Shown one piece after another: positions 1-64,000 of a stretch of DNA of 64,000 nt. Both the position numbers and the translations under genes were made by a program. This DNA comes from Clostridia bacterium (GTDB taxonomy: Bacteria; Bacillota; Thermoanaerobacteria; Thermoanaerobacterales; Thermoanaerobacteraceae), in assembly GCA_012840485.1 (NCBI GenBank), contig DULG01000088.1, forward strand, positions 12,047 through 76,046, in the 5' to 3' direction. The number at the start of each line of letters is the position of its first letter. Positions within the stretch are counted from its first letter, which is position 1. The notes below the pieces were generated by a model. The model was not told the DNA's origin. It saw nothing but the letters and a program-made list of their open reading frames with translations, and did no database searches.

Positions 1-382
1 GGAATCCTTTTACAAAAAAAGTTGATCTTGTAGAAAAAATAACATGTGGTTTGCGTTGAAGTATTTTTTCTAACTTAGCTTCATAATCATCTTTTGACGT
101 AAAATTCAATAAAAAGGTGTATATATAATTCTGTGTATCTTCTGACTTTGTATAGCTAAACTCCGGAGGGCATTTTTCTTTAATAATTTCATCAATTTTT
201 TCCACTCCACCTTTAAACTTATTATTTACATCCTCTTTAGAAACCTTACAAACAATTTCACGACTTCCAGAAAAAGAGTCATCAATAGTTAACTTAGTTG
301 AAATATTTGCTCCACATCCGGATAAAATAAAAATAAAAGCCAAAAACATTAGAAGAAGAAAAAACACTTTTTTCGCACTCAT
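1..382 (-). CDS. Putative lipoprotein, 3' part runs off the window (MSAKKVFFLLLMFLAFILFLSGCGANISTKL...)
   Basis: Manual translation: ATG at 382 about 10 nt after GGAGG; hydrophobic signal with LSGC lipobox; frame stays open to position 1. Confidence 0.75.
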   Translation of the reverse strand, partial: MSAKKVFFLLLMFLAFIFILSGCGANISTKLTIDDSFSGSREIVCKVSKEDVNNKFKGGVEKIDEIIKEKCPPEFSYTKSEDTQNYIYTFLLNFTSKDDYEAKLEKILQRKPHVIFSTRSTFFVKGF

Positions 383-615
383 TATCCCCAAACCTCCCCA
401 ATAATAAACAGTTATACCAGGTAAATTATATTTCGACACATTTATCAAAAACTTTAATTATTCTGAATAACAATATTCAAGGACCACTGCCAAAATGCTA
501 GTAAATTAATCCTCAAATTGTTATTTTATTGATGCCTCTAAATAAAAAAAGACAGGTATTTTAAAAATTACCCATCTTACTTATATTATGTTTTTTCTTA
601 TACCCGATACTCATC

Positions 616-1000
616 TTAACTGCATAATACTATCATCTGCCTGACTGTGTACACCGGTATTATACCTGCTTCAACAGCAGGTTTTAAAGGAACATGCTGC
701 GCAATTATTACCGAACCGGGTGGTATATCACCGAACATAGGTACAGGAGACCAATACCCATCATCGAGTGGAAAATACAAGAAAACGACACTATTGTATA
801 GCTTCAAAATAGTTTTTTCCACGTAGTTATAAAAATTGTTTGATAGTTTTTTGTGCCACATTATAAATAGAAACTGGCCAAATAACTACCGTATTTTCTT
901 TATCAACGAAAAACTTGAGGGTATGTACAAGAATACTGTCATTTCTATCGTCGGATTCTTGTCCCCCTTTGGCACCAAAATTTTCGGCAGTTACTAAAAA
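616..1000 (-). pseudogene. Degraded fragment, possibly of a pectate-lyase-3-like beta-helix protein
   Basis: Upstream frame reads FLVTAENFGAKGGQESDD, similar to the 'DFGAKGDGxTDD' N-terminal motif; a different frame has VVFLYFP..GY; stops and frameshifts lie between. Confidence 0.25.
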
Positions 1001-1277
1001 CTAACATTTTTCATTTCGCTCCATTAACAATGGCCTATTAGACAAACCCCAGATTCTTGACTCAAACACCGGGAATGGTTCTTTTTGTTTTAAATATAAT
1101 AAAAAAGCCGTCCCCATTTTTCTCATGAATTGATACACAATATTAAGCTTCAAAAATTTCCATTACTATGTTAGAATAGACAGATAAGAAAACTTGAAAG
1201 ACAAAGTTAAAATTTTAGTAAAAAATATCATAAAGGAAATTCTTTACTAAAAATAAAGTAAAGGAGAAGTTATTTTT

Positions 1278-1670
1278 ATGAGAAATCTTGCTAATATTTT
1301 CTTCTATATTTTAATTGCCTTATTAATGGCAATGCAATATATATGGCATCTAATCATTATAGGAAGTTTTTCTACACATATGACTATAGCAGAATTAATC
1401 GTCTTCATTTTTATATCCCTTATTATATGTTTTTCTATACTTCTAAAATACATATTTCCCAAAAATACATTTACAAATCTTATTATGACTTATCTCTTAA
1501 TAGCCGAAGAAAGTATTTTATCTATCCTATGGATTATTTCTATATTAGACAGTTTTAAATATAAAAACGAAATTTTTGTTTTAATCGCTGGTTTTGCAGG
1601 TTTTTTATCTGTTTTTATATCATTTCTATGTGAAGCTAATTTTCTTCTCAAATTTACACCTAAAAAGTAA
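1278..1670 (+). CDS. Hypothetical integral membrane protein (about 4 TM segments)
   Basis: 130-aa ORF, AGGAG RBS upstream, hydrophobic throughout. Confidence 0.6.
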   Translation: MRNLANIFFYILIALLMAMQYIWHLIIIGSFSTHMTIAELIVFIFISLIICFSILLKYIFPKNTFTNLIMTYLLIAEESILSILWIISILDSFKYKNEIFVLIAGFAGFLSVFISFLCEANFLLKFTPKK

Positions 1671-1758
1671 ACAATCATAAGTGATGTTTTTGTATTTTTA
1701 AAATAATAATCAAAATAAAACCGTTTCTTACATTTAAAAAATACTAGACGGTTTTATT

Positions 1759-2421
1759 CTACAATCCAGTAACTGTATCTACCCATATAAATTCCTTGAT
1801 TACATTTTTAGCTATTGGATTAAACATGTCTGACGATTCAAGAGTAGGATGAATGATAATATAAAAATATCTACCTTCATGCTCTCCTAAAGCTATAACT
1901 CCGTAAAATCCATTCCTCTGAAATATTGCCCAATTAAAAATCTTTTGCTCTTCTTTAAGCTCATATTTGTTTGCAAGACCTTTTACTTTTTCAATTGCAT
2001 AAGATTTATCTGCATTTCTCGGCAAAAAAGTTATTTCAATATAGTCATAGTCATGAAGAAATTGTCCATTTATTATTTTTGAAGTTTCTATACGCACAGT
2101 TGTGCTTCCATCTCCAAAATTATTAATACTTGTTTCCATGTTTTCCGGAATATAAGTTATAAAACCAGGTGATAATTTAGAACAATCAAAAAGTATATAT
2201 GAAACTTTATAATCCACACCTTCAATAGTCGCAGTCTCTTCCTTGCTTTTAGGAAGTTCACTAATATTTATTTTGTTTGTTTTTTTTTCACTAAAATTTT
2301 CTTTTGTTTTAGACACAGGAGGTATAATGCTTTCTGAGCTGTCTTTATCAGTTTTTGTGATATTAATATAGCAGCCACTCAAAAATAATATTACCATTAA
2401 AATAATGAGAAGTTTTCTCAT
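1759..2421 (-). CDS. Hypothetical lipoprotein
   Basis: Signal peptide with FLSGC lipobox; GGAGTGA RBS. Confidence 0.75.
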   Translation of the reverse strand: MRKLLIILMVILFLSGCYINITKTDKDSSESIIPPVSKTKENFSEKKTNKINISELPKSKEETATIEGVDYKVSYILFDCSKLSPGFITYIPENMETSINNFGDGSTTVRIETSKIINGQFLHDYDYIEITFLPRNADKSYAIEKVKGLANKYELKEEQKIFNWAIFQRNGFYGVIALGEHEGRYFYIIIHPTLESSDMFNPIAKNVIKEFIWVDTVTGL

Positions 2422-2660
2422 CCAGACTCACTCCTTAAAATATATGTTTTCACTAATTTCAAAATTTATCATTTATATCTTTCCAGCATCATCAATAAGA
2501 GTTAAGAGAAACAATTAATATTAAAATTACGATATTGATTGTTATATATTATTAGCCTTTAGCTACAATAAGCCCAATCCCCTATATCTATTGATGGTAT
2601 ATAACCCATTCAAGAAAACTTTTTCTCTGAAACTTTCTTAAACCCAGACAATATTTCTCT

Positions 2661-3305
2661 TTAATTAGGTATAAATTCAGTCTTACCATTAATCCAATCC
2701 AATTTGGTAATAAAATACCTACTCGAAACCACTGAACCGTCAGGATATCTTTCTGGTTCTACTGTCAACTTTATTTCAAAAGCTAATGTTGGTGAATTAT
2801 TATCATAAGGACCATAATATGCCTTAACATCATATATCCAATAATAATTACTATAAGAAACTTCTTTAATTTCTATTTTTGTTACAGGTGTAGAAGGACC
2901 TATTATTTCAGGTTTTATTTGCCCCCTAATTTTGGGACTTAAAAACAAACGAGCAACAGCTCCATTTCGATCTTGCAAGGCATGGGCAAAGTTTTCTACA
3001 AAATGCTTAGGAGTTTCAGCTGTTCGCAAATAATTGCTAATCAAATCCGTTTCTACTTTATCACTAAAAGAAATCGTAACAATTCTGTCTTGTTTGTCCC
3101 ACTTCACCTCTGCCCCTACGGCTTCAGCTACCCACTTAATTGGTACCATTGTCCTTCCATTGATAATCTGCGGTGGCACATCTGGCTTAATCTCACTACC
3201 ATTTACAATTAATTTGATTGTGCTATTTGCAAAAGCAATTATAGTAAAAAATGACACCATTAGAATAGCACTAATAAACAACATCAAACTTTTTTTCAAC
3301 AGCAC
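2661..3305 (-). CDS. Secreted copper-amine-oxidase N-terminal (stalk) domain protein
   Basis: Signal peptide (AFA) followed by IKLIVNG..PPQIINGRTMVPIKWVAEAVGAEVKWD, the typical Cu_amine_oxidN1 signature. Confidence 0.85.
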   Translation of the reverse strand: MLLKKSLMLFISAILMVSFFTIIAFANSTIKLIVNGSEIKPDVPPQIINGRTMVPIKWVAEAVGAEVKWDKQDRIVTISFSDKVETDLISNYLRTAETPKHFVENFAHALQDRNGAVARLFLSPKIRGQIKPEIIGPSTPVTKIEIKEVSYSNYYWIYDVKAYYGPYDNNSPTLAFEIKLTVEPERYPDGSVVSSRYFITKLDWINGKTEFIPN

Positions 3306-3330
3306 TCAACCCCTTTTAATATTTTCTTTT

Positions 3331-3402
3331 CCAAAATATTTCTATCCTCATTATACCATTATTTCGTCCATCTGATATTACAAATTGGTTACAAATTATT
3401 AA
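3331..3402 (-). promoter_or_regulatory. Duplicated promoter, copy 1: TGTAAC-N5-TGTAAT direct repeat (3377-3393) plus extended -10 TGGTATAAT
   Basis: Near-identical to 4324-4394; matches the WalR/OmpR-type TGTWAH-N5-TGTWAH consensus. Confidence 0.7.
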
Positions 3403-4313
3403 TTCTTTCTTAATCTCCACGTATTACCCCCATCTATTGTTTCATAAACTAAAATATGTTTTTCTAATTTATTATCTTTATTAGGCCCATAAAGTTCCAA
3501 AATTAATTTCCCCTGTTTACTATCAGTAAATACAGGTACATTTGCAGAAGAGAGATAACAATTTTTATAACTCTTGGGTATAGATAATTTTATCTGTAAC
3601 CAGCTTTTCCCTCCATCTGTTGTTCTAAAAAGCAAGGGGTCAGGGCCATTGTTGTTTGAGATACTAATCCATCCATTATTTTTGTTGTAAAATTTCATAT
3701 TTGAACGGTTTGCCGCACTATAAATCCCATCATAGTTCTTTTTGCCTGTTATATTCACATTTTCACACGTTTTACCTCCGTCATTGGTTTTCAATAAATA
3801 ATTTATCTGCATTCCTGCACCATTCATTGTGGTCAAAATCCAACCTTCTTCAGAAGTAACAAATTGAAGAGCTGATATAGCTTCTCCATATTTGCCAATA
3901 TTAGATTTTAATATATCCCATTTTAAACCTCCATCTGTCGTTTTAAGCATATACAATGTAGATGGAACAATCCATCCTATCCACCCATTATTGCCCATAA
4001 AATAAGGTACTATATTCTCAGCATCTTTATAAGAACTCTCAGGAATTTTATCAACAGGAATATAAATTTGTGCCCATGTTTTTCCCCCATCATCACTATT
4101 ATATAATTGCAAGTCTTTCAAGGATGAAATCTTATTATCTTTGAAACTCCATTTCCACTTTTCACTTTGGAGATTACTAGGAGTAACATCCTCACTTACA
4201 TTTTGGTTATGGGACTTTGCTAAATTATCATTATTTTTAACGCTGCCAACACTGCTCTGGCATCCGCTAAAAAATAAAGTTAAAATTAACAATCCAAAAA
4301 ATATTTTTTTCAC
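3399..4313 (-). CDS. Lipoprotein with Asp-box/BNR repeats (sialidase-like or YCF48-like beta-propeller)
   Basis: FSGC lipobox; five S/TxDGGxTW-type motifs (SDDGGKTW, TTDGGLKW, TNDGGKTC, TTDGGKSW, TIDGGNTW). Confidence 0.85.
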   Translation of the reverse strand: MKKIFFGLLILTLFFSGCQSSVGSVKNNDNLAKSHNQNVSEDVTPSNLQSEKWKWSFKDNKISSLKDLQLYNSDDGGKTWAQIYIPVDKIPESSYKDAENIVPYFMGNNGWIGWIVPSTLYMLKTTDGGLKWDILKSNIGKYGEAISALQFVTSEEGWILTTMNGAGMQINYLLKTNDGGKTCENVNITGKKNYDGIYSAANRSNMKFYNKNNGWISISNNNGPDPLLFRTTDGGKSWLQIKLSIPKSYKNCYLSSANVPVFTDSKQGKLILELYGPNKDNKLEKHILVYETIDGGNTWRLRKN

Positions 4314-4323
4314 ATTTACACCT

Positions 4324-4394
4324 CCAAAATATTCCTATCCTCATTATACCATTATTTCGTCATCTGATATTACAAATTGGTTACAAATTATTAA
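4324..4394 (-). promoter_or_regulatory. Duplicated promoter, copy 2: TGTAAC-N5-TGTAAT (4369-4385) plus extended -10
   Basis: Direct repeat of 3331-3402. Confidence 0.7.
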
Positions 4395-4515
4395 ATTTTT
4401 ATTAATACAATTTCCATAAAACGGAATTAATTATGTGTTATTTGAAAATTGCACTCCTTTGTGCTATTCTAAAGAAGTAAACTTTATCTTTTTTCTCCTA
4501 AGGGGTGGCTTTTTA

Positions 4516-5463
4516 ATGGAAGTCTTTTTTTCATCAGTCCAAGGAGTTTTAATAATTGTATTCATACTGGCTCTGGGATACTATTTATCTAAGATAGGCT
4601 GGTTTGACAGTTTTACAGCAGACCTTTTTGCAAAGCTTGTAATTAATGTATCTTTACCTCTTAATATGATCGTAAACATTTATACAACTTTTTCTAAAGA
4701 ACAATTAGAACATTCAGTAAGAGGGCTTTTGATTCCATTTTTATCTATCCTTCTGTCATATACGATCGCTTATATATTTGCTAGCATTTTTAAAGTAAAA
4801 AAAGGAAGAAAAGGCATTTTTGTCCTTATATTCTCCCTTTCAAACACTATTTTTGTTGGACTTCCTATGGCTCAAGCTCTTTTTGGAGATATATCAACTC
4901 CCTATGCCCTTTTATACTACATGGCAAATACAACAATACTTTGGACTCTGGGCGTTTATGGTGTAATACGGGATGTAAATGAAAAAGAAAAAAATGTAGT
5001 AAATTGGGATACTGTAAAGAGAATATTAAATCCTCCTCTTTTAGGATTTATAATAGGAGTAATTTTTGTGCTTATAAACCTTTCCCTTCCAAAATTTCTC
5101 TTTGAAAGCTTTAGAATGATTGGAAATCTCACTACTCCTTTATCAATATTCTACATTGGCATAGTCATTCATGAAATGGGCTTTGATAAATTTAAACTTG
5201 ACAAAGATGCTATTCTGGTTTTCATTGGAAGATTTTTAATAACTCCTGCTCTTCTATTGCTTCTAAACATATTCATCCCTGTGCCAAAGCTCATGAGAGA
5301 CGTATTTGTCATAATGTCAGCAATGCCTGTACTTGTAAATTCTTCAATAATAGCAAGAATCTACGGCGCAGATTATGAATTTGCCACAAGTATGATTACA
5401 TATACAACAATATTAAGTGTAATTATAATGCCATTTTACATGGTGCTACTAAGAACGATTTAG
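4516..5463 (+). CDS. AEC (auxin efflux carrier / malate permease) family transporter
   Basis: About 10 TM segments; SNTIFVGLP and MSAMP..VNSSIIA motifs; likely start is ATG 4516 after AGGGG. Confidence 0.85.
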   Translation: MEVFFSSVQGVLIIVFILALGYYLSKIGWFDSFTADLFAKLVINVSLPLNMIVNIYTTFSKEQLEHSVRGLLIPFLSILLSYTIAYIFASIFKVKKGRKGIFVLIFSLSNTIFVGLPMAQALFGDISTPYALLYYMANTTILWTLGVYGVIRDVNEKEKNVVNWDTVKRILNPPLLGFIIGVIFVLINLSLPKFLFESFRMIGNLTTPLSIFYIGIVIHEMGFDKFKLDKDAILVFIGRFLITPALLLLLNIFIPVPKLMRDVFVIMSAMPVLVNSSIIARIYGADYEFATSMITYTTILSVIIMPFYMVLLRTI

Positions 5464-5478
5464 CACTTTATTTTCAAT

Positions 5479-5712
5479 CTATGTGAGAATATCCTTATAA
5501 ACCTCTTCTTTCCCGATCTCATTTAATAGTTCATGCCTTTTTTCTGGATAAAGCTTCGTATCAACCCGTTTTAATCCCATGCTCTTATAAAGCTCATACA
5601 ACCTCCTTACCAATTTACCGTATTCACCGACAGGGTCTTCTTCTCCTGAAATAATAAATAAAGGTAAATCCTTCGGTATTTTAACTAACCTCTGAGGCTT
5701 AAATATATTTAA
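5479..5712 (-). pseudogene. C-terminal remnant of an alpha/beta hydrolase (lysophospholipase-like)
   Basis: Manual translation: IPKDLPLFIISGEEDPVGEYGK, frameshift, then LYELYKSMGLKRVDTKLYPEKRHELLNE; catalytic Asp and His motifs present, N-terminus absent. Confidence 0.8.
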
Positions 5713-5810
5713 AAGCCCTCTAAAGAAATAATAAAAAAATCCCGCTGTAAAGACGCCGCCACGTCTATACCTAAAACTCTTTCGTCAATATTCACTGCTA
5801 TCCCTTCTTT

Positions 5811-6719
5811 TTATACCAATTCTACTTCTTGCACTTTTCTGTATCTTTCAAAATAATAATACAGTATTAAAAAAGTAATTAAAATAACAAGAGTAGCAAT
5901 TATTCCACCCTCCAACCCAAAATCTCCTCCGGAGAGTAATTTATCTTTCGGGAAAGCGTTGTAAAGGCCTCTTGTAGCATTGCCACTCACATTAAACCCA
6001 AATATGTAACCTTGAAAATAATTCCACGATATGTGATATCCAATTGGCATCCATAAATTCCTTGTCTTTAGATACATATAGGAAAACAAAACACCTATGA
6101 GAAAAATATTTAAAAGCCCAAGGAAAACTATATTAGGATTTAGAATATGCATAAGTGAAAAAATAATGGAAGAAATCAAAACAGAAAGCCAGGGCTTACC
6201 CATCTGGTTTAATGCACTTATGAAATACCCTCTGCTCATAAGCTCTTCTTCCAAACCCACAAGAATAAAAGCATACATGCCCCACAGCAAGTAGTAAGCA
6301 TTTATGCTGCTATTTTTCTCTATCTTTACAGTTCCTGCAACATATAGTATCAAAACAATTATTGCAATGGAAAAAGCTCCAATTAAAAAACCAACTATTA
6401 AGTTTTTATAACCATCTTTTAGAGAAGTAAAGCCTATGTCTTTAAACTTTTTTCTGTCTATAAATTTTAGCATCAAAGCTATCATAATTAAAGTAGACAA
6501 GAAACTTATAGTACTAAAAAGATAAAACCTCTCTTCTCCCACCATCAATAAAAGGTAAAGTTTCTGCGCCGTATACTTTAAATAACCACCTATCAAGCCG
6601 ATTATAAAAAAAGCCAAAAATGAAAGTAGCAATGTGATGACAAAAGTTCCTGCTATCAAAATAGCAATTTTCCAGCCAGAGCGGATTTGCCCATTTTTGT
6701 TTACAAATATTTTCTTCAA
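5811..6719 (-). CDS. CPBP (CAAX/Abi) family intramembrane metalloprotease
   Basis: EELMSRG, FSLMH and HISWN motifs in a multi-TM protein. Confidence 0.9.
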   Translation of the reverse strand: MKKIFVNKNGQIRSGWKIAILIAGTFVITLLLSFLAFFIIGLIGGYLKYTAQKLYLLLMVGEERFYLFSTISFLSTLIMIALMLKFIDRKKFKDIGFTSLKDGYKNLIVGFLIGAFSIAIIVLILYVAGTVKIEKNSSINAYYLLWGMYAFILVGLEEELMSRGYFISALNQMGKPWLSVLISSIIFSLMHILNPNIVFLGLLNIFLIGVLFSYMYLKTRNLWMPIGYHISWNYFQGYIFGFNVSGNATRGLYNAFPKDKLLSGGDFGLEGGIIATLVILITFLILYYYFERYRKVQEVELV

Positions 6720-6842
6720 GGTAATCCCTCCAATATTTTATTGAACTTTCCCAATGATAGAAAAAGAACAACCTATTACCATAATATACAAACTTAAACC
6801 AAAACTCAAGTAAAACTTATTCATCACACAAAAGTAAAGAGC

Positions 6843-6868
6843 CCCTTTTGTCTAAAAAGACAAAAGGG
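6843..6868. repeat. Hairpin CCCTTTTGTCT-AAAA-AGACAAAAGGG, degenerate member of the GGGACGGTTC repeat family, probably a terminator
   Basis: 11-bp perfect inverted repeat just downstream of the 6889 stop. Confidence 0.6.
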
Positions 6869-6888
6869 ACCCTCCCGTTGTTTTTTTA

Positions 6889-7338
6889 TTATCCCTCAAT
6901 TTTTTTTATTAACTCAAAAAGCTTCTCCTGACTTTCTTTGTCATTCGGGTTCTTAAGTAATTTTTTTAAAAGTTCACCTAACTCATATCTATTTTCCTTA
7001 ATTTTGTCCAACCATTTTGGTGCACCCCAAAACATATTATTCAATTCTGTAAACGCTTCCGACACAAGCAAATGATTTTTATAAAATCCATTAACTTTAC
7101 ATGCTAATGATAAAGCATACACGGAGCCGGTTATAGAACTAAAAATCACCAAATCTTCTACGCTTCCATTAAATTCTTTGATATTTTCACTTAAGAAGCG
7201 CAATTCACTTAAAAAATAATCGTTAATACTGTCCATTTGGGCTTGATACTTTTGGATTGTTTTATACTGATATAAATTTAAGATCAGTGAAGTTATTAAA
7301 ATTAAAGAAATAGTCCATGATTTAATATTCTTTTTCAA
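6889..7338 (-). CDS. Hypothetical membrane-anchored protein
   Basis: 149-aa ORF with N-terminal TM and GGGGGA RBS. Confidence 0.65.
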   Translation of the reverse strand: MKKNIKSWTISLILITSLILNLYQYKTIQKYQAQMDSINDYFLSELRFLSENIKEFNGSVEDLVIFSSITGSVYALSLACKVNGFYKNHLLVSEAFTELNNMFWGAPKWLDKIKENRYELGELLKKLLKNPNDKESQEKLFELIKKIEG

Positions 7339-7423
7339 TTTTGAGTCCCCCTTTACATTTAACTATTATTACTTTAATTTCTATTTATTTCTATCACATT
7401 TCATTTTCATTAAGTATCAAATT

Positions 7424-8074
7424 TTATTCATCTAATTGACAATATATCTTTACTTCGGCATTTTCTAAAAGTAAATATTCTTCTCCATCCCTCCACTTAA
7501 TTATGAGTTTTATAGGCTTTTTAATGGCTTCCAAAATTTTTTCCCTATCTTTCACATCAATTTGATTTATATTTGGTAACCAGGTAAACCGACTAATTTC
7601 TGTCATATAATCCATCTTCTCATTATTTTTCACATTTAAATCTATCTTCTGCTGATTTAGAGTACCGGAATATAATATCCCAGACATTATATAAGGCTGC
7701 AATCCTTCGTCAACAAATGCTTGTGCTTTAAAGTCTCTTATAACTTTATCACTAATATTTTCTATTATTATCTTATACTGTAAAGAAGTATATTTATTAG
7801 ATTCTTGAGCTTCTTTTGCATTTTTAGCCCATTCAGAAGTTTCATTGCCAGAAAATTTATATTTCTTCCCTACCTCAATCAGAGTATAAATTTTAAAATT
7901 CTTACTTTGTGTAGAATAATTCAAGTCAGGAGCTTTATTAGTATTGTATAAAAATGGATGGCTTCTATTGTAATTATAATAATCATATCCTATCAATGCT
8001 ACTACAACAAAAAGAACTATTAAGGCCCAAAATAACGTACGTTTGGGATTTTTACTACCATTATCTTCTCTCAT
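7424..8074 (-). CDS. Hypothetical membrane-anchored protein
   Basis: 216-aa ORF with a single N-terminal TM. Confidence 0.65.
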   Translation of the reverse strand: MREDNGSKNPKRTLFWALIVLFVVVALIGYDYYNYNRSHPFLYNTNKAPDLNYSTQSKNFKIYTLIEVGKKYKFSGNETSEWAKNAKEAQESNKYTSLQYKIIIENISDKVIRDFKAQAFVDEGLQPYIMSGILYSGTLNQQKIDLNVKNNEKMDYMTEISRFTWLPNINQIDVKDREKILEAIKKPIKLIIKWRDGEEYLLLENAEVKIYCQLDE

Positions 8075-8254
8075 TTTCTAAATTTGCCTCTCTTCTTCTC
8101 CCTTTTCTTCCATTATACCTCTTTAAGTGCCAAAATTTATTAAAAAATTCTTAAATTTTGTTACAATTTATTTCATATATAATGCTCAGTATAATCAAAA
8201 TAATGGGGGAAAAAGCTTAATCGCAATTGTTAATGAAAAAAATTCACATAATAA

Positions 8255-8300
8255 GACGGTTTACTTCATCTGAAAAAACAGATGAAGTAAACCGTCCCCA
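8255..8300. repeat. 18-bp perfect inverted repeat GACGGTTTACTTCATCTG, a member of the GGGGACGGTT family; likely terminator of the natAB operon
   Basis: Arms at 8255-8272 and 8279-8296 with a 6-nt A loop. Confidence 0.75.
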
Positions 8301-8338
8301 GTGTTTGTTTTACTTACATTTGCTAATTATAAAAGTTT

Positions 8339-9532
8339 TTACACCCTAAATAATGCCCATTCCTGTTTAAACATTAGTGCTGCCATATATATACTAATAG
8401 CCACGTATATCATTGAGGAAAACACAAATATCCCTATATGTGTCATATTAACAATTCCATAAATTAGTTCTTTAAATATTGAAATAGTCCCAAATACAGG
8501 TATTGCAAAATAAGATATAGGTATTTCATTTGGCATTTTATACATCACTAAATATGCCGGAATTATTGCGATAAACATTAAAGGTGAAATATATGTCTGG
8601 CCTTCTTTAAAAGATTTTGCATATGCACTTAAAGCAAGCTCCAGTGCAGCAAATATTGATGCTGTAAAAAAGGCAGCCACGAACATGACAACTATTGCGC
8701 CTATACTCAACCTAAAATCGGCATTTAAAGATGCCATATCTTTATTTAAAGAAAAGGAAGCAAAAAGTCCCAAAAGTGAAGCTACAGCACTTATAAGCGC
8801 CATGGTTGTCACGGCTAAGTATTTGCCCGCCATTATAGAAAGCCTTGATGCAGAAGTCGTAAGTAAAGGTTCTAACGTACCTCTTTCTTTCTCACCTGCC
8901 GCTAAATCAACAGCTGCTCCCATACCTCCTGTTGCTGTCCATAAAGTCAAAAGCATTGGCACAATGAATGCTAAAAAAGAACCTGCCATTTTACTTTGTG
9001 AAGCTATGTTTTCAGTTTTTACCTCAATTGGATCTAATATTTTAGGATCTATCCCTTTTGCTATAAGTCTTTGTTTTACAATATTATTCGCATATTCTTT
9101 TATAAGACCTCTTATCGTAGTCTCTGCATTTGAAGATTTCATATTTGACATGTCTACCTGGATTATTAAATCAGTGTTTCTACCTTCTTCTATATTTTTA
9201 TCAAAATCAGAAGGTATAATTACAATTGCCCTTATATCGCCTTTTTCAAGACTTTCTTTGGGATTTTTCAAATTCGTTATTATACTTATTCCTGTCGATT
9301 TTAAATAATTTACAAATTTTTGATTATTTCCTTCATCCAAAACTACTATTTTTGTATCGCTTACTTTTTGCTCTGATATGCTCTCTGCTCCACCTATTAC
9401 TATGTACATCATTATAGGAATAAACAAGGCAGGAAGTAAAATTGTGACAATCCATGTCTTTCTATCTCTAAAAATGTCCTTTAATTCTTTTTTCAAAACT
9501 ATGTATACATGCTTAAACTTCAATTTTCTCAC
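8339..9532 (-). CDS. natB: ABC-2 permease, NatB-like (Na+ extrusion / exporter)
   Basis: KKELKDIFRDRKT N-terminus; AGEKERGTLEPLL motif. Confidence 0.8.
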   Translation of the reverse strand: MRKLKFKHVYIVLKKELKDIFRDRKTWIVTILLPALFIPIMMYIVIGGAESISEQKVSDTKIVVLDEGNNQKFVNYLKSTGISIITNLKNPKESLEKGDIRAIVIIPSDFDKNIEEGRNTDLIIQVDMSNMKSSNAETTIRGLIKEYANNIVKQRLIAKGIDPKILDPIEVKTENIASQSKMAGSFLAFIVPMLLTLWTATGGMGAAVDLAAGEKERGTLEPLLTTSASRLSIMAGKYLAVTTMALISAVASLLGLFASFSLNKDMASLNADFRLSIGAIVVMFVAAFFTASIFAALELALSAYAKSFKEGQTYISPLMFIAIIPAYLVMYKMPNEIPISYFAIPVFGTISIFKELIYGIVNMTHIGIFVFSSMIYVAISIYMAALMFKQEWALFRV

Positions 9533-10244
9533 CTACCAATTCCATAAATAATTCTTCAAGATTGTCTGTTTTGTATTTCTCTTTTAAACCTTCTATAGTC
9601 CCCTCCTCTATAAGTTTCCCTTTATGTATTATACCTATCTTGTCACAAAGTTTTTCTACTTCTGACATGCTGTGGCTTGAGAAAATGATTGTCTTTCCTT
9701 CTTCTTTACAAAACCTTATAAAGTCGTGCACTTCTCTTACTGAACCTACATCCAGGCCTGACGTTGGCTCATCAAAAAGCATCACCTTAGGGTCATGTAT
9801 TATTGACCTTAAAATTGCTACCTTTTGCTTCATTCCTTTTGAAAGCTTCGCTGCTAGTCTATCAATAAATTCCATCATGTCAAATTTACGAGCTAATATA
9901 TCAATTTTTTTATTAGCCTCTTTTTTATCCATATCATGAAGCTCTGCAAAATAAAGTATATTTTCCCTTGCAGTAAGCCTGTCATATAAACCGCTTTCTC
10001 CTCCAAAAAGTATCCCAACTTCTTTTCTTATCTCTTCTGGTTCTTTTATTAAGTTTCTTCCATTTATAATGGCTGTCCCATTCGTAGGCTTAAGCATTGT
10101 AGCAAGCATTCTTAAAGTTGTGGTTTTACCAGCACCATTTTCACCCAAAAGCCCATATATTTCTCCTTCTTCTACTCTAAAACTTAAATTGTCTACTGCT
10201 CTTATGTTTTTAAACACTTTAGTCAATCCCTTTACTTCTACCAA
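9513..10244 (-). CDS. natA: ABC ATP-binding protein, NatA-like
   Basis: GENGAGKTT Walker A, LSKGMKQK signature, LFDEPT Walker B; overlaps natB. Confidence 0.85.
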   Translation of the reverse strand: MVEVKGLTKVFKNIRAVDNLSFRVEEGEIYGLLGENGAGKTTTLRMLATMLKPTNGTAIINGRNLIKEPEEIRKEVGILFGGESGLYDRLTARENILYFAELHDMDKKEANKKIDILARKFDMMEFIDRLAAKLSKGMKQKVAILRSIIHDPKVMLFDEPTSGLDVGSVREVHDFIRFCKEEGKTIIFSSHSMSEVEKLCDKIGIIHKGKLIEEGTIEGLKEKYKTDNLEELFMELVGEKIEV

Positions 10245-10259
10245 AATTACCCCTCACCT

Positions 10260-10835
10260 TCAATTTTTATCATTTTCTAGGTCTAGTACCAATTTAGATA
10301 ATGCTTCTTGAATCGCTTGACTGACTTCTTCAAGAAAATCTTTTGAAATTCCCTCTGATTTAATTTCCGGTTCTGGAATAGGTTCAAACCAAGTAAGAAA
10401 GAGCTTTTTCATAAATTCTTTAGCAAAATTCTCCGTCACAATGCGATCATCAAAATCTGAAACTGATAGAAGTTTTCTTCCATCCCTAAAAAGTATAAAA
10501 TCCCAAAGCCTTATTCTTCTGGTTTCTATAATTTGTAAAAATAATTCTCTTGCCTCTTTTGTCATCTCACCTTTTACAGCAATAGCTCCCTTCATACCAC
10601 TCCATGGCTCCACAGAAATTTTAGGCAGCCCAAGAAATTCTTCTCTTCCTTCAGAAAGTGTCATTGTCGGATCATCAGGAAATCGAACTTCAAAATGAGA
10701 TGCTGAAAGTACACCATATTTAAGCATAACTTCCCATATATCAGTATCTCTTCTCTTTCCTATGTAATAATATTCTCTTTCTTTTGACATAGCTCTCACT
10801 CCCATCTCACTATCAAATCCTTGTAATACCATCAT
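10260..10835 (-). CDS. Hypothetical soluble protein (true start probably near 10790)
   Basis: Long ORF in operon context; no motif recognised. Confidence 0.6.
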   Translation of the reverse strand: MMVLQGFDSEMGVRAMSKEREYYYIGKRRDTDIWEVMLKYGVLSASHFEVRFPDDPTMTLSEGREEFLGLPKISVEPWSGMKGAIAVKGEMTKEARELFLQIIETRRIRLWDFILFRDGRKLLSVSDFDDRIVTENFAKEFMKKLFLTWFEPIPEPEIKSEGISKDFLEEVSQAIQEALSKLVLDLENDKN

Positions 10836-10863
10836 AAATTATAAAGTTAAAAACAACGGGACT

Positions 10864-12474
10864 TTACTTTAACTCCAGCCTCTCAAATATAAAGTTTGCA
10901 AAAAGTAAAAACACTCCCGATTCCAAAACCATTATTAAAGCCGCTGTTAAAACTCCTATTGCCATATTCTTTGTTATCACACCTAAGGGAACCGCTACTG
11001 CTCCTACAGGTAGGAGTATAAACAAAAAACTAAAAATCTTAAATAAAGGCATCGCTACTTTAAGGTCTTGTTTTGAAGGAAGTAAAAGCTGCATAAACGC
11101 AGCAGAAAAACTGTCCAAAGTTGAAAAACTTATAATAAAAACTATTGCAGTAATAGTGTTTAAAATTCCAGGTTTTATAAATATTGATGCCGGAACAATA
11201 ATAAGTATTGCCGCTATAAAAGCTTTAAGTAAAGGAATAAGATTAACAGCTATCAATTTTTCAATTCCCTCTCCCGGAATTGTGTATATATACATTTTAT
11301 TTAATTCTGTACTAACTGTAGAAGCAAAACTTAAAATCCACCCCAAATATGCATACAAGAAGGATAACGAAAATATAACAGTGGGTTCATCCTTGGGCAA
11401 AAAATATCCGAAAGCAATTGATGCTAATAGTAAAAATAGATTGTACCAGTTAAAATATATAGAACCCAAGCTTCTCTTATTTTCAACCATTTTAAGCCAT
11501 ATAAAAGCCCATGGACCTTTGGGGTGTAGATTAATTACTACAGCTTTTTTCTTTTTCATTTTTTTTGCAGATTCTTCAGTAGAGCTTACAAATCCTTCTT
11601 TTTTAACTTTATTCCTTATTTCTCTGACTCTTTCACTGTACGTAATAACCTCTTCATAGTAGTCTGTTGCAAAGTATAAAGCCAGTAAAGTAACAATGAT
11701 TATTGTTAATAACTGTAGGATAATAAGTATTAAACAATGAGTACACTCTCCAGTAAAATATGGAAGAATAAGAAGTTTAGTTGGACCTAACACAGGCACA
11801 TAATTCCATATATTTAAAACTAAATAACTAATAGCACCAAAAAAACTCCCTTCTTTATATATAAAATAAAATCCAAAACCTACAATTAAAATTAAAATAC
11901 CTGATACAATATATTGGATTAATTTTTTTGCGTTAAATTTCATTGAAATTGAGTAAATAAAAAAATTTAATGGCACTAAAGCAAATATATTTGTAAAAAT
12001 ACCCATGTACACATATATTAAATTTGATGAATATTTAGTGGTTGCCATCATATTTGCTATAAAAGGTAAATATATCATAAAAAATATAGAAATAAATAAA
12101 GTCTTAAAAACGCTTTTTATCATATACCATAAAAATAGTTTTCTTTCATTTATAGGTGATGAAAAAAGAAAAGTCATATCTCCATCTTCAACTATTATTC
12201 CAGGCTGTTTTAAAGAACTGTATATTGAAAGTATTATCTCAAAAAGTATTATTATAACTAAACCTGCCTCTAAATATGATAACTTGAGCTCACTTACTTG
12301 AGAAAGTTTTGCCTTATTATCCATATTCCCAAGAGTAATAGAAACAAGCATCAAAAAATATCCTAAAAACATAAAAAGATAAATAAATATTCTTTTTGGA
12401 TTTCTAACAATATCTTTTATTGAATTTTTTATCTTCATCAATTCAAATATAAAAAGTGCATTTATCTCACTCAT
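10864..12474 (-). CDS. Putative ABC exporter permease
   Basis: Multi-TM, 536 aa; FLFSSPI motif; translationally coupled to the upstream ATPase. Confidence 0.75.
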   Translation of the reverse strand: MSEINALFIFELMKIKNSIKDIVRNPKRIFIYLFMFLGYFLMLVSITLGNMDNKAKLSQVSELKLSYLEAGLVIIILFEIILSIYSSLKQPGIIVEDGDMTFLFSSPINERKLFLWYMIKSVFKTLFISIFFMIYLPFIANMMATTKYSSNLIYVYMGIFTNIFALVPLNFFIYSISMKFNAKKLIQYIVSGILILIVGFGFYFIYKEGSFFGAISYLVLNIWNYVPVLGPTKLLILPYFTGECTHCLILIILQLLTIIIVTLLALYFATDYYEEVITYSERVREIRNKVKKEGFVSSTEESAKKMKKKKAVVINLHPKGPWAFIWLKMVENKRSLGSIYFNWYNLFLLLASIAFGYFLPKDEPTVIFSLSFLYAYLGWILSFASTVSTELNKMYIYTIPGEGIEKLIAVNLIPLLKAFIAAILIIVPASIFIKPGILNTITAIVFIISFSTLDSFSAAFMQLLLPSKQDLKVAMPLFKIFSFLFILLPVGAVAVPLGVITKNMAIGVLTAALIMVLESGVFLLFANFIFERLELK

Positions 12475-13184
12475 TTTGTTACCTCCAAAAACAAATCTTC
12501 CAATGAGCCTCCCGGTCCTGCCTTTTCCATTACTTCTTCAAGTGTGCCCTCATATATGAGTTTTCCTGTTTTTAAAATAAGCACTCTATCTCCAAGATTT
12601 TGTACAGAATCTAACATATGTGTACTCAAAAGTATAGACTTCCCTTCTTTTTTAAGCTCTTTTATGGTATCTTTAAGTTCTCTTATAGCTTTTGGATCAA
12701 GTCCTACAAAAGGCTCATCAAAAAGCATAACCTCTGGTTTGTGTAAAAGTCCGCATATTACCATAACCTTCTGCCTCATGCCTTTAGACAAATTAGCTCC
12801 CAATTCATCCTTTTTATCCATAAGGTCATAAGCTTTGAGGTATTCTAAAGCCTCTTCTTCCCAATTTTCAAGCTTATATGAAAGGGCAATGAATTTCATA
12901 TGTTCCCATACTGTAAGCATAGGATATATGTCCGGAGTTTCAGGTATATAAGCAAGTTTAAACTTTGCCTCATTATCTTTATAATCATAACCACAAACTT
13001 TTATTTCTCCTTCTGTCTTTCTCAAAAGTCCCATTATTGTCTTTAAAGTAGTGCTTTTACCCGCGCCATTTGGACCTATAAGCCCTACAACTTCTCCAGG
13101 ATACATCTTGAAAGAGATCCCATCAACTCCTTTTACCTTGCCATAATATTTTTTTAGATTTTTTACTGAAAGTACATTATCCAT
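12471..13184 (-). CDS. ABC transporter ATP-binding protein
   Basis: GPNGAGKST, LSKGMRQK, LFDEP and C-terminal SLEDLFLEVT. Confidence 0.92.
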   Translation of the reverse strand: MDNVLSVKNLKKYYGKVKGVDGISFKMYPGEVVGLIGPNGAGKSTTLKTIMGLLRKTEGEIKVCGYDYKDNEAKFKLAYIPETPDIYPMLTVWEHMKFIALSYKLENWEEEALEYLKAYDLMDKKDELGANLSKGMRQKVMVICGLLHKPEVMLFDEPFVGLDPKAIRELKDTIKELKKEGKSILLSTHMLDSVQNLGDRVLILKTGKLIYEGTLEEVMEKAGPGGSLEDLFLEVTK

Positions 13185-13199
13185 TTTATACCTCCATAT

Positions 13200-13910
13200 T
13201 TATTTGTTATTTTCAACCTTTTTAAGCTTATACACAAGTTTTCCATTGTCATACTGATACATAAGCCTATTCCCATCATCTGAATACCATATATACTGCT
13301 TTGATGGACCTGCATTTAATTCAACTTTAAAGCATTCTGCTTCTCCATAAGGGACAGTGACTTTCTCTTTAGATACAACTTTATTTGTAATAGGCACTAC
13401 CTGAGCAGTTGAAACTATTGCATCATATATAGTAAACTCTGCACCCACTTTAAAGGGATATGCTCTCATAATCATAAGAAGAGAGTCATTATCATAATAG
13501 TATTTGGGAAGTTTGACAGTTAGATTCTGCTCCCCTTTGGAAGTTTTAGCCTTAATATTCCACTTATCCTTATAGGCAGTCTCTATCTTTATATCCCCTT
13601 GTGGTGACATTACGTTGTAGTAAGAACTTAAAGGCATTAAAGTGTCAGACCTAATTGTAGTACCCGTATTCAGCTGTGTTGAGTCAATCTTTGTGATAGA
13701 CGACATCTCATTAGTATTTGTGCTTTGAGACTTTTCAATTGTAAATTCTGCTGTGCCAATTAATTTGTCATTCTCAAAAATGTCATAGGTAAGCCTTTGA
13801 TAATCTCCCCAGGGAATTTTTTCCATCTCCATAGGCTTTGCATTTGATGAACAGCCTGCAAGAACAAACAATGTAAAAATTATAACTGTCATTAAAAATT
13901 TTTTACACAT
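13200..13910 (-). CDS. Lipoprotein, DUF3108-like beta-rich protein
   Basis: LAGC lipobox; KEKVTVPYGEAECFKV and IWYSDD motifs resemble DUF3108. Confidence 0.65.
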   Translation of the reverse strand: MCKKFLMTVIIFTLFVLAGCSSNAKPMEMEKIPWGDYQRLTYDIFENDKLIGTAEFTIEKSQSTNTNEMSSITKIDSTQLNTGTTIRSDTLMPLSSYYNVMSPQGDIKIETAYKDKWNIKAKTSKGEQNLTVKLPKYYYDNDSLLMIMRAYPFKVGAEFTIYDAIVSTAQVVPITNKVVSKEKVTVPYGEAECFKVELNAGPSKQYIWYSDDGNRLMYQYDNGKLVYKLKKVENNK

Positions 13911-13912
13911 AT

Positions 13913-14671
13913 TTAGACTCTCCTTTCCACTTTAATAGCATTTTTATAAAGAAAATAAAGCAAAACATAGCCTAATAGTGTACCTGACAGCAAAAATACT
14001 ACATAAACATAAATAAGAACAGAACGCAAAACAGGATAATATTGAAAAAACATTGCAAAGTTGTCAATAAACATGTGATAAAGCATTGCAACAACAAAAT
14101 ATATTAAGAGATTAACGAATTTTTTATTAAAAACATACCTGCTAAAGCCCACTCCTATTATGCCTCCCATAATGCCGTGCATTTGAATAGCAAGAAATCT
14201 TTCAAAAACATAAGCAAAACCGACAAATGTTCCTACAGGAAACTGCATTCCGAAAACTCTACCATATTGAGGATTATAAAGCAAAAACATTAAAGACATC
14301 GCTTCACCTATACCATAAGCAAGCCCTGTATATGTAAAAATCGATGTAGAATATTTTAAATCTTTAAATTGTACCATCATATTCTTATCAAGAAAGTATA
14401 CTACAACCAAAACAGCTAATAATTTAGCTAATTCTTCCCAAAAAGCATTATCCGCCTGCACAACTGTAAGCACATACCACAATGAAGTGTTTAAACTTAA
14501 AAGATAGAGTTCCCAGTGTTTTCTCAATAAAAATATTATTTGAAATAAAAAACCAGAAATGAACAAATACACCCACATCCTGTTTTTTATATGTATATTA
14601 CTTTTCCTCAGTGCTATAAATAAGAACGAAAATATTATAATTACATCAACAAGTACCATTACAAAAAACAT
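13913..14671 (-). CDS. PrsW/YhfC-like glutamic-type intramembrane protease
   Basis: FWEELAK, GLAYGIGE, ERFLAIQMH and YHMFID motifs. Confidence 0.7.
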   Translation of the reverse strand: MFFVMVLVDVIIIFSFLFIALRKSNIHIKNRMWVYLFISGFLFQIIFLLRKHWELYLLSLNTSLWYVLTVVQADNAFWEELAKLLAVLVVVYFLDKNMMVQFKDLKYSTSIFTYTGLAYGIGEAMSLMFLLYNPQYGRVFGMQFPVGTFVGFAYVFERFLAIQMHGIMGGIIGVGFSRYVFNKKFVNLLIYFVVAMLYHMFIDNFAMFFQYYPVLRSVLIYVYVVFLLSGTLLGYVLLYFLYKNAIKVERRV

Positions 14672-14901
14672 TTAAAGCACCCCTATCTCATCGTTTTCAT
14701 TTTCTACAACCATAATTTTATACTCTGTGTGAGACAGCAAAGTTATTAGACAAGAAATTTTTTACACAATACTATAAATTCTACAAAATTCCCTAAAATC
14801 CTTCTTTTATTTCCAAACCATAACAAAATTTAACATAGTTTTAACATATCTCTATCAGGTTACCTTCTCACAGTTCTAACTATTTATAATCAGAAAAGGT
14901 A

Positions 14902-15234
14902 CTATTTTCGTATAAAAACATACAATAAAAAAATGTCAAAAAGTAAAAGTATAACCCCTGCTGCAATATCATATGTCCCATGAAAAATTTTCTTTTTTTC
15001 TTTTGCTTGAGGATATTTTATTGCAATATAAGAAAACAACTGCAATACAGGTATAAAAAATATAAATTCCAACTTAGATACAACATAATTTATATTCCCA
15101 AAAGCATCCCTTTGAAGTGGTATACTTTCAGGTAGATACTTATATGCAAAAATATTTATAATAAAGGTTATAACTGGAAACATCCACCCCCACTTATACA
15201 AATATCTCATTACTCTTTTTGACATTTTTAACAT
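14902..15234 (-). CDS. DUF1648-domain membrane protein
   Basis: YLPESIPLQRDAFGNINY resembles the DUF1648 'LPD.IP.HW...G' motif; GGAGG RBS. Confidence 0.7.
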   Translation of the reverse strand: MLKMSKRVMRYLYKWGWMFPVITFIINIFAYKYLPESIPLQRDAFGNINYVVSKLEFIFFIPVLQLFSYIAIKYPQAKEKKKIFHGTYDIAAGVILLLFDIFLLYVFIRK

Positions 15235-15258
15235 CCTCCTCTCAATTCGCCTGCTTTT

Positions 15259-15304
15259 ATTGTAAATTGTGTTAAATATAAAAACTACTATACTTTTGTA
15301 TAGA
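15259..15304 (-). promoter_or_regulatory. Promoter with 18-bp operator ACTATACTTTTGTATAGA (15287-15304) abutting the -35, 17-bp spacer, -10 TACAAT (15259-15264)
   Basis: Same motif and spacing as at 19010 and 29352. Confidence 0.65.
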
Positions 15305-15334
15305 ACAGAGTTGACTTAAACTTGATATTGTATC

Positions 15335-17002
15335 TTATTCAATTTGATAATACCTCCTATTCCCAAAATAAATCAAAAATTTATAAAAAGCAAAAGTAAT
15401 TATTCCTAATCCAATAGCAATATAAGGCATGTAGATTGCAAGCTTTGATATTCTGGTTACCACATTAATTGACAAAATCACAAATAAAATCAATAAAACC
15501 ATAGATATGAGTACATTGATATTTTGCCTCACCACCACCCTTGGATTCTCCCAATTTAACATGGGTATACAAAATTCACAAAACAATCCTATGATAAAAT
15601 AAATGTTCAATATAAAAAAACCTATCATAAAAGCAAGTACAAGATAAATCAGGCTCAATCCTGTTACAAAAAAACTAAATGAACACGTAAGTATGCCAAA
15701 TATAATGCTTAAAATATTACAATGTAGAAGTTTCGCTTTAATGTATTCTTGAGGATTTATAGGCAATGATTTTAGATAATAAAACATCTTCCCTTCTCGT
15801 GATAAAGCAGTTGATGCTATCATATTAAAACCACCGACTAAAACATATCCTAAAGCTATAAGCAGTGTAATAAAATATTTTGCATTTAAATCTTTTTCTA
15901 TATCAGAAACTACTTTTAGTAAATCTGGCATACCTGAATAAAGAGAATAAAGCGAAAGAAAGGGAATAATTAACGTCATAGCGAATCCATAAATAACAAA
16001 TGTCGAATCACGATAAAAAAGTTTTATGTCTCTCTGTAGCAATGCCATAACCTCACTCTGACGTTTAAAGAGCAACCCTTCCATATTATAAACTTTTTGT
16101 TTATTCTTGTTACTTATCTCTTCGCTGCGGGATATTACATCAACTAAACTGCTTGATAATAACTTTAAAATGAGAATAAGACCTATTAATGAAATGAAAA
16201 TGAAGATTAATAAATATTTAAAAGAAATTATCACTTTTTCTGTAATAGCCTTATAAGCAATATTTACTGGATAAAATATTTTTGAAAAATCTACTAACAG
16301 GGAAAGCTTTTCTTTTATAATACTTACACCTGTATTTTTATTTGCTTCAAAATAATTCTGCATCCCTGTAATTTCTTTAAGTAAAATTATAAAGACAATG
16401 TTTATTATAAAAGCAGTTATATTAGCGAACCCTCTCTTATCAAAAAAATATCCTGCTCTTTGTATTAAAACAAAAACAAAAAATTGCAATGCCATTGGAA
16501 TTACAGGTATTAGCACTATAACTACACAAGCAAAAACATAATATGTAAAAGGTTCATTGAAAGTTATACCATTAATAATCAATACTGGCATAAGTGCAAA
16601 TAGTGAAAGCAATAATTGAAATATATATCCTGGAACAAATCTGCTGAGCAAAATTTGCCATGGTTTTAGTGGTAAAGTCATTACGTAACTATTTTCTCTA
16701 CTATTGCTTACTGTTGAAATGTATGAACCCGCTAAGCCAAACGTTAGTAATAAAAGAAATGTAAAATTTAAAAGCCCCTCTATCATCAAATTTTGTTCCC
16801 TAGTTAACGTTAAATTGTAATAGAGAAATTTGTTAATCTGTATATACGCCTTGAATATATTATAAAATAATAATAAAAGTAACCCATATATGAAAAAGTT
16901 TAAATACAGTTTTTCTTTTTCATACTTCCATGAATACTTAAATCCATGAAATCCATATAAGGACTTATAATTATATTTTATTAAAGTCCATAATTGCTTC
17001 AT
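15335..17002 (-). CDS. ABC exporter permease (large, multi-TM)
   Basis: 555 aa; TLPLKP, ALSREGK and SLPINP motifs typical of ABC-2-like permeases. Confidence 0.8.
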   Translation of the reverse strand: MKQLWTLIKYNYKSLYGFHGFKYSWKYEKEKLYLNFFIYGLLLLLFYNIFKAYIQINKFLYYNLTLTREQNLMIEGLLNFTFLLLLTFGLAGSYISTVSNSRENSYVMTLPLKPWQILLSRFVPGYIFQLLLSLFALMPVLIINGITFNEPFTYYVFACVVIVLIPVIPMALQFFVFVLIQRAGYFFDKRGFANITAFIINIVFIILLKEITGMQNYFEANKNTGVSIIKEKLSLLVDFSKIFYPVNIAYKAITEKVIISFKYLLIFIFISLIGLILILKLLSSSLVDVISRSEEISNKNKQKVYNMEGLLFKRQSEVMALLQRDIKLFYRDSTFVIYGFAMTLIIPFLSLYSLYSGMPDLLKVVSDIEKDLNAKYFITLLIALGYVLVGGFNMIASTALSREGKMFYYLKSLPINPQEYIKAKLLHCNILSIIFGILTCSFSFFVTGLSLIYLVLAFMIGFFILNIYFIIGLFCEFCIPMLNWENPRVVVRQNINVLISMVLLILFVILSINVVTRISKLAIYMPYIAIGLGIITFAFYKFLIYFGNRRYYQIE

Positions 17003-17028
17003 GATCCAGTCATCTCCAGAAAAATTTC

Positions 17029-17724
17029 TTATAAATCCTTTTTGTCATCTTTTTTAATTTTTAACTCATTAATAGTCCCCGTATAAAGTATCCTGCCATT
17101 TTTTATAATTGCGATTCTATCGCATATCTCCTCTGCTATCTGCATAATGTGTGTTGTGATAAATACTGTTTTACCTTGCTGGGCTAAACTCCGCATAATC
17201 TCTTTTAAATTTTTGATTGCTTTTGTATCCAGCCCAATCACTGGTTCGTCCATAATTAAAAGCTCCGGTTCATGAATAAGTACTCCTAAAATCAATAATT
17301 TTTGTTTCATTCCATGCGAATAGCTCTCTATTTTCATATTTAAAGCATCATAAATCTCCAGTATTTTACCATATTTTTCAATGTTTGATTTTCTAATTTT
17401 GCTATCTATTTTATATATATCTGATATAAACCTTAAAAACTCTAATCCTGTAAGTTTACTAAATATATCTGGGTTATCTGGTACATATCCAATTTTTTCT
17501 TTTGCTTTAAGAGGTTCTTTAATTACGTCATATCCATTAATTAAAACTTTTCCGCTATCGGGTTTTAATATACCAGTAATAATTTTTACAGTTGTTGTTT
17601 TCCCAGAACCATTTGGACCAAGAAAACCAAAAATTTCACCTTTATGTACTTCAAGGTTTAATGAATCTACAGCCTTTTTATCGCATCCATAGTATGTCTT
17701 TGATACATTTTCTAAAATAAGCAT
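17029..17724 (-). CDS. ABC ATP-binding protein, probably truncated by 10 aa by a premature TAA
   Basis: GPNGSGKTT, YSHGMKQK, IMDEP; reading past the stop gives in-frame EIFLEMTGS then TGA overlapping the next ATG. Confidence 0.85.
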   Translation of the reverse strand: MLILENVSKTYYGCDKKAVDSLNLEVHKGEIFGFLGPNGSGKTTTVKIITGILKPDSGKVLINGYDVIKEPLKAKEKIGYVPDNPDIFSKLTGLEFLRFISDIYKIDSKIRKSNIEKYGKILEIYDALNMKIESYSHGMKQKLLILGVLIHEPELLIMDEPVIGLDTKAIKNLKEIMRSLAQQGKTVFITTHIMQIAEEICDRIAIIKNGRILYTGTINELKIKKDDKKDL

Positions 17725-17742
17725 AAATAGTGCAGCTCCTTA

Positions 17743-18063
17743 TTAGAAAATTTTTAAATTTATTAAGATGATTACTATATCAACAATTAATACAAATAGA
17801 TTACCAAATATAGAATATAAGTCAGTATAAAGAGTTGTGTTTTTCCCTTTAGTTTTGAGTTTCACATACCCATAAACAAATAATTGCATCAAGGGAATAA
17901 TAAAAACAAATATTGTTTTAGAGACAGTATTTGAAATACTCCCATCAAAGTGCCACTGAATAGCAACTGTCTGTGGCAATGCTTTATAAAAAATGATGTT
18001 TATGATAAATGTGAAAACAGCAAATAACCAATTATTTTTACCAAAAAAATTTATTGCTCTCAT
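17743..18063 (-). CDS. DUF1648-domain membrane protein
   Basis: ALPQTVAIQWHFDGS motif; paralogous to 14902-15234. Confidence 0.75.
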   Translation of the reverse strand: MRAINFFGKNNWLFAVFTFIINIIFYKALPQTVAIQWHFDGSISNTVSKTIFVFIIPLMQLFVYGYVKLKTKGKNTTLYTDLYSIFGNLFVLIVDIVIILINLKIF

Positions 18064-18099
18064 AAAATTTTTCTCCCTTCTTATATTACGTTTTTCTTT

Positions 18100-18960
18100 T
18101 CATTTAACTTTTTTCTTTTCATACAACAAGCTAAATATAAGAACTACAAATATCATTAGAATTATCGTTATAAATATAACAAAATTTGATGCATGTATTT
18201 TATATATGTTGTAATATAATGTATCAAATATCACTAATTCGAAAAGGGAATATATAAGTATTAAAAGTACTGGTAAAAATTTACTTACCATAATCTGCGA
18301 TATGCAATAATACGGCAGAAAAATCCCAATCCATCCCAATATCAATATAATTTCATCTACCACTATTGCTATAGTTTTCTCAACAACCCACTCATCCGGG
18401 TTTCCCGTCAATCCAAAGTGAATATACACCTGGGGTGGTAATTTGACATATAAAATTAAATTAATTACTGTAGATATAGCAAAAATTAACACCGACAAAT
18501 AGATAACATATTTTTTTTCAGTTTTAATGGCATTTTTTGAATTTATATGATTTAAATCTCCTACTTCTTCTACTTTATAACTTCTATTACTATTATAACC
18601 TCGCCTTACCCCATTTTCATCAAATATTTTGTGCAAATGTTTTTCTGTAAGATAAATTATAGATATAAATAAAGGAATTATATAAATACCAAAGGATATT
18701 CCCATTATAGCTGAAGATACATTAAAAATGAACATTATTACATTAATTACAAATAACAATATTGAAAACAAAATGAATAAATCGGCAGAGTATCTATTTG
18801 CTTCTTTGAAAACATCTTCATTTTTTGTAGCAAATTCAGTTCTATAACCATAAAAATAATTTATTTTTTTAGGAGGAAAATATTTTAATACCACCCCTAT
18901 TAATAAAAAGAATAACGGAACACCAAAAGTAAGGAATAATCTACCTATAAAGTCTTCCAT
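18100..18960 (-). CDS. SdpI/YfhL-family immunity protein fused to a DUF1648 domain
   Basis: PPKKINYFYGYRT..A....F.EANRY (SdpI motif) plus LPPQVYIHFGLTGNPD (DUF1648). Confidence 0.8.
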   Translation of the reverse strand: MEDFIGRLFLTFGVPLFFLLIGVVLKYFPPKKINYFYGYRTEFATKNEDVFKEANRYSADLFILFSILLFVINVIMFIFNVSSAIMGISFGIYIIPLFISIIYLTEKHLHKIFDENGVRRGYNSNRSYKVEEVGDLNHINSKNAIKTEKKYVIYLSVLIFAISTVINLILYVKLPPQVYIHFGLTGNPDEWVVEKTIAIVVDEIILILGWIGIFLPYYCISQIMVSKFLPVLLILIYSLFELVIFDTLYYNIYKIHASNFVIFITIILMIFVVLIFSLLYEKKKVK

Positions 18961-18981
18961 ATATTCTCACCTCCGGTATTA

Positions 18982-19027
18982 ATTGTAGTACTTATTTCCT
19001 ATAAAGTCTACTATACTTTTGTATAGT
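18982..19027 (-). promoter_or_regulatory. Promoter with perfect operator ACTATACTTTTGTATAGT (19010-19027), -35 TAGACT, 17-bp spacer, -10 TACAAT
   Basis: Read directly; upstream of the SdpI gene RBS GGAGGTGA. Confidence 0.7.
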
Positions 19028-19059
19028 AATGCTATACAAAAATTCCCCTTTATGTGTTT

Positions 19060-19838
19060 TTACTCCTTATCTATTAAACCTAATTTAACAGCTTTTGCTA
19101 TAGCTTCTTGTATTTTTTGTAAGCTTTTCCATTATTTTCTTTTTGTGATATTTAACTGTAATGGGTTTAATTTTAAGAAATTTCGCGATAACTATTTCTT
19201 TATATCCCTTAGCTTGCAATTGCAATATTTCTATTGGTTTCCCTTTTAAATCCATTTTTATTTTTTCAATTTCTTTTTCCTTCATTTTCTCTTCGTATTC
19301 ATTTATAATTTTTTCAGACAGCAGTTTTATTACAATAGTCATCTCATCTGCAATTTTTTTATCAATTGTTGATATATCCAAATATCCTATTATCTTTTCT
19401 CCGTTTGTTGCTAATGGCATTGCTATACAATACCATTTTCTAAAAATATCCCAGTAATGCTCCTGTGGTTTTAAACAAACTGCTCTTTTTAATCTCATTG
19501 CCATTGAAATTGCATTTGTACCGCAGCTTTCTTCTTTAAAGGATATCCCCAATCGAAAGCCAGACTGCCTTATGTATTCTTCTTCCTTTATATTACATTT
19601 TACATCTATTAAATATCTTTCTTCATCAGTCAGTAAAAAAAGATATTGTCTTTCTGCCTAATCATTTTCTATACTTCTATTAAAAGCATCTATGAGTACC
19701 TTGTTCTGTGCTATTTTTAATCCTAAATCCCTCTAGATTTAGAATTATTAGTGGTGTAGTTATTGAAGGGTCAATACCCATTTCAGTACAACGTTTATAA
19801 GAAGAAAGCCATTCCCCTTGCGGACATAAAAAATCCAT
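19060..19838 (-). pseudogene. GAF (AcoR-like) plus LuxR-HTH regulator, frameshifted near both ends; paralog of 29440-30237
   Basis: MDFLCPQGEWLSSYKRCTEMGIDPSITTPL start, early frameshift and stops, GISFKEESCGTNAISMAMRLKR core, second frameshift before QEAIAKAVKLGLID*. Confidence 0.85.
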
Positions 19839-20057
19839 TTTTAATACCTCTAAAATGATATAAACGTTTTTAAAAATTTATTAATTCCTTAAACATTATA
19901 CAACATTTAAAGTTAAATTTGTGGATTTTGAAACGAAAGTGTCATTTTGGGGAACGAAAATGCATTTTTTACTTAATATCTTACAATTATGGGACTATTG
20001 TTATCGTAAAGTTTTTAAAAATATATCAGTAACATCTAAATTCGTTATCGGACAATA

Positions 20058-20129
20058 ATCGAGTAGAGAGCCACTTTACAGCGGCTCCCTCTCACAGAAC
20101 CGGACGTGCGCTATTAACGCATCCGGCTC
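20058..20129 (-). mobile_element. Group II intron 3' remnant (domains V and VI only)
   Basis: GAGCCGGATGCG-TTAATA-GCGCACGTCCGGTTC (DV with AGC triad), then a DVI stem with bulged A ending CTACTCGAT; no RT ORF and no 5' domains. Confidence 0.85.
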
Positions 20130-20173
20130 TTCATATCATCTTTTACTTTTATCGTAGCTATGACACAAACAGG

Positions 20174-20224
20174 GGGGACGGTTCCTTTTGTCCGAAAAAA
20201 ATTCAGACAGAAGGAACCGTCCCC
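20174..20224. repeat. REP-like hairpin GGGGACGGTTCCTTTTGTC ... GACAGAAGGAACCGTCCCC
   Basis: 19-bp near-perfect inverted repeat; family members at 8255, 38461, 39914, 47247, 49319. Confidence 0.85.
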
Positions 20225-20279
20225 TTTGTCTGATTATATTTTTTCTTGCCTCTTCCCCTATTGTCTAAAGTACTCAAAG

Positions 20280-21473
20280 TCACAGCTCTTTTTCTAATCC
20301 TATTGCCCTTTTAAAAGGTATACTGGAAATTAAAGCTGTAATTAAAGATAAGAAAAGTGCAGCATAAAGACCCTTTTTGTCACTTAAGACTCCAAAGGAG
20401 TAAATACATAGAATTGTAGAAACACTAATAAACAAACTATATATTGAAATAATCGTTGCACGCTCTGAAGAAGGTATTAACTTATTAAAATAAGACATAA
20501 AAATCGGAGTGTGTGCAGAATATACTGCTGTATAAATAATATAAGGTATAAACGAATACTTGGGAATCGCATACATCATAAATATAAACAATGCAGATGT
20601 AATACTGACAATCATTAGTGTGCGAGCTGCCCCTTTAAATCTTTCAGCTATCCTGTCAGCATAACGGGGCACAAAAATACTAAGTACCATCGTTAATGCT
20701 AAAATAATACCAAACAATTCTACAGGTATGCCTGCCCGTTCGAAATAGGGCTGCCACAACATTGACATGATTCCCGATGAAAAGAAAAAGAAAAAAGCTC
20801 CAATTGTAATAAATAATAAAATCTCATGTTTAAATAGATACACAGTTCCTTTAGCAATTTTATTAAAATACTCTCTGTAACTGTATTCGTCCGTTTTTTT
20901 CTCTAATTTAGCTTCTTTGCCCGCTAAAAATACGTAAATAAAAACCAAAAAAATCCCTATACCTTCTATTAGCCAGATTTCTCTAAAGATATTATAACGT
21001 ACTAAAACGCTGCCTCCTAAAAATCCTATCGTACTACCTAAATAGTTAAAACTTGTAAGACGTCCCCAGTATTTTGTCAGGTCTATTTCTTTTTGACCCA
21101 AAAGAAACGAATCAGCAAACCAAGATTCAAAGGCTCCAGAATTAAGAGTTGCTCCAACTCCTGATAAGAAATATAAAAATAATAAAACTGTAAAAGAGGT
21201 GTTGAAATATATCCCAATAGAAGTTAAACTGCCAATCAATAAAGATAAAAGAACAGAAAATTTACGGCTATATGTATCAGCAAAAGCACCCGTAGGTATT
21301 TCGAATAATATGACCGCTATGTGGTTTATTATTATGAGGAGTGAAATTTGTGAAAAATCTAAATTAATTTTATTAAAATATATTACCCAAAATGGTGCCA
21401 TTAAAGATGTAAAAAAACTTGAAAACAATGTTACCGTCAAGAAAAATCGTACATTCCTTTTTAAATTTTGCAT
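20280..21473 (-). CDS. MFS transporter (probable exporter)
   Basis: 12-TM pattern; FEIPTGAFADTYSRK motif A and SGAFESW. Confidence 0.88.
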   Translation of the reverse strand: MQNLKRNVRFFLTVTLFSSFFTSLMAPFWVIYFNKINLDFSQISLLIIINHIAVILFEIPTGAFADTYSRKFSVLLSLLIGSLTSIGIYFNTSFTVLLFLYFLSGVGATLNSGAFESWFADSFLLGQKEIDLTKYWGRLTSFNYLGSTIGFLGGSVLVRYNIFREIWLIEGIGIFLVFIYVFLAGKEAKLEKKTDEYSYREYFNKIAKGTVYLFKHEILLFITIGAFFFFFSSGIMSMLWQPYFERAGIPVELFGIILALTMVLSIFVPRYADRIAERFKGAARTLMIVSITSALFIFMMYAIPKYSFIPYIIYTAVYSAHTPIFMSYFNKLIPSSERATIISIYSLFISVSTILCIYSFGVLSDKKGLYAALFLSLITALISSIPFKRAIGLEKEL

Positions 21474-22459
21474 TTATTTAAATCCTCCTCTGAAGGAATA
21501 AATTTACCAAATGTTAGGAAGTTTTCAGCAATACAATAATTCGTAGAACAGAAGCGAGCAAATTCACATTTGGTACACAGAAATTTTTTGCTTAATCTTT
21601 TGGAATAACTTCTTATCCTTTTTGCTTTCTCACTATTCCATATTTCAAAAATATCTTGTGATTTTATGTTGCCTAGAATTATTTTATCATCTACTCTTTG
21701 CTCGAAAATCCGGCATGGAAGTACATTCCCATCAGGTTGAATTTCAAAACCGACGTTTATATTGCAACCTGGAACCTTTTGGTCTTCAATAGACTTGGGT
21801 ACATCTCCCATTATTTGGTACAATGTTTGACAATTGTTGCCCCCAATCCCAAGGTTTCAAGCGTGCAAATTTAACTGAAGTAACTCCCAAATCGCTTAAC
21901 AATTTTACAATTTCTTCTATTTGCATCATATTATGTTTTCCGTAAGTTACTTCAACTTCCACTTGAAATGCATTTGAAAATTTTTTCAAATTTGAAATTG
22001 AAGAAAAAACCTTTTTAAATGTCCCCTCTCCCCTGATAAAATCATGAGTCTCGCTATTACTTCCTTCTATTGATAAACTATAACTTACTACGTGATAAGA
22101 ATTCATTATCTCAATCTTTTCTTTCGATAAATTTATACCATTAGTAACTAGTTCAATAGGGATTTTGTGTTGATTAAATATTTCCATAATTTTAAAAAAA
22201 TCCTTTCTAACTGTTGGTTCGCCACCATTAAAATCTCGTATTTCTCCATTTGTTCAGCCAATTTTTTTATATCATCTAATTCTAATTCTTTTATTTGGTA
22301 ATGTCTTAAACTCCCAACCAAACAGTGTTTACATTTTAAATTACATTTATAAGTTAATAGTAGTGATAATACTAACGGTGATTCGAATTCATAAATGTGG
22401 TCAATACTATAGTTTGTATTATTTCCTTCTCTGTTCTCTCCAATAATTATTTTCTGCAA
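21461..22459 (-). pseudogene. Radical SAM/SPASM enzyme (PqqE/MftC-like architecture) split by two frameshifts
   Basis: CNLKCKHC in the first piece; GGEPTVRKD in the shifted frame; VTNG; SPASM C..C..CTKCEFARFCSTNYC in the last piece. Confidence 0.85.
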
Positions 22460-22553
22460 TGGCTTACTAATTGCGCTGCTTATGGAATTCTCGAGATATT
22501 TTTTATTAATTTATACCATATATATTCCCACAAAATCTTATCATATCTAATTC

Positions 22554-23324
22554 TCAATACTCATTCCATATCCCTTCAACTTTACTTTTATTGTAAATAT
22601 ATCTAAAAAAGGATATACCAATGATAAAATATAAAAAGCTATTTATGCATAACAAAAACATCTGACTGAAAAATACAGGCTGCTTGTCAATTAAACTCTG
22701 TGAAATTAATATGCCCTGTGTTAAAGGCAAACTTTTGCTAATAATTTGAAATAAGATTGGCATGGAATTAATATCAATTATCGTCCCCGTAAAAAATAAT
22801 AAAATGTAAGATAAAATAGTCTCAAAAGAAGCCGTTTTAGTAAATCTTAAAGTCAGTCCTCCTAATAATAAACTAAAGCCCAATAGTCCTATTAACGTAA
22901 TTATTAAAATGGGTATTATTTTTATATTAAAAACTATATTTATGGGTAAGGTTAATTTGATAACTATAAATAATACCATAACTTTGATAAAAGTAATTGC
23001 AAGCCATGTTAGTGTTTTTATTAAACATATTACTTCTAAAGATACAGGCTTTAGAAGCAACTGTTCTAATGTACCTACTTGTTTTTCAAAGGATATCGAT
23101 ACAGATACCTCACTTATTATGTTAGCCGCGAGAAACCAATATAAAAAGCCAATGTAATAACTGTCTTTTACAGCAGCATAATTTCTAAATTCCAAAAAGA
23201 ATCCTGCAAAAAATATATAAGTTACAATCATATTTACTATATGATCGGGGTAATAAGTTTTTACTTCGATCATATACTTAGATAATTCCGCTTTTATAAT
23301 ATTAAACATCTTCAAAGCTGTCAC
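22554..23324 (-). CDS. ABC-2 type permease
   Basis: FEKQVGTLEQLLLKP motif, 6 TM, LPLTQGI. Confidence 0.85.
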   Translation of the reverse strand: MTALKMFNIIKAELSKYMIEVKTYYPDHIVNMIVTYIFFAGFFLEFRNYAAVKDSYYIGFLYWFLAANIISEVSVSISFEKQVGTLEQLLLKPVSLEVICLIKTLTWLAITFIKVMVLFIVIKLTLPINIVFNIKIIPILIITLIGLLGFSLLLGGLTLRFTKTASFETILSYILLFFTGTIIDINSMPILFQIISKSLPLTQGILISQSLIDKQPVFFSQMFLLCINSFLYFIIGISFFRYIYNKSKVEGIWNEY

Positions 23325-24261
23325 TTCCTAACTTCAAAAATTTGTACATTATATCTTCAAGGCTATCTTGGCTTTTAGAAATATGAGTAACATAAATATT
23401 TCTTTTTACCATATCACCTAAAAAGCTATTTATAAGCCTATTACTATCAATATAAACTTCTATTTCAGTAATATCATTTTCCCTGCGCACCACATTAACT
23501 GTATCAAAATACTTTTTTATTTCTGCATCATCTAAATTTCTTTCCACTCTTATTAAATATTTATTGCCTGAATATTTATTTATCAACTTATCTACTGTAT
23601 CCAAAAATTGTATTTTCCCTTCACCTAATATCATCACTCTATCAGCTACTTTTTCAACGACATCCATTTGATGTGACGTAATAATAACTGTCACACCCTC
23701 CTCCTTTGACAAATGTTTTATTTTTTCAATCATGTCCATTTTAGACACCACATCAAGCCCTAAAGTTGGCTCATCTAAAAACAATATCTTTGGTTCATGG
23801 AGTAATGAGATTATAATTGATAATTTTTGCTGCATCCCTCTTGAAAAATTCCCTACTTTTTTATCTTTATCCTCATATAGCCCAAAAAATTTTAATAATT
23901 CCTCTCCTCTTTCTCTAATTTCTTTTTCTTTTAACCCCATCAATCTTCCGAAATAAAGTATATTTTCATAAGCCGACAAATACCAATAAATATTTCTATT
24001 ACCTTCTAACACAACTCCGATTTCAGTGTAGTAATCCTTTCCTATAGTTGTAATTTCCATATTTTTATATAAAATTTTCCCTTTTGAAGGAGTTAATAAA
24101 TTAACCATCAATTTTATCAATGTAGTTTTACCTGCGCCATTTTCTCCTAATATGCTGAAAATTTCTCCTTTATCAACATGAAAACTTACTGAATCTAAAA
24201 CCAATTGCTTTTTTCTATTTGTCTTATATGTTTTGGATAGCTCTTTTATTTCTAATATCAT
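23302..24261 (-). CDS. ABC transporter ATP-binding protein
   Basis: GENGAGKTT, FSRGMQQK, FLDEPT and C-terminal SLEDIMY. Confidence 0.92.
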   Translation of the reverse strand: MILEIKELSKTYKTNRKKQLVLDSVSFHVDKGEIFSILGENGAGKTTLIKLMVNLLTPSKGKILYKNMEITTIGKDYYTEIGVVLEGNRNIYWYLSAYENILYFGRLMGLKEKEIRERGEELLKFFGLYEDKDKKVGNFSRGMQQKLSIIISLLHEPKILFLDEPTLGLDVVSKMDMIEKIKHLSKEEGVTVIITSHQMDVVEKVADRVMILGEGKIQFLDTVDKLINKYSGNKYLIRVERNLDDAEIKKYFDTVNVVRRENDITEIEVYIDSNRLINSFLGDMVKRNIYVTHISKSQDSLEDIMYKFLKLGSDSFEDV

Positions 24262-24482
24262 ACTAATCTTTTTTCCTCCATTCTGTTTGGAGCTTTAACA
24301 TAAGTATAGCAAAAATAACAGTAATATTACTTTATAATAAATAATATTATGACAAAACCAAAAAGTAATATCACAGAATTTAATTACTTTAACAAGCAGA
24401 TATTGATTTTAAGCTACTACAGGTAGAATTTGGTATGTTGTTATATTTGAGTCTAACTTCCTTGAAAACTCTCAACTACCAT

Positions 24483-25757
24483 TTATTTATTTCCCTTGGC
24501 ACTATTTTTATAGTTCTCTACAATTAATGGAATATCATTTTCATCCAATTCTTGTTTAGGACATATATTACCGTAAACATTCTTTTTATATACACACCAT
24601 CCTCCGCAAATAATTTTATAATCACAATCAGTACATTCAGAATTCATATTTTCTTTTTCTATAAATTGACTAACTCTGGAATAATAATAATGGCTTCCAT
24701 ATTCAGATATATGTGAAATTAAGTATTGTGTATTACCAATTCCAGATATACACTTATAGAGATATCCATCCGGACTAATTATAAATACGTTGTCCCTAAA
24801 AAAACTACATGTAAAATAACTATTTCTGTAGAAAGGCACATAATTATTTCCATACTTTAAACCTATTTTATGTGCATTTAACCAAGCTTTATTTATGTCG
24901 TTTTTATAAGCATATTTAAAAGAATTCTTTCTAGACTCAAATACTATACTAAAAAACACGGGATAATTTATTCTTTTTTTTCTTAATTCTATAAACAATT
25001 CTTCAATATGATTTATATTCAACAAATTAATGTTGCAGTTTATTACAATATTGATTGATTCATTAAACTCCTTAGAAATAGCTTCTAGATTATTTATTAT
25101 CTTATTGTAACTTCCACTGTTGTCCATTCCAATTCTCAACTGATCATGGATTTTTTGTGGTCCATCTAATGTTACTTGTAGCAAATCTATTTTCATATTT
25201 ATGAGTTCATTAACTGTTTTTTTGTTAAGTAAAGTCCCATTCGTAATAATCGATTTGATAATTTTGAGAGATTTTCCTTCATTCGATATTCCATTAATAA
25301 TATTTTTAATTTTTCTCTTATGTAACAAAGGTTCTCCTCCAATAAAACATAGTTCAATTTGCTCTGGACTTGTCTTTTTAACAATTCCTTTAATAAATTT
25401 AATTACATCTTTTTCTGTTTCCTCAGTCATAACCTTTTTACTTTTTATTTCCCTTTGATAACAATAAACACATCTTAAATTACAGTTGTAATTTAAATGA
25501 ATTATGAAAGAAACTGAACGACTCGAATACTTAATTTTATTCATAACCATTTTAACAAGTTTTTCTTCATCTATTTCGCTAAATTGTAAATATAATTCTT
25601 TCCTTAAATATTGTAATTCTTCTTGGTTCAATTTTTTAATAAATATTTCTACATCTTCTTTAGAAGTAGGTAAAGATATTAAAGAATTAGTAATTGAATT
25701 ATACAAAAGAGTTTTTTTATCATCTACAGGTATTTTAATTACATATTTGCTTAACAA
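24483..25757 (-). CDS. Radical SAM/SPASM peptide maturase with an N-terminal extension (probable RRE)
   Basis: CNLRCVYC, GGEPLL, TNG, QVTLDG; SPASM Cys set C..C..CTDCDYKIICGGWC..C; about 90-aa N-terminal extension. Confidence 0.9.
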   Translation of the reverse strand: MLSKYVIKIPVDDKKTLLYNSITNSLISLPTSKEDVEIFIKKLNQEELQYLRKELYLQFSEIDEEKLVKMVMNKIKYSSRSVSFIIHLNYNCNLRCVYCYQREIKSKKVMTEETEKDVIKFIKGIVKKTSPEQIELCFIGGEPLLHKRKIKNIINGISNEGKSLKIIKSIITNGTLLNKKTVNELINMKIDLLQVTLDGPQKIHDQLRIGMDNSGSYNKIINNLEAISKEFNESINIVINCNINLLNINHIEELFIELRKKRINYPVFFSIVFESRKNSFKYAYKNDINKAWLNAHKIGLKYGNNYVPFYRNSYFTCSFFRDNVFIISPDGYLYKCISGIGNTQYLISHISEYGSHYYYSRVSQFIEKENMNSECTDCDYKIICGGWCVYKKNVYGNICPKQELDENDIPLIVENYKNSAKGNK

Positions 25758-25785
25758 GATTTTTTACCTCCTATTCTTGATTATT

Positions 25786-27072
25786 TTATGTACAGAGTTG
25801 AATTATACCTTCAACTATTCCATTTTGGATTTCTTCTTTTTTGCAGAGAACTTTATTAATATCATATTTGTTCTCTATTTTTTCTCTTTTACACCCCCCC
25901 ATACAAAAAGGTAAAAATGTACACGTCTTACATCTTTCTTCATATTCTATTTCATCTTCATCATAACTATACAACTTTAATAGAATCATGTCTGTATCAT
26001 CCTTAATGTTTCCTATAATAAATTTATCACTACCGATTCCGTATATACACTTACTTATATTCCCGTTGGGTTCTATTATAATCGAATTCTTTCTATTAGC
26101 TAAACAAGGTCCATATCCTATAAATTCATCATTCTCTTTGTTATAACCATATATTTTCAAACTCTTTAATAAAGTTTTATATATTATAGCTAATTCATCA
26201 GGTTTTAGTTTATGCACTCTCGAAATATTATTTTCAGTACTTATCAAAGAATTAAACTTTATATAAACTTTGTTTCTGTATTTTTTAGGAAATATATCTA
26301 AAAATTTAATTATACTTCTGTAATTATATTTATCAAAATTCATATTGATTACAATCTCAAACCCATTATCTATTAACATCAAAAGATTATTATATATCTT
26401 TTTAAACGTTCCAGAGCCATCATGTAAAAATCTTCTTTCGTCATGGCATCTTTCAATTCCATCAATAGTTATCTGAAAACTGTTAATATTTAATTTTTTG
26501 AAGTTTTCAATCATCTTTTCATCAATTAAATATCCATTAGTCACTATGTTAACCAGACTTCTAATTCCAAAATTATTTTCTATGTAACATAAAAACATAC
26601 AAACTTTTTCTATTGTCTTCATTTCTAGCAATGGTTCCCCGCCAAAAAAGTTAAAATCTATAACACGACACCTACTTTTAATAATAACATTCTCTAAAAA
26701 TTGCAGCATTTTGTCTAGTTCCATGTTTTTATAATTTTTTTCTTTTTTAAAACCTTCATAACAATATGGACATTTAAAATTACAATTGTATGTCGTTAAA
26801 AATGTTACAATAAAATATTCATTTTGCCATTTTTGCTTATTTAACCAATACTTATACAATAAAAATTCATCTATATCATCATCCACTATAAACCCTAATT
26901 CACATAAATCTTTATATTTTTTTTTGGCAGTATGATAATTTATTTTTTTTATATTTTCTTTAAGCTGGTAGTATTCTCCTCTTTCTATAGAGATAATTGA
27001 TCTCGTTAATGTATTAAAAATTATAACGTTATTATCTAAAGTCTTCTCATAATTAAAAACCGAAAATTTCAT
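25786..27072 (-). CDS. Radical SAM/SPASM peptide maturase with an N-terminal extension (probable RRE)
   Basis: CNFKCPYC, GGEPLL, TNG, QITIDG; SPASM C..C..CKTCTFLPFCMGGC..C; AGGAGG RBS. Confidence 0.9.
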   Translation of the reverse strand: MKFSVFNYEKTLDNNVIIFNTLTRSIISIERGEYYQLKENIKKINYHTAKKKYKDLCELGFIVDDDIDEFLLYKYWLNKQKWQNEYFIVTFLTTYNCNFKCPYCYEGFKKEKNYKNMELDKMLQFLENVIIKSRCRVIDFNFFGGEPLLEMKTIEKVCMFLCYIENNFGIRSLVNIVTNGYLIDEKMIENFKKLNINSFQITIDGIERCHDERRFLHDGSGTFKKIYNNLLMLIDNGFEIVINMNFDKYNYRSIIKFLDIFPKKYRNKVYIKFNSLISTENNISRVHKLKPDELAIIYKTLLKSLKIYGYNKENDEFIGYGPCLANRKNSIIIEPNGNISKCIYGIGSDKFIIGNIKDDTDMILLKLYSYDEDEIEYEERCKTCTFLPFCMGGCKREKIENKYDINKVLCKKEEIQNGIVEGIIQLCT

Positions 27073-27261
27073 ATTTAATTTTCTCCTCCTATGTTATCTT
27101 CTATTTTCTCTCATTATTTAGCTTTTTTAATTTTTCTATCATAATAAGGTAGATATCATTAAAGAATATACCAGGTATTTCTATTATCATTTTATTCACT
27201 GGATCTCTGCCTTTAATTCTTTTTTTATCTGCTATTATGCTCTTTAAATTATAATGTAAAC

Positions 27262-27798
27262 TTATTTTAACTTTTTCAAAATTTGTATAAAATCTAGTAC
27301 GTTTTCAACTTTAATTATTCTATCATCATCTATTACTAAATCTGTCAATTTAGGCACTAAAAAATAATCATACTGTCTTTCTTTAAAAATACTAAACTTT
27401 TCTTTCATCCCACCAACTTCTAAAACATTTCCGTATAAATCTATTTCACCAGTTGCTAAAATATTTTTACCTTCTACATATTTCCGCATGTTCTCATCCA
27501 AACAACTATACATAACAGACATAAAAATTCCTAACCCTGCAGAAGTTCCATCTTTATAAATACTCCCATTAGTAAAATGTACATGAAAATCGAATTCATT
27601 AATTATTTTTTTATCTATTTTTAACAAAATATAGTTGCTTTTTATTACTGAAAGTGCAACTTGTACCATTTCCGCAATTGCATTACCTACAACTCCTGTA
27701 ACCAAGCAGTTACCGTTGCCATTCTCAAACCTCATACATTGCACCGAAAAACAATCAACAATACCTTCATTATTTATGGCAGGTACATCTATTCTCAT
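27262..27798 (-). CDS. Stand-alone Lon protease proteolytic (S16) domain, no AAA+ module
   Basis: HVHFTNGSIYKDGTSAG (catalytic Ser) and TGEIDLYGNVLEVGGMKEK (catalytic Lys) align to E. coli Lon PKDGPSAG / TGEITLRG..IGGLKEK; GAGGAG RBS. Confidence 0.88.
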   Translation of the reverse strand: MRIDVPAINNEGIVDCFSVQCMRFENGNGNCLVTGVVGNAIAEMVQVALSVIKSNYILLKIDKKIINEFDFHVHFTNGSIYKDGTSAGLGIFMSVMYSCLDENMRKYVEGKNILATGEIDLYGNVLEVGGMKEKFSIFKERQYDYFLVPKLTDLVIDDDRIIKVENVLDFIQILKKLK

Positions 27799-28043
27799 TT
27801 TTCTCCTCTCCCATTAGTATAAACAATAAATTGGAAATAAGTAATTAATAAAAAATATGATTACTTTCTTATTTTTCTTATTTTCCCTTTACATATATTT
27901 CGTTTTATTAATGTGATATAGTATAGTACAGTTAAAATTTGGAGATATTTCTTTAATCAATATATTTTTACATATTTTTTGTGCCGCTATTCTTATTTCG
28001 TTTTGAAAATCCCTGTTGAAATCAATATTTCTTTATATTTACA

Positions 28044-28089
28044 AGCATAGCATAATAAGTATTGTCTACAGTACTTATTATGCTATGCT
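28044..28089 (-). terminator. 18-bp perfect stem-loop downstream of the precursor peptide gene (terminator or mRNA-stabilising hairpin)
   Basis: AGCATAGCATAATAAGTA (28044-28061) / TACTTATTATGCTATGCT (28072-28089). Confidence 0.75.
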
Positions 28090-28101
28090 ATTTAATGAAT
28101 T

Positions 28102-28233
28102 TTAATCAATAGTTAAACGCTGTGTTTTTCTGCAACATGAATAAATCAAATCAGCATTTTCGATCTTGTGTCCAGTTCTAATAACTTTAACTTTTTTTAA
28201 TTCATTAGATTGCTTCTCCTGTTTTTGAGTCAT
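28102..28233 (-). CDS. Putative RiPP precursor peptide, 43 aa: MTQKQEKQSNELKKVKVIRTGHKIENADLIYSCCRKTQRLTID
   Basis: Manual translation (below the ORF-track cutoff); strong AGGAGGTG RBS 6 nt before ATG; first gene of the rSAM operon; followed by a strong hairpin. Confidence 0.8.
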   Translation of the reverse strand: MTQKQEKQSNELKKVKVIRTGHKIENADLIYSCCRKTQRLTID

Positions 28234-28388
28234 CGCTTACACCTCCTTCTTTTTTAAATATTTGGTCTTTGCAGAATCCTAAAATCCTTATGTATTGAAA
28301 GATTCTGCTGTATATTTTCAAAGGAATTCCTCCACTTTTTTTGAATTTATAGAAAGAGACAAATCCCCAAAAAAAGGGAGGAACTCCT

Positions 28389-28835
28389 ATGAAAACTGAA
28401 GCTAAATAAACACTATTTTTTGCCGATATTTACGATAATGTTTAAACCTTTTTCTGAAGAAGATAAATTTAAGTTTATTAAACTCTTTGATTACTTTATT
28501 GATTTTTCTAAACTTACTCCATCTTCTTTCTATAACCATTATTATTCTCAATTTGACGTCATAGAGATTTTTATCTTGAATCTATGCTTACTGCTTTGTT
28601 TATTCAAAAAATCCTTTCTATTTCTACTTTTCAACTCCGTGCTTATGTCTTTAAACTCTTTAAAGAATTAAGAGAACTTTATGGCTTTAAAAGAGTCCCT
28701 CATCCTTCCAATTCCCTAGATTTAAATCCATTTTCCTCAAAGATTTGGAGAATTTCTTCAATAATCTTGTTAATTTAACTGAATCTATTTGTCAGCCTAT
28801 TAATCCTTCACTTTCCAATATACTCTTGGTTTAAT
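28389..28835 (+). mobile_element. Degraded IS transposase, N-terminal part (ISNCY/IS1182-like; family uncertain)
   Basis: Stitched frames give MKTEAK*..SFYNHYYSQF..RDFYLESMLTALFIQKILSIST..KELRELYGFKRVPHPSQFPRFKSIFLKDLENFFNNLVNLTESIC; several stops and frameshifts; GCAGAATC/GATTCTGC inverted repeat near 28271-28308. Confidence 0.7.
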
Positions 28836-29323
28836 TATTATGCAGAACTTGGTGCCTTCGAATATCCTCTATTTTTGAAAAAGTTTTTGGCTTGGTAATT
28901 TGTTCTTATAGTTTGAATATACCTGACTTTCTATTTCCCAGTGTAAGATTGACTTTTATTTTTCTATGTTTAAGAATTTAGACTTGTTTTTAATACCGGA
29001 ATCTCTTTATGTTGCTATTGTAGTTGTTAAGCTAAGTAAATTTTGTAAGTTTAAGTTTTTTATTAATCTGATGCAATTGACTTAATTTTCACTAAATTTA
29101 GTTTGGGCCACTTTTCAATATTTGACTTTCAGAGGATATTTATGATTTTTTAGCTACTCTTTTGTCTTTTCTTATCCCTGACTATTTTCTTTGTGTTTAA
29201 TTGTCAGTTTTGATTATTATATATTTTATATCATACATACTTTGTTTTTTAATTCTGATTATTTTAATTTACTTTGCATAATCATAACATTTCTGACATT
29301 TCTGCACTTATTTTTTTATTTTC

Positions 29324-29369
29324 ACTATACAATGAAACTAATAGCATGTCTACTATATTTTAGTATAGT
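29324..29369 (-). promoter_or_regulatory. Promoter with operator ACTATATTTTAGTATAGT (29352-29369), -35 TAGACA, 17-bp spacer, -10 TATAGT, pointing to the RiPP cluster
   Basis: Same geometry as 19010 and 15287. Confidence 0.65.
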
Positions 29370-29413
29370 TTTTATTACATTTCCAGTTAATGTTTACATA
29401 AATAAGCAAAAAA

Positions 29414-29431
29414 ACTATACAAAAGTATAGT
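29414..29431. promoter_or_regulatory. Perfect palindromic operator copy ACTATACAAAAGTATAGT
   Basis: Reverse complement of the 19010-19027 copy; 62 bp from the 29352 copy. Confidence 0.65.
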
Positions 29432-29439
29432 CTCAAATT

Positions 29440-30237
29440 TTAATCCACATCTACCAGTCCCAACTTAATTGCCTTTATTACTGCCTCTTTAGTGTTTTTT
29501 ACTCCAAGTTTTTCTACTATCTTTCTTTTGTGATATTTCACAGTCACAACCCCTATCCCAAGAGCTTCTGCTATGTCTGATTCTCTGTATCCTTTTGCCT
29601 CTAATTCCAGTATTTTTATCTGGCTGTCATTTAATTTTATCTTTATCTCATTTATCTCTTTTTCTTTTACTATCTTTTCATATTCACTCGCTATTTTTTC
29701 AGCCAGCAGTTTTATTACCATTGATACTTCACTTGTGATTTTTTTGTCAATAGTTGATATATCCACATAGCCTACTATTTCCCCGTTTTCTACTATTATA
29801 GGTGAAGCAATGCAGTGCCATTTTTTAAATATGTAACAGTAGTGTTCCTGAGGTCTTACATACACTACCCTTTTTAATCTCATTGCCATTGAAATCGCAT
29901 TTGTCCCACAGCTTTCTTCTCTAAAGGATATTCCCCGTTCAAAGCCTGAATCTTTTATACATTTTTTCCCTTTTGTACTGCATTTTACATCCATCAAATA
30001 TCCTTCAATATCAGTAAGCAAAAATAGATACTCGCCTTTTACCCACTCCTCTTCTACACTCATATGAAAAGCTTCTATGAGTTCTTTATTTTTATGTACT
30101 TTCTTTTGCAAATCTTCTGGATTTAATATCACCAATGGCAGAGTTATTGAAGTGTCAATACCAATTTCTATACATTGTTTATATGAAAAACTTAGTTCTT
30201 CTTGCGGACATGAAAAATTCATTTTTATACCCTCCAA
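29440..30237 (-). CDS. Transcriptional regulator: AcoR-like GAF domain plus C-terminal LuxR HTH
   Basis: GISFREESCGTNAISMA, HYCYIFKKWHCIASPI (GAF); LNDSQIKILELEAKGYRESDIAEALGIGVVTVKYH..KIVEKLGVKN (LuxR HTH). Confidence 0.9.
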   Translation of the reverse strand: MEGIKMNFSCPQEELSFSYKQCIEIGIDTSITLPLVILNPEDLQKKVHKNKELIEAFHMSVEEEWVKGEYLFLLTDIEGYLMDVKCSTKGKKCIKDSGFERGISFREESCGTNAISMAMRLKRVVYVRPQEHYCYIFKKWHCIASPIIVENGEIVGYVDISTIDKKITSEVSMVIKLLAEKIASEYEKIVKEKEINEIKIKLNDSQIKILELEAKGYRESDIAEALGIGVVTVKYHKRKIVEKLGVKNTKEAVIKAIKLGLVDVD

Positions 30238-30325
30238 AAAGATTGAACCGTTTTTTAATTATTATACAATATTTAGAACAAGATTTGTGAAATAATAGTA
30301 CGATGCACAATAAGGATCGCACATT

Positions 30326-30583
30326 TTACCTATGCCACCACATACCCAGTCCAAAGGACAATAATAAATTGAACATCCCATTACTGGCCATAAGATCTAC
30401 TTGTACAGAATCTGGTTTTACAATATCTTTAGAATTCCTAGAATTTAGTGTTTCAATTAAATACTCCATTAGATCACACCCTTTCGGAATATGCAATCTT
30501 TTTATCAATAGTTGATTACCATATTCCCATTTTTTATTATTATAGGCGAGGTAATAAAAATGAGGAGAATAATCTCCTCCCAT
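30326..30583 (-). CDS. Small hypothetical ORF or remnant
   Basis: 85-aa ORF directly after glgA; no motif recognised. Confidence 0.3.
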   Translation of the reverse strand: MGGDYSPHFYYLAYNNKKWEYGNQLLIKRLHIPKGCDLMEYLIETLNSRNSKDIVKPDSVQVDLMASNGMFNLLLSFGLGMWWHR

Positions 30584-30598
30584 TAATATAACACTGCT

Positions 30599-32035
30599 TT
30601 AATCTATCAACAAGCTTTCATAAAGCAAAAGATATTCTGTAGCTGAAGCATTCCAGCTGTGGTCTACTTCCATAGCCTGCCTTACTATGCTATTCCACCT
30701 ATCCTTATCTTTATATATTGACAGAGCATACTCTATTACATGAAGCATATCGTGGGCATTGTAGTTTGTAAATGAGAAACCATTCCCTTCGCCAGTGTAC
30801 TCATTATAGGGAGTCACTGTATCTTTAAGTCCTCCCGTTTCTCTTACAATTGGAAGACTTCCATACCTCTGGGCTACCTGCTGGCTTATGCCACAGGGTT
30901 CAAATAAAGAAGGCATTAAAAACATATCCGATGATGCGTATATCTTTTTGGCCATAGAGTCACTAAAATCAATTATTGCAGCCATTTGAGAGGAATATTT
31001 AATAGCAAAGTTTTTAAAAGAATCTTCATAATTCTTTTCTCCTGTGCCAAGAACAAGAAACTGGGCTCCTGTGCGCAGAATATCCTCTAATACGGCGAGT
31101 ACCAAATCAATTCCCTTCTGGCTGGTAAGCCTTGATACAAGCCCTATTAAAGGTATATCCTCTCCTATTTCGAGTTTTAAATCTTTCTGAAGCATCACTT
31201 TGTTTTGCCTCTTCTTATCAAAAGAATTTATGTCATAATTTATATATATGTCTTTATCCGTTTTAGGGTTATAAAAATCATAGTCGATTCCATTGACTAT
31301 TCCCACTAATTTGTCTCCTATTCCTTCCAGCAGTCCATGAAGGCCTTCCCCGTAAAAAGGAGTTTTTATCTCTTCTGCATAAGTCTTGCTGACAGTCGTC
31401 ACTTTGTCAGAGTATATGATTCCGCCCTTCATAAAAGAAATTCCATCATAGTATTTAAGTTTATCCTCTGCATAATATTCGTCTCCCAGAGACAGGAGAT
31501 CTCCCAAAACTATCTTAGAAAATACTCCCTGAAATTTTAAGTTATGTATGGTAAATACTGTTTTTATTTTTCTATGCACATCGCTCTCGCTGTAGTGAGC
31601 CTTTAAAAGAACGGGAACAATGCCTGTGTGCCAGTCATTACAATGGATTATATCTGGCTTAAAGTCTTTCAAATAATATATAGATTCTAAAATAGCCCTA
31701 CTAAAATAGGCAAATCTTTCTCCATCGTCATAATATCCGTAGTATTGATGCCTCTTAAAATAATATTCATTGTCCAAAAGATAATAAGGAATTCCTTCAA
31801 ATTCTACATATTCAATTCCACAATATTGATTTCTCCATCCCACAGGCACTATAAAATTTGCAATGTGTTTTGCTTGAGCCATGTACTCCGAAGGTATTTG
31901 CCCATATTTAGGAAGCATAACTCTTACGTCCACACCCAATTTTCTCAGCACCTTTGGCAAAGAATAAGCAACATCCGAAAGACCTCCTACCCTTGCAAAA
32001 GGATAGGCTTCAGAAGCCACAAACAGTATTTTCAT
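30599..32035 (-). CDS. glgA: Glycogen synthase
   Basis: MKILFVASEAYPF..GGL.DV, HCNDWHTG, PSLFEPCGISQ, ETGGLKDTV. Confidence 0.97.
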   Translation of the reverse strand: MKILFVASEAYPFARVGGLSDVAYSLPKVLRKLGVDVRVMLPKYGQIPSEYMAQAKHIANFIVPVGWRNQYCGIEYVEFEGIPYYLLDNEYYFKRHQYYGYYDDGERFAYFSRAILESIYYLKDFKPDIIHCNDWHTGIVPVLLKAHYSESDVHRKIKTVFTIHNLKFQGVFSKIVLGDLLSLGDEYYAEDKLKYYDGISFMKGGIIYSDKVTTVSKTYAEEIKTPFYGEGLHGLLEGIGDKLVGIVNGIDYDFYNPKTDKDIYINYDINSFDKKRQNKVMLQKDLKLEIGEDIPLIGLVSRLTSQKGIDLVLAVLEDILRTGAQFLVLGTGEKNYEDSFKNFAIKYSSQMAAIIDFSDSMAKKIYASSDMFLMPSLFEPCGISQQVAQRYGSLPIVRETGGLKDTVTPYNEYTGEGNGFSFTNYNAHDMLHVIEYALSIYKDKDRWNSIVRQAMEVDHSWNASATEYLLLYESLLID

Positions 32036-33177
32036 CTTTTAATTTCTCCTGCCTTTCTAAGCAAATTTTCAACTATTTCACCTTTCTCTATAACAACAGG
32101 AAACTTTTTATCCCCAATTAATCTCTTCCCTTCTTCTATTATTACATTTTTATCCAGTATAACATTTTTCAAAAATGTTCCTTTTTCGATTATGCAATTT
32201 GAAAACACTATAGAATCCTCCACAACTGCCCCTTCTTTTATCTCCACTCCCCTTGAGATTATGCTGTTTTTAACCCGCCCTTTTATGAGGCAGCCGTTTG
32301 AAATAAGAGAATTTTCCACCTCACATCCTTCGTAATATTTTGTAGGAGGTGAGTCATTTGTTTTTGTATAAATTTTACCTTTTTCGAAAAACAGCTCCCT
32401 TCTTACCCTCAAGTCCAATATATCCATTGAAGTTAAGTAATAGCTTCTAACCGAGTTTATAAAGCTCAAATAGCCTTTATATTCGTACGCTCTTACTTTT
32501 AATTTATCTAAACTGTCATATATACATTCTTTAAAAGAATTATATTTACTCTTCTCTATAGCCCTGTAAATAAAGTCTATTAAAAGTTCTTTCTTTAATA
32601 TGAATGTTTCCATCGAGATATTTACACTTGCATTAAGCCCTAAAAGTCTTCCTACACTTAAGACTTCATTCCCTTTATCTAAATTAAGCACATCACAGTT
32701 TAAAAATCTTCCTTCACTATCATTTACTTTTTTATACAAAACCGTAATATCATTTCCCATCTCTTCATGATATCTGGCAACTTCATTGAAATCAATTTTG
32801 TATATCATCCTGGAAGAAGCGAGTATTATGTGGTCACCAGAACTTCTGTAAAAAAACTCCATATTATTTTTTAAAAGTTTTGCATCGCTTATAGGCGGAT
32901 TTTCTAACGAATAATTAAATATAAACAAGCCTCCGTTTTTTCTATTTAAATCCCAGGGTTTGCCTGTACCTAAATGGTCAACTAAAGAGCGAGAGTGGGT
33001 CTGCCCAAAAATCCCTACAGTTTTTACACCGGCATTTACAAGATTTGAAAGTATAAAATCTATCACACGGTATCTTCCAAAAATTATAACAGAAGCAAGG
33101 GGCCTATTTACTGTAAGACTTTTTAAATTGCCCTCTTCTTCATTTAAATTTAACACACCTATATAGTTGACAAGCAT
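32032..33177 (-). CDS. glgD: Glucose-1-phosphate adenylyltransferase subunit GlgD
   Basis: RPLASVIIFGRYRVIDFILSN; between glgC and glgA. Confidence 0.93.
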   Translation of the reverse strand: MLVNYIGVLNLNEEEGNLKSLTVNRPLASVIIFGRYRVIDFILSNLVNAGVKTVGIFGQTHSRSLVDHLGTGKPWDLNRKNGGLFIFNYSLENPPISDAKLLKNNMEFFYRSSGDHIILASSRMIYKIDFNEVARYHEEMGNDITVLYKKVNDSEGRFLNCDVLNLDKGNEVLSVGRLLGLNASVNISMETFILKKELLIDFIYRAIEKSKYNSFKECIYDSLDKLKVRAYEYKGYLSFINSVRSYYLTSMDILDLRVRRELFFEKGKIYTKTNDSPPTKYYEGCEVENSLISNGCLIKGRVKNSIISRGVEIKEGAVVEDSIVFSNCIIEKGTFLKNVILDKNVIIEEGKRLIGDKKFPVVIEKGEIVENLLRKAGEIKR

Positions 33178-33201
33178 AAAATTCTCCTCCCCTCAGTTAT
33201 T

Positions 33202-34374
33202 TTAATTCACACTTCCTGTTACAATTTCCCCTTCCCTCACAACGGTTATTTCTTTGCCATCTCCTACAACGCTCCCTCTTTTCACAACCACTTTAGGCCC
33301 AATTATGCTTTTTATGACTTTTGCTCCATCTTCAATCACTGCATCAGACATAATGATAGAATCTATTATCTCCGCTTTTTCTCCCACAACTACCCCATAA
33401 GACAGAATCGAATTGGAAACAGTTCCAAAGACTATGCATCCTTCCACTATCAGGGAATTTGAAATATTTGCAGAGGGACCAATATACTGAGGAGGATATG
33501 CAAAAGAAACACTGTAAATTTTCCAACTTCCGTCAAAGAGTCTTAATTCTTCTTCTTTTGGAGAGTATGGGTCCTCTTTTATTAGGTCCATGCTTGCCTC
33601 CCAATAGCTATTTATTGTACCCACGTCTTTCCAGTATCCATTAAAGACATAGGCATACATTTTATACCCTTTTTTAAGCATTTTGGGAATTATGTCTTTA
33701 CCAAAGTCATGGGAAGAATTTTCGTCTCGAGCATCTTCCATCAAAACTTCTTTCAACTTATCCCATTTAAAAATGTATATTCCCATCGAAGCCAATGTGC
33801 TTTTAGGTTTTTTTGGCTTTTCTTCAAATTCATATATCTTATAGTCTTCATAAGTATTCATTATTCCAAATCGCGAAGCTTCTTCTATCGGCACTTTTGT
33901 AACAGCAATTGTGGCGTCAGCATTCTTTTGCTTGTGAAATTTAAGCATTTTTAGATAATCCATTTTATACACATGGTCCCCGGAGAGAATCAGTAAATTT
34001 TCGGGAGAATATTTTTCAACGAAATTTATATTTTTAAGCACTGCATCGGCAGTTCCGCTATACCATTTGCCACCCCTTTCTTCAGTATAGGGAGGAAGTA
34101 TTGTAACACCTCCGTTGACCCTGTCCAAATCCCAGGCGCTGCCTATACCTATATGAGAGTGAAGTATAAGGGGTTGATACTGAGTCAAAACTCCTACCAC
34201 TTCTATAGAAGAATTAGAACAATTACTTAAAGTAAAATCGATTATACGGTATTTCCCTCCAAACTCTACTGCAGGTTTTGCATTTGTTTTCGTCAGCAAT
34301 TCAAGTCTGCTGCCCTGCCCCCCTGCAAGAATTAATGCAATAATCTCCCTTTCCATAAAAATCACCTCACTCAT
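33202..34374 (-). CDS. glgC: Glucose-1-phosphate adenylyltransferase
   Basis: [44 protein letters not shown]. Confidence 0.97.
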
Positions 34375-36247
34375 ATTGTGGTTTTAATATCACTGCGGAA
34401 AGACGAGGCAATTTTATTTGTATGCTGTAAGGCTTGCCGTGTATTCCTATTTTTTCAGCTTCAATGAGATTTTCGTTCAGAAAGCCTTCCCCTCCGTATT
34501 TTGTATCATCGCTATTCAAAATCTCTTTATACAAAGAATATTCAGGCACACCTATTCTGTAGACGGGATAAGATAACTTACTGAAATTGCACACCACCAC
34601 CAAAAAATCTTTTTTGTCCTTTGCAAATCTTATATAAGAGATAATACTCTGCTCACTATTGTTAACATCAATCCAGAGAAAGCCCTCCTCAGAATGGTCC
34701 ATTTCATAAAGACTTTTATTAGAAAGATATATTTTATTCAAATCTTTTACATATTCCTGCAGGTTTTTGTGCATTGGATAATCAAGTAAAAACCAATCCA
34801 GTTCTTTTTTAAAGTCCCATTCTATAAATTGCCCAAATTCTCCCCCCATAAAAAGCAGCTTCTTTCCCGGATGAGTCATCATATAGCCGTACAAAGTCCT
34901 AAGATTTAGAAATTTTTCTTCATAAGTGCCAGGCATCTTATCAAGCAAAGATTTTTTCCCGTGCACCACTTCATCATGTGATAAAGGTAAAATAAAATTT
35001 TCTGAATAAGTGTACATAATAGAAAAGGTCAGAAGATTATGATTCCACTTCCTTTTTTCAGGAGGTAATGCCATATACCTTAAAGTGTCATTCATCCAAC
35101 CCATGTCCCATTTGTAATTGAAACCAAGCCCTCCATCATAATCAGGGTAAGTAACTAAAGGATATGCACTTGATTCTTCCGCCACCATCAAAGGATTGGG
35201 AAAATTGGTGAAGATAAGTCTATTTAAATCCCTGAGAAAAGAAACCACCTGGTCATGAACTTCCTGCCTTCCAGAACGGCTATGAAGGTAGAGCATATTA
35301 GAAATGGCGTCACATCTTAAACCGTCAATGTGGTATTCTTTAAACCAGAAATAAGCATTTGAAAGTAGAAAGCTTTTTACACCCGGCTTTGACACATCAA
35401 AGTTTGCTGTCCCCCAATAATCATTTCCTCTTATAAAAGAGTCTTCATACTCGTAAAGGTGTGTTCCATCAAAATTGTAAAGGCCATGCTCATCCTTGCA
35501 AAAATGCCCCGGAACCCAGTCCATAATCACTCCAATGCCATGTTGATGCAGTCTATCGACAAAATACATAAAATCCTCAGGAGTGCCAAAGCGACTTGTT
35601 ACAGAATAATAGCCTGTTATTTGATACCCCCAGGACATATCCAGAGGATGTTCCATTAAAGGCAGCAATTCCACATAAGTATATCCCATTTCCTTCATAT
35701 AAGGCACAAGTAAATCAGCAATTTCTCTATAGTTTAGCAACTCTCCATTTTCTTTTCTTTTCCAAGACCCCAAATGAATCTCATAAATACTTATAGGTAT
35801 TTCAAAAATATTTTTGTTTTTCCTCTTTACCATCCAATCCTCATCGTGCCATTGATACTCGGGTAAATTTTTTACGATAGAAGCAGTATTAGGTCTTACT
35901 TCCGAAAAAATAGCATAAGGATCTGCCTTCAAAATCTTTTTACCGTCTCTTGTATGGATCTCGTATTTATAAAGTTCTCCTTCCCTTAACCCTTCTATAA
36001 AAATCCACCACAATCCTGAATCTTTCACTTTAAGCATCATATGATTTTTTGCATCCCAATTATTAAAATCGCCAGCAACTCCCACCCTAATCGCCTTAGG
36101 CGCCCAGACGCAAAATACAGTTCCCTCTTTTCCCCTGTAATTCATAAATCTACTTCCTAAAAAAGTATAAGCCCCGAAATGTTCCCCTTTTAAGAATTTT
36201 CTGATATCTGAAAGATAGAGAGTTGACTTTTTATACTGGACTGCCAT
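34367..36247 (-). CDS. glgB: 1,4-alpha-glucan branching enzyme
   Basis: [45 protein letters not shown]; likely start ATG 36247. Confidence 0.97.
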
Positions 36248-36573
36248 TTTGAAAACACCCCTTTTTATATATATATTCTTTAGGGGAAAAATCAAAGAAC
36301 TGAAAAGGAAATGAAAAAACAAAGATAAGATTTATAAAATCTAGAATAAATATATCTTTACCTTTAGTATAGCATTTCCCACAATTTTGTTCAAGAAAAT
36401 TTTGACTGAAATTTGTAAAGTTTTGTATTATAATATTTCTAAAGACAATGTTTCTTTTAGAAGGGTAATTATTTTCTTTTACAACAAAAAGTAATTTCCG
36501 CTCTCCTTTTGCCTTTTTAAAAGAATAAAGAGAAAGAAAAAACATATGATGAAAGAAGAAAGGAGAATTTGTA

Positions 36574-38451
36574 ATGTACAAAAACTTTGAAGAATATCCG
36601 GTGTATAACGGAGATGACCTGGGATACACATTTAATCCCTTTTCCTCGAAATTCAGACTATGGACTCCAACCGCAGAAAAAGTATATTTATGTCTTTTTA
36701 AAGGGGATGAAAAAAGGGAAATAGAAATGAAAAGAAGTGAAGGGGGTACATGGGTTGTTGAAATAAAAGAAAATCTTAAAAATACTCTTTATACATACAA
36801 AATCCTGAGGAAGGGCGAACTCATCGAAACTGTAGACCCTTATGCAAAGGCTTTAACAGCAAATGGAACACACGGTGTAGTAATTGACCTTAAAGATACA
36901 GACCCTCCCGGATGGTCAGAAGATGTAAAGCCCCCTTTCGATGACCCTATTGACGCTGTAATATATGAACTTCATGTCAGAGATTTTTCTTCTCACAAAA
37001 ACTCTTGTATCAAAAATAAAGGCAAATACCTCGCTTTTACAGAAAAAGGTACAAATTATAAAGAGGTGAAAACCGGTCTTGACCACCTGGTAGAATTGGG
37101 CATAACTCATGTTCACCTTCTTCCCATTCAGGACTTTGCAAGTGTAGATGAATTAAAGGGAGGATACAACTGGGGGTATGACCCTTATCACTACTTTGTC
37201 CCAGAAGGAAGCTATGCTATAGACCCCAAAGACCCTATCTCTCGAATAAAAGAAGTAAAAGAAATGATACTCTCTCTTCACAGAGCAGGAATACGGTTGG
37301 TTATGGATGTAGTCTATAATCACACTTATACTATCCTCAATTCTATTTTTGACAAAGTCGAACCAGGATATTTTTACAGACATAACCCTGATGGCAGTTA
37401 TTCCAACGGTTCTGGCTGTGGAAATGAAACTGCATCTGAAAAACCCATGGTAAAAAAATTAATAATAGATTCATTGAAATACTGGGTAAAAGAATACCAT
37501 GTAGATGGTTTTAGGTTTGACTTAATGGGACTTCATGATATAGATGCAATGAAAGAAATAGAAAAAACTTTACATTCTATAGAGCCTTCTTTGCTCTTAT
37601 ACGGGGAACCGTGGACAGCGGGTCCTTCAATCTTGCCTGTAGAAAAGCAATTTTTAAAAGGGGCTCAAAAAGGCACACGAATAGCCGTATTTAATGACAA
37701 TTTCAGAAATGCGATAAAGGGATTCCCCGACGACGAATCCAAGGGCTTTGCCACGGGAAAGAAAAATGCCGAAAAAGATATTATGAGAGGAGTAGTAGGT
37801 TCAATAGAATATTCTGCTGAAATTAAAGATTTTACACTAAATCCGCAGGAGACTGTAAACTACGTCTCATGCCATGATAATCTGACTTTATGGGACAAAA
37901 TTTCAAAAAGTAATCCAGAAGCCACAGAAGAAGAAAAAATACTTATGGATAAGCTTGCTACTATGATAATACTTACCAGTCAAGGTATCCCTTTTATACA
38001 TGCTGGAGAAGAATTTTTAAGAACAAAAAAGGGGAACAATAATAGTTTCAACGCAGGAGATGAAATAAATCAGCTGGAATGGCCGAGAAAACTTATATAC
38101 AAAGAAGTATTTGAATATTATCAGGGCTTAATAAAGCTAAGAAAAGAACATCCTTCCTTTAGGATGCAAACAGGAGAAGAAATAAAATCAAAACTTCATT
38201 TTATAAAATCCCCAAAAAATACAATTGCTTTCTTAATCTCAGATAATATCAACAACGACCCCTGGGAAAAAATTACTGTAATCTACAATCCAACAAAATC
38301 TAAAGTTGAGGTAAAACTTCCCCAAGGGAATTGGAAGGTGGTTGTTGACAATAAAAAAGCTGGAATTCTCCCCATAGAAAAAGGCGATTGGACACTTTCT
38401 GGCAATACTCTTACAGTACCTCCACTTTCTGGGATGGTTCTTTTTAGCTAA
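36574..38451 (+). CDS. pulA: Type I pullulanase (GH13 debranching enzyme)
   Basis: YNWGYDP, DVVYNHT, DGFRFDLMG, YGEPW, CHDN. Confidence 0.95.
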   Translation: MYKNFEEYPVYNGDDLGYTFNPFSSKFRLWTPTAEKVYLCLFKGDEKREIEMKRSEGGTWVVEIKENLKNTLYTYKILRKGELIETVDPYAKALTANGTHGVVIDLKDTDPPGWSEDVKPPFDDPIDAVIYELHVRDFSSHKNSCIKNKGKYLAFTEKGTNYKEVKTGLDHLVELGITHVHLLPIQDFASVDELKGGYNWGYDPYHYFVPEGSYAIDPKDPISRIKEVKEMILSLHRAGIRLVMDVVYNHTYTILNSIFDKVEPGYFYRHNPDGSYSNGSGCGNETASEKPMVKKLIIDSLKYWVKEYHVDGFRFDLMGLHDIDAMKEIEKTLHSIEPSLLLYGEPWTAGPSILPVEKQFLKGAQKGTRIAVFNDNFRNAIKGFPDDESKGFATGKKNAEKDIMRGVVGSIEYSAEIKDFTLNPQETVNYVSCHDNLTLWDKISKSNPEATEEEKILMDKLATMIILTSQGIPFIHAGEEFLRTKKGNNNSFNAGDEINQLEWPRKLIYKEVFEYYQGLIKLRKEHPSFRMQTGEEIKSKLHFIKSPKNTIAFLISDNINNDPWEKITVIYNPTKSKVEVKLPQGNWKVVVDNKKAGILPIEKGDWTLSGNTLTVPPLSGMVLFS

Positions 38452-38460
38452 AAAGACAAA

Positions 38461-38480
38461 GGGGACGGTTCCTCTTGTCT
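38461..38480. repeat. GGGGACGGTTCCTCTTGTCT, REP-like unit
   Basis: Matches the family consensus; directly after the pulA stop. Confidence 0.75.
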
Positions 38481-38632
38481 GTTCTGTATTTAGGTCAAGT
38501 TGTGAAGGCTCAATTAATAGATATTGCAAAAATTCCTTATATTCTATATAATAGAATCAAGTTGTGATAAAAAATCGCAATAAAATATTTTAAAAATTTT
38601 ATTGTTACATTTCAAACAAAGGGGAGAAGAAA

Positions 38633-39844
38633 ATGGCACAAAAAATTGAGATGAAGGTTCCTATTGTTGAAATGGACGGGGACGAAATGACAAGAATAAT
38701 ATGGAAATTGATAAAAGAAATACTCTTAGAGCCCTATATAGACCTTAAAACGGAATATTATGACCTTGGAATTAAAAACAGAGACGAAACTAATGACCAG
38801 GTCACAGTTGATGCAGCATACGCAATAAAAAAATACGGAGTCGGGGTAAAATGCGCCACAATCACTCCAAATGCAGAAAGGGTCAAAGAATACAATCTCA
38901 AAAAAATGTGGAAAAGCCCTAATGGTACAATCAGAGCAATACTTGATGGCACAGTTTTTCGCACACCTATTATTGTAGAAAGTATCAAACCTCTCGTAAA
39001 AACATGGAAAAAACCCATTACAATTGCGAGACATGCCTATGGGGATATTTACAAAGACGTAGAATACAGAGTTGGAGAAAAAGGCAAAGCAGAACTTGTA
39101 TTTACTTCTGAAAAAGGAGAAGTGTCAAGGCAGACAATACATGAATTTGAAGGTCCTGGAGTTATACTCGGTATGCACAATACTGATGCATCAATAAAAA
39201 GTTTTGCAAAAGCATGTTTTAACTATGCCTTAGACATAAAGCAGGATTTGTGGTTTGCGACTAAAGACACCATATCAAAAGTATATGACCACAGATTTAA
39301 AGACATATTCCAGGAAATATATGAAAATGAATATAAAGAAAAATTCGAGGAAGCAGAAATTGAATATTTCTATACCCTTATTGACGATGCCATAGCTAGA
39401 ATTGTAAGGTCTGAAGGTGGAATGATATGGGCATGCAAAAATTATGACGGCGATGTAATGTCAGATATGGTAGCAACAGCATTTGGAAGCCTCGCCATGA
39501 TGACTTCTGTACTGGTATCTCCTGATGGTAAATACGAATTTGAAGCGGCTCATGGAACAGTTACAAGGCACTATTATAAATACCTTAAAGGAGAAGAAAC
39601 TTCTACAAATTCTATTGCTACAATTTTCGCATGGACAGGTGCTTTGAAAAAAAGAGGAGAACTTGACGGAATAGATTCTCTTGTTGATTTTGGAGATAAG
39701 CTTGAAAAAGCATCCCTCAAGACAATTGAAAAAGGAATAATGACGAAAGACTTAGCTATGCTATCTGACTTGCCAAATAAAACTGTCGTAAATACAGAAA
39801 ATTTTCTAATGGAAATCAAAAATACTCTAGAAGAAATACTATAA
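38633..39844 (+). CDS. icd: NADP-dependent isocitrate dehydrogenase
   Basis: [47 protein letters not shown]. Confidence 0.97.
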
Positions 39845-39850
39845 AAACAT

Positions 39851-39933
39851 AGAGGAACCATCTATTCACTTTCAAACAGTAAGGATGGTTCCTTTTGTGG
39901 GGACTCAAACACCGGGGACGGTTCTTTTTGTTT
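39851..39933. repeat. Cluster of degenerate REP-like units and a hairpin between convergent icd and the ABC remnant
   Basis: AGGAACCATC / GATGGTTCCT arms; GGGGACGGTTCTTTTTGTTT at 39914. Confidence 0.65.
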
Positions 39934-39939
39934 GAAAAA

Positions 39940-40265
39940 TTATCCCCCAGCACTTTGATATTTCTTAAGCCCTATATTCCAAAAAGTATATGCTATTACA
40001 AAAGCTATAATTGCCACTAGCGGACTTAATAAAGCAAAAGTTTTATAAATTTTTTTATCAAGAAGGTACAAGGCAGGATAAAAACTTGTAAATGCAAAAG
40101 GCACAATCCAAGTTATTAATATTTGTATAGCTTTATGGTATATCGTTATAGGATATTTTGCAAACTCGCTTAAATGAGGTACCATCACCATAGTACTCAT
40201 TATGTCTATAAACCAAAAAGCTATAGTAGCCATAAAGAGGTTTATGGAAAAATATATAATAGTTC
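39940..40265 (-). pseudogene. 3' fragment of an ABC-2 (DUF990-type) permease
   Basis: IAFWF..EFAKYPITIY..TWIVPFAFTSFYPA..GLKKYQSAGG; no N-terminus. Confidence 0.75.
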
Positions 40266-40765
40266 ATAGTACCACTGGGCTTTTTGTCTCAGGATATCAA
40301 TATCTTCAAGGTACCCATAGTGATGTATATAAATTCCTTTTATTTCTGGCACGCACCCTATACGTTGAAGTGCGTAATTAACCGTCTCATGGATATCTTT
40401 TTCATATCTCACATTGAAATCTCGAACAAAAAATTTAGTGACAGGAAATGAAGACCAGCGGATAATAATTTTGTACTAATAAAGCATAACCTTTACATTT
40501 TCCCTCCTGTGCTAATCCCCTTAATTTCTGACCATAATAACAAGAAAGAGCTTCATCAGTATCAATAGATAATATCCAGTCTCCTGTAGCATGTCAATAG
40601 CAAAATTTTTAGCATCTTTATAACTAAAACTCTCATAAGGATAATTATATACTTTTGCACCTAATTTAGATGCCATAATAGCAGTAGCATCAATTGATCC
40701 TGTATCAACAACTATAATTTCATCAACAAATCGTTTAACATTCTCAATACAACGAATTATTTTTT
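40242..40765 (-). pseudogene. Glycosyltransferase family 2 remnant
   Basis: Manual translation: VDEIIVVDTGSIDAT..LGAKV..KNFAI, frameshift, ATGDWILSIDTDE, later YEKDIHE..IHHYGYL. Confidence 0.8.
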
Positions 40766-40840
40766 AAAAAAGAAGGATTTTATTAAGAAATATAGAAATA
40801 ATATATTGTAACAAAAATGTGTTTTGGAGGAGATATAGAA

Positions 40841-41593
40841 ATGTCAAAAAAAATATTACAGCCTCATATTCACCTTTCCATTGATGATTCGGCAGAATTT
40901 GCTCTTTTACCTGGGGACCCAAAGAGAATAAGCCATATAGCTAAATTTTTAGATGATGTAAAAGAATTAGCAAGAAATCGTGAATACTATAGTATTTCCG
41001 GTTTATACAAAGGGATAAAAGTATTAGCTATTTCAACAGGCATTGGTGGACCTTCTACAGCTATTGCAGTTGAGGAATTGAAAAATATAGGTGTAAAAGT
41101 TCTAATACGAATAGGAAGTTGCGGTGCTCTAAAGGAAGACTTAAAAAAAGGAGACTTAGTAATAGCTACAGCTGCCGTAAGAAACGACGGAACATCAAAA
41201 ACTTACATTGAAGATTGCTTCCCTGCCGTTTCTGACTTAGAAGTTTTACAAGCACTTATTGAAAGCGCTAAAAGCCTTGGTTATCCCTATGAATATGGCA
41301 TCATAAAAAGCCACGATAGTTTTTATACAGACAAAGAAGAAGAAATTAATAATTATTGGAGTGAAAAAGGCGTTATTGCTTCTGATATGGAAACTGCATC
41401 ATTATTTGTTGTAGGCTCATTAAGAGGCCTTAAAACAGGTTCAATTTTGAATGTAGTAGTAGAAAAACAGGGTAATCTTAAAAACGATATTGCAGAATAT
41501 GCTTTCGAAGAAGATAAAATGTCAATATTAGGAGAAGAAAGAGAAATATTAACAGCTTTAAATGCAATTGTCAAATTAAAGAATTTATTATAA
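40841..41593 (+). CDS. Nucleoside (uridine-type) phosphorylase
   Basis: LLPGDPKR, STGIGGPSTAIAVEEL, RIGSCGA, DMETA; start ATG 40841 after GGAGG. Confidence 0.9.
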   Translation: MSKKILQPHIHLSIDDSAEFALLPGDPKRISHIAKFLDDVKELARNREYYSISGLYKGIKVLAISTGIGGPSTAIAVEELKNIGVKVLIRIGSCGALKEDLKKGDLVIATAAVRNDGTSKTYIEDCFPAVSDLEVLQALIESAKSLGYPYEYGIIKSHDSFYTDKEEEINNYWSEKGVIASDMETASLFVVGSLRGLKTGSILNVVVEKQGNLKNDIAEYAFEEDKMSILGEEREILTALNAIVKLKNLL

Positions 41594-41670
41594 CAGCAAA
41601 CTAAATCAATTGTCTTGCTATAAAATGTAATTTAATTACATTTTATAATAAATTTAAAAGGGGTGATATA

Positions 41671-42276
41671 ATGAATAATAAAAAAAGCATGTGGTCTTTC
41701 AGATTTTCAACAGCTCAATTAGTTCTTATACCTGCTGCAGTTGGAATAAATTATGTTGGTAAACTTTTTGCTGGTATTTTAAAGCTCCCCCTGTGGCTTG
41801 ATTCAATAGGTACAGTTCTTGCTAGTATGTTAGCTGGTCCAATAATCGGAGCTCTTTCAGGTGCTACAAATAATATAATCTACGGTTTAACTGCAGACCC
41901 AATCTCTTTAGTATATGCGCTAACCAGTATTGCAATAGGTCTGACTGCAGGAATTTTAGCTTACAAAGGTTGGTTTGACAACTGGATTAAAGCATTTGTT
42001 TCTGGACTTATAATTGCTCTTGTAGCAACTCTTGTATCTACTCCTTTAAACATTCAATTTTGGGGTGGACAAACAGGTAATATTTGGGGTGATAGCGTCT
42101 TTGCTTTTTTGATGGCCAAAAAATTTCCTATTTTCTTGGCTTCTTTCGCCGATGAGATTATAGTTGACCTACCGGATAAAGTCATTACTGTTCTCATAAG
42201 TTTCGCTATTTTTAAGAGTTTACCAAAACAATTGATTTCCATATACACTGATGACCACAAAATAGAAAAATTATAA
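41671..42276 (+). CDS. ECF transporter S component
   Basis: IPAAVGINYVG, LPLWLDSIGT, GPIIGALSG motifs; 6 TM. Confidence 0.85.
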   Translation: MNNKKSMWSFRFSTAQLVLIPAAVGINYVGKLFAGILKLPLWLDSIGTVLASMLAGPIIGALSGATNNIIYGLTADPISLVYALTSIAIGLTAGILAYKGWFDNWIKAFVSGLIIALVATLVSTPLNIQFWGGQTGNIWGDSVFAFLMAKKFPIFLASFADEIIVDLPDKVITVLISFAIFKSLPKQLISIYTDDHKIEKL

Positions 42277-42318
42277 GACTGCTTAAAAGCAGTCTTATAA
42301 TTTGGAAGGAGAAGCATT

Positions 42319-43089
42319 ATGCGATATTTAAGTTTATACCAGGAAGGCAATTCTTTGCTTCATAAAATTGATCCTATTACTAAATTACTATTTGTAATTA
42401 TCGCAATTTTAGTTCCTATTATAATAAACACTTTAACCATGGCATTGGCTTTCTTTATAATAAGCACATTACTGGTATTTGTTGCCAGAGCTTTTAAAAG
42501 GACCTTGCCTATTATCAGTTTTAGCAGTTTAGTAATTATAACTGTTTTGTTCATACAGGGATTATTTTATTTAAAAAATCAGACACCTTTTTTTACATTA
42601 GGCCCCTTTGTATTTTATAAGGAGGGTTTGTTGTATGCTACAGGAATTGCTATTAGAATTTTTAATATTATAAATGCAGTAGCAGTTTTAATCTTTACTA
42701 CAAAACCTTCTGATTTAATTGAAGCTCTTGTGAAAAAAGGTGTCTCACCTAAAATAGGTTATGTTTTTAGTTCAGTTCTTCAAATTATACCCCAAATGAT
42801 GTCAATCGTAGACACAATATTAGACGCTCAAAAAGCAAGAGGCCTTGAAACAGAAGGGTCATTTACTAAAAGAGCAAAAGCTTTTATACCTCTTATAGGA
42901 CCTGCTGTTTTAAATTCACTTATCTCAACAAAAGAAAGGGCAATGGCACTAGAGGTGAGAGGATTTAATTCAAAGAAGAAAAAAACTTTTTTAAATGAAG
43001 TACCCTATAACAAGTATTCAAACGTTTTGCAAGTGGCGTTAATTGCAATATTAGTATTTTCTATTATTTGGAGGATAATATCATGGTAA
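42319..43089 (+). CDS. ecfT: ECF transporter T component
   Basis: LHKIDPITKL, AQKARG and ALEVRGF motifs. Confidence 0.9.
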   Translation: MRYLSLYQEGNSLLHKIDPITKLLFVIIAILVPIIINTLTMALAFFIISTLLVFVARAFKRTLPIISFSSLVIITVLFIQGLFYLKNQTPFFTLGPFVFYKEGLLYATGIAIRIFNIINAVAVLIFTTKPSDLIEALVKKGVSPKIGYVFSSVLQIIPQMMSIVDTILDAQKARGLETEGSFTKRAKAFIPLIGPAVLNSLISTKERAMALEVRGFNSKKKKTFLNEVPYNKYSNVLQVALIAILVFSIIWRIISW

Positions 43090-43925
43090 ATTTAGTTGTG
43101 GAACATTTAAAATATAGATATCCTTTAGGTAATGAATTAGCTTTAGAGGATATAAGTTTTGAAGTAAAAAAAGGAGAATTTATAGGTATAATAGGTGAAA
43201 ATGGTTCAGGTAAATCTACCCTTTGCCAAGCTATTGTTGGATTAGTTCCCAATTTTTATAAAGGTGCCTATGGTGGTAAAGTATTAGTAAAGGAAATTGA
43301 AGTAGCACAATCAGATGTATCAGAAATATCTTCCTATGTAGGAATTGTCTTTCAGAATCCTTTTACTCAAATTACGGGCTCTAAATTAACTGTATACGAA
43401 GAAGTCGCTTTTGGTCTAGAAAATTTGGGTATTCCAAGAGAAGAAATGATAAAACGCATAGAAGAATCTTTAAAACTTCTTCGGTTATTTGAATATCGTC
43501 ATTTTAATCCTTTTGAATTATCAGGAGGACAAATGCAAAGACTTGCTATCGCAAGTGTCATAGCAATGAAACCTGATATACTTGTATTAGACGAACCTAC
43601 TTCTCAACTTGACCCACAAGGTTCAGAAGAAGTTTTTCAAGCAATACAGGACCTTGCAAAAAATGGAATGACTATAATAATAGCTGAACATAAAATTGAA
43701 AAAATTGCTTCATACGCAGATAAAATTATTTTGCTCCACAAAGGAAAGCTCGTTGATTTCGATACTCCAGAGAAAATTTTTTCAAGAGAGGACATTGAAG
43801 AATATGGAATTGTACCTCCTGTTTATACGCGCATATGCAAAAGTCTTAACGTAAAAAATGAAGCAGGTTTTTATCCTGTGACTTTGGAACAAGTTTATTA
43901 TGAGCTGGTGAAAGTCTATGGATGA
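43083..43925 (+). CDS. ECF ATPase (A subunit)
   Basis: GENGSGKST, VFQNP, LSGGQMQR, LDEPTSQLDP. Confidence 0.9.
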   Translation: MVNLVVEHLKYRYPLGNELALEDISFEVKKGEFIGIIGENGSGKSTLCQAIVGLVPNFYKGAYGGKVLVKEIEVAQSDVSEISSYVGIVFQNPFTQITGSKLTVYEEVAFGLENLGIPREEMIKRIEESLKLLRLFEYRHFNPFELSGGQMQRLAIASVIAMKPDILVLDEPTSQLDPQGSEEVFQAIQDLAKNGMTIIIAEHKIEKIASYADKIILLHKGKLVDFDTPEKIFSREDIEEYGIVPPVYTRICKSLNVKNEAGFYPVTLEQVYYELVKVYG

Positions 43926-44733
43926 GGTCATAAGAGTACAAAATCTTTCTTTTGCATACAAACAGGATTATGAAGTCTTAAAAAATATATCCTTAGTCTT
44001 TGATAAAAAAAGTACGGCAATAATTGGCCAAAATGGGGCTGGTAAAACCACTTTCGTAAAACTTTTAAAGGGTCTTTTAAAACCGACAAGTGGTGAAATA
44101 TATATAAAAGGATATAATACAAAAGAGGTAAGCACAGCATTTTTATCAAAATATATAGGGCTTGTCTTTCAAAATCCTAATGATCAAATTTTTAAAAATA
44201 CAGTTCTTGAAGAAGTTATGTTTGGTCCTCTTAATATATTAAAAGATAAAAAACAAGCTCAAGAAAATGCTATAAAAGCTTTAGAAATGGTTGGATTACA
44301 GGATAAAATGCATATTCATCCTTACGACTTGGGACTTTCTGATAGAAAACTTGTAAGTATAGCTTCTATAGTATCTATGGACCCAGACATCATTATCCTT
44401 GATGAACCTACAATTGCACAGGACCATAAAGGAAATACCATAATAAAAAATGTAATTAAAGAATTAAAAGAAAAGGGGAAATTAGTAATAACTATTACAC
44501 ACGATATGGATTTTGTAGCCGAAATATTTGAAAGGACTATTGTATTAAATGAAGGCATTATTCTCCTTGATGGCAATACCCGTGAAGTTTTTTCCCAACA
44601 AGAAATACTCAAAAAAGCTTACCTTGAACTTCCCCATGTTGCACAACTTGCAAAAAAATTAGGCATTAAACAAACTCTCTTAACAGAACAAGAATTGATA
44701 AATTTTTTAAAACATAATAAACTCAACAATTAG
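43918..44733 (+). CDS. ECF ATPase (A' subunit)
   Basis: GQNGAGKTT, VFQNP, LDEPT, ITHDMDFVAE. Confidence 0.9.
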   Translation: MDEVIRVQNLSFAYKQDYEVLKNISLVFDKKSTAIIGQNGAGKTTFVKLLKGLLKPTSGEIYIKGYNTKEVSTAFLSKYIGLVFQNPNDQIFKNTVLEEVMFGPLNILKDKKQAQENAIKALEMVGLQDKMHIHPYDLGLSDRKLVSIASIVSMDPDIIILDEPTIAQDHKGNTIIKNVIKELKEKGKLVITITHDMDFVAEIFERTIVLNEGIILLDGNTREVFSQQEILKKAYLELPHVAQLAKKLGIKQTLLTEQELINFLKHNKLNN

Positions 44734-44874
44734 ATGAGGGAGCACTCCAAATTGCTCCCTTGTTTTAATCCTTTAACTTATCAAAAAATCTTTAAGAAAA
44801 TATCTTCCAATCACATAAAATACTATATAAAATTTTTCAGTTATGTTAAAATGTTATTAAAGGGGGAACAAAAA

Positions 44875-46203
44875 GTGTTTAATTTAAAGAAAATTTTGTT
44901 ATTTACAATCTTGCTAATTTTTGTAATAATGCCACTTTCTTCTTTAAAAGCAGCCCCACTCCAAAGCCCCGTCTATGTACTATCCATTGATGGCCCCATT
45001 GTACCAGTTGTCGCAGATTACATTGAAAATGGCTTTAATGAAGCAGAAAAAAGTGGTGCAAGTTGTATAGTCATAGAACTTTCTACTCCTGGCGGTTTAT
45101 ATTCTACTACTCAAAAAATCGTCACAAAAATACTAAACTCTCCTATTCCTGTTGTAGTATATGTCTCCCCCGCGGGAGCCTGGGCAGGTTCTGCTGGTAC
45201 TTTCATAACACTTTCAGCAAATGTCGCTGCAATGGCTCCTGGAAGTAGAATAGGCGCTGCCCATCCTGTGTCAATGGAAGACGACACTGCTTTATCAGAT
45301 GTACAAAAGCAAAAAATCACTCATGACGCTGCTGCTTGGATAAGAAGCATCGCAGAAAACAGGGGGAGAGACCCCAAAAATGCTGAAATGGCAGTTATTG
45401 AAAGCAAATCTTTTACTGACACAGAAGCATTAAATGCCCATTTAATCGATTTTAAAGCTACTAATTTAAATGACCTTCTAAAAAAAATAAACGGCCTTAC
45501 AGTCAAAAATTTTGACGGCACAACTACAACTTTGCAAACAGATGGTCCAATCAAATACTTCCCAATGTCTTCAGCTCAAAAATTTCTCTTTGCAATAAGC
45601 GATCCAAATATTGCTTATCTTCTCATGAGCGCTGGTATCTTGGGCATTGTATTGGAGCTTTATCATCCTGGAGCTATCTTTCCCGGTGTAGCAGGAGGAA
45701 TAAGCTTACTTTTAGGCCTTTACACACTTGGAACATTAAATGCTCAATTAAGTGGAATGCTTCTTGTCATATTAGGGCTTGTGCTTTTGGCATCTGAGGC
45801 GTTTGTTGTAAGCCATGGCATTTTAGCAGTGGGCGGTATAACTTCCTTCGTACTTGGCTCTTTAATGTTATTTAGTGGAAACCAAATGGGACTCACTATT
45901 AACAAAGGAGTAATTTTCGCAACAGCCTTTTTCATGGCAGCTTTTATTTCTTTCCTGTTAGCTGCTGTTATAAAAGCTCAAAAGAGAAAAGTAGTCACAG
46001 GAGTAGAAGGTTTAATTGGTGAAATAGGTATTGCAGTAAGTGATATTAATCCAAATGGCATAGTCTTGGTAGAAGGAGAAAGGTGGCAAGCAGAATCTAA
46101 AGAGTATATTGCAAAAGGCGAAAAGGTCGTCATTACAGCAGTAGAGGGTTTAACAGTTAAAGTTGAAAAAATAAAAGAGGGAGGCAGTAAAAAAAATGAT
46201 TGA
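44875..46203 (+). CDS. nfeD: NfeD-family membrane-bound serine protease
   Basis: [27 protein letters not shown]-terminal EGERWQA OB fold; GTG start after AGGGGG. Confidence 0.9.
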
Positions 46204-46969
46204 GAGTTTTGCTTTTTTGTTTACTTTATTGATAATCCTAATAAGTTTAATTTCTGCATCTATTAGAATAGTTCAAGAATACGAAAGAGGTGTAATCTTC
46301 CGTTTGGGGCGCTATGTAGGTGTTAGAGGGCCTGGGATATTCTTTTTAATACCTTTAATTGAGAGAATGCAAAAAGTAGATTTAAGAGTTGTTACAATGG
46401 AAGTTCCCACTCAAGAAGCCATCACGAAAGATAACGTGACAATAAAAGTCAATGCTGTAGTATATTTTAGGGTAGTAGACCCAGCAAATGCAGTTATAAA
46501 AGTATTAGACCACATAAGAGCAACATCACAATTGGCACAGACCACATTAAGAAGCGTCTTAGGCCAATCTGATTTGGATGAACTTTTATCCCATAGAGAT
46601 GAGATAAATAAAAGGCTTCGCGAAATTATAGACGAAGGAACAGAGCCATGGGGCGTAAAAGTAAACCTTGTTGAAATAAGAGACGTAGAATTGCCTCAAA
46701 CCATGCAGAGAGCAATGGCAGCACAGGCAGAAGCAGAAAGAGAACGCCGTGCAAAAATAATAAGCGCTGACGGTGAATATCAGGCTGCAGCAAAACTTGC
46801 AGATGCTGCCAGAATCATATCTTCTGAACCTGTATCATTGCAACTTAGATATTTACAAACCTTAAGAGAAATAGCTAATGACAGGTCAAATATTGTAGTG
46901 TTTCCAATGTCACTGGATATATTGCAACAATTTTTCTCTCAGGGCCAAAAACAAAATAAGATAGAATAA
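46196..46969 (+). CDS. Stomatin/SPFH (slipin) family protein
   Basis: [49 protein letters not shown]. Confidence 0.93.
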
Positions 46970-46994
46970 AGCTGCTGGAACAAGCAGCTTTATT
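46965..46994 (+). terminator. Rho-independent terminator AATAAAGCTGCT..AGCAGCTTTATT
   Basis: Inverted repeat at the stomatin stop, between convergent genes. Confidence 0.7.
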
Positions 46995-47230
46995 CTATTA
47001 ATTTTCTTAATTCTCCCACATTTCTTGGTGCCTTATTCTTTTTTACTATTCCTTTCTCTTTTAAAATCTCATATAATTCCAAAATAATTGGCTTTCTCAG
47101 GTCCTTTGTATATAAGTTTTTATCGCTAAATATAGTTTCAGGAAATCCTTCTTTAATTTCTTCCATCTTTCATGACATATATATAATCATAATCAGTCCA
47201 AGAGTATGCAAAATCTACATCATGAGTAGA
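46990..47230 (-). pseudogene. cbiO: 3' remnant of a CbiO-like ECF ATPase
   Basis: STHDVDFAYSWTDY..IYVMKDG..KEGFPETIFSDK..LRKP across a frameshift; lies downstream of the cbi remnants. Confidence 0.65.
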
Positions 47231-47246
47231 CACCGCAATAGACATA

Positions 47247-47304
47247 GGGACGGTTCTTCTGTCTATTTTTACTTGACTAATTTTCAGACAAGGGAACCGT
47301 CCCC
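47247..47304. repeat. REP-like hairpin at the cbiG/cbiO deletion junction
   Basis: GGGACGGTTCTTCTGTCT ... AGACAAGGGAACCGTCCCC. Confidence 0.85.
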
Positions 47305-47309
47305 TTGTC

Positions 47310-47520
47310 TATTGGCAACAATTCCAGCAGCCATGACAAATACAAGCCCATCGTATTTTTTAAAAACTTTATGGACAAAAGGAATAAATTCTTCCTCTAT
47401 CGTAAGGTCTTCAGGTGATGCGTACTTATCTTTTACGTACACGTCACCACCTAATTTTTCTCTAATCTGCTTTGCTATTTTTGAACCGTTTTTTGTAAGA
47501 GCAATTACAGCCAAATTCAT
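47310..47520 (-). pseudogene. cbiG: CbiG N-terminal fragment
   Basis: MNLAVIALTKNG..FKKYDGLVFVMAAGIVA, then runs into the REP hairpin. Confidence 0.85.
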
Positions 47521-48273
47521 AAATCTTTCCTCTCCCTAAAACCATGAGAAAATTCTTTATCGTAAAGCCTTGAATAAGCTTCCACATCCTTTAAAAAATC
47601 CCCTACCAATATCATAGACGTCCTCTTTATTCCTTTTTCTTTAACTTTTTGGGATATGTCTTTTAAAGTGCCCAGTACAATCTGCTGGTCTTCCCATGTG
47701 GCTTTGTAGATAACAGCCACTGGAGTAGAATCCTCATATCCTTCTTTTAGCTCTGAGACCACTCTTTCTATTTCATGGACACTTAAAAATATATTGCCAT
47801 TGTAGCCTTGTGCCTCGACAGATGCCTTAATTTTTCTAACTCAGGAACTTTTGTCTTGCCCTCTACGCGGGTTAAAATGATGGTTTGAGTAAGTTCTGGT
47901 ACAGTTAATTCTTTTTTTAAAACCGCTGCAGCCGCCAAAAAAGAACTAATTCCTGGAATTATTTCATACTCTATATTTCGCTGTTAAGCTCCACTACCTG
48001 TTCGTGAATAGCCCCATAAATTGAAGAGTCTACCGTATGAAGCCTCGCAATATCCTTATTTTCTCTATCTGCTTTCACTATCACTTCAGCTATCTCTTCT
48101 AATGTCATTGAAGCACTGTTACAAATTTCTGTACCATCTTTAGCATACTTCAATATCTCTTCACTTACCAAAGACCCTGCATATATGATGACATCACAGG
48201 AAGACAAAATTTTCATCCCTTTAACAGTTATAAGTTCTGGATCTCCTGGACCTGCCCCGATAAAGTACACCAT
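47517..48273 (-). pseudogene. cbiF: Cobalt-precorrin-4 C11-methyltransferase, frameshifted
   Basis: MVYFIGAGPGDPELIT..YAGSLV; IPGISSF and TPVAVIYKATWEDQ..RLYD in other frames. Confidence 0.88.
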
Positions 48274-48274
48274 C

Positions 48275-48946
48275 TCATTTCACCTTCTTAGCAATAATCA
48301 AAGACAAATAATCTATCTTTTTACTCAAATATTCTTCAAGGTCATAGCAAATTTTTCATTATCATGGCCACACCTTATGACAAGATACCCTTTAAATCCC
48401 TTCTCTTTGAGGAGTTTTACAATATCATCATAATTTCTTGAAACCTTCATCAAAACTACACTGTCAAACAAATCTAAAATCTTTCCAATCTCTTGTATAT
48501 CATGGGAAGAGATAACTGTAAAATTTTGACTGCCTTCAGCAATTGGAATATTAAGCCGAGAGGCTGCAGCAGAATAAGAGCTGACTCCTGGAATTGTCTC
48601 TACTTCATTCCCTTCTAATTCTTTTAAAAGGTATATGTAAGTACTGTAAATCATGGGATCTCCTATCGTTATAAAGCTACATCTTCCCCTGCTTCCAGAA
48701 AATCCTTAATTTTTCTGGCATTCTCCTGCCATTTCATTTTGAGTGTTCCTTTGAATAGATCATGGGAAAATTCATAAATACGACTTTTCCCTTTATGTAG
48801 GACTTTGCGATATCGTAGGCAATGCTCCCCTCCCCTTTCCCCGAAGGAGCCACCACTATCTGAACTTTTTGAAGTATCTCTACAGCCTTTAAAGTAATAA
48901 GATTTTTTTCACCTGGTCCTACGCCTATTCCGTAAAACTTAGCCAT
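48275..48946 (-). pseudogene. cbiL: Cobalt-precorrin-2 C20-methyltransferase, frameshifted
   Basis: FYGIGVGPGE..ITLKA, then GDPMIYST..IPGVSS in another frame. Confidence 0.88.
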
Positions 48947-48947
48947 T

Positions 48948-49295
48948 CTATCCCTCTTTTTGTGCAGTTATTATGTATATAGGATTTCTCGCTATCATCA
49001 TTGTCTTTTCTCCCGCCTTTTTAGAGACAGAAATATTTACATTTACAACTTCCAAGCCGTAATCTTTTTTTGTAAAATAACTACTGGCTATATAGGCAGT
49101 TTCCAATGTAATGGCGTTTATTACTACAATCTCTTTTTCTTTTAATCTTTTATCTACCGCCTCAAAAATCTCTTCTGCCTTATCTCCTGTACCGCCAATA
49201 AACACTCTGTCAGGAGAGGGTAAATCAAATAAGACATCAGGGGCTTTTCCTTTTAGCACCACTATATTTTTTACTCCAAATTTCTTTATAAGACA
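48948..49295 (-). pseudogene. cbiT: CbiT C-terminal fragment
   Basis: KFGVKNI..GKAPD..PDRVFIGG..INAITLET..ARNPIYII; N-terminus replaced by a REP element. Confidence 0.85.
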
Positions 49296-49297
49296 CT

Positions 49298-49350
49298 GGG
49301 ACTAGTGGTGGGACTAGTGGGGACGGTTCCTTTTGTCTGTCCCTAGTGGT
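49298..49350. repeat. REP-like unit with duplicated GGACTAGTGG flank at the cobS/cbiT junction
   Basis: GGGGACGGTTCCTTTTGTCT at 49319-49338. Confidence 0.8.
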
Positions 49351-49408
49351 TTTTTTATTTTATCATAGATGCTAATTCATCTATTTTTCTTAATAGCTAA
49401 ATTCCCTT

Positions 49409-50155
49409 TTATAATAATGAAAAATATATATAAACCATAAGTTCAACAAATTCAATAACTGCCCCTAAGGTGTCTCCTGTCATTCCGCCTATTCTTTTAG
49501 AAATGTATTTTGACATAAGGTATGTAAAGATAAGAGAAATCGCAGTAAGTTCAAAGAAATTTCTCAAAGGCATTACAAAATGGCTTATTACTACAGAAAT
49601 CACAAAGGCAATTGTAAATTCTTTTAGACCCGCCTTTTCAAGCAGTAGCCCGCCTAATCCTTTTCCACCTCTTGCAGATTTGCTAATTGCAATTGAAAAG
49701 ACAACAGATAATCTAGCAACGACAGGTGACATTAAAAGAGCCGAAAATACAATGCTTTGTTTTATACTGCTTAAAAATAAGATTTTCAATATCACCATAA
49801 AAACTAAAACCAAAACTCCATTCGTCCCAAGTCTTGAGTCTTTCATTATTTCAAGTATTTTATCTCTGCCTTTGTTGCTAAAAAGCCCATCGAAAGTATC
49901 AGCAAGCCCATCTATGTGCATTCCCCTTGTGAGGATGTAAGAAAGAGCGACAAGTAATGTCATGATAATTTCCCGGGAAAATAAATCTTTTAAAAGAAGG
50001 TGGGAAATAAACAAAATACTGCCTATTAAAAGACCAACTAAAGGAAGATAAGAAGCTATTTTATAAATTTTATTTTCCTCAATGTCAATATTTATTGGTA
50101 TTGGAATGCCAGTCATAAACTGTATAGAAAGTATTAAAACTTTAAGCTCTCCCAT
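49409..50155 (-). CDS. cobS: Adenosylcobinamide-GDP ribazoletransferase (cobalamin synthase)
   Basis: QFMTGIP, TRGMHIDGLADTFDG, IMKDSRLG, GGMTGDTLGA. Confidence 0.95.
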   Translation of the reverse strand: MGELKVLILSIQFMTGIPIPINIDIEENKIYKIASYLPLVGLLIGSILFISHLLLKDLFSREIIMTLLVALSYILTRGMHIDGLADTFDGLFSNKGRDKILEIMKDSRLGTNGVLVLVFMVILKILFLSSIKQSIVFSALLMSPVVARLSVVFSIAISKSARGGKGLGGLLLEKAGLKEFTIAFVISVVISHFVMPLRNFFELTAISLIFTYLMSKYISKRIGGMTGDTLGAVIEFVELMVYIYFSLL

Positions 50156-50159
50156 AAAA

Positions 50160-50711
50160 TTACCCCTTTATCTTAACAGGAATGCCTGATATCATAAGGT
50201 AAACCTCATCTGAAGCATCAGCCATCTTTTTGTTCATCCTTCCTGCTATGTCTCTGAAAATCCTCCCTAATTTATATTCAGGCACCAGTCCCATCCCCAC
50301 TTCATTTGTCACAAGTATTATTTCTTTGTCACTTTTAGAGGCCTTTAATATCTTATCTACCTCTTTACTTATCCTCTTTTCTATTTCCTCCACCTCTTGA
50401 GAAGTTGAATCCTCCCAGGTTAAATCGACTTCCATTAGTAAGTTGGTAATCATAACTGTTAAGCAGTCAATCAGCACAACTTTCCTGTCGTTTTTTAAAA
50501 TCTCTTCATCAAGGTTTTTATAAACCTCTTTTGTCTCCCAAGAAGAAGGTCTTCTCTCTCTATGCCTTCTTATCCTTTCTTTCATCTCTTCGTCAAAGGG
50601 AATAGAAGTTGCTACATACAAAACTCCCTCTCTTCCCTTTTCATAAGCCAGCTTTTCGGCAAATTCGCTTTTCCCAGACCTGGCACCACCTGTTACCATA
50701 ATTAATCCCAT
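50160..50711 (-). CDS. cobU: Adenosylcobinamide kinase / phosphate guanylyltransferase
   Basis: VTGGARSGKSEFAE, HRERRP, LIDCLT, VTNEVGMGLVP, FRDIAG. Confidence 0.96.
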   Translation of the reverse strand: MGLIMVTGGARSGKSEFAEKLAYEKGREGVLYVATSIPFDEEMKERIRRHRERRPSSWETKEVYKNLDEEILKNDRKVVLIDCLTVMITNLLMEVDLTWEDSTSQEVEEIEKRISKEVDKILKASKSDKEIILVTNEVGMGLVPEYKLGRIFRDIAGRMNKKMADASDEVYLMISGIPVKIKG

Positions 50712-51796
50712 CAGACTACAACCCTTTCTTTATCTTCACTAATTTCTTCATATGTTATCTCTCGTAAAGCATTTAGAAGTTTTTCGTTGTCCTCATGCTT
50801 TTTAACAGCCACCCTAAAAAACCTCTTGTCAAGATATCTAAAATTAGATGCATCTCTTATTAAAATTCCTCTTTCCAAAAGCTTTTTCTTTATGTCGTCA
50901 ACAATTCCTGTCTTTAATTTGAGAAGTATAAAATTTACTTTTGTATCAAATGCCACTAAATAATCTATTTTTCTCAATGAAAACAGCATATGCTCTATCT
51001 CTGCATTTACATATTCTCTGGTCTTTTCTATATACTCTCTGTCTTTAAAGAGCCATCTTCCTACAGCTTCTGCAAAGGTATTTACTGTCCAGGGCTCTTT
51101 GTATTCCTCTAGTTTCTGTATTAAAGAAGGACTTCCAATTCCATACCCCAACCTTATTCCCGGCATTCCAAAAAACTTTGTGACAGCCCTTACTACAAAT
51201 AGCTTGTTGTGCTTTTTGACAAGGGGTAAGGCTTCATATTTTTTGTAATCCTTCACAAACTCTATAAATGCTTCGTCTATGAGAACAGGGATATCCAAAA
51301 TCTCAGCTTTTTTAAGCAAAATCCCTATCTCTTCCCTTATCACTCCTTGCCCTGTGGGATTATTGGGATTGCCAAGTATTAAAGCATCTGCTTCTTCTAT
51401 TTGAGAAAGAAGTTTTGCAAAGTTTAACTTAAAACCTTCTTCTTCCTCCAACCTAAAATATACAGGCTCTCCACCGTTTAATTTAACTGTCCTTTCATAC
51501 TCTAAAAAAGAAGGAGAAGGAATGAGAGGTTTTTTTATTTTAAAAGCCCTGACAAAAAGGTGTATCAGTTCTGCCGCACCATTTCCTACAATTATATTTT
51601 CTTTTCCATATCCCACATACTCAACTATGGCATCTTTTAACTTTCTATACTGCACATCGGGATATTTAGTTAAATCTACTTTTTTTACCGCTTCCCAAAT
51701 CCATTCCGGAGCCCCAAGGGGATTTATATTGGAGCTAAAATCAAGTATATCTTCTCTGTAGTCATATATATTTCCTCCATGTTCATAAGGCTTCAT
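50711..51796 (-). CDS. cobD: L-threonine-O-3-phosphate decarboxylase
   Basis: HGGN..DFSSNINPLG, GNPNNPTG, IDEAF, TKFFGMPGIRLGY. Confidence 0.92.
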   Translation of the reverse strand: MKPYEHGGNIYDYREDILDFSSNINPLGAPEWIWEAVKKVDLTKYPDVQYRKLKDAIVEYVGYGKENIIVGNGAAELIHLFVRAFKIKKPLIPSPSFLEYERTVKLNGGEPVYFRLEEEEGFKLNFAKLLSQIEEADALILGNPNNPTGQGVIREEIGILLKKAEILDIPVLIDEAFIEFVKDYKKYEALPLVKKHNKLFVVRAVTKFFGMPGIRLGYGIGSPSLIQKLEEYKEPWTVNTFAEAVGRWLFKDREYIEKTREYVNAEIEHMLFSLRKIDYLVAFDTKVNFILLKLKTGIVDDIKKKLLERGILIRDASNFRYLDKRFFRVAVKKHEDNEKLLNALREITYEEISEDKERVVV

Positions 51797-51827
51797 TTTA
51801 TCACCTTCTTTCCAACCATACTAATCT

Positions 51828-52559
51828 TTACGCAGTCCTTCCTACATACATCACCGGCTTATCTATAAAGCTTCTTATAAGCTCTTCATTTTCTTCTTCA
51901 TATACCACAAGACAGCAAGTAGCTGGTCCTGCTGATTTTGTCAAATCTAACGGGGCAGAAAAATCAGTATCAATTTTAAGTCCTGATACCTCTTGTAAGA
52001 TAGAAAGTTCATATCCTATACCTTTTGAACCAACAGGTATTGCTTCTACTATCTCTTTTGATTGAGAAATTTTTATATAGTCTTTTAATGTGAGGATATC
52101 TTTTGCCCTTAACACTTCACTTCCAACTCGAGGATATCCCAAAAGAGATACATGCATTCCCTTTTTCACTTTTTTTATCTTCAAATCTTCAATCCTCACC
52201 CTTGCAATCACTGTAATTCCTATTCCTGTCATGGAAGTAGGAAAATTTTCTTCTGTACTTCCTGTCAAAACCACATCTAAAAGCCCATTTTCTTCAAGCT
52301 CCTTTTTTATGCCCTTTAAAATTTTTTCTCCTGTGGGATTCATTTCAACAGAAAGAGTGTCTGAAATTACAACAGGCTTTGCACCTACGCACAAAACCTC
52401 TGAAAGAGCAACTTTTACTGTAGTCCGCCCTACAATCTCCTCATCAACTTTTAACATGTCATTTTCTTTACTGCCTATTGCTCCGAGGCTGTCACAAGAT
52501 ATAACAAAGGCTACATCTTTTTCATAGATTATGACTAAATCCCTATATCTTTCTACCAC
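51828..52559 (-). CDS. cblS: AIR-synthase-like protein, probable alpha-ribazole kinase
   Basis: RYRDLV..ISCDSLGAIGSK, TGSTEENF, EAIPVGSKG; adjacent to a CblT-like gene in the cob operon. Confidence 0.75.
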   Translation of the reverse strand: MVERYRDLVIIYEKDVAFVISCDSLGAIGSKENDMLKVDEEIVGRTTVKVALSEVLCVGAKPVVISDTLSVEMNPTGEKILKGIKKELEENGLLDVVLTGSTEENFPTSMTGIGITVIARVRIEDLKIKKVKKGMHVSLLGYPRVGSEVLRAKDILTLKDYIKISQSKEIVEAIPVGSKGIGYELSILQEVSGLKIDTDFSAPLDLTKSAGPATCCLVVYEEENEELIRSFIDKPVMYVGRTA

Positions 52560-52567
52560 TTTTTTTA

Positions 52568-53047
52568 TTACTCCTTTTTAGATAACGCTTTATATACAAA
52601 GGCTGCAAGTAATATATTGACAAATGAAGCAACTGTCAAAGGCACTACCCATGCTGCAAAAAATCCCCATCCAAACATAGGTACAAACAATAAAGTTGCA
52701 AAAGGACCATTCAAAATAGTAGTGAGAATTACAGCGAGGTATATATTAAATCTTTTATAAAAAACTCTAAAAAGATAAGCATATACTGCCATTTGAAGAG
52801 CTATGTACAGGTGATTTACAACTCCCAAAGGAAAGCCAGAGGTTACAGCTGTCAATAAGTGTCCCAAGCTTATCACAATTGCTCCATACCAGCTTCCCAA
52901 GTATAAAGCTGCAAAATAGCCTGGCATTGAGTCAAAAGCAACAGTATTAAAAACCTTTATCAATGCTCCTACTGCACTTAAAGCTATTAACATAGCGACA
53001 AGAGTAAGTGTCTTTACATCTTTTAGTGATGTTGCTTTTTCCTTCAT
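52568..53047 (-). CDS. cblT: ECF S component, probable alpha-ribazole transporter
   Basis: ALSAVGALIK..AFDSMPGYFAAL..GHLLTA..SGFPLG. Confidence 0.75.
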   Translation of the reverse strand: MKEKATSLKDVKTLTLVAMLIALSAVGALIKVFNTVAFDSMPGYFAALYLGSWYGAIVISLGHLLTAVTSGFPLGVVNHLYIALQMAVYAYLFRVFYKRFNIYLAVILTTILNGPFATLLFVPMFGWGFFAAWVVPLTVASFVNILLAAFVYKALSKKE

Positions 53048-53062
53048 ATCAATCTCCTCCTT

Positions 53063-54016
53063 TTAAATTAAGTGACGTATTAAAATATCAATTAGATAAA
53101 ATATCAGAAGACCTATGAAAGAGGTCATATACATTATCCTTATGCTCTCCCTTATATGCCTTAGAGAAATTTTTTGTTTCTTATCCCCTAATGTAGGCTT
53201 AATCACAGGCTTTCCAAAGTAGTAATTTAGCCCTCCTAACTGTATTCCCAACGCTCCAGCAACAGCAGCCTCCCCATGAGCGCTGTTTGGGCTGTCATGT
53301 TTCAATCTGTCTCTTAAGAAGACCTTCCAGCTATTTTTGTAGTCATACCTTAAAACGTAAGAAGAGATAATTACTAAAAAACCTGTTATTCTTGCAGGTA
53401 TAAAATTTAATACATCATCCAATTTTGCAGAAACAAAACCCAAGTCCTTGTATTTCTCATTTTTATACCCCACCATAGAGTCCAAGGTACTGGCTGCCTT
53501 ATAAAACATTGCCAAAGGTGCCCCGCCTATAAAGGCATAAAACATAGGTGCTATTATTCCATCTGATATGTTTTCTGAAACTGTCTCTATCACACCCCTT
53601 ATTATGTCTTCCTCCTCCAATTTGTCTGTATCCCTGCTTACTATAAAGGAAAGACTTTTTCTTGCCTCAATTATATTGCCCTCTCTCAATGGCTTAAAAA
53701 CTCTATTTGCAGCCTTTGAAAGGTCTTTTGTTGCAAGTGAGGTATATATTATTAGAACTTCCAATAAATACTTTAGATATATATGTACCATTCCTGCCAG
53801 ATAAAGTATCAAATAAGTCAGTATATAAACCATGCTGACTGTAAAAAGGCAAAGTATGAATCCTGCAATTTTTAAAGTCTCTTTATCCTTTGCATACTTT
53901 CTCAGTATTTTCTCCTGCTTCTGTATCATCCACCCTATAATCCTTACAGGATGTGGATACCCTTCAGGGTCCCCAAAAGTTAAATCCAAAAAATACGCAA
54001 GTACTACCTTCATCAA
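53063..54016 (-). CDS. cbiB: Adenosylcobinamide-phosphate synthase
   Basis: [45 protein letters not shown]. Confidence 0.95.
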
Positions 54017-55551
54017 TCTCTATACCTCTCCATAATTTCATAAATCCTATTTATGTTAACAGATTCTCTTACAACATCAGCAAGCCTATCATACTGTCTT
54101 TCTTTAAATTCTCTATAATCGATAATTTTTTCTATAGGAGAAAGCCCTTTTAACTTTCTTACAATATTTACAAATTCTCTGGTAAAATTTCTGTTTTCAA
54201 AAATTCCATGTATATAAGTGCCAAATACTTTGCCATCTTCACTTACACATCCATCATAAACTTCAACTTTTTCTTTGTTTCTATGGAGAATTACTGAAAA
54301 AGACTTACAATTTCCCACACTGTAACTTCTGCCCATGTGTATTTCATAGCCTTCTATAGAAATACCTTGAAGGGGAGATAATATTGAAGGCAAATCATTT
54401 CCTACTACAGCCTTAACTTGAGTTGTAGTTTTTTCTTTCTCAATGACAGTCTCTATATCTAAAAGTTCCAATCCTTCAATTTCTGAAGTTGCGCTTTCAA
54501 TGTGATGAGGGTCTTTTATAGCTTTCCCTAACATCTGATACCCACCGCATATTCCTACTATGAATTTGCCTTTTTCTCTTAAGCTTAAAATTTCTATATC
54601 TAATCCGTACTGCCTTAGAGTTTTTAAATCTTCTATTGTGTTTTTTGTACCCGGTATTATTAAAACATCACAATTTCTTATCCTTTCACCTCTGTTTACA
54701 TACCTTATTTTTACTCCGGGAATTTTGGCAAGAGGGTCAAAGTCAGTGAAATTTGATATGTGGGGAAGATTTATTATTGCAATATCTATTTCCCCCTGCT
54801 CACCTTTTACATAAAATTTATCCGTTGCTCCATCCTCTTCATCGATGTGTACATCTAGATAGGGTACTACCCCTAAAACCTCTTTATGTATTATGTCTTC
54901 TAACATTTTTAATCCCGGTTTTAATATTTCTATATCTCCTCTAAATTTGTTTATAATGACTCCCTCAACACGATTTCTCTCCTTCTCCTCAAGAAGGAGT
55001 AAAGTCCCTGCTATTGCGGCAAACACTCCTCCTTTGTCAATATCCCCAACAAGAAGGACTGGTACATTTACCAATTCTGCCAAACCCATATTAACGATGT
55101 CTCTCTCTTTTAAATTTATCTCTGCAGGGCTTCCTGCTCCCTCTATAACGATTATGTCATTTTGACTTGCAAGAAAATCAAAGTTCTCTTTAATAATGTT
55201 TAAAAGCTTTGACCTAAACTGAAAATATTCCTCCGCTGACATATTTTTATGGACCTTTCCCCTTAGAATAACTTGACTCTTTTTATCGGAGCTGGGCTTT
55301 AAAAGTACTGGATTCATGTGATAAGAAGGTTTTATGCCTGCGGCTTCTGCCTGCATCGCCTGTGCTCGTCCTATTTCCAGCCCTTCCTCTGTTATGTACG
55401 AATTTAAAGCCATATTCTGTGATTTAAAAGGTGCAACTCTATATCCGTCTTGTTTAAAAATTCTACATAAAGCTGCCACTAATAAGCTCTTTCCCACAGA
55501 AGATGCCGTCCCTTGTATCATCAATTTAAGTGCCATACTATTTCCTCCCAA
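54013..55551 (-). CDS. cbiP: Cobyric acid synthase
   Basis: [53 protein letters not shown]. Confidence 0.96.
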
Positions 55552-55780
55552 AGCAAAGCAGTTTTACATTCTTTGTCACCGCACTGAATTTGTAAAAAGC
55601 TAATTAAAAAATATACAAACTGTAAACGTGGAGGCGGCCACCCTGAGCCAAGGAGGGCGAATGTGGCCGGTACCCTGCCGTAACCTGAAAGTTGAGCTTT
55701 AGTTTAGTCGCTTGGTAGCTTTAAGCGACGATGTAAAATATTTCCCTATAGAACTTATTTTGTCAACAAACTGAATATAT

Positions 55781-57136
55781 TCATGAATATGCTTCACACT
55801 TATCCACAAATCTCTTTACTGCCTCTTTATATGTGTATAAATTTATATGCACATAAGTTGCAAAACAATTTTTATACACAAATCCACACTGCCAGCTCTC
55901 TTCTCTCCCCGGTTTATGCACAACGTAGGAGGCATTTTGTGAAGACCCTTCTATTACTGAATGGTGAAACTCATGCCCTTTTAGCTTTTCTCCTTTCTTA
56001 AAAAGCGCATTGTCAGAAATCACTTCTGCTTCTACATATCCAAACCTTTGAAGTCTTTTTGTCATCACCACTTCAAAGTTATAAACTCCCACCATTTCAA
56101 AAGTATTGCCTTCCAAATCTTTTATAGCTTTAGAAAGGTACATAAGCCCCCCACATTCTGCATAAACAGGCATACCTTTTTTCACTGCCTCTTTTATAGA
56201 ATTTAGCATCTTTTTGTTTTCACTCAACCTCATTTCAAAGACTTCTGGAAATCCTCCTCCAATGTACAAACCGCAAATCCCTTCAGGCAAATTTTCATCC
56301 TGAAGAGGACTGAAAGGTATAAGTTCGGCTCCCATCTCATTAAAAGTCTCCAAACTTTCTTTATAATAGAAATTAAAAGCTTCATCATAAGCATAGCCTA
56401 TTTTTACTCCCTTACTTTTTTCTAATTTTTCTTCCTCTGTTCTTCCTAAATCAGGCAATTTTATAGTTAAGTTCATCATTTTTTCTATATCAATGTACTT
56501 TTTAATGTAACTGTATAATCTTTCAAATTTTTTATTTATCTCTCTTGCCTCATAAACAGGTAAAAGCCCTAAATGCCTTTCTGGCAGTTCAAGTTTCACA
56601 TCCTTTGGAAGATATCCGAAAACCTCAATGCCCAAATCCCCCTTTATCGCCTCTTCCAAAAGGCTATAATGCCTTTCACTTCCAACTTTGTTGAGTATAA
56701 CACCTTTTATTTTTACGTCCTTATCATAATTCATATATCCCATTATTAAAGCTGACACACTGGCTGCCATAGAGGAAGCATCTACTATCAAAACTACTGG
56801 CACATTGAGAATTTTTGCGATTTGGCTACTGCTCCCAAAAGACGTAGTGTCAATTCCATCGTATAATCCCATAACTCCTTCTATTATTGAAATATCCGCC
56901 TTTGAAGCATTTTTATAGAATAAATCTTTAAGATTCTCTTCACCCAACATGTACAAATCAAGGTTGCAAGAGAAATTCCCCGTAACGTATCTGTGATAGG
57001 CAGTGTCTATATAATCAGGACCAACTTTAAAAGGCTGGACTTTGTATTTTTTAGAAAGCACACCCATAAGGCCTAAACTTACAGTAGTCTTGCCTACTCC
57101 TGAATGGGTACCTGCTATCATAAATCCTCTAGACAA
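55781..57136 (-). CDS. cbiA: Cobyrinate a,c-diamide synthase
   Basis: AGTHSGVGKTT, FKVGPDYID, EGVMGLYDG, ERHLGL, YAECGGLMYL, HEFH. Confidence 0.95.
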   Translation of the reverse strand: MSRGFMIAGTHSGVGKTTVSLGLMGVLSKKYKVQPFKVGPDYIDTAYHRYVTGNFSCNLDLYMLGEENLKDLFYKNASKADISIIEGVMGLYDGIDTTSFGSSSQIAKILNVPVVLIVDASSMAASVSALIMGYMNYDKDVKIKGVILNKVGSERHYSLLEEAIKGDLGIEVFGYLPKDVKLELPERHLGLLPVYEAREINKKFERLYSYIKKYIDIEKMMNLTIKLPDLGRTEEEKLEKSKGVKIGYAYDEAFNFYYKESLETFNEMGAELIPFSPLQDENLPEGICGLYIGGGFPEVFEMRLSENKKMLNSIKEAVKKGMPVYAECGGLMYLSKAIKDLEGNTFEMVGVYNFEVVMTKRLQRFGYVEAEVISDNALFKKGEKLKGHEFHHSVIEGSSQNASYVVHKPGREESWQCGFVYKNCFATYVHINLYTYKEAVKRFVDKCEAYS

Positions 57137-57947
57137 CTTTAAGCTTCTCCTTTCCATTTAAAGAGGGAAAAATATAGGGAGTTCGTGTAAAAGGATTTTC
57201 AAAAATTTCAACCTCTATTGAAAAAGCCAATTTTATATTTTCAAAAGTCAAGACCTTCTTCGGATTACCCGAAACCATTATCTTCCCATCTTTCATTATG
57301 AAAATTTCATCGCAAAACTGAGAAGCAAGGTTAATATCATGTAGTACTGAAATTACAAGTATTCCTTTTAAAGTCAAATTCTTTACAAGAGAAAGTATTT
57401 CTATTTGATACTTTATATCAAGGTGAGAAACTGGCTCATCCATGAGTAAAATTTTTGGCTTTTGCGCTAAAGCCCTTGCAATATAGACTCTCTGCCTCTC
57501 CCCACCACTTAACTCCTTTATGTTTTTATCTCTAAACTGCCATGTATTTGTAATCTCCATCACTTCTCTTACAATATCCTTATCTTCTTTCCTCTCTGAC
57601 TGAAACCTTTTAAGGTAAGGAATTCTTCCCATCATCACAATGTCATAACAGGTAAATTCAAAATCGTAAACCATATCTTGAGGCACATAGCCTATATATC
57701 TAGCCTTTTCTTTGATTGTAAAATCCTTTACATTTTTTTCTAATATGGCTACATCTCCTCTTTTAGGCTTCAAATATCCGGATATATTTTTTAAAAGAGT
57801 GGTCTTGCCACTTCCATTTGCCCCTATTATTCCTAGCATTATGCTCTTATCTACACTAAAACTTATTCCCTTTAAAACTTCTTTTTCCCCATAAGAAAAA
57901 TACAAATTGTCTACTTTCAAGATAGACATAATATCACATTCCTTCAC
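57129..57947 (-). CDS. btuD: Cobalamin/siderophore ABC ATP-binding protein (BtuD-like)
   Basis: GANGSGKTT, LSGGERQR, LMDEPVSHLD, LHDINLA; in a riboswitch-led cob operon. Confidence 0.8.
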   Translation of the reverse strand: MKECDIMSILKVDNLYFSYGEKEVLKGISFSVDKSIMLGIIGANGSGKTTLLKNISGYLKPKRGDVAILEKNVKDFTIKEKARYIGYVPQDMVYDFEFTCYDIVMMGRIPYLKRFQSERKEDKDIVREVMEITNTWQFRDKNIKELSGGERQRVYIARALAQKPKILLMDEPVSHLDIKYQIEILSLVKNLTLKGILVISVLHDINLASQFCDEIFIMKDGKIMVSGNPKKVLTFENIKLAFSIEVEIFENPFTRTPYIFPSLNGKEKLKVV

Positions 57948-58926
57948 TTTTTTGTTTGCTCCTTATAAGAAGATAGAGGAAAAAAGGCCCTCCAAATGTC
58001 GCAGTAATTATGCCAATAGGAATTTCCATGGGCTTTAAAATAATGCGAGCCAATAAATCTGCAAAAGTCAAAAAGGTAGCTCCTGCTATTGCACTAAAAG
58101 GCACCAAAACTCTGTTGTCAGGCCCTACAATAAGTCTTGATATATGAGGTACAATTAGTCCAACAAAACCTATGATTCCACCAACCGAAACAGCTGTAGC
58201 AGTAACTAAAGAACCTATGATGAGAATAATCTTCTTTACCAGTTCTGTATTTACTCCTAAGTGCTCAGCTACTTCTTCACCTGTCAATATAGCATTTACA
58301 TCCCTTGAAAATACGTACATAACAAATGACCCAATCAATATAACAGGCACAGAATAAATAACCTGATTCCAACTTACAAGACCGAATCCTCCCATAGTCC
58401 AAAAAACTATTCTGGAAAACTGGTCATGATTTAAAATCATTAAAAGAGAAATAATCGCAGACATAAAAGCACTTATAGCTATGCCAGCCAATAACATTGT
58501 AGTCATTGAAACTCTTATGCCACTTTTTGATATAGTGTATACAAAAAACACAGTAATAAGCGAAGTTATAAAAGCCATAAAGCTAAGTCCAAATATCCCA
58601 AGCCCCAATATTATGGCAATTGTTGCACCAAAAGCTGCCCCTGAAGATATACCTAAAACATATGGGTCTGCCATGGGATTTCTCAAAAGCCCCTGAAAAA
58701 ATGCTCCCACAACAGATAGACCCATTCCGACAAAAGCAGACTCAATAACCCTTGGCAACCTCAGAGAAAGAACTATTTTTCTGTTAATCTCACTGCCACT
58801 TCCTAAAAAAATATTTAAAATCTCCTGCAGGGGGATTTTTACCGCCCCTGCAGAAATTGATAAAAGCATTGTAAATACAAGTAAAAGAAATGTCAGAGTA
58901 AAATATATGCTTTTTCTTGCTTTCAC
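57934..58926 (-). CDS. btuC: FecCD/BtuC permease
   Basis: LRLPR, RNPMADPYVLGISSGAA, GFVGLIVPH, PIGIIT..GGPFF. Confidence 0.85.
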   Translation of the reverse strand: MKARKSIYFTLTFLLLVFTMLLSISAGAVKIPLQEILNIFLGSGSEINRKIVLSLRLPRVIESAFVGMGLSVVGAFFQGLLRNPMADPYVLGISSGAAFGATIAIILGLGIFGLSFMAFITSLITVFFVYTISKSGIRVSMTTMLLAGIAISAFMSAIISLLMILNHDQFSRIVFWTMGGFGLVSWNQVIYSVPVILIGSFVMYVFSRDVNAILTGEEVAEHLGVNTELVKKIILIIGSLVTATAVSVGGIIGFVGLIVPHISRLIVGPDNRVLVPFSAIAGATFLTFADLLARIILKPMEIPIGIITATFGGPFFLYLLIRSKQKSEGM

Positions 58927-58927
58927 T

Positions 58928-59875
58928 TTATTTAAATGCCTCCGGATGTAAGAATTTTGCTACTTCTTCAAGCCCTAAAACAATTCTATTAGAAGCTCTT
59001 GCAATTATGTCATCACTGCTTACAATGAATATTTTATCATTTTTAACAGCATTTGTATCTTTGTATCCTGCCATATTTTTAATGTCTTTCACATCTCCGG
59101 CATGGGGAGAAGTAATTATAACATCAGGATTTTTCTTGACTAACTCTTCTACACTGTATTGCGCCCAACCATTTACATCACTTGCAACATTTTTGCCACC
59201 AGCAAGGTTTATGAGCTCATCAATAAAAGTCCCTTTTCCAGCTGTCCAGTTTCCATCAAGAGAAACAAGATAAAATACGTTGACTTTTGGAAGGTTTTTG
59301 ACTTTGTCGTTTATTTCTTTTATTTTGTCCTGTATTTCTTTAATTACTTCTTCTGCCTTTTTTCCATTCCCTGTTATTTGACCTATCAATTCTAGTGACT
59401 GATAAATTTGATCAATGTTTTTAGCTTCCAGCATCACAACGGGAATGCCCATTTTTTCCAAAGATTCCATTTGTTCTTTACCAGAAAGAGTGGAAGCAAA
59501 TATTATATCAGGTTTTTGAGCAGTAATCGCTTCTACATTTGGTCCTTTAAATCCCCCCACTTTGGGTACATCCTTGACCTCAGGTGGGTAGTTATCAAAG
59601 TCCGTAACCCCTACAACTTTACTACCCGCTCCAACAGCATAAAGAAGTTCTGTAGTAGAAGGTGCAAGAGTGACTATCCTTTGCGGCTCTTTCTCAATAG
59701 TTACTTCTCTACCTAAAAAGTCTTTAATTTTTAATGGAAACTGAGTTTTTGCTGCTTCAGTAGTTGTCTGAGAAGTTTCTTGAGGTTTTGTAGCATTTTG
59801 AGTTGAACAAGCAGAGATTGAAAATATTAAAGCAAATACGACTAAAAACACAACTAATCCTTTAAATCTTTTCAT
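58928..59875 (-). CDS. btuF: Cobalamin-binding lipoprotein
   Basis: ISAC lipobox; PQRIVTLAPSTTELLYAVG; directly under a cobalamin riboswitch. Confidence 0.85.
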   Translation of the reverse strand: MKRFKGLVVFLVVFALIFSISACSTQNATKPQETSQTTTEAAKTQFPLKIKDFLGREVTIEKEPQRIVTLAPSTTELLYAVGAGSKVVGVTDFDNYPPEVKDVPKVGGFKGPNVEAITAQKPDIIFASTLSGKEQMESLEKMGIPVVMLEAKNIDQIYQSLELIGQITGNGKKAEEVIKEIQDKIKEINDKVKNLPKVNVFYLVSLDGNWTAGKGTFIDELINLAGGKNVASDVNGWAQYSVEELVKKNPDVIITSPHAGDVKDIKNMAGYKDTNAVKNDKIFIVSSDDIIARASNRIVLGLEEVAKFLHPEAFK

Positions 59876-59915
59876 AAGTACCCTCCTGTCTTAAATTTGT
59901 GGTGAATTTATTAAA

Positions 59916-59948
59916 AAAAGGCTACCCCTGCGGAGGTAGACCTTTTTT
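59916..59948 (-). terminator. Riboswitch expression-platform terminator upstream of btuF
   Basis: AAGG(T)CTACC-TCCGCAG-GGGTAGCCTTTTTTT on the minus strand. Confidence 0.75.
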
Positions 59949-60012
59949 ACCTACTTATAGGCACAGAAAGGCCGTTCAACCTTCCCTCCGAAGGTGAACT
60001 TCCAAAACAAAA

Positions 60013-60227
60013 CCTTATGGCAGGTCTCCTGGCTTGCGATTCATCTTCCACCCAGCCTTCCCACCCGGCACTCAACTGAACGCAATTTCTCTCCCTCTTT
60101 TCCCCTTACTAACGCGCTCAGTTGAGTGCCAAGCAGTGGCACCTCAGGGTTTCATCCTCGCTCACAGTAGCGGGGGCTGCAGCGGATTCTCACCGCTTTC
60201 CCTTTTAACTTTATCAAGACCATAAGG
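60013..60227 (-). ncRNA. Cobalamin (AdoCbl) riboswitch upstream of btuFCD and the cob operon
   Basis: AAAAGGGAAAGCGGTGAGAATCCGC..CCCCCGCTACTGT..GCCACTG..GGGAAGG..AAGCCAGGAGACCTGCC. Confidence 0.95.
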
Positions 60228-60287
60228 TTTTTTATATTCATTTTATACATTCTTATTTTACATCTACCTAAAACTTAAGTCAATTAA

Positions 60288-60818
60288 TTAAATTTCGATA
60301 CCTACTCTAGCAGGAACTCCTTGCTTGTAGTAATGCTTTATTTCCTTCATTTCTGTAACTAAATCAGCCTTATCAATAATTGCTTGAGGAGCACTTCTGC
60401 CTGTTAGAATAAGTTCTACAGTCTCTGGCTTTTCATCGATAAGCCTAACTATTTCTTCAACGGTTAAAAGCCCTGAATGTATAGCTGCCATCACTTCATC
60501 CACAATTATAATGTCATACTGTCCACTTTTTACTGTCTCCAAAAGTTCATTATACTCTTCTTTTACCATTTGCTTAAGTTCCTCAAATTCTTCTTTTGTC
60601 ATCTCCCAGGTAAATTTCTTTGATTCGGCAAAACGTCGTATTTCAAAATTTGGTTTTAAAAGTTCAGCTGTTTTTAACTCCCCTGTAGTCATTCCCTTTA
60701 AAAACTGAAACATTATAACCTTCATCCCTCTGCCTACCGCTCTAAAGGCTAATCCTAATGAAGCTGTGGTTTTCCCTTTTCCGTCCCCTGTATAAACTTG
60801 TACATAACCTTTTTTCAT
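60288..60818 (-). CDS. cobO: Cob(I)yrinic acid a,c-diamide adenosyltransferase (BtuR/CobO type)
   Basis: VYTGDGKGKTTASLG, QFLKG, DEV, LILTGR, ADLVTEM..IKHYY..GIE. Confidence 0.93.
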   Translation of the reverse strand: MKKGYVQVYTGDGKGKTTASLGLAFRAVGRGMKVIMFQFLKGMTTGELKTAELLKPNFEIRRFAESKKFTWEMTKEEFEELKQMVKEEYNELLETVKSGQYDIIIVDEVMAAIHSGLLTVEEIVRLIDEKPETVELILTGRSAPQAIIDKADLVTEMKEIKHYYKQGVPARVGIEI

Positions 60819-60991
60819 AATAATCTCTCCTTAAATTCATATTTTTACAGCAAAAGGGTAAGCTATTGACAAAATCTTTACACAGGAAATATTTTACAAA
60901 GGAGCAACTTGTTGACAACCCGGCACTCAAGTAAGAGAGTTTGATAAAGCAAAAAATAGAGAAGATAAACATACTTTGTCAACAAACAACA

Positions 60992-61022
60992 AAGGCCTAC
61001 CCCTCAGGAGGTAGACCTTTGT
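60992..61022 (-). terminator. Terminator of the second riboswitch
   Basis: AAAGG(T)CTACC..GGTAGGCCTTT stem, near-identical to 59916-59948. Confidence 0.7.
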
Positions 61023-61086
61023 TGCCATTATTGTAATAGACACAAAAAGGCCATTCTACCTTCCCTCCGAAGGCGAACTTCTAAAA

Positions 61087-61254
61087 TCTTATGGCAGGTC
61101 TCCTGGCTCGCGATTCATCTTCCACCCTGCCTTCCCACCCGGCCATCTCTTGAGTGCCAAGCAGTGGCTTATTAGGGCTTCATCCTCGCTCACAGTAGCG
61201 GGGGCTGCAGCGGATTTTCACCGCTTTCCCTTTTAACTTCTCAAGACCATAAGA
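61087..61254 (-). ncRNA. Second cobalamin riboswitch, upstream of cobO
   Basis: Same conserved boxes as 60013-60227 and near-identical sequence. Confidence 0.95.
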
Positions 61255-61552
61255 TTTTTTGTATTCACTTGTACACCTATATTTTACATCTACTTATCAT
61301 TTAAGTCAATTCCCTTATTCATGGCTATCTATTTACTTTGAAAAATATGTATCAAGTTTCTTATAATAGAGTCAAGGATATCTCCTCTCAGAGAACCAAT
61401 GAACGATTCAATGCGCTCAACATCTACAGCATAATTAGCATGTATATTCTTTTGCTTTCTTCCTCACTGCATTATCTATAACTCCACCACCAATTTTTAT
61501 CGATAATCTTATATTTTATTATAACCCTCACATAGAAAAAACTCAATAAAAA

Positions 61553-62686
61553 TTAGTTTTCTGGTTTTGGTCCATAATACTGATAATAGTAAGCTTTTAA
61601 CATGCCATTGTAAAGCTTTCTTTTTTTAGAAGCCTCTCTTCCAAAGAGTTTCTCAAATTTCTCATGGGAAGTAAGTATATAAAAAGACCATGTATCAAGC
61701 TTTTTGAAAATTTTCCCCATCTCTTTATAAAGTTTTTCTACTTCCTCCAATTCCCCCATCCTTTCACCATAAGGAGGATTGCATATTATAACACCATATT
61801 TATCATCTGTTTTTAAATCTTTTAATGGGATATTTTCAAAAGTTATGTATTTCTCTACACCAGCTTTACGCGCATTGTCTTTTGACAATTTGATGGCGTT
61901 TTCGTCAATGTCATATCCTTTTATGTTTAAAGTTATATCTTTTTTAATAGCACCAACTGCTTCTTCTCTCGCTTCTTTCCATAATTTATTTGATATTCTC
62001 CACCATTTTTCGGAAACAAATTGTCGTTTTAAACCTGGTGCGAGATTTATTCCAATCATAGCTGCCTCGATCGGAATCGTTCCAGAGCCACAAAAAGGGT
62101 CTATCAAAGGTCTATCCGGTTTCCAAAAGCTCAGCATTATCATAGCAGCAGCCAAAGTTTCTCTCAAAGGTGCTTCATTGGATATGACTCTATAGCCTCT
62201 TTTGTGTAAACCGTCGCCACTCGTGTCAATCATAAGTGTTACCTTGTCTTTCATTAATGAAAATTTTATTTTATAAGTTGCGCCGTTTTCTTCAAACCAT
62301 TCTTTTTTGTATTTCTTCTTAAGCCTTTCCACAACAGCTTTTTTAACTATTGCTTGAGAGTCAGGCACGCTAAAAAGCTTGGATTTTATTGAATAACCCT
62401 CCACAGGAAACCTGCCATCTTCAGGTATCCAATCTTCCCAGGGAAGAGCCTTTGTACCTTCAAAAAGTTCTTCAAAAGTTGTGGCAGTAAATTCCCCTAT
62501 TTTTACGTATATTCTCTCTGCCGTTCTAATCCAAAGGTTTGACCTGCATAAGGCCGCCTCATCGCCTGCAAAAGTGACTTTTCCATTCTCTACAGTGATA
62601 TCTTGATACCCTAGCTCTTTCAGCTCTCTAGCAGTCACTGCCTCAACACCGAAAAGAGTAGTTGCTATAAACTCTATCTTTGACAT
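61553..62686 (-). CDS. THUMP-domain class I SAM-dependent RNA methyltransferase (RlmL/YpsC-like)
   Basis: DTSGDGLHKRGYR, APLRETLAAA, DPFCGSGTIPIEAA, NPPYGER. Confidence 0.93.
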   Translation of the reverse strand: MSKIEFIATTLFGVEAVTARELKELGYQDITVENGKVTFAGDEAALCRSNLWIRTAERIYVKIGEFTATTFEELFEGTKALPWEDWIPEDGRFPVEGYSIKSKLFSVPDSQAIVKKAVVERLKKKYKKEWFEENGATYKIKFSLMKDKVTLMIDTSGDGLHKRGYRVISNEAPLRETLAAAMIMLSFWKPDRPLIDPFCGSGTIPIEAAMIGINLAPGLKRQFVSEKWWRISNKLWKEAREEAVGAIKKDITLNIKGYDIDENAIKLSKDNARKAGVEKYITFENIPLKDLKTDDKYGVIICNPPYGERMGELEEVEKLYKEMGKIFKKLDTWSFYILTSHEKFEKLFGREASKKRKLYNGMLKAYYYQYYGPKPEN

Positions 62687-62731
62687 ACCCTATCTCCTTC
62701 TGTTTATAGTTTAAAAGCATTATTATTTCAT

Positions 62732-63535
62732 TTATCGGCTGGCTCCTCCGCCTCCGGCAGAACCTCCGCCGAAGCCTCCCCCGCCGCCAAAACCTCCACC
62801 GCCGAAGCCACCACCTCTAAAGCCTCCAAATCCTCCTGAGCCAAAGCTTCCTGGACCCCACCAGTTTCTTCTTATATTTCTTCCTCCTCTTCCAAAGATA
62901 ATAAATATTAAAATGAGTATAATCACTGCAGCAATATCTTCCCACGATATACCGTTATCATTGCTATTATTTGCATTGATGCTGTATTTAGAAGCATCCA
63001 GTCCTTGAAGGTCTATGTTGTATTCTTTTGCAACCCTTGAAGCCATAGCCATATAGCCTTCGTATATACCTTTTGAATATTCGCCTCTTGCCCAATTAGG
63101 CAATACAAAGTCATCCAAAATCCTTCCTGCTACAGAATCCGGTATTGCCCCTTCCAAGCCATAACCTACATCAATTCTCACTTTACCAGTTTGGCCTTTT
63201 AAAAGTCTATCTTTTACCACTAAAAGGAGAACACCGTTGTTTTTCTCCCTGTCTCCTATTCCCCACTTTCTAAAAAGGCTAAGAGAATATTCCTCTATTG
63301 GGTAATCTCCAATGCTGTCAACTGTAACAACTATTATTTGCGCCTTTGTGGCATCATCTAAAGCTTTCCCTATTCTTTCAATCTCCTCTATATCATTTTG
63401 GGACATGAGCCCCGCATAATCATATACATATCTAAACTGAATAGGTTTAGATGGAACATCAGGAGCACAAAAAGCTATGGAATTAAAAAATAACAGCAAA
63501 AAAGTAATTAAAAATAAGAAAACCCTCCTCTTCAT
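62732..63535 (-). CDS. TPM-domain (YgcG-like) membrane protein with Gly-rich tail
   Basis: VYDYAGLM, WGIGDREKNNGVLLLV, IDVGYGLEG.IPD, GGGSAGGGGASR. Confidence 0.92.
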   Translation of the reverse strand: MKRRVFLFLITFLLLFFNSIAFCAPDVPSKPIQFRYVYDYAGLMSQNDIEEIERIGKALDDATKAQIIVVTVDSIGDYPIEEYSLSLFRKWGIGDREKNNGVLLLVVKDRLLKGQTGKVRIDVGYGLEGAIPDSVAGRILDDFVLPNWARGEYSKGIYEGYMAMASRVAKEYNIDLQGLDASKYSINANNSNDNGISWEDIAAVIILILIFIIFGRGGRNIRRNWWGPGSFGSGGFGGFRGGGFGGGGFGGGGGFGGGSAGGGGASR

Positions 63536-63547
63536 TTTACTTCTCCT

Positions 63548-64000
63548 TTATTTGAAAAAATCTATTTTAGGCACAGTTTTTGCTGCTTCATCTGCTTTAA
63601 AATATTCTCTTTCCTTAAACCCAAACATATTGGCGATGATAGAGGTTGGAAAAGACCTTATCTTGGTGTTATAAGCTTGAACAGCATTGTTATAATCCAT
63701 TCTCGCTACAGCTATTCTGTTTTCAGTTCCTGCTAGTTCATCGCTTAACTGCCTGAAATTTGCATCAGCTTTTAAATTAGGATAATTTTCTGCAATAGCT
63801 AGAAGCCTTCCCAATGCTGTATTTAATTCATCATTTGAAGCTGCTTTTTCAGCAACAGTGTTGGCACTTAAAAGTTTTTCTCTCGCTTTATTTACACTAT
63901 CAAAAATCTCTTTTTCATGTGCTGCATATCCTTTAACAGTCTCTACTAAATTAGGAATTAAATCAGCCCTTCTTTGAAGCTGATTATCAATCTGACTCCA
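63548..64000 (-). CDS. lemA: LemA family protein (5' end beyond the window)
   Basis: WSQIDNQLQRRADLIPNLVETVKGYAAHEK..ENYPNLKAD..ENRIAVAR.DYN..FPTSIIA. Confidence 0.93.
   Translation of the reverse strand, partial: WSQIDNQLQRRADLIPNLVETVKGYAAHEKEIFDSVNKAREKLLSANTVAEKAASNDELNTALGRLLAIAENYPNLKADANFRQLSDELAGTENRIAVARMDYNNAVQAYNTKIRSFPTSIIANMFGFKEREYFKADEAAKTVPKIDFFK

Follow-up and report, generated by a model that had tools for sequence, protein, structure and literature searches.

In heat-loving anaerobes, a predicted 18-bp operator associated with a GAF-like/LuxR-type regulator family would connect modified-peptide clusters with genes for transport and putative immunity

Activators of the LuxR/TraR/LasR type recognize lux and tra boxes, dyad-symmetric sites of 18–20 bp that abut or overlap the -35 hexamer, with the lux box centred at -42.5. 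ComA of Bacillus subtilis binds as a dimer to an inverted repeat of 6-4-6 layout that lies upstream of where RNA polymerase binds, and a second site is often close by (PMC4797271). The window considered here, meaning the whole stretch of 64,000 nucleotides that was analysed, carries a palindrome that resembles both, ACTATAC-N4-GTATAGT, which is 18 bp long, overlaps the -35 at three of its copies and has the 4-nt spacer of the ComA site. The original prediction called this operator undescribed; we found no earlier description, and the word holds as far as the literature could be searched. The features on which the argument depends are the following.

29440..30222, minus strand: luxR1, GAF-like (DhaR-type) plus LuxR/GerE-HTH regulator, 260 aa, likely start codon ATG at 30222
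29407..29431, minus strand: Box A with a seven-T run, 9 nt past the luxR1 stop; predicted second operator with the look of a weak terminator
29414-29431, minus strand: Box A itself, ACTATACTTTTGTATAGT, 0 mismatches
29352-29369, minus strand: Box B (P3), ACTATACTAAAATATAGT, 1 mismatch
29324..29352, minus strand: P3, predicted sigma-A promoter, -35 TAGACA (29352-29347), 17-nt spacer, -10 TATAGT (29329-29324)
28234..29323, no strand assigned: 1.09-kb stretch from P3 to the precursor gene, without a long ORF, containing repeated mobile-element fragments
28102..28233, minus strand: candidate precursor peptide, 43 aa, with a GGAGG ribosome-binding site
22554..27798, minus strand: RiPP-type genes for a Lon_C-like protease, two radical SAM/SPASM maturases, an ABC ATPase and an ABC-2 permease
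19060..19838, minus strand: luxR2, pseudogene paralogue of luxR1
19010-19027, minus strand: Box P2, 0 mismatches (19010..19037 with its remnant half-site)
18982..19010, minus strand: P2, predicted promoter, TAGACT, 17 nt, TACAAT
15335..18960, minus strand: SdpI+DUF1648 protein, DUF1648 protein, ABC ATPase and 555-aa ABC permease (Pfam); putative immunity/export operon
15287-15304, minus strand: Box P1, TCTATACAAAAGTATAGT, single internal box, 1 mismatch
15259..15287, minus strand: P1, predicted promoter, poor -35 TAGTTT, 17 nt, -10 TACAAT
14902..15234, minus strand: DUF1648 membrane protein gene, the first behind P1 (Pfam DUF1648, E 3.8e-9)

All four copies of the palindrome, each with 0–1 mismatch, lie where they had been predicted (1, 0, 1 and 0 mismatches at 15287, 19010, 29352 and 29414, respectively), and a motif scan of the whole 2,654,849-bp genome at ≤1 mismatch returns these four sites only. 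Dinucleotide-shuffled windows contained on average 0.21 chance matches at ≤2 mismatches, and four were reached in none of 100 shuffles. With a weight matrix made from 30 distinct related sites, the four copies score 19.4–25.2 bits versus 16.4 for the next best match in the genome.

At Boxes P1, P2 and B, read on the minus strand, the final T of the box is also base 1 of the -35 hexamer, which is followed by exactly 17 nt and a -10, the arrangement originally described for three of the copies. Because the box ends at this base, its predicted centre, derived from the -35 and -10 hexamers, lies at about -43.5. The P3 layout recurs in about 35 distinct related contexts, and the one-base overlap is invariant across the contexts compared. 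The -35, which had been taken to be weak at all three promoters, is poor at P1 (TAGTTT), as it is at further single boxes. Most Box B promoters, however, have the near-consensus TAGACA, which agrees with TTGACA at 5/6 positions, so that the -35 of P3 is not weak. Downstream of P2, the ATG of the SdpI/DUF1648 gene (18960) stands 21 nt past the -10. The fourth copy, Box A, has no promoter and is immediately followed by TTTTTTT; its centre is 62 bp from that of Box B. A leftover half-site of a former Box A, GTATAGC (19031-19037), is found 3 nt upstream of Box P2.

The genome holds no other intact copy of the regulator gene luxR1. Homologues and a 260-aa database entry make the ATG at 30222 its most probable start, in place of the TTG at 30237 that gave the span of 29440-30237 proposed before. 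The C-terminal HTH of the protein matches Pfam GerE PF00196 at residues 206-256 (E 1.7e-10, 40.8 bits vs a cut-off of 23.5) and, in profile searches of the PDB, VraR, NarL, ComA and GerE; by sequence it is closest to the VraR/LiaR/NarL/ComA-type dimeric binders of inverted repeats. The N-terminal part matches NCBIfam DhaR (E 5e-17), and Foldseek with the AF2 model (pLDDT 90) finds DhaR(N) 4lrx as the best PDB match (E 1.5e-10, TM 0.60/0.53), together with CodY, both as full-length chains and as its isolated GAF domain 2b18 (E 2e-4). The designation as a GAF-LuxR protein is thus borne out for the HTH and for a GAF-like fold, but Pfam GAF PF01590 remains below threshold on luxR1 itself (16.0 bits vs a cut-off of 22.4, E 0.019) and the N-domain is more exactly a DhaR-type GAF-like fold; PF01590 is precomputed for some of the homologues. 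For the autoinducer-binding domain PF03472 there was no Pfam match in luxR1 even at E up to 10, and as an AHL-type receptor fold the model reaches Foldseek TM scores of only 0.30–0.35 to RhlR, QscR and SdiA. Besides the luxR copies, the sole further match to the regulator in the genome is an HTH-only stretch of 57 residues with 42% identity. Near the N-terminus the luxR2 reading frame is shifted; a TGG codon has become the nonsense codon TAG, and 5 nt are deleted ahead of the last helix. The box at 19010 therefore stands behind a dead paralogue, leaving only one regulator copy able to act.

The two-box cassette is kept in a constant order in relatives: regulator stop codon, Box A with its T-run, Box B-AGACA, 17 nt, TAnnnT. 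It follows GAF-like/LuxR homologues with protein identities from 89% down to 48% in Thermoanaerobacter, Caldanaerobacter, Thermoanaerobacterium, Aceticella and G035, a genome of another family, and is thus conserved in at least four named genera besides G035. The boxes are still 17–18/18 identical beside proteins diverged to about 50%, while the flanking intergenic DNA diverges. The spacing between Box A and Box B is 62, 38–39 or 33 bp depending on the lineage, so helical phasing is not conserved. Enrichment of the box is limited to genomes possessing the regulator. Among 46 sites counted in five complete genomes, 33 lie ≤100 bp downstream of the 3' end of a homologue and two more within 360 bp; four belong to two cassettes from which the regulator gene has been lost, six are single boxes ≤7 kb from a homologue, and one is unlinked. 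Taken together, these comparisons support the view that the palindrome is under selection and probably functional, and that it is linked with regulators of the GAF-like/LuxR family.

The box also changes with the regulator beside it. In a subfamily of 45–46% identity, the recognition helix reads NTVNYHKRNI versus VTVKYHKRKI and the box is ACTACAG-AAAA-ATGTAGT; next to a homologue of 40% identity it is ACTATCT-AAAT-GAATAGT, and next to one of 35%, ACTACCT-AAAA-GTGTAGT. All four box types share the one-base -35 overlap with a spacer of 17–18 nt. Variant boxes of unchanged geometry accompanying a changed recognition helix argue for the adjacent regulator as the likely cognate binder.

Which genes the operator may control is answered with different strength at the two ends of the locus. 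Control of the DUF1648, SdpI and ABC genes in the window is supported by the boxes in front of them and by relatives, since in G007 and G008, too, DUF1648 orthologues have single boxes in front of them, and in G008 and G011 the orthologues of the 15335..18960 genes come after PqqD/radical-SAM genes behind a luxR-box cassette. Operons behind paralogous cassettes carry PqqD, radical SAM, DUF1648 and ABC genes, SagB/C/D thiazole/oxazole genes, or CPBP proteases/ABC. The link to the RiPP genes of the window is weak, their co-transcription from P3 being conjectural. P3 lies upstream of the RiPP locus, as originally claimed, but not directly so, since a distance of 1.09 kb separates it from the putative precursor gene; the intervening DNA is mobile-element debris, with copies at the ends of contigs C56 and C52 (86% identity) and at C41 and C34, and with a segment (29010-29290) resembling DNA at and just past the 3' end of a DDE transposase gene in G007. 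A small terminator-like hairpin (28364-28379, minus strand) also stands between P3 and the precursor gene, and a search with the protease found the cluster in none of 25 related genomes. Profile searches gave no family match for the 43-aa candidate precursor, whose gene is followed by a strong hairpin (28045-28088, -25.5 kcal/mol). The island is rich in pseudogenes, insertion-sequence and intron remnants, and rearrangements. The proposed regulon joining RiPP and immunity genes is on the whole well supported, the DUF1648/SdpI/ABC genes sharing box-driven operons with PqqD/radical-SAM genes in relatives, but its tie to the RiPP genes of this window is weak.

The reading we favour, and consider reasonably probable, is that ACTATAC-(A/T)4-GTATAGT is the operator of a GAF-like/LuxR factor acting as a class II activator of three promoters, in a small family that combines an N-terminal DhaR-type GAF-like sensor with a C-terminal LuxR/GerE HTH. 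In the scheme that we infer for binding, signal, direction of control and RiPP co-transcription, a dimer of the 29440-30222 protein would occupy each 7-4-7 palindrome, and at Box B, P1 and P2 its binding at about -43.5 would recruit RNA polymerase in the class II manner of LuxR-type proteins. A signal received by the GAF-like domain would then turn on the promoter behind the regulator's own gene, which historically may have led into the RiPP/ABC cluster, that of the SdpI/DUF1648/ABC operon and that of the downstream DUF1648 operon. Box A would serve as a second binding site and, as RNA, might partly insulate the operon from read-through through its weak hairpin and U-run; the hairpin (-9.9 kcal/mol at 37°C, -2.5 at 65°C, -1.2 at 70°C) and U7 are present, with few G-C pairs, and a terminator scan did not pick it. 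One could go further and imagine that inside the cell the paralogues sense what the clusters they precede produce, either the mature modified peptides or pathway intermediates. Since many paralogues share one box, they might form a cross-talking autoinduction network co-inducing several RiPP clusters and their immunity transporters, with Box A as both operator and leaky RNA terminator coupling regulator occupancy to read-through from the regulator gene; this extension is speculative and we regard it as quite unlikely.

We infer activation over repression from the position of the operator (predicted centre -43.5) and the variable -35 only, with the single boxes counted for activation as they precede poor -35 hexamers (TAGTTT, TGGATT, TAGAAA, TGGAAA) paired with a good -10. 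A promoter with TAGACA, the commonest -35, 17 nt and a good -10 is close to consensus and might be active unaided; repression would account for it just as well. The same regulator could then be a repressor, or a ligand-released LuxR protein of EsaR type, whose binding from -52 to -35 blocks RNA polymerase at strong promoters, with Box A assisting by cooperativity or looping. That most Box B promoters are TAGACA-17-TA(T/A/C)AAT, that two operators per cassette are a common repressor arrangement, and that the regulator-less g9 genomes have the box on a perfect TTGACA promoter would agree with this. Against it, neither the spacer nor the -10 is ever covered by the site, more than 35 contexts and the diverged subfamilies keep the geometry to the exact base, which is typical of activator-polymerase contacts, promoters with single boxes would be weak if unaided, and the Box A-Box B phasing is not conserved; overall we consider repression rather unlikely.

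The g9 genomes, which belong to another family and lack the GAF-LuxR gene, bear on the identity of the binder as well. Their boxes and -35 overlap are identical to those described here, and the LuxR-type proteins they possess are without exception ordinary response regulators of two-component systems, with genes lying far away. These genomes, and the orphan cassettes without a regulator gene, might suggest that the box is bound by some other regulator that is not linked to it, such as a response regulator of NarL type, while the promoter cassette travels with GAF-LuxR genes. Where the recognition helix of the neighbouring paralogue changes, however, the box changes too, most sites directly follow a homologue (33/46), and the sole other match to the regulator in this genome is the HTH-only stretch; we consider such a binder very unlikely. 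Still more improbable, in our estimate, is that the palindromes have no operator function and are terminator hairpins or mobile-cassette remnants kept by recent duplication. The hairpin and T-run of Box A directly past a stop codon, and the crowding of the island with debris, are what one would expect of such elements, but Box B and the single boxes are without a T-run and fold poorly, and the Box A stem itself is marginal at 65°C. Recent duplication does not sit well with near-identical boxes beside proteins of about 50% identity amid diverged flanks, and the base sequence itself is kept, beyond pairing.

The prediction yields a regulator and an operator that can be tested as a pair, in a family that comprises about 180 protein clusters (50% identity, E up to 1e-30) and has no characterised member. 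The predicted operator would tie RiPP clusters to transporter and putative immunity genes, and the combination of box, -35 overlap, 17 nt and -10 can be used as a tag for RiPP/bacteriocin/immunity operons in Thermoanaerobacter and Thermoanaerobacterium, which could help wake silent clusters. Inducible promoter parts for thermophilic production strains could follow once the sensor ligand is known. The regulon prediction is solid and of a familiar type; it leaves the concept of LuxR-type regulation unchanged and adds no new principle.

How familiar may be judged from the described systems. Activators such as LuxR, TraR and LasR share with luxR1 the C-terminal LuxR/GerE HTH and an N-terminal ligand-sensing domain, and Foldseek picks their two-domain fold (RhlR, QscR, SdiA), but luxR1 has a DhaR-type GAF-like sensor in place of PF03472, its hosts are Gram-positive thermophiles, and its paired operators stand where the regulator gene ends. 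ComA, a NarL/LuxR-type quorum-response activator, has an HTH that matches by sequence; unlike luxR1 it belongs to the response regulators, is phosphorylated and has a receiver domain, and it recognizes the half-site TTGCGG instead of ACTATAC and has other targets. Of the solved structures, VraR/LiaR come nearest to the luxR1 HTH in sequence (E 1e-10), and they regulate membrane and ABC-type protection genes, yet these cell-envelope stress regulators are driven by histidine kinases through a receiver domain where luxR1 has its GAF-like domain. The sensor of DhaR/AcoR is the best sequence and fold match for residues of about 40-200 (PDB 4lrx, profile E 1.3e-4); beyond it, however, those proteins carry PAS, AAA+ and Fis-type HTH domains, and the promoters they serve are of the sigma-54 class, whereas the luxR1 sensor joins a LuxR HTH via one long helix. 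CodY, also a Foldseek match, comes close to this overall plan of GAF sensor, long helix and DNA-binding domain, but with a winged HTH of another class, a different motif and the role of a global repressor.

Matches to the pattern ACTATAC-N4-GTATAGT with at most one mismatch occur in the window at 15287-15304, 19010-19027, 29352-29369 and 29414-29431. In three of them, all on the minus strand, the final T of the box also opens a -35-like hexamer (TAGTTT, TAGACT or TAGACA), followed after exactly 17 nt by TACAAT, TACAAT and TATAGT, respectively; the four copies and the geometry of these three therefore stand as they had originally been described. The box at 29414-29431 differs, beginning 9 nt past the stop codon of a regulator gene and running into seven T. 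One hundred dinucleotide-preserving shuffles of the window gave a mean of 0.21 matches with up to two mismatches, and never four. The genome-wide motif scan that had been proposed as a check has now been run on the whole 2.65-Mb draft genome (33.8% G+C; the window lies on contig C76), and the box is not frequent, the same four sites being the only ones with at most one mismatch. A weight matrix derived from 30 distinct related boxes gives these sites 19.4-25.2 bits, compared to 16.4 for the next match in the genome.

Features of the box-bearing region, listed from upstream to downstream; all genes lie on the minus strand.
29440-30222, minus: luxR1, intact regulator gene with GerE/LuxR HTH
29414-29431, minus: Box A, 3' of luxR1
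29352-29369, minus: Box B with predicted promoter P3
28234-29323: 1.09-kb stretch without long ORFs, separating P3 from the precursor gene
28102-28233, minus: candidate precursor, 43 aa, with a strong hairpin downstream
3' of the precursor, minus: Lon_C-like protease, two radical SAM/SPASM maturases, ABC ATPase and permease
21461-22459, minus: third radical SAM/SPASM gene, split in three ORFs
between the third radical SAM gene and the group II intron match, minus: MFS transporter
20058-20131, minus: group II intron domain V/VI (Rfam RF00029, 50.3 bits), between the MFS gene and luxR2
19060-19838, minus: luxR2, disrupted paralogue of luxR1
19010-19027, minus: Box P2 with predicted promoter P2
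after Box P2, minus: SdpI+DUF1648 protein, DUF1648 protein, ABC ATPase and 555-aa permease
15287-15304, minus: Box P1 with predicted promoter P1
14902-15234, minus: DUF1648 protein
beyond 14902-15234, minus: 252-aa membrane protein, DUF3108 protein and further ABC genes

The true start of luxR1 is probably the ATG at 30222, as homologues and a 260-aa database entry suggest. The split radical SAM/SPASM gene is probably a pseudogene; near-identical (97%) fragments of it are present in the related genomes G007 and G008. The group II intron match, apparently a remnant, is the sole Rfam match in 13000-31000, where no riboswitch or leader was found.

luxR2 is about 70% identical to luxR1 over the coding part (by eye, in alignment A1, where column identity averages 82%) and is a dead gene: a frameshift disrupts its N-terminal part, a TGG codon has become TAG, and 5 nt are missing ahead of the last helix. 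Since tblastn found no other member of the family in the host genome, luxR1 is the only candidate there for the cognate regulator. The name 'GAF-LuxR' given to its product does not hold as a Pfam assignment, the HTH alone being matched and GAF staying below threshold (E 0.019), but it does hold for a fusion of a GAF-like sensor, of the DhaR/AcoR type, with a LuxR HTH: residues 43-203 align to the N-terminal part of DhaR in NCBIfam (E 5e-17), the family profile matches DhaR(N) crystal structures, and the best PDB match of the AlphaFold2 model (20-sequence alignment, mean pLDDT 90) is again DhaR(N), with E 1.5e-10 and a TM score of 0.60 over 193 columns. The next matches of the model are whole-protein ones, to LuxR-type receptors and CodY; PF26965 has a precomputed match on the N-domain of homologues, and the HTH is closest by sequence to VraR, LiaR, NarL and ComA. 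The family is small, with ~180 clusters at 50% identity among 1.84 billion representatives matching its profile at E up to 1e-30, the best 150 of them mostly about 250-290 aa long. Cys17, His127, Cys129 and Cys137 of the luxR1 protein are invariant in 20 family members (EHYC...W.C) and may make up a site for metal binding or redox chemistry within the GAF-like domain.

The regulator family is expanded in the bacterial family to which the window belongs, each genome having 2-28 matches, of which many are fragments, and its named records are from Thermoanaerobacter, Caldanaerobacter, Thermoanaerobacterium and Aceticella. Homologues whose identity ranges from 89% to 48% are followed by the same cassette, in which about 8-12 nt separate the stop codon from Box A, ACTATAC(TTTT/TTTA/CTTT)GTATAGT, and which continues with T5-7, a spacer, Box B as ACTATAC(AAAG/TAAA/AAAA)(G/A)TATAGT, (A/G)GACA, 17 nt and TA(A/T/C)AAT. 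When ten cassette regions are aligned, the boxes, the T-run, the GACA and the -10 stand out as conserved against a background that has diverged. Among 40 sampled relatives, the box count exceeds that of the reversed-sequence control mainly where the genome has close homologues. Of the 46 sites with at most one mismatch in five complete genomes, 33 are found no more than 100 bp past the 3' end of a homologue and 2 within 360 bp; 4 make up two orphan cassettes that no longer have their regulator gene, 6 stand as single boxes with a homologue at most 7 kb away, and 1 is unlinked. The orphan Box A/Box B cassettes of G008 (L048 2327-2382 and L041 19908-19963) keep only the last few regulator bases, and the ORF before one of them joins IS110-type transposase domains to an FtsX-like permease end.

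The box also changes with the protein. A subfamily of 45-46% identity, with the recognition helix NTVNYHKRNI instead of VTVKYHKRKI, has ACTACAG-AAAA-ATGTAGT at its 3' side, then AGAAA, 17-18 nt and TAAAAT (L035 4794-4811; L047, about position 450230 of G019). A 40% identity homologue is followed by ACTATCT-AAAT-GAATAGT, TGGAAA, 17 nt and TAAATT, and a 35% identity metagenomic one by ACTACCT-AAAA-GTGTAGT, the final T of which opens TTTAAA, with TAATAT after a further 17 nt; the variant boxes of the more distant paralogues include those at L059 3798-3815 and L058 3906-3923. The variants retain ACTA...TAGT at their outer ends, an A/T-rich centre and a -35 overlapped by one base, and the inner half-site bases vary with the protein. 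Such co-variation of box and helix is what is expected of a cognate pair and, of the arguments against a hitch-hiking or purely structural element, it is the strongest. No recognisable box was found downstream of one member of the 46% subfamily (G007:1330637, L046), and the 30% identity paralogues of Thermoanaerobacterium have no obvious shared palindrome.

How the regulator would act can be considered from the promoter geometry. Taking the -10 at -12 to -7 and the 17-nt spacer, the promoter-linked boxes are predicted to span -52 to -35, with the centre at -43.5; for comparison, the centre lies at -42.5 in the lux box and at -41.5 in class II sites of CRP. We somewhat favour activation at these promoters, because the geometry is the same, base for base, across more than 35 distinct contexts and the diverged subfamilies, because the -35 varies (TAGACA, TGGACA, TAGACT, TAGAAA, TGGATT, TAGTTT, TTTAAA, TGGAAA) while the -10 stays good, and because single boxes carry poor -35 hexamers. 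On the other hand, TAGACA-17-TATAAT is near consensus, which counts against activation and leaves some probability to repression or dual control, a fairly low one in the case of repression. A small probability is also left to the box being read by a different regulator. The identical box, here fused to a perfect or near-perfect -35 (TTGACA or TTAACA) with 17 nt and TATAGT after it, also occurs in genomes of another bacterial family (G029, G033 and G030; L050 4436-4453 and 6504-6521; L051 3720-3737; L052 3660-3677). These genomes have no GAF-LuxR homologue, and the only LuxR-type proteins they encode, at other loci, are ordinary response regulators. In the three regions examined this site is syntenic, after arginine biosynthesis genes (identified by sequence) and before an unannotated membrane-protein gene. 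There, either another HTH protein reads the box, or the box is a relic whose -35 became consensus.

Box A is most likely a second binding site for the regulator, as it shares with Box B the base sequence itself and not merely the pairing. Measured between centres, the two boxes are 62 bp apart in the Thermoanaerobacter type of cassette, 38-39 bp in that of Thermoanaerobacterium/Aceticella and 33 bp in G035, and this non-conserved phasing argues against a strict face-of-helix contact between the two putative sites. The Box A RNA would fold with -9.9 kcal/mol at 37 C, weakening to -2.5 at 65 C and to -1.2 at 70 C, a marginal stem at the growth temperatures usual for this group, where it could be at most a leaky terminator. 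Pure terminators as an explanation of the boxes were rejected, the U-run being confined to Box A with its marginal stem. Neither a box nor a half-site cluster was found upstream of luxR1, so that classical autoregulation from an upstream site gains no evidence.

The proposed regulon joining peptide biosynthesis and 'immunity' is supported at the family level by shared box-driven operons; from their domains we infer that the membrane and ABC proteins would confer immunity. In G007, G008 and G011, paralogous cassettes precede operons for a PqqD-domain protein, radical SAM and DUF1648 proteins and an ABC ATPase/permease. Orthologues of the window's DUF1648-ABC genes share box-driven operons with RiPP maturases in G008 and G011, as does an SdpI+DUF1648 orthologue in G007, and single boxes stand before orthologous DUF1648 genes in G007 and G008. 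At L041 3534-10690 (G008:C1:371533-378690), a luxR paralogue with Box A and Box B lies directly before a thiazole/oxazole-type cluster (SagC-like protein, SagB dehydrogenase, CPBP protease, ABC genes, SagD/YcaO). Other operons behind paralogous cassettes encode a CAAX/CPBP protease, an anti-sigma-like membrane protein or small secreted proteins. A small plus-strand ORF at L038 4975-5196, with the internal start MTYVKPTIQTLGSKNISLNG..., lies between the Box B promoter and the PqqD/radical SAM genes of G007 and could encode a precursor peptide.

In this window, the weak point of the regulon is the link from P3 to the RiPP genes. The 1.09 kb separating P3 from the precursor gene (28234-29323) is a patchwork of mobile-element fragments repeated elsewhere in the genome: 524 bp of it are 86% identical to two contig ends (C56, C52), and another piece resembles G007 DNA at and just past the end (3') of a gene for a DDE transposase. 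A small hairpin with a T-run lies at 28364-28379. The Lon_C RiPP protease gene and two-radical-SAM cluster (22554-28233), sought for upstream comparison, were not found in 25 related genomes. Past the equivalent promoter of G008, the counterpart of window position 29021 is joined directly to that of 23565, inside the ABC ATPase gene; this deletion junction suggests that the ancestor common with G008 probably had the RiPP/ABC block behind a P3-type promoter.

Within the literature searched, no published account of the box motif or of the family's targets and no paper joining Thermoanaerobacter, LuxR and radical SAM was found; the papers that contain both half-site strings are all unrelated, dealing mostly with let-7 microRNA and DNA barcodes. 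A survey of Gram-positive LuxR homologues goes no further than counting and listing GAF-like + LuxR architectures (PMC5539150). We consider the regulon prediction convincing and useful, but no surprise in principle. By its sequence the regulator belongs to the LuxR/GerE HTH superfamily but falls outside the AHL-receptor LuxR family, as it lacks the defining domain; its sensor domain is instead DhaR-like. The arrangement would resemble LuxR/TraR or ComA-type control, in which a dimeric tetrahelical HTH binds an inverted repeat whose two halves are 4 nt apart and which lies immediately upstream of where the polymerase binds (for the ComA type, PMC4797271).

Follow-up and report, generated by a model that had tools for sequence, protein, structure and literature searches.

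A recurrent six-gene cluster with an invariant Cys-Cys peptide core, two radical SAM/SPASM enzymes and a stand-alone Lon-type protease domain: a likely undescribed RiPP family

Analysis of a 64,000-nucleotide stretch of DNA from a Clostridia bacterium, here called the window, identified six genes at positions 22554-28233, all on the minus strand, as a conserved unit: a short precursor peptide, a stand-alone Lon proteolytic domain, two radical SAM (rSAM)/SPASM enzymes and the two parts of an ABC transporter. It is likely that these genes form an intact RiPP cluster which works by the pathway proposed below and belongs to a family that we found described nowhere. Neither the precursor nor the gene set could be assigned to a curated family or matched to a searchable paper, in agreement with the sequence-only reading, which had recognized no described class with this combination; the core motif YSCCRK-x-Q occurs in no paper of the searchable literature.

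That reading had also listed a hairpin, a third, broken rSAM/SPASM gene and an MFS exporter, and every element was found on the minus strand where it had been placed. The block is AT-rich, as had been claimed: its GC content is 0.24-0.29 across 22-29 kb, versus 0.34-0.37 past 30 kb.

The precursor gene (28102-28233, minus strand) encodes a peptide of 43 aa, MTQKQEKQSNELKKVKVIRTGHKIENADLIYSCCRKTQRLTID, and is preceded by a GGAGGTG ribosome-binding site located 6 nt 5' of the ATG. The peptide matched no curated family. In this genome it has the leader strand KVKVIRTG and the core YSCCRKTQR, with the invariant motif at Y31-S32-C33-C34-R35-K36-T37-Q38, where T37 is the x position. The motif was kept in all 26 distinct precursors found in public data; the leader strand of the same set follows the consensus (I/V)K V(I/V/L)(K/R)xG, and the core starts 9 residues past the leader G/P in each of them, with no indels. 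Conservation in 26 distinct peptides with an invariant core places this small ORF far beyond chance. Synonymous codon variation was seen in the homologue comparison at each invariant residue and, as judged from these alignments, the core is shown to be under purifying selection at the protein level.

A stem-loop lies just 3' of the precursor stop codon (28045-28088, minus strand). It has 18+2 bp, with dG of -25.5 kcal/mol and z = -5.4, and none of 200 shuffled sequences folded as well. No T-run was found 3' of the hairpin on the coding strand; the structure is probably an attenuator or a transcript stabilizer.

The next gene (27262-27798, minus strand) encodes a protein of 178 aa consisting of a Lon_C domain only (Pfam Lon_C, 2e-23), without an AAA+ module, N domain, PDZ domain or membrane anchor. 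It aligns to the protease domain of E. coli Lon (1rr9), with Ser86 and Lys134 falling on the active-site positions of that enzyme; both residues are invariant among 8 members of the family. Both the fold and the catalytic Ser-Lys dyad of peptidase family S16 are thus shared with Lon. Assignment to the ATP-dependent Lon proteases (TIGR00763) was rejected, since the protein scored 77 bits against a cutoff of 608 and AAA+ is absent, and so was assignment to SepM (NF041438; 24 bits against 200), from which it differs in having no PDZ domain and no membrane anchor. The pheromone-processing SepM, as described in NCBIfam, is nevertheless a precedent for an S16 enzyme that trims a secreted peptide.

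The Lon_C gene adjoins the precursor gene in every context found, and an exhaustive search returned about 22 representative relatives at E<=1e-30, mostly of 160-185 aa. No Lon_C ORF was present within 8 kb at any of 80 loci carrying rSAM relatives of 25-33% identity, and the next-nearest rSAM has a C39 transporter in place of Lon_C. We propose that the Lon_C-only protein is the leader peptidase. Neither Lon nor S16 occurs in a 2023 review on RiPP leader proteases (PMC10885120).

The two maturase genes follow: rSAM1 (25786-27072, minus strand; 428 aa) and rSAM2 (24483-25757, minus strand; 424 aa). Both contain a CX3CX2C motif which is invariant family-wide, C97/C101/C104 in rSAM1 (Pfam Radical_SAM, 7e-18) and C92/C96/C99 in rSAM2 (8e-16). 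Each has seven C-terminal SPASM cysteines, corresponding to two auxiliary Fe-S clusters and invariant in each enzyme family, and rSAM1 scored 54 bits with the SPASM model TIGR04085, above the cutoff of 27.

The AlphaFold model of rSAM1 (pLDDT 88) contains three strands and three helices within residues 7-81 (strands 7-12, 15-20 and 25-30; helices 31-43, 51-58 and 69-81). The model of rSAM2, of moderate confidence (pLDDT 74), shows the same order of N-terminal elements. Both enzymes are therefore predicted from the models to carry an RRE-like N-domain, a winged helix of three strands and three helices. The features of a generic rSAM/SPASM RiPP system, namely the CX3CX2C motif, a seven-Cys SPASM domain, a predicted N-terminal RRE and a co-occurring precursor, were all present.

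The closest solved structure to the two enzymes is the thioether-forming CteB (5why/5wgg), which is the best structural match of rSAM1. The top profile matches were peptide maturases only: CefB, TIGR04463, Clo7bot, geopeptide and PapB. Neither rSAM reached any NCBIfam family cutoff, the best score being that for CefB, about 195 bits against 600.

The transporter comprises a DrrA-like ATPase (23302-24261, minus strand; Pfam ABC_tran, 1e-28), which scored 231 bits with TIGR01188 (drrA), below the cutoff, and an ABC-2 type permease (22554-23324, minus strand; Pfam ABC2_membrane, 9e-14). Permease identity across the family is 39-58%, and the ATPase is conserved in 9 of the 11 contexts outside the window. 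The permease may serve export, self-protection or both.

The rSAM pair was accompanied by a conserved small ORF in all 11 independent contexts outside the window's lineage, the two rSAM genes being always adjacent, often overlapping and always together. In nine of these contexts (L010, L012, L015, L017, GCA_016648615, L104, L106/L107, L111/L112) the order precursor, Lon_C, rSAM, rSAM, ABC, ABC-2 was identical, with protein identities of 31-58%. L016 keeps the first four genes with a different transporter set, and its third rSAM is of a different, SCIFF/nif11-like family; L009, also of this family, is interrupted by IS elements. L010 is a plasmid-like contig of 8.3 kb with Rep3 and Mob_Pre. Family members are seen on a plasmid-like contig, beside defense genes and beside IS elements.

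The sequence-only reading had suggested a new family from a thermophile with two or three rSAMs. No description of the family was found, but it is not restricted to thermophiles: hydrocarbon and biogas metagenomes and a Lachnospiraceae MAG also yielded members. This genome is itself probably thermophilic, judging by sequence proxies alone (an IVYWREL fraction of 0.425, corresponding to about 63 C, and a tRNA GC content of 59% where the genome as a whole has 34%). As for the enzymes, two rSAMs belong to the conserved unit, whereas the third is broken and lineage-specific.

This third rSAM/SPASM gene (21461-22459, minus strand) is split into three frames, whose pieces match profile positions 8-62 and 81-194 and the SPASM domain. 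It is ScmF/MftC/AhbD-like and, unlike rSAM1 and rSAM2, has no N-terminal extension of RRE size; each of its close copies is likewise either broken or truncated. Together with the adjacent MFS transporter gene (20280-21473, minus strand; Pfam MFS_1, 3e-29) it was found at 98% identity in sister species without the core cluster (MFS in G003, G007 and G008), and no MFS gene was seen in other family contexts. Both genes are local, lineage-specific additions outside the unit.

Upstream of the cluster lies a MimR_N + GerE (LuxR-type) regulator gene (29440-30237, minus strand) from a lineage-specific, multi-copy family in this genus. A broken paralogue is located at the opposite end of the block (19085-19838, minus strand; 75% identity to the regulator region of locus L099). 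The 1.2-kb gap from regulator to precursor is filled by an insertion sequence remnant (28241-29278, plus strand) made up of two repeats, at about 28241-28825 and 29010-29278, which occur in many copies of 80-86% identity in genome G000 and its relatives. In G007 both repeats flank a transposase ORF of 425 aa, whose N-terminal motif MFKNLDL also starts a window ORF at 28966-29085. Since the remnant separates the precursor from the regulator, this lineage may no longer have the native promoter.

Among known systems, the ranthipeptides and sactipeptides (CteB-thermocellin, PapB-freyrasin, SCIFF) resemble the cluster in combining RRE, rSAM and SPASM beside a short Cys-containing precursor, with an exporter encoded nearby, and CteB gives the best match in both sequence and fold. 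In sactipeptides the Cys sulfur is linked to an alpha carbon, in ranthipeptides to a beta or gamma carbon. The present cluster differs in having two maturases for one precursor with two adjacent Cys, a core invariant over eight residues where theirs is variable and Cys-rich, and an S16 peptidase. rSAM1 and rSAM2 scored 102 and 121 bits with PapB (NF047865; cutoff 340) and 74 and 82 bits with the SCIFF maturase (TIGR03974; cutoff 425). CefB (NF038107), TIGR04463, Clo7bot and geopeptide are the best profiles, which match both enzymes over almost their entire length including the N-terminal domain. However, the scores with CefB, the 'Cys-every-fifth' maturase family, were 196 and 192 bits against 600; the two Cys of the precursor are its only ones, and the every-fifth-Cys pattern is absent. 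This broad group also differs in the lack of a Lon_C neighbor at the 80 loci mentioned above.

In the pathway that we propose, the 43-aa precursor would be translated, the hairpin probably keeping its mRNA in excess of the enzyme mRNA. One or both rSAMs would bind the leader strand KVKVIRTG through the RRE-like N-domain, and a leader held in this way would place the invariant core, at its fixed distance, in the active site. Each rSAM would act on the core through a 5'-deoxyadenosyl radical that it generates. The modification of the Cys-Cys core is probably by thioether cross-links, the likeliest product having one sulfur-to-carbon bond from each adjacent Cys to a neighboring residue; because the scores of both rSAMs lie below the cutoffs of all thioether-forming families, this assignment is drawn from their nearest neighbors alone. 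The cytoplasmic Lon-type Ser-Lys protease would then remove the leader at a presumed cleavage site, and the DrrAB-like ABC-2 transporter would export the short, strongly basic product, protect the producer, or both. The mobile, patchy distribution of the family suggests that the product is an antimicrobial or competition peptide.

The chemistry could be more varied than this. Tyr, Ser, Arg, Lys and Gln of the core are as invariant as both Cys, which is more than a model with two thioethers strictly needs; SPASM enzymes catalyze many kinds of cross-link; rSAM1 and rSAM2 are just 23-26% identical, and among the matches of rSAM2 are also the cyclophane-forming ChlB (6e-14) and YhhB (92 bits). At most one rSAM might then make a thioether, with a different radical modification directed at Tyr, Arg, Lys or Gln (a carbon-carbon or carbon-oxygen cross-link, or an epimerization) or an oxidation of Cys. 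We regard this as rather unlikely, since the strongest neighbors of both enzymes are Cys-directed (CteB, CefB, TIGR04463 with its Cys-rich targets, and PapB), whereas the cyclophane matches are weaker and span the generic rSAM core only. We also raise, tentatively, the idea that YSCCRK-x-Q defines a new RiPP class in which a dedicated rSAM pair makes an undescribed cross-link or modification and S16 appears for the first time as a leader peptidase family; possible examples are two strained vicinal-Cys thioethers in a nine-residue basic core, or one thioether together with a link at Tyr, Arg, Lys or Gln. The constant adjacency, frequent overlap and co-occurrence of the two rSAM genes would also be expected of an obligate complex in which only one partner provides the essential radical chemistry. 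The model for this is TrnC and TrnD of thuricin CD, which act as a complex (PMC12093266) and are likewise encoded by two adjacent rSAM/SPASM genes with an ABC transporter. Such an arrangement is unlikely here: neither enzyme has lost any of its ten cluster-binding cysteines within the family, each has its own RRE-like domain, and there is a single precursor, whereas the cores of the two thuricin CD precursors are long hairpins; no specific sequence relationship to the thuricin CD system was found.

That the cluster is silent or decaying in this genome, while the family functions elsewhere, is suggested by the IS remnant directly upstream of the precursor ribosome-binding site, by the broken rSAM3 and second regulator nearby, by G008, in which a stretch of 523 bp is all that is left of the ABC genes, and by the interrupted L009. 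We think this quite doubtful: all six core genes are intact; two or more genomic backgrounds retain the core at 99.3% identity, and the copies differ by substitutions and one in-frame codon only. Synonymous and non-synonymous changes between these copies are about equal in number, with frames preserved, and several samples together yielded at least 24 contigs with the window's precursor peptide. It is highly improbable that the rSAMs mature a protein or a cofactor and that the small ORF is incidental. The fold matches do include structures of anaerobic sulfatase maturases, and SPASM enzymes also serve cofactor pathways, but the sulfatase maturase model (TIGR03942) gave 89 bits against a cutoff of 349. 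No sulfatase was among the matched domains of the cluster genes or related loci, nor was a cofactor-dependent enzyme among those of the cluster genes in any context, and the small ORF is present in all 26 members under protein-level selection. The enzymes fall into no known non-RiPP family and in the contexts found are always accompanied by the small ORF, and no curated or searchable published family takes in the precursor or the gene combination; the RiPP cluster proposed in the sequence-only reading is supported on all three points.

Radical-SAM-modified peptides are a main source of new peptide chemistry, and the proposed RiPP family offers a compact test case, with one short precursor always paired with two divergent maturases. 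A core that stays invariant across enzymes of 33-49% identity points to a tightly constrained, probably unusual structure. If the proposed role is true, the stand-alone Lon proteolytic domain would bring a further protease family into RiPP biosynthesis, with the S16 fold used independently of ATP. Enzymes from this probably thermophilic genome may be robust in vitro. The six-gene family is a good experimental target, and its mobile, patchy distribution suggests a role in competition or signaling in anaerobic communities.

The ORF listing and the domain scans bore out the gene layout proposed in the sequence-only reading, with all genes on the minus strand of an AT-rich block (GC 0.24-0.29, against 0.34-0.37 beyond 30 kb). 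A precursor ORF of 43 aa (28102-28233), with a GGAGGTG ribosome-binding site 6 nt before its ATG, is followed by a Lon_C-only protein of 178 aa (27262-27798; Pfam Lon_C, 2e-23). Next, all recognised in domain scans, come two radical SAM (rSAM)/SPASM proteins, rSAM1 (25786-27072, 428 aa) and rSAM2 (24483-25757, 424 aa), an ABC ATPase (23302-24261) and an ABC-2 permease (22554-23324). Further along lie a third rSAM/SPASM gene broken across three frames (21461-22459), recognised from profile matches of its pieces, and an MFS transporter gene (20280-21473; domain scan). The inverted repeat noticed past the precursor stop codon (28045-28088, minus strand) also proved robust: folding gave -25.5 kcal/mol with a z-score of -5.4, and none of 200 shuffles folded as well. 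The coding strand shows no T-run 3' of this hairpin, which is why it is read as a probable attenuator or stabiliser and not as a complete terminator.

The small ORF, taken from the outset for a genuine gene, is one of a family. A profile built from seven precursors recovered 26 distinct peptides, for which the only source name found was 'hypothetical protein'; the precursor matched no Pfam or NCBIfam model. Aligned by their core, all 26 share the sequence Y-S-C-C-R-K-(T/S/K)-Q-(R/H/K), and in all 26 the spacing from the leader G/P to the core Tyr is exactly nine residues. The leader before this spacer reads (I/V/M)-(K/T)-V-(I/L/V)-(K/R)-(K/R)-(G/P), and the tail past the core is variable, with 1 to 11 residues. 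At least two synonymous codons were used for each invariant residue in the ten loci compared, which indicates that the core is conserved at the protein level rather than as DNA or RNA. In the contigs of species-representative genomes, 6 stretches fitted the pattern YSCCRK[TS]Q[RH].

The Lon_C protein could be aligned to the protease domain of E. coli Lon, and its Ser86 and Lys134 are invariant among eight family members. It contains no AAA+ module and, on inspection by eye, no evident hydrophobic N-terminal segment. A word-indexed profile search returned only 7 proteins, so that an exhaustive search was needed: among 1.84 billion representatives it found 22 proteins at E<=1e-30, mostly of 160-185 aa and aligned from residue 1. 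Below about 105 bits the profile matches mainly full-length Lon proteases. Among the high-scoring relatives of the short Lon_C proteins, P0163 (565 aa) shows three matched stretches and P0172 (710 aa) two; each may be a single protein with tandem Lon_C domains or a merged gene call.

In both rSAM families the CX3CX2C motif and seven C-terminal cysteines are invariant, a pattern that marks SPASM enzymes carrying two auxiliary clusters. In the AlphaFold models (pLDDT 88 for rSAM1 and 74 for rSAM2) three strands and three helices stand ahead of the rSAM barrel in both enzymes, and the modelled N-terminal domain corresponds in layout to a RiPP recognition element (RRE). The closest solved structure by sequence was CteB (5wgg; 3e-15 for rSAM1 and 4e-18 for rSAM2). 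CteB was also the closest fold (5why/5wgg; Foldseek 6.5e-18) in a search made with the rSAM1 model only. Behind CteB among the solved structures come TigE, anaerobic sulfatase maturase, SuiB and ChlB. The best NCBIfam models for the pair are all peptide maturases (CefB, TIGR04463, Clo7bot, geopeptide, FlmE/OhkG and PapB), none of them near its cutoff for either enzyme: CefB scored 196 and 192 bits against 600. rSAM1 and rSAM2, only 23-26% identical to each other, read as an old pair and not as a recent duplication.

A search of a 5.8-billion-protein collection with rSAM1 yielded homologues whose identity falls off gradually from 51% to 34%. It had been considered that such rSAM pairs might occur without a conserved small ORF; in every readable neighbourhood a 36-51-aa ORF was found, followed by a Lon_C protein of 160-180 aa and then by two rSAM genes. 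The ABC ATPase and ABC-2 permease come next in 9 of 11 independent family loci outside the lineage of the window (L010/L011, L012-L014, L015, L017, a GCA_016648615 contig, L104/L105, L106/L107 and L111/L112). In family locus L016 the first four genes are joined by a third rSAM and by another set of transporter genes, and family locus L009 is disrupted by IS elements. As a negative control, a scan of species-representative genome contigs with the rSAM1 alignment gave 80 loci whose rSAMs share 25-33% identity with rSAM1; a Lon_C ORF within 8 kb was absent from all 80, and so was the YSCCRK core motif. Judged from these neighbourhoods, the Lon_C association is specific to the YSCCRK precursor family. 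The next-nearest rSAM, P0018 (197 bits), is solitary and adjoins a C39-peptidase ABC transporter.

The sequence-only reading had counted two or three rSAMs in the cluster. Two do belong to the conserved unit; the third is broken, of a different type, and found without the core as well. This third gene is best matched, over part of its length, by ScmF, MftC and AhbD, it has no long N-domain, and it is likewise broken or truncated in every close copy; the third rSAM of L016 is of another group, SCIFF/nif11-like. Three sister species without the core carry the MFS gene and the SPASM remnant, 98% identical to those of the window. Since the third rSAM and the MFS gene are variable extras, the conserved unit is delimited by comparison as 22554-28233. 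Downstream of the cluster, at 15335-18960 (minus strand), are genes for two DUF1648 proteins, one of them SdpI/DUF1648, for an ABC ATPase and for a large membrane protein of the ABC_tran_2 type. Sister species that lack the core have these genes at 91% identity, and none of the genes is found beside other family members, which places them outside the conserved unit.

In variant copies the front part of the third rSAM has given way to a gene for a CPBP/Rce1-like intramembrane protease (L099:14979-15899 and L100:8970-9665); such proteases are often associated with immunity to bacteriocins. L099, a near-identical metagenome version, also carries directly upstream (784-6727) a second, different two-rSAM cluster that has no counterpart in the window: a 52-aa ORF (MKVKRQDEGVKTRIKKQDLDVKTWLDLTEEELKIISDVCNCMYGRKNTIGDG), rSAMs of 453 and 427 aa, an ABC ATPase and two ABC2_membrane_6 permeases. 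The sole Rfam match above gathering score on the cluster lies outside the core, just downstream of the MFS gene: RF00029, group II intron domain V/VI, at 20058-20131 (minus strand; 50 bits, gathering score 40), probably an intron fragment. A long hairpin at about 20156-20241 adjoins it.

Two multi-copy repeats, 28241-28825 and 29010-29278, make up the 1.2-kb gap that separates the MimR_N/GerE regulator (29440-30237, minus strand) from the precursor; blastn found many copies of them at 80-86% identity in the window's genome and in sister species. In the sister species G007 (locus L109) the same repeats flank a 425-aa transposase ORF, and for this reason the gap is interpreted as an internally deleted insertion sequence ending right at the ribosome-binding site of the precursor. 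No Pfam match was obtained for the short ORFs in this remnant. The window contains four copies (0.01 expected) of an 18-bp palindrome, ACTATAC-N4-GTATAGT, at 15287-15304, 19010-19027, 29352-29369 and 29414-29431. Two copies closely follow the stop codon of the GerE regulator, some 1.1 kb upstream from the precursor with the IS remnant between, and one lies between a broken regulator paralogue and the SdpI-like gene; the palindrome may serve as an operator or else as a weak terminator.

A search of 40 relatives brought up no rSAM above about 32% identity, and by blastn the core was absent from 12 relatives, except for a 523-bp ABC-gene fragment (98%) in the sister species G008. There it is part of a scrambled remnant (G008:C1:360500-366500, locus L110) with pieces of the regulator and the rSAM3/MFS pair at 97-98%, which suggests that the core cluster was lost by deletion. 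Metagenome contigs carry a core 99.3% identical to that of the window, in flanks only 93-96% identical and arranged differently. All frames are open in both core versions; the four genes of equal length differ by 9 synonymous and 7 non-synonymous codon changes, and rSAM2 by five further substitutions and one in-frame codon. Other family members adjoin integrases, Thoeris-like and AbiE genes, toxin-antitoxin pairs and IS elements, so that the module appears to be mobile. The 8.3-kb L010 contig has Rep3 and Mob_Pre genes alongside the cluster and is plasmid-like in this respect. Searches found no family member in PLSDB plasmids (best rSAM match 31% identical) and only generic Lon homologues in IMG/VR viral contigs.

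Contigs identical to that of the window came from biogas-fermenter metagenomes. The window's assembly contains no 16S rRNA gene, and amino-acid composition and tRNA GC were used as temperature proxies in its place. The IVYWREL fraction of 0.425, which corresponds to about 63 C by the Zeldovich formula, and a tRNA GC of 59%, against a genome GC of 34%, suggest that the host is a moderate thermophile. This bears on the host, taken for a thermophile in the sequence-only reading; the family itself includes a Lachnospiraceae MAG and is not thermophile-specific.

In its working the YSCCRK system resembles sactipeptide and ranthipeptide clusters, yet for every family tested its scores stay below the curated cutoff for membership, in agreement with the earlier remark that no described class was recognised. 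In the searchable part of the literature, which takes in few subscription journals, no paper mentions 'YSCCRK'; large rSAM-RiPP networks may already list the family. The same searchable literature gave irrelevant matches only for 'SCCRK', nothing relevant for Lon or S16 together with radical SAM or RiPP, and no relevant paper for OhkG, FlmE or CefB. Neither 'Lon' nor 'S16' is present in a 2023 review of RiPP leader proteases (PMC10885120).

With the components, the motifs for cofactor binding and catalysis, the strict co-occurrence and the selection on the core established, a pathway can be proposed in which the precursor leader strand would dock on the RRE-like domain, the two rSAMs would modify the Cys-Cys core, the S16 protease would cut off the leader, and the ABC-2 pump would export the product or protect the cell. 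Thioethers are the most likely outcome of rSAM action on the Cys-Cys core, because the nearest structural and profile neighbours of both enzymes act on cysteines. Alternatively, one rSAM could perform a different radical reaction on the Tyr, Arg, Lys or Gln of the core, which are invariant to the same degree as the cysteines. The two enzymes could also, by analogy, form an obligate complex, as TrnC-TrnD do in thuricin CD (PMC12093266). The window's own copy may be poorly expressed, given the IS remnant upstream of its precursor. As read from its genes, the YSCCRK cluster stands for an rSAM-RiPP family that is well delimited, as yet uncharacterised, built around a pair of enzymes and equipped with an unusual protease.

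What the first reader, a model, noticed from the sequence alone, without database searches (positions are those of the whole stretch)
24483..27072. Two tandem intact rSAM/SPASM paralogs for a core with only two adjacent Cys
Seen: 428-aa and 424-aa proteins, each with a ~90-aa N-terminal extension, CxxxCxxC, GGEP and a full SPASM Cys set, but clearly divergent from each other. Inference: division of labour (two different crosslinks, or thioether plus C-C chemistry), or an obligate heterodimer; more than one precursor, possibly encoded elsewhere, is also possible.
Basis: partly seen in the sequence, partly recalled or inferred. Interest (0 to 1): 0.7.

Follow-up and report, generated by a model that had tools for sequence, protein, structure and literature searches.

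The report
Two-maturase radical SAM peptide cluster
Two intact but divergent radical-SAM peptide-modifying enzymes sit next to a 43-residue precursor with a conserved YSCCRKTQR core; relatives show that one enzyme (B) is always kept and the other (A) is optional, so this is a rare, uncharacterised peptide natural-product family.

Summary
Window 25786-27072(-) encodes rSAM-A (428 aa) and 24483-25757(-) encodes rSAM-B (424 aa). Each has CxxxCxxC, GGEP, all seven SPASM Cys and a predicted RRE-like N-domain. They share only 26% identity and fall in separate clades.

They lie in one operon-like cluster: a 43-aa precursor (its only Cys are C33 and C34), a stand-alone Lon_C protease, A, B and an ABC-2 exporter. 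The genome holds no second precursor. The cluster is a low-GC island in a Thermoanaerobacter-like genome. It was not found in 20 genomes of the same family or in 400 sampled from the phylum.

Ten related clusters from metagenomes change the reading:
- B is intact in 11 of 11 clusters.
- A is intact in 6, a full-length protein without CxxxCxxC/GGEP in 3, and absent in 2.
- Across 37 precursors only Y31, C34 and Q38 are invariant. C33 is replaced by S, G or A in one branch.

Best reading: B is the core maturase acting at C34, probably making a thioether. A is an accessory partner that here is still equipped for catalysis and probably adds a second modification. A thuricin-CD-like TrnC/TrnD complex is the main rival.

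No curated family claims either enzyme. I rate it a new variant of a known kind, of moderate interest.

The parts
28102..28233 (-). Precursor peptide, 43 aa: MTQKQEKQSNELKKVKVIRTGHKIENADLIYSCCRKTQRLTID. Leader motif KVKVIRTG; core YSCCRKTQR.
   Evidence: ORF with AGGAGG 8 nt upstream. Homologous precursors sit at the same position in 9 related clusters. Alignment A3 has G21, Y31, C34 and Q38 invariant. A profile search finds 28 representatives.
28045..28088 (.). 20-bp-stem hairpin just downstream of the precursor stop. Likely an attenuator or a transcript stabiliser.
   Evidence: Terminator-like scan, 20 pairs; sequence read. Function is inferred.
27262..27798 (-). Stand-alone Lon_C (S16) protease domain, 178 aa. 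Candidate leader peptidase.
   Evidence: Pfam Lon_C 83 bits. DGTSAG (83-88) and GGMKEK (129-134) hold the Ser-Lys dyad. A homologue is present in 7 related clusters.
25786..27072 (-). rSAM-A, 428 aa: RRE-like N-domain, radical SAM core and full 7-Cys SPASM. The accessory paralog: intact here, degenerate or absent in some relatives.
24483..25757 (-). rSAM-B, 424 aa: RRE-like N-domain, radical SAM core and full 7-Cys SPASM. The core maturase: rSAM motif and GGE[PT] intact in all 11 clusters examined.
23302..24261 (-). ABC transporter ATPase (DrrA-like), 319 aa.
   Evidence: TIGR01188 231 bits, Pfam ABC_tran. Conserved directly after B in all relatives.
22554..23324 (-). ABC-2 type permease, 256 aa. 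Export and/or self-protection.
   Evidence: Pfam ABC2_membrane; conserved in relatives (same calls).
29440..30237 (-). LuxR/GerE-type regulator, 265 aa, upstream of the precursor. Context only: it is not found in the related clusters.
   Evidence: Pfam GerE. Its link to the cluster is inferred from position.

Best explanation
This is a RiPP (ribosomal peptide natural product) cluster. The 43-aa precursor is bound through its K-V-K-V-I-R-x-G leader by the RRE-like N-domains of two CteB-like radical SAM/SPASM maturases.

rSAM-B is the core enzyme of the family. It acts on the invariant Cys34. Most likely it makes an intramolecular thioether to a nearby invariant residue. Cys34 to Gln38 has the same i to i+4 spacing as the CX3D sites of PapB.

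rSAM-A is an accessory paralog. In this genome it keeps every catalytic motif, and it most likely installs a second modification linked to Cys33 and its neighbours (Ser32, Arg35). It may also help to hold the leader.

The stand-alone Lon_C protease then removes the leader, and the ABC-2 transporter exports the small basic product.

Shown: gene content, motifs, predicted folds, conservation and co-occurrence.
Inferred: thioether chemistry, which residue each enzyme touches, the leader-peptidase role and export.
For: Both enzymes have complete rSAM and SPASM motifs. Both give high-confidence models (pLDDT 87.6 and 88.7) whose best structural match is the thioether synthase CteB over its full length.

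The order precursor, Lon_C, A, B, ABC, ABC-2 recurs in L007, L009, L173, L174, L179 and GCA_016648615.

B keeps its rSAM motif and GGE[PT] in 11 of 11 clusters, and all seven SPASM Cys in 10 (L180 has Ala at the C375 position). A is intact in 6, lacks CxxxCxxC and GGEP in 3 (L172, L176, L180) and is absent in 2 (L177, L178).

In the six lineages with intact A, all ten catalytic Cys and GGEP are invariant at 35-52% identity. That argues for selection on catalysis.

Precursor cores with known context:
- Intact A: YSCCRK[TS]Q[RH] in 6 of 6.
- A not intact: YSCCAKKQR, YTACPHTQN, YSGCSHTQN, YACCQKTQR.

Across 9 aligned precursors plus 28 representatives only Y31, C34 and Q38 never vary in the core.

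There is a single precursor in the genome.
Against: No chemistry was observed. The closest folds also include enzymes that make no thioether: anSME, SuiB and the cyclopropyl synthase TigE.

Both Cys persist in a B-only cluster (L177) and in a dead-A cluster (L172), so 'A handles Cys33' is not a clean rule.

Arg35 also occurs in the representatives P0284 and P0285 (YACCRKTQR), whose gene context is unknown.

The covariation rests on 10 clusters that are related to each other.

Dead A proteins are kept as full-length ORFs. That points to a non-catalytic role for A, which favours the rival below.
Confidence: 0.45

Rival explanations
1. TrnC/TrnD-like synergy. A and B form a complex on one precursor. 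B does all the radical chemistry on the core. A mainly binds the leader and positions the peptide, and its own rSAM activity is secondary or dispensable.
For: [quoted passage not shown] Only TrnC's rSAM cluster is essential, and TrnD mainly contacts the leader (PMC12093266).

Three relatives here keep a full-length A-like ORF without CxxxCxxC or GGEP. Its best-conserved parts are the N-terminal RRE-like region and the SPASM Cys.

The A-like proteins of L176 and L180 are only 26% identical, while their B partners are 52% identical, yet both A-like frames stay open.

The A and B genes overlap by 4-17 nt in L172, L173, L176 and L180, which suggests translational coupling.
Against: B-only clusters exist (L177, L178), so B does not universally need A.

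In the window's lineage all of A's catalytic residues are strictly conserved.

In the window A and B are separated by 28 nt, and B has its own ribosome-binding site.

TrnD has a truncated, twitch-type SPASM domain, whereas A has the full seven Cys.
Confidence: 0.3
2. Redundancy. A and B each install the same crosslink(s) independently, as reported for ThzC and ThzD of thuricin Z.
For: There is precedent: two distant rSAMs (BlastP E 1e-7) each form the sactionines of the same precursor in vitro (review PMC8172795).

Both A and B carry an RRE-like domain and a full SPASM domain.
Against: The pair is retained, with matching sister groupings, in the A and B parts of the tree across lineages at 35-50% identity. 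Pure redundancy rarely survives that long.

The active-site-facing positions defined on CteB differ between the two enzymes (my mapping): A has Y105, F143, V177, T202, I343, Y344; B has Y100, I139, I171, T196, I337, S338.

Loss is one-sided. A decays and B never does.
Confidence: 0.1
3. The chemistry is not a thioether. For example, a Tyr31-centred C-C or C-S crosslink, oxidation of Cys34, or epimerisation, with Cys, Tyr and Gln conserved for other reasons.
For: Tyr31 is as invariant as Cys34.

Related SPASM enzymes make C-C, C-O and cyclopropyl products: weak NCBIfam hits to YhhB and DynA, and Foldseek hits to SuiB and TigE.
Against: The nearest structural and sequence relative is the thioether synthase CteB.

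Among characterised families, PapB and SCIFF maturases score well.

An invariant Cys in a short core is typical of sacti- and ranthipeptides (established knowledge).
Confidence: 0.15

Closest known systems
Thuricin CD maturases TrnC/TrnD (Bacillus thuringiensis)
   Same: Two divergent rSAM maturases are encoded side by side with an ABC transporter. The reported asymmetry (only TrnC's rSAM cluster is essential; TrnD is a partner that contacts the leader) mirrors the natural pattern here, where B is always intact and A is dispensable or degenerate (PMC12093266).
   Different: Thuricin CD has two different precursors with three Cys each and hairpin sactionines. Here there is one precursor and a 9-residue core. 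[quoted passage not shown] No TrnC or TrnD model appeared among the listed NCBIfam hits (one search shows the best 25). Complex formation was not tested here.
Thuricin Z (huazacin) maturases ThzC/ThzD
   Same: Two distant rSAM enzymes serve one kind of precursor sequence (PMC8172795).
   Different: ThzC and ThzD are reported as independently sufficient and equivalent. Here loss is one-sided, and the pocket-facing residues differ between A and B.
CteB (thermocellin/SCIFF ranthipeptide maturase, PDB 5WGG/5WHY)
   Same: It is the best sequence match in the PDB (E 9e-33 for A, 2e-30 for B) and the best fold match (TM about 0.7 over the full length). The shared architecture is an N-terminal RRE, an rSAM barrel and a 7-Cys SPASM domain.
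   Different: Identity is only 16-18%. Both proteins score 74-82 bits against the SCIFF maturase model TIGR03974, whose cutoff is 425. SCIFF precursors carry six Cys in about 45 residues, not this core.
PapB (freyrasin ranthipeptide maturase; CX3D sites)
   Same: The invariant Cys34 and Gln38 have the same i to i+4 spacing as PapB's Cys-X3-Asp. B scores 121 bits and A 102 bits on NF047865.
   Different: Both are below the cutoff of 340. The acceptor would be Gln, not Asp or Glu, and there is one site rather than six repeats. The spacing argument is inference from my own knowledge of PapB.
NCBIfam CefB (NF038107), TIGR04463, Clo7bot and geopeptide maturase families
   Same: These are the best-scoring curated families for both A and B (129-196 bits). 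All are RRE-rSAM-SPASM maturases of Cys-containing peptides.
   Different: All scores are far below the cutoffs (400-600), and these families are themselves chemically uncharacterised.
Pseudo-SAM/SPASM proteins (e.g. NCBIfam TIGR04347)
   Same: The A-like proteins in L172, L176 and L180 have lost the SAM-cluster motif but keep SPASM Cys. That is the defining trait of a 'pseudo-SAM/SPASM' protein.
   Different: They did not hit TIGR04347, so this is an independent origin within the A clade. The window's own A is not a pseudo-enzyme.

Membership tests
Radical SAM / SPASM superfamily | CxxxCxxC motif for the SAM-binding [4Fe-4S] cluster | tested here: met
   A has C97, C101, C104; B has C92, C96, C99. 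Pfam PF04055 scores 66 and 59 bits against a cutoff of 29.5.
Radical SAM / SPASM superfamily | Seven-Cys SPASM motif Cx9-15Gx4C...Cx2Cx5Cx3C...C for two auxiliary clusters | tested here: met
   All seven Cys are present and aligned in both proteins. A passes TIGR04085 (54 bits against 27). For B the motif is read from the sequence and the model; Pfam PF13186 was not reported at E<=0.01.
RRE-fused RiPP maturases (CteB/SuiB type) | N-terminal PqqD-like winged-helix RRE (three strands, then three helices) | tested here: met
   AlphaFold2 elements: A has E7-12, E15-20, E25-30, H31-43, H51-58, H69-81; B has E6-12, E15-20, E25-29, H33-41, H45-53, H64-76. pLDDT is 80-96 across most of these regions. 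Foldseek aligns 444-470 columns to CteB. This rests on predicted structures only; Pfam PqqD is not detected by sequence.
Sactipeptide / ranthipeptide maturases (ScfB/CteB, PapB, AlbA, RumMC, StsB equivalogs) | Score above the curated NCBIfam cutoff | tested here: not met
   TIGR03974: 74 and 82 bits against 425. NF047865: 102 and 121 against 340. NF035951: 72 (B) against 720.
Sactipeptide / ranthipeptide maturases | Forms a Cys-S to C-alpha, C-beta or C-gamma thioether on the precursor | not testable with these tools
   Needs mass spectrometry or NMR of the modified peptide.
TrnC/TrnD-type synergistic rSAM pair | Two divergent rSAM maturases encoded in tandem in one RiPP cluster | tested here: met
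   A and B are adjacent and 26% identical. The pair is conserved in six other clusters.
TrnC/TrnD-type synergistic rSAM pair | The two proteins form a physical complex and neither works alone | not testable with these tools
   Only indirect hints are available: overlapping A and B genes in four relatives. B-only clusters argue against a universal requirement.
TrnC/TrnD-type synergistic rSAM pair | Only one partner's rSAM cluster is essential | tested here: inconclusive
   Natural variants lack A's cluster motif while B's is always kept. Whether those clusters are functional is unknown.
TrnC/TrnD-type synergistic rSAM pair | Two-component product from two different precursors | tested here: not met
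   There is one precursor in the cluster and in the genome.
CefB (Cys-every-fifth) maturase family NF038107 | Score above the curated cutoff (600 bits), and a Cys-every-fifth precursor | tested here: not met
   196 and 192 bits. The precursor has two adjacent Cys, not a periodic pattern.

The most novel reading that the evidence does not exclude
The Y-x-x-C-x-x-x-Q peptides are a new RiPP class. Their maturation uses an asymmetric rSAM pair, and the family holds a natural series running from a two-enzyme system (this window), through an enzyme plus a pseudo-rSAM partner that keeps its RRE and auxiliary clusters, to a single-enzyme system. If so, it would show how a radical SAM maturase becomes a non-catalytic partner. 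The product may also carry a crosslink type not yet described, such as Cys-Gln or a compact bicycle on adjacent Cys.
Probability: 0.3. Interest if true: 0.75.

Novelty: new variant of a known kind. Interest (0 to 1): 0.55.

Why it matters
RiPP clusters with two rSAM maturases are known, but why two are needed has only recently been worked out for one case, thuricin CD.

This family offers a small system that can be tested directly: one short precursor and two enzymes. Evolution has already removed A's radical SAM motifs, or the whole gene, in some members, while B is never lost.

The core (invariant Tyr, Cys and Gln within 8 residues) and the Lon-type protease match no curated family. The product is therefore likely to be a new small, basic, crosslinked peptide, in this genome made by a thermophilic anaerobe.

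This would not overturn anything. It is a good candidate for enzymology and structure elucidation.

Tried and rejected
- **A second precursor elsewhere in the genome: rejected.** Regex and tblastn and a profile HMM over 69,404 six-frame ORFs find only the one.
- **Word-index search with the precursor:** found only itself. A first attempt failed on a parameter limit.
They say nothing about how widely the family is spread.
- **Viral-contig scan with the B alignment:** only distant hits (<=35% identity over short segments).
- **Pfam on the isolated N-terminal extensions:** no PqqD hit. The fold evidence comes from predicted structures only.
- **Literature:** no paper with 'YSCCRK', and none linking a Lon-type protease to an rSAM RiPP.
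- **Repeated independent loss of A:** the B tree's backbone is poorly resolved. The best tree needs 3 changes, but well-supported branches force only 1, so I do not claim this.
- **A and B as recent duplicates: rejected.** They form separate, well-supported clades among other rSAM maturases, and nothing groups them as sisters.
Full report
**1. What is in the window**

All genes of the cluster lie on the minus strand. In order of transcription:
- a LuxR/GerE-type regulator, 29440-30237;
- a 43-aa ORF, 28102-28233;
- a 178-aa stand-alone Lon_C (S16) protease domain, 27262-27798;
- rSAM-A, 25786-27072, 428 aa;
- rSAM-B, 24483-25757, 424 aa;
- an ABC ATPase, 23302-24261;
- an ABC-2 permease, 22554-23324;
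- a third, shorter rSAM/SPASM gene broken over three frames, 21461-22459;
- an MFS transporter, 20280-21473.

The small ORF reads MTQKQEKQSNELKKVKVIRTGHKIENADLIYSCCRKTQRLTID. It has an AGGAGG ribosome-binding site and is followed by a hairpin with a 20-bp stem. Pfam and NCBIfam support each of these assignments.

- A has C97/C101/C104, GGEP 144-147 and SPASM Cys 323, 342, 381, 384, 390, 394, 410.
- B has C92/C96/C99, GGEP 140-143 and SPASM Cys 317, 336, 375, 378, 384, 388, 399.
- A and B are 26% identical over 418 residues.
- The precursor has exactly two Cys, and they are adjacent.

**2. Fold and family of the two enzymes**

No curated NCBIfam family claims either protein. The best hit for both is CefB (NF038107), at 196 and 192 bits against a cutoff of 600. 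Next come TIGR04463, Clo7bot and the geopeptide maturase. PapB, the SCIFF maturase, QhpD, anSME and others score lower.

Profile searches against PDB sequences put CteB (5WGG) first for both, at E 9e-33 and 2e-30.

AlphaFold2 models built on family alignments are confident: A has pLDDT 87.6 and pTM 0.85, B has 88.7 and 0.88. Each begins with three strands followed by three helices, which is the RRE (PqqD-like) topology. Foldseek aligns both models to CteB over 444-470 columns with TM about 0.7. The next matches are anSME, SuiB, TigE, ChlB and SkfB. Pfam does not detect PqqD in the isolated extensions, so the RRE call rests on predicted structure.

Precord et al. defined six pocket-facing positions on CteB: F112, F152, T186, S210, H363 and Q364 (PMC10288494). 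Reading them off the HMMER alignments:
- A has Y105, F143, V177, T202, I343, Y344.
- B has Y100, I139, I171, T196, I337, S338.

The two enzymes therefore differ from each other at two of the six positions and from CteB at four or five. This mapping is my own count and allows for a +3 offset in the PDB chain numbering.

**3. Host and distribution**

The neighbouring GlgA falls in a 90%-identity cluster with Thermoanaerobacter kivui, T. uzonensis, Thermoanaerobacter sp. YS13 and Caldanaerobacter sp.. The host is therefore a Thermoanaerobacter-like thermophile.

The maturase region has 25% GC, against 28-39% in the rest of the window. B-like genes (E<=1e-40) are missing from the 20 other species genomes of the same family. 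At E<=1e-55 they were not found in 400 genomes sampled across the phylum.

The relatives come from metagenomes and often sit beside mobility genes:
- L009 carries Rep3 and Mob_Pre and looks like a plasmid.
- L007, L011 and L174 carry transposases.
- L173 carries an integrase.

The cluster is thus a rare, mobile island.

**4. Related clusters**

The closest A homologues (15 sequences, 35-51% identity) and B homologues (about 20 sequences, 32-53%) lie on the same contigs. I read gene context for ten further clusters.

The order precursor, Lon_C, A, B, ABC, ABC-2 recurs in L007/L008, L009, L173, L174/L175, L179 and GCA_016648615. L011 is a decayed copy.

B keeps CxxxCxxC and GGE[PT] in 11 of 11 clusters. 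It keeps all seven SPASM Cys in 10; L180 has Ala at one position.

A behaves differently:
- It is intact in six clusters, including the window.
- In L172, L176 and L180 the gene upstream of B encodes a full-length protein (362-426 aa) that lacks both CxxxCxxC and GGEP.
- In L177 and L178 there is no A at all.

The dead A proteins are still recognisably rSAM-derived. L176 scores 79 bits on TIGR04463. L180 keeps only the N-terminal 91 residues and the SPASM domain at detectable level. L176 and L180 keep all seven SPASM Cys; L172 keeps four.

The A-like proteins of L176 and L180 are 26% identical, while their B partners are 52% identical. The A-like protein therefore evolves much faster, yet its frame stays open in both. 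That suggests a retained, non-radical role.

A and B (or A-like and B) genes overlap by 4-17 nt in L172, L173, L176 and L180.

In a joint tree A and B form separate, well-supported clades among other rSAM maturases, and nothing groups them as sisters. L176's A-like protein falls inside the A clade, while L172's is too divergent to place. The sister groupings in the A and B clades match: the window with L174/P0122, then L009.

A tree of B alone, rooted on outgroups, has a poorly resolved backbone. The best tree needs three changes of A status, but well-supported branches force only one. I therefore do not claim repeated independent loss.

**5. The precursor family**

Nine precursors align without gaps from the leader motif to the core. 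The shared pattern is a [KI]-x-[VI]-x-[VI]-x-x-G leader, nine variable residues, then Y-[SAT]-[CGA]-C-x-[KH]-[TSK]-Q-[RHN]. The invariant positions are G21, Y31, C34 and Q38.

A profile search of 1.84 billion representative proteins found 28 members at E<=0.001. Their cores are:
- YSCCRK[ST]QR, YSCCRKSQH, YSCCRKSQK, YSCCRHTQR and YSCCRKKQR;
- Y[AS]CC[KQNR]KTQR;
- a branch with a single Cys and a conserved tail, such as YSSCSHSQNNRPTT and YSSCRKSQNTRPTS, with YTCCAKTQNNRPTT as a two-Cys member.

Y31, C34 and Q38 hold throughout. The first Cys (C33) does not.

Among the clusters with known context:
- intact A goes with YSCCRK[TS]Q[RH] in 6 of 6;
- dead A goes with YSCCAKKQR (L172), YTACPHTQN (L176, a fragment at the contig end) and YSGCSHTQN (L180);
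- the B-only cluster L177 has YACCQKTQR.

So Arg35 (6/6 against 0/4) and Cys33 (6/6 against 2/4) track intact A. Three cautions apply. The sample is small and its members are related to each other. Both Cys survive without a working A in two cases. Arg35 also occurs in two representatives of unknown context (P0284, P0285).

In the window's genome there is only one such precursor: tblastn and regex, and the profile HMM (E 1.4e-21, next best 0.14).

**6. Interpretation**

B is the indispensable enzyme of the family, and Cys34 is the indispensable residue. The simplest reading is that B modifies Cys34. CteB is the nearest relative, and an invariant Cys in a short core is typical of sacti- and ranthipeptides. 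A thioether is therefore the most likely product. Gln38 lies at i+4, the spacing PapB uses for its CX3D sites; that comparison is from my own knowledge of PapB and was not tested here. Tyr31 is the other invariant candidate partner.

A is optional across the family. In the window's lineage, however, every catalytic residue of A is conserved. I therefore favour a second modification made by A around Cys33, Ser32 and Arg35.

The main rival follows the thuricin CD precedent. [quoted passage not shown] The survival of dead A proteins that keep an RRE-like domain and SPASM Cys fits that picture well.

Redundancy of the ThzC/ThzD kind (PMC8172795) is less likely, because loss is one-sided and the pocket residues differ.

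An obligate heterodimer cannot be a rule for the whole family, since B-only clusters exist.

The Lon_C protein keeps the Ser-Lys dyad (DGTSAG, GGMKEK). A homologue is present in seven of the related clusters. It is the obvious candidate for leader peptidase, but that is inferred.

**7. Limits**

- No complex prediction was possible.
- The chemistry is unobserved.
- Whether the dead-A and B-only clusters are functional is unknown.

**8. Verdict**

The cluster belongs to a rare, uncharacterised RiPP family of a known general kind. It has an unusual and testable feature: an asymmetric pair of rSAM maturases for one very short core.

The scan's earlier notes on this window (precursor, Lon_C protease, broken third rSAM, whole cluster) agree with what I found. 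None had been followed up.

Noticed in passing
window 21461-22459 (-): A third rSAM/SPASM gene without an N-terminal extension is split over three reading frames (pieces of 103, 133 and 120 aa). The pieces hit MftC, ScmF, WgkB-like models and the SPASM domain model, so it is of a different type from A and B. None of the related clusters has a gene here; L176 instead has a B12-binding rSAM after its ABC genes.
   Followed up: partly
window 24001-28000: GC is 25%, against 28-39% elsewhere in the window. The cluster was also not found in 20 genomes of the same family, so it looks like a horizontally acquired island.
   Followed up: partly
window 24262-24482: There is a 221-nt gap between rSAM-B and the ABC ATPase. 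In relatives the ABC gene follows B within a few bases. A promoter-like site with an extended -10 lies at 24374-24346 (-). The transporter genes may have their own promoter here.
   Followed up: no
L172:7916-9004, L176:304-1584, L180:1626-2876: Full-length A-like proteins that have lost CxxxCxxC and GGEP but keep an RRE-like N-terminus and, in L176 and L180, all seven SPASM Cys. They are natural 'pseudo-rSAM' partners encoded directly upstream of, and overlapping, an intact B.
   Followed up: partly
P0271, P0275, P0283; L176:74-133; L180:593-733: A sub-branch of precursors has a conserved tail, Q-N-[NT]-[KR]-P-T, after the core. In all but P0271 the first Cys is replaced by S, G or A. In the two cases with known context the A paralog is dead.
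   Followed up: partly
L009 (8312 bp, whole contig): The complete cluster sits on a small contig that also carries Rep3 replication and Mob_Pre mobilisation genes. It is probably a plasmid, which would explain the patchy distribution.
   Followed up: no
L173:1152-5067: Next to this related cluster lie SIR2/STALD, ThsB-TIR and TIR_2 genes (Thoeris-like defence) and an integrase. Here the peptide cluster sits in a defence or mobile island.
   Followed up: no
G000 contigs C58:8849-9838, C49:53138-53848, C80:1580-2062 and C80:4939-5184: The genome has other rSAM/SPASM genes. The two matches on C80 contain in-frame stops (1 TGA; 2 TAG). None has a KVKVIR-type precursor nearby by profile search.
   Followed up: partly

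Follow-up and report, generated by a model that had tools for sequence, protein, structure and literature searches.

The window (the whole stretch of DNA that was analysed, 64,000 nucleotides) encodes a stand-alone Lon (S16) proteolytic domain between the gene of a short precursor peptide and two radical-SAM (rSAM)/SPASM maturase genes, see Table 1. The protein belongs to a family that is separate from canonical Lon and keeps the catalytic Ser-Lys dyad, and the family gene occupies the same slot in every locus that we compared. We suggest a putative role as a cluster-dedicated peptidase that is independent of ATP and takes the leader, and perhaps also the tail, off a thioether-type RiPP; judging from sequence and gene context, we consider this role probable. 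For a broader claim the chances appear about even. It would be the first S16 protease dedicated to a biosynthetic cluster, i.e., a lone Lon P domain that works without ATP as a sequence-specific leader peptidase, and its substrates, the YSCC peptides, would be a new RiPP family made by two paralogous rSAM/SPASM enzymes.

Table 1. Features of the cluster in the window, listed in order of transcription.
Feature	Position	Strand	Basis and remarks
LuxR-type (GerE HTH) regulator upstream of precursor, context only	29440..30237	-	Pfam GerE
43-aa precursor peptide MTQKQEKQSNELKKVKVIRTGHKIENADLIYSCCRKTQRLTID	28102..28233	-	ORF, RBS AGGAGGTG, ungapped alignment with 13 other loci
20-bp hairpin directly 3' of the precursor stop codon	28045..28088	-	Terminator-like scan and RNA fold
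Stand-alone Lon (S16) proteolytic domain, 178 aa; putative precursor-processing peptidase	27262..27798	-	Pfam Lon_C; Ser86 and Lys134
rSAM/SPASM maturase type A, 428 aa	25786..27072	-	Pfam Radical_SAM, Fer4_12, SPASM
rSAM/SPASM maturase type B, 424 aa, CNLRCVYC	24483..25757	-	Family matches; found in every locus compared
ABC transporter ATPase, DrrA-like	23302..24261	-	Pfam ABC_tran; NCBIfam drrA subfamily; conserved downstream of the rSAM genes
ABC-2 type permease	22554..23324	-	Pfam ABC2_membrane; conserved partner of the ATPase
Third rSAM/SPASM gene, shorter type, pseudogene in three ORFs	21461..22459	-	Radical_SAM N-part, C-part and SPASM matches
MFS transporter, end of the co-oriented run	20280..21473	-	Pfam MFS_1; not conserved in other loci

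The Lon_C ORF begins with an ATG and has GGGAGAGGAG ahead of the start. Residues 22–150 match Pfam Lon_C (PF05362) with an E-value of 2.1e-23 and 83.4 bits, against a gathering cut-off of 21.1, and the ORF is therefore a Lon_C family member at the profile level. Pfam also gives a weak ChlI-type match and no match to a PDZ domain. The dyad was mapped by phmmer against PDB sequences, where the best alignment is to the isolated proteolytic domain of E. coli Lon (1RR9, the S679A mutant). Ser86 of KDGTSAG is aligned on the catalytic Ser679, and Lys134, the second Lys of GGMKEK, on Lys722 of the E. coli GGLKEK. The two catalytic residues are 48 residues apart in the window protein and 43 in E. coli Lon, because the alignment contains gaps of 1 and 4 residues. 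An earlier reading of the sequence alone had noticed the ORF between precursor and maturases, its intact dyad and a 5-aa insertion in the Ser-Lys spacing, and the gene order and the alignment confirm these points.

The sequence-only reading had also found neither an AAA+ nor an N domain, and both the genomic context and the predicted structure bear this out. Only about 300 nt, holding the hairpin, separate the ORF from the upstream precursor gene, and no long reading frame or AAA+ remnant was found in this space; thus, neither domain can be encoded there. The AF2 model, built on 23 family sequences, has a pLDDT of 93 and a pTM of 0.91, with the first strand starting at residue 2 and the last helix ending at residue 177. 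In a Foldseek search with this model, Lon P domains make up all of the best 50 matches in the PDB (TMq 0.66–0.81; 0.73–0.81 among the top 49, with an alignment of about 183 columns). According to the model, residues 1–178 are exactly one complete Lon P-domain fold and nothing more. A signal peptide is not predicted, as residues 2–8 are a strand of the fold, and the protein would therefore act in the cytoplasm before export.

The window protein belongs to a family of about 35 stand-alone Lon_C proteins, which are 160–220 aa long and have a common start position. When 1.84 billion representative proteins were searched exhaustively with HMMER, about 25 proteins of 160–202 aa were found among the best matches, including eight of the top ten. 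The alignment of these short proteins covers the whole query, beginning at residue 1, while canonical Lon (about 780 aa) matches from residue 23 onward only. A word-indexed homologue search with the single Lon_C protein returned two relatives only. With an HMM of the family, all members but two score 160–218 bits, the two low scorers being one truncated sequence (127 bits) and one frameshifted sequence (131 bits), and no canonical Lon scores above 114. A maximum-likelihood tree with 34 members of the family and 70 Lon P domains sets the family apart on one side of a long branch with a support of 100/99.

Identity of the family members to the window protein is only 28–45% in two family alignments of 24 and 23 sequences. 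Twelve positions are invariant in both: Q20, T34, G35, H74, K82, G84, S86, G117, D120, G123, K134 and P149. Since the dyad and the residues around it are invariant at such low identity, the active site appears to be under maintenance.

The genome of the window has a full-length lon, a 792-aa open frame on another contig, and in addition three further Lon_C-containing genes. The Lon_C ORF is not a fragment of lon and its family is a distinct clade, so that the fragment origin, which the sequence-only reading had named as evidence against its own proposal, does not hold.

The stand-alone family is rare. No family-type Lon_C was found in 400 other genomes sampled across the phylum, and on PLSDB plasmids only canonical Lon was found, on large replicons. 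A search of genome contigs with the narrower family alignment gives matches that are almost all canonical Lon. One long match from this search, in Acetatifactor (L009), was rejected as it is the C-terminus of a 1021-aa ORF and not a family member. In NCBI, the family protein of Ignavigranum is named only 'S16 family serine protease'. A reading of the locus as a defence system was dropped because no PADLOC model has a Lon_C match and the rSAM enzymes match generic viperin-type rSAM models only.

The precursor of the window has a basic N-terminus, a leader strand (KVKVIRTG), the core YSCCRKTQR and a variable tail of 4 aa. The precursors of the 14 loci are 30–56 aa long and can be aligned without internal gaps. 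They have a common layout, in which a basic N-terminus is followed by an IKVIKxG-like strand, a linker of 10 residues, the core and a variable tail of 0–8 residues. The core YSCC[RK]K[ST]Q[RH] is invariant in 13 of the 14, the divergent variant being SCSHSQR in L022. The precursor with its YSCCRKTQR core matches no Pfam or NCBIfam model.

The residue before Tyr31 (position -1) is mostly I, V or A, and also M, Y, E or S, and position -2 is mostly Leu; the linker before Tyr31 is weakly conserved. There is no sharply defined cleavage motif, since the residue before Tyr31 is not conserved. Lon prefers hydrophobic P1 residues. The pattern at -1 and -2 is compatible with this taste, but it is not diagnostic.

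The hairpin after the precursor gene has a folding energy of -29.2 kcal/mol (z = -6.5), and none of 200 shuffled sequences folds as well. Lying between the precursor gene and the enzyme genes, it probably acts as an attenuator or stabilises the mRNA.

The co-oriented run in the window lies on the minus strand and reads, in order of transcription, LuxR-type regulator, precursor, hairpin, Lon_C, rSAM-A, rSAM-B, ABC ATPase, ABC-2 permease, broken rSAM and MFS transporter. The rSAM enzymes of the different loci fall into two orthologous groups, A and B. Type A contains a CNFKCPYC motif and an N-terminal extension of about 90 aa, and its orthologues are found in the same position in most loci. The nearest NCBIfam models of rSAM-A are CefB, TIGR04463 and Clo7bot, and it scores below the cut-offs of all of them. 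Pfam finds no C39 peptidase domain in the ABC-2 exporter. An intact third rSAM gene (455–460 aa) is present in L054:6086-7453 and L055:3760-5142, and the precursors of these two loci end in an extra Cys (QRC).

The sequence-only reading had proposed a neighbourhood survey for adjacency to rSAM/SPASM genes, and had taken a lack of co-occurrence as an argument against its own proposal. Such a lack was not observed, as the linkage is strict. In this survey of 14 independent loci, most of which are short metagenomic contigs without known taxonomy, the order is precursor, Lon_C and one to three rSAM/SPASM genes in all 14. Twelve further family members were taken for context solely by how far their contigs extend. 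In these loci, the rSAM genes after Lon_C encode about 410–460 aa each, and the small ORF ahead encodes 30–56 aa. The ABC ATPase and ABC-2 permease come next in every locus with enough contig.

Lon_C overlaps the first rSAM gene by 4–26 nt in seven of 12 loci, which points to one translationally coupled operon. A 32-aa ORF between Lon_C and rSAM-A in the window (27101-27199) has no family matches and was judged not to be real, as there is no space for it in most other loci, where the Lon_C and rSAM genes overlap. Lon_C is the only protease conserved across the 14 loci; a second one was not found.

The linkage was also examined in the reverse direction, by scanning a metagenome collection with the back-translated core of the precursor, using Ser codons as in the known loci. 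This gave 21 matches, of which 16 are out-of-frame chance matches, about as many as expected, and five are genuine precursors. All five are followed by a Lon_C family gene and then by rSAM genes. Two of the loci are new (L061 and L066), and L063, from a JGI sample, belongs to the same organism as the window.

The same coupling is seen at the level of genomes. No type-B rSAM orthologue was found at E <= 1e-45 in the 400 other genomes of the phylum, and among all 401 genomes the Lon_C family and the rSAM-B orthologues are both found in the window genome (G000) only. Thus, the Lon_C family and the type-B rSAM appear and disappear together.

Some copies of the cluster are decaying. In L001:1-5769, Lon_C and the rSAM genes contain frameshifts, and IS elements (rve, ISL3) are inserted around them. 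In Ignavigranum (L018:10485-12488) the type-A rSAM is a 191-aa N-terminal remnant, and the type-B gene is in two pieces (237 + 195 aa) in one assembly and intact (425 aa) in another.

Structurally, the closest known proteins are the P domains of LonA (E. coli Lon ~585-784, PDB 1RR9/1RRE; Meiothermus 4YPM and 5E7S), which have the same fold with a Foldseek TMq of 0.73–0.81. The Ser-Lys dyad lies in the motifs DG(P/T)SAG and GG(L/M)KEK in both, and the HxH and (T/S)GE motifs are also common to them. However, the window protein has 1- and 4-residue insertions between Ser and Lys, and no ATP-driven unfolding is expected of it because the AAA+ module and the N domain are absent. It also differs from LonA in being part of a long-branch clade and encoded by a RiPP operon gene rather than a housekeeping gene. 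Against the LonA equivalog models (TIGR00763, NF008053) it reaches 76.5 bits versus 608, and covers model positions 636–763 only.

Another S16 protein for comparison is SepM (NF041438), which trims the competence-stimulating peptide of Streptococcus mutans. SepM is membrane-anchored, has a PDZ domain, and acts extracellularly on an unmodified peptide, outside any rSAM cluster. The likeness is in the S16 domain and in the small-peptide substrate, which for the window protein is a proposal. The score against the SepM family model is 23.9 bits, with a cut-off of 200, and, unlike in membrane-anchored SepM, the N-terminus of the window protein is part of the globular fold in the AF2 model.

Known cluster-encoded leader peptidases of thioether RiPPs come from other protease classes: C39 domains of PCAT exporters, TrnE (S41) for thuricin CD, AlbE/AlbF (M16) for subtilosin and ThnP (S8) for thurincin H. 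The proposed job of the window protein would be the same, and its slot with precursor, rSAM/SPASM enzymes and ABC transporter is similar, but it belongs to clan S16 with a Ser-Lys dyad and its role here is inferred. Two properties by which a RiPP leader peptidase is recognised are found: it is encoded in the cluster beside precursor and maturases, and its presence and absence are coupled to those of the core enzymes.

The maturases are nearest to the CefB (Cys-every-fifth), TIGR04463, Clo7bot and PapB-type enzymes, with which they have in common the CxxxCxxC motif, the SPASM domain and an N-terminal peptide-binding extension. Their scores are far below the cut-offs of the named families, e.g., 196 versus 600 for CefB. 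As in clusters of the sactipeptide or ranthipeptide type, rSAM/SPASM enzymes are combined with a short Cys-containing precursor, and thioether cross-links are the most likely modification of the YSCC product.

In open-access papers and preprints, we found neither an S16/Lon protease described as part of a RiPP cluster nor the YSCC core motif. This agrees with the remark in the sequence-only reading that S16 is not a standard class of RiPP leader peptidase, and suggests a clan that has not so far been used for this purpose. The cluster with the YSCC[RK]K[ST]Q[R/H] core is most likely a previously undescribed radical-SAM RiPP family. Two literature candidates were set aside: the thuricin-like cluster of Thermoanaerobacter mathranii (PMC3132745, PMC4289311) is a different cluster, and the mention of S16 in PMC9826248 concerns housekeeping Lon.

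We suggest that an ancestral Lon P domain lost its AAA+ and N domains and was recruited as the dedicated peptidase of the YSCC family. The pathway could then run as follows; (i) the 43-aa precursor would be overproduced from its own gene, which the hairpin sets apart from the enzyme genes, (ii) the N-terminal extensions of both rSAM/SPASM enzymes would bind the leader strand (consensus IKVIKxG) and the core would be modified, most likely by thioether cross-links from Cys33 and Cys34, (iii) Lon_C would cut off the leader through the Ser86-Lys134 dyad, after or along with the rSAM modification, and (iv) the small product would be exported by the ABC-2 transporter. The linker of 10 residues is the probable place of the cut, perhaps at the bond just ahead of Tyr31, and the variable C-terminal tail may be trimmed too.

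When isolated, the P domains of LonA are very weak peptidases, and the active site can adopt an inactive resting conformation. Activity of Lon_C in the absence of an AAA+ partner is therefore not to be assumed, and either the active site of the family would be constitutively competent or it would be activated by the leader or the maturases. The co-option of an ATP-independent Lon domain for leader removal, which the sequence-only reading had proposed as one of two options, is supported at the genomic level, and from this we infer the cleavage.

Many RiPPs are processed by housekeeping proteases, and a protease encoded in a cluster can therefore have another role. It could, for example, clear unmodified or mis-modified precursor or the freed leader, or set the level of the maturases, and another protease would then make the productive cut. 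Lon proteases are classically quality-control enzymes, and the hairpin after the precursor gene suggests a large excess of precursor over enzymes; both would suit such a role. However, a second conserved protease is missing from all 14 loci, and quality control explains poorly why the linkage is invariant across hosts with GC from 0.25 to 0.62, which makes this role unlikely.

Self-protection, the other option of the sequence-only reading, would assign the protease to immunity, with Lon_C degrading the mature or re-entering peptide in the cytoplasm of the producer. A cytoplasmic protease that has an intact dyad and is encoded in the cluster would suit this, and so would the poorly defined cleavage motif ahead of the core. 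We consider it improbable. Immunity-type functions have candidates of their own, as ABC-2 transporters are already present in every locus that is long enough and SdpI genes are found beside the cluster in two loci. Further, the fixed slot between precursor and maturases and the overlap with the rSAM gene fit a biosynthetic enzyme, and cross-linked thioether peptides usually withstand proteases. Leader or precursor processing is favoured over self-protection because Lon_C is the sole conserved protease, the exporter has no peptidase domain and separate immunity-type genes (ABC-2, SdpI) are present.

A non-catalytic role, in which the Lon_C fold would serve the rSAM enzymes as a subunit that binds peptide or forms a scaffold, can be imagined from the weak ChlI-type match and the translational coupling with the rSAM gene; the Lon_C-like domains of RadA and ComM do not act as proteases. 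But it is very unlikely here, as the dyad and the neighbouring catalytic-site residues are invariant, which is unexpected after loss of catalysis. The ORF could also be seen as a decayed, functionless piece of full-length lon, as it is short and contains the C-terminal Lon domain only. The probability of this is negligible given the intact lon elsewhere in the genome, about 35 relatives of similar length that start at the same position and form one well-separated clade, the strong RBS, the conserved context and the absence of an AAA+ remnant upstream.

SdpI-family genes are found beside the cluster in two unrelated hosts and are candidate immunity genes. In the window, positions 14902-18960 contain an SdpI-DUF1648 fusion, two DUF1648 proteins and an ABC pair, and in Ignavigranum a 166-aa SdpI gene (L018:9139-9639) lies directly upstream of the precursor. 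Besides the LuxR-type regulator in the window, signal-sensing regulators also flank other clusters (L056:6139-8763; L058:695-2794; L022:288-1529), namely a LytTR response regulator with an AgrC-like kinase, a histidine kinase and an HTH-TPR protein (RNPP-like). Quorum regulation of the YSCC product is therefore conceivable, as is a role of the product itself as a signal.

The host is a thermophilic anaerobe of the Thermoanaerobacter/Caldanaerobacter group, as the GlgA of the window clusters at >= 90% identity (at least) with proteins of these two genera. The cluster and the SdpI operon (window 14500-29500) form an AT-rich island with a GC of 0.25–0.30, and the flanking glycogen genes have 0.33–0.37. 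The sample of 400 includes two genomes of the same genus and three of the same family, and the cluster genes are found in none of these. Related loci range in GC from 0.25 to 0.62, and their sources include chromosomes of Ignavigranum ruoffiae (L018-L020). An 8.3-kb contig (L057:1-8312) contains a precursor, Lon_C, two rSAM genes and the ABC pair, and otherwise only Mob_Pre, Rep3 and two small ORFs; it looks like a small mobilisable plasmid devoted to the YSCC RiPP. The GC of the island, the GC range of the loci and the plasmid copy together point to a mobile accessory module.

Leader peptidases are a bottleneck on the way from a RiPP gene cluster to its product, and each new class of them is a new tool for the traceless removal of a tag or leader. 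With about 175 residues, a self-sufficient Lon P domain from a thermophile would make a small enzyme that needs no cofactor and is probably thermostable. If the proposed role is true, a Lon P domain can be an autonomous, substrate-specific enzyme, which would bear on the long-standing question of what turns on the active site of Lon when the ATPase is absent. The YSCC peptides themselves are an uncharacterised and very compact RiPP family with a near-invariant 9-residue core, spread over hosts of widely different GC and onto what appears to be a small mobilisable plasmid, and their product could be an antibiotic or a signal.

A more distant type of stand-alone Lon_C (P0169, 165 aa; P0171 is a relative) is found in L080:1916-5863, where Ser and Lys are apparently kept (KKDGASCG ... 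YLDIK). Its operon contains small ORFs (73 and 80 aa), an arginase-family protein, a RimK/ATP-grasp protein, the Lon_C and a 285-aa protein of no known family. From this distant type in an ATP-grasp/arginase-family operon, it can be speculated that the recruitment of a Lon P domain to a peptide-maturation operon happened more than once, with this type as a possible second, independent case.
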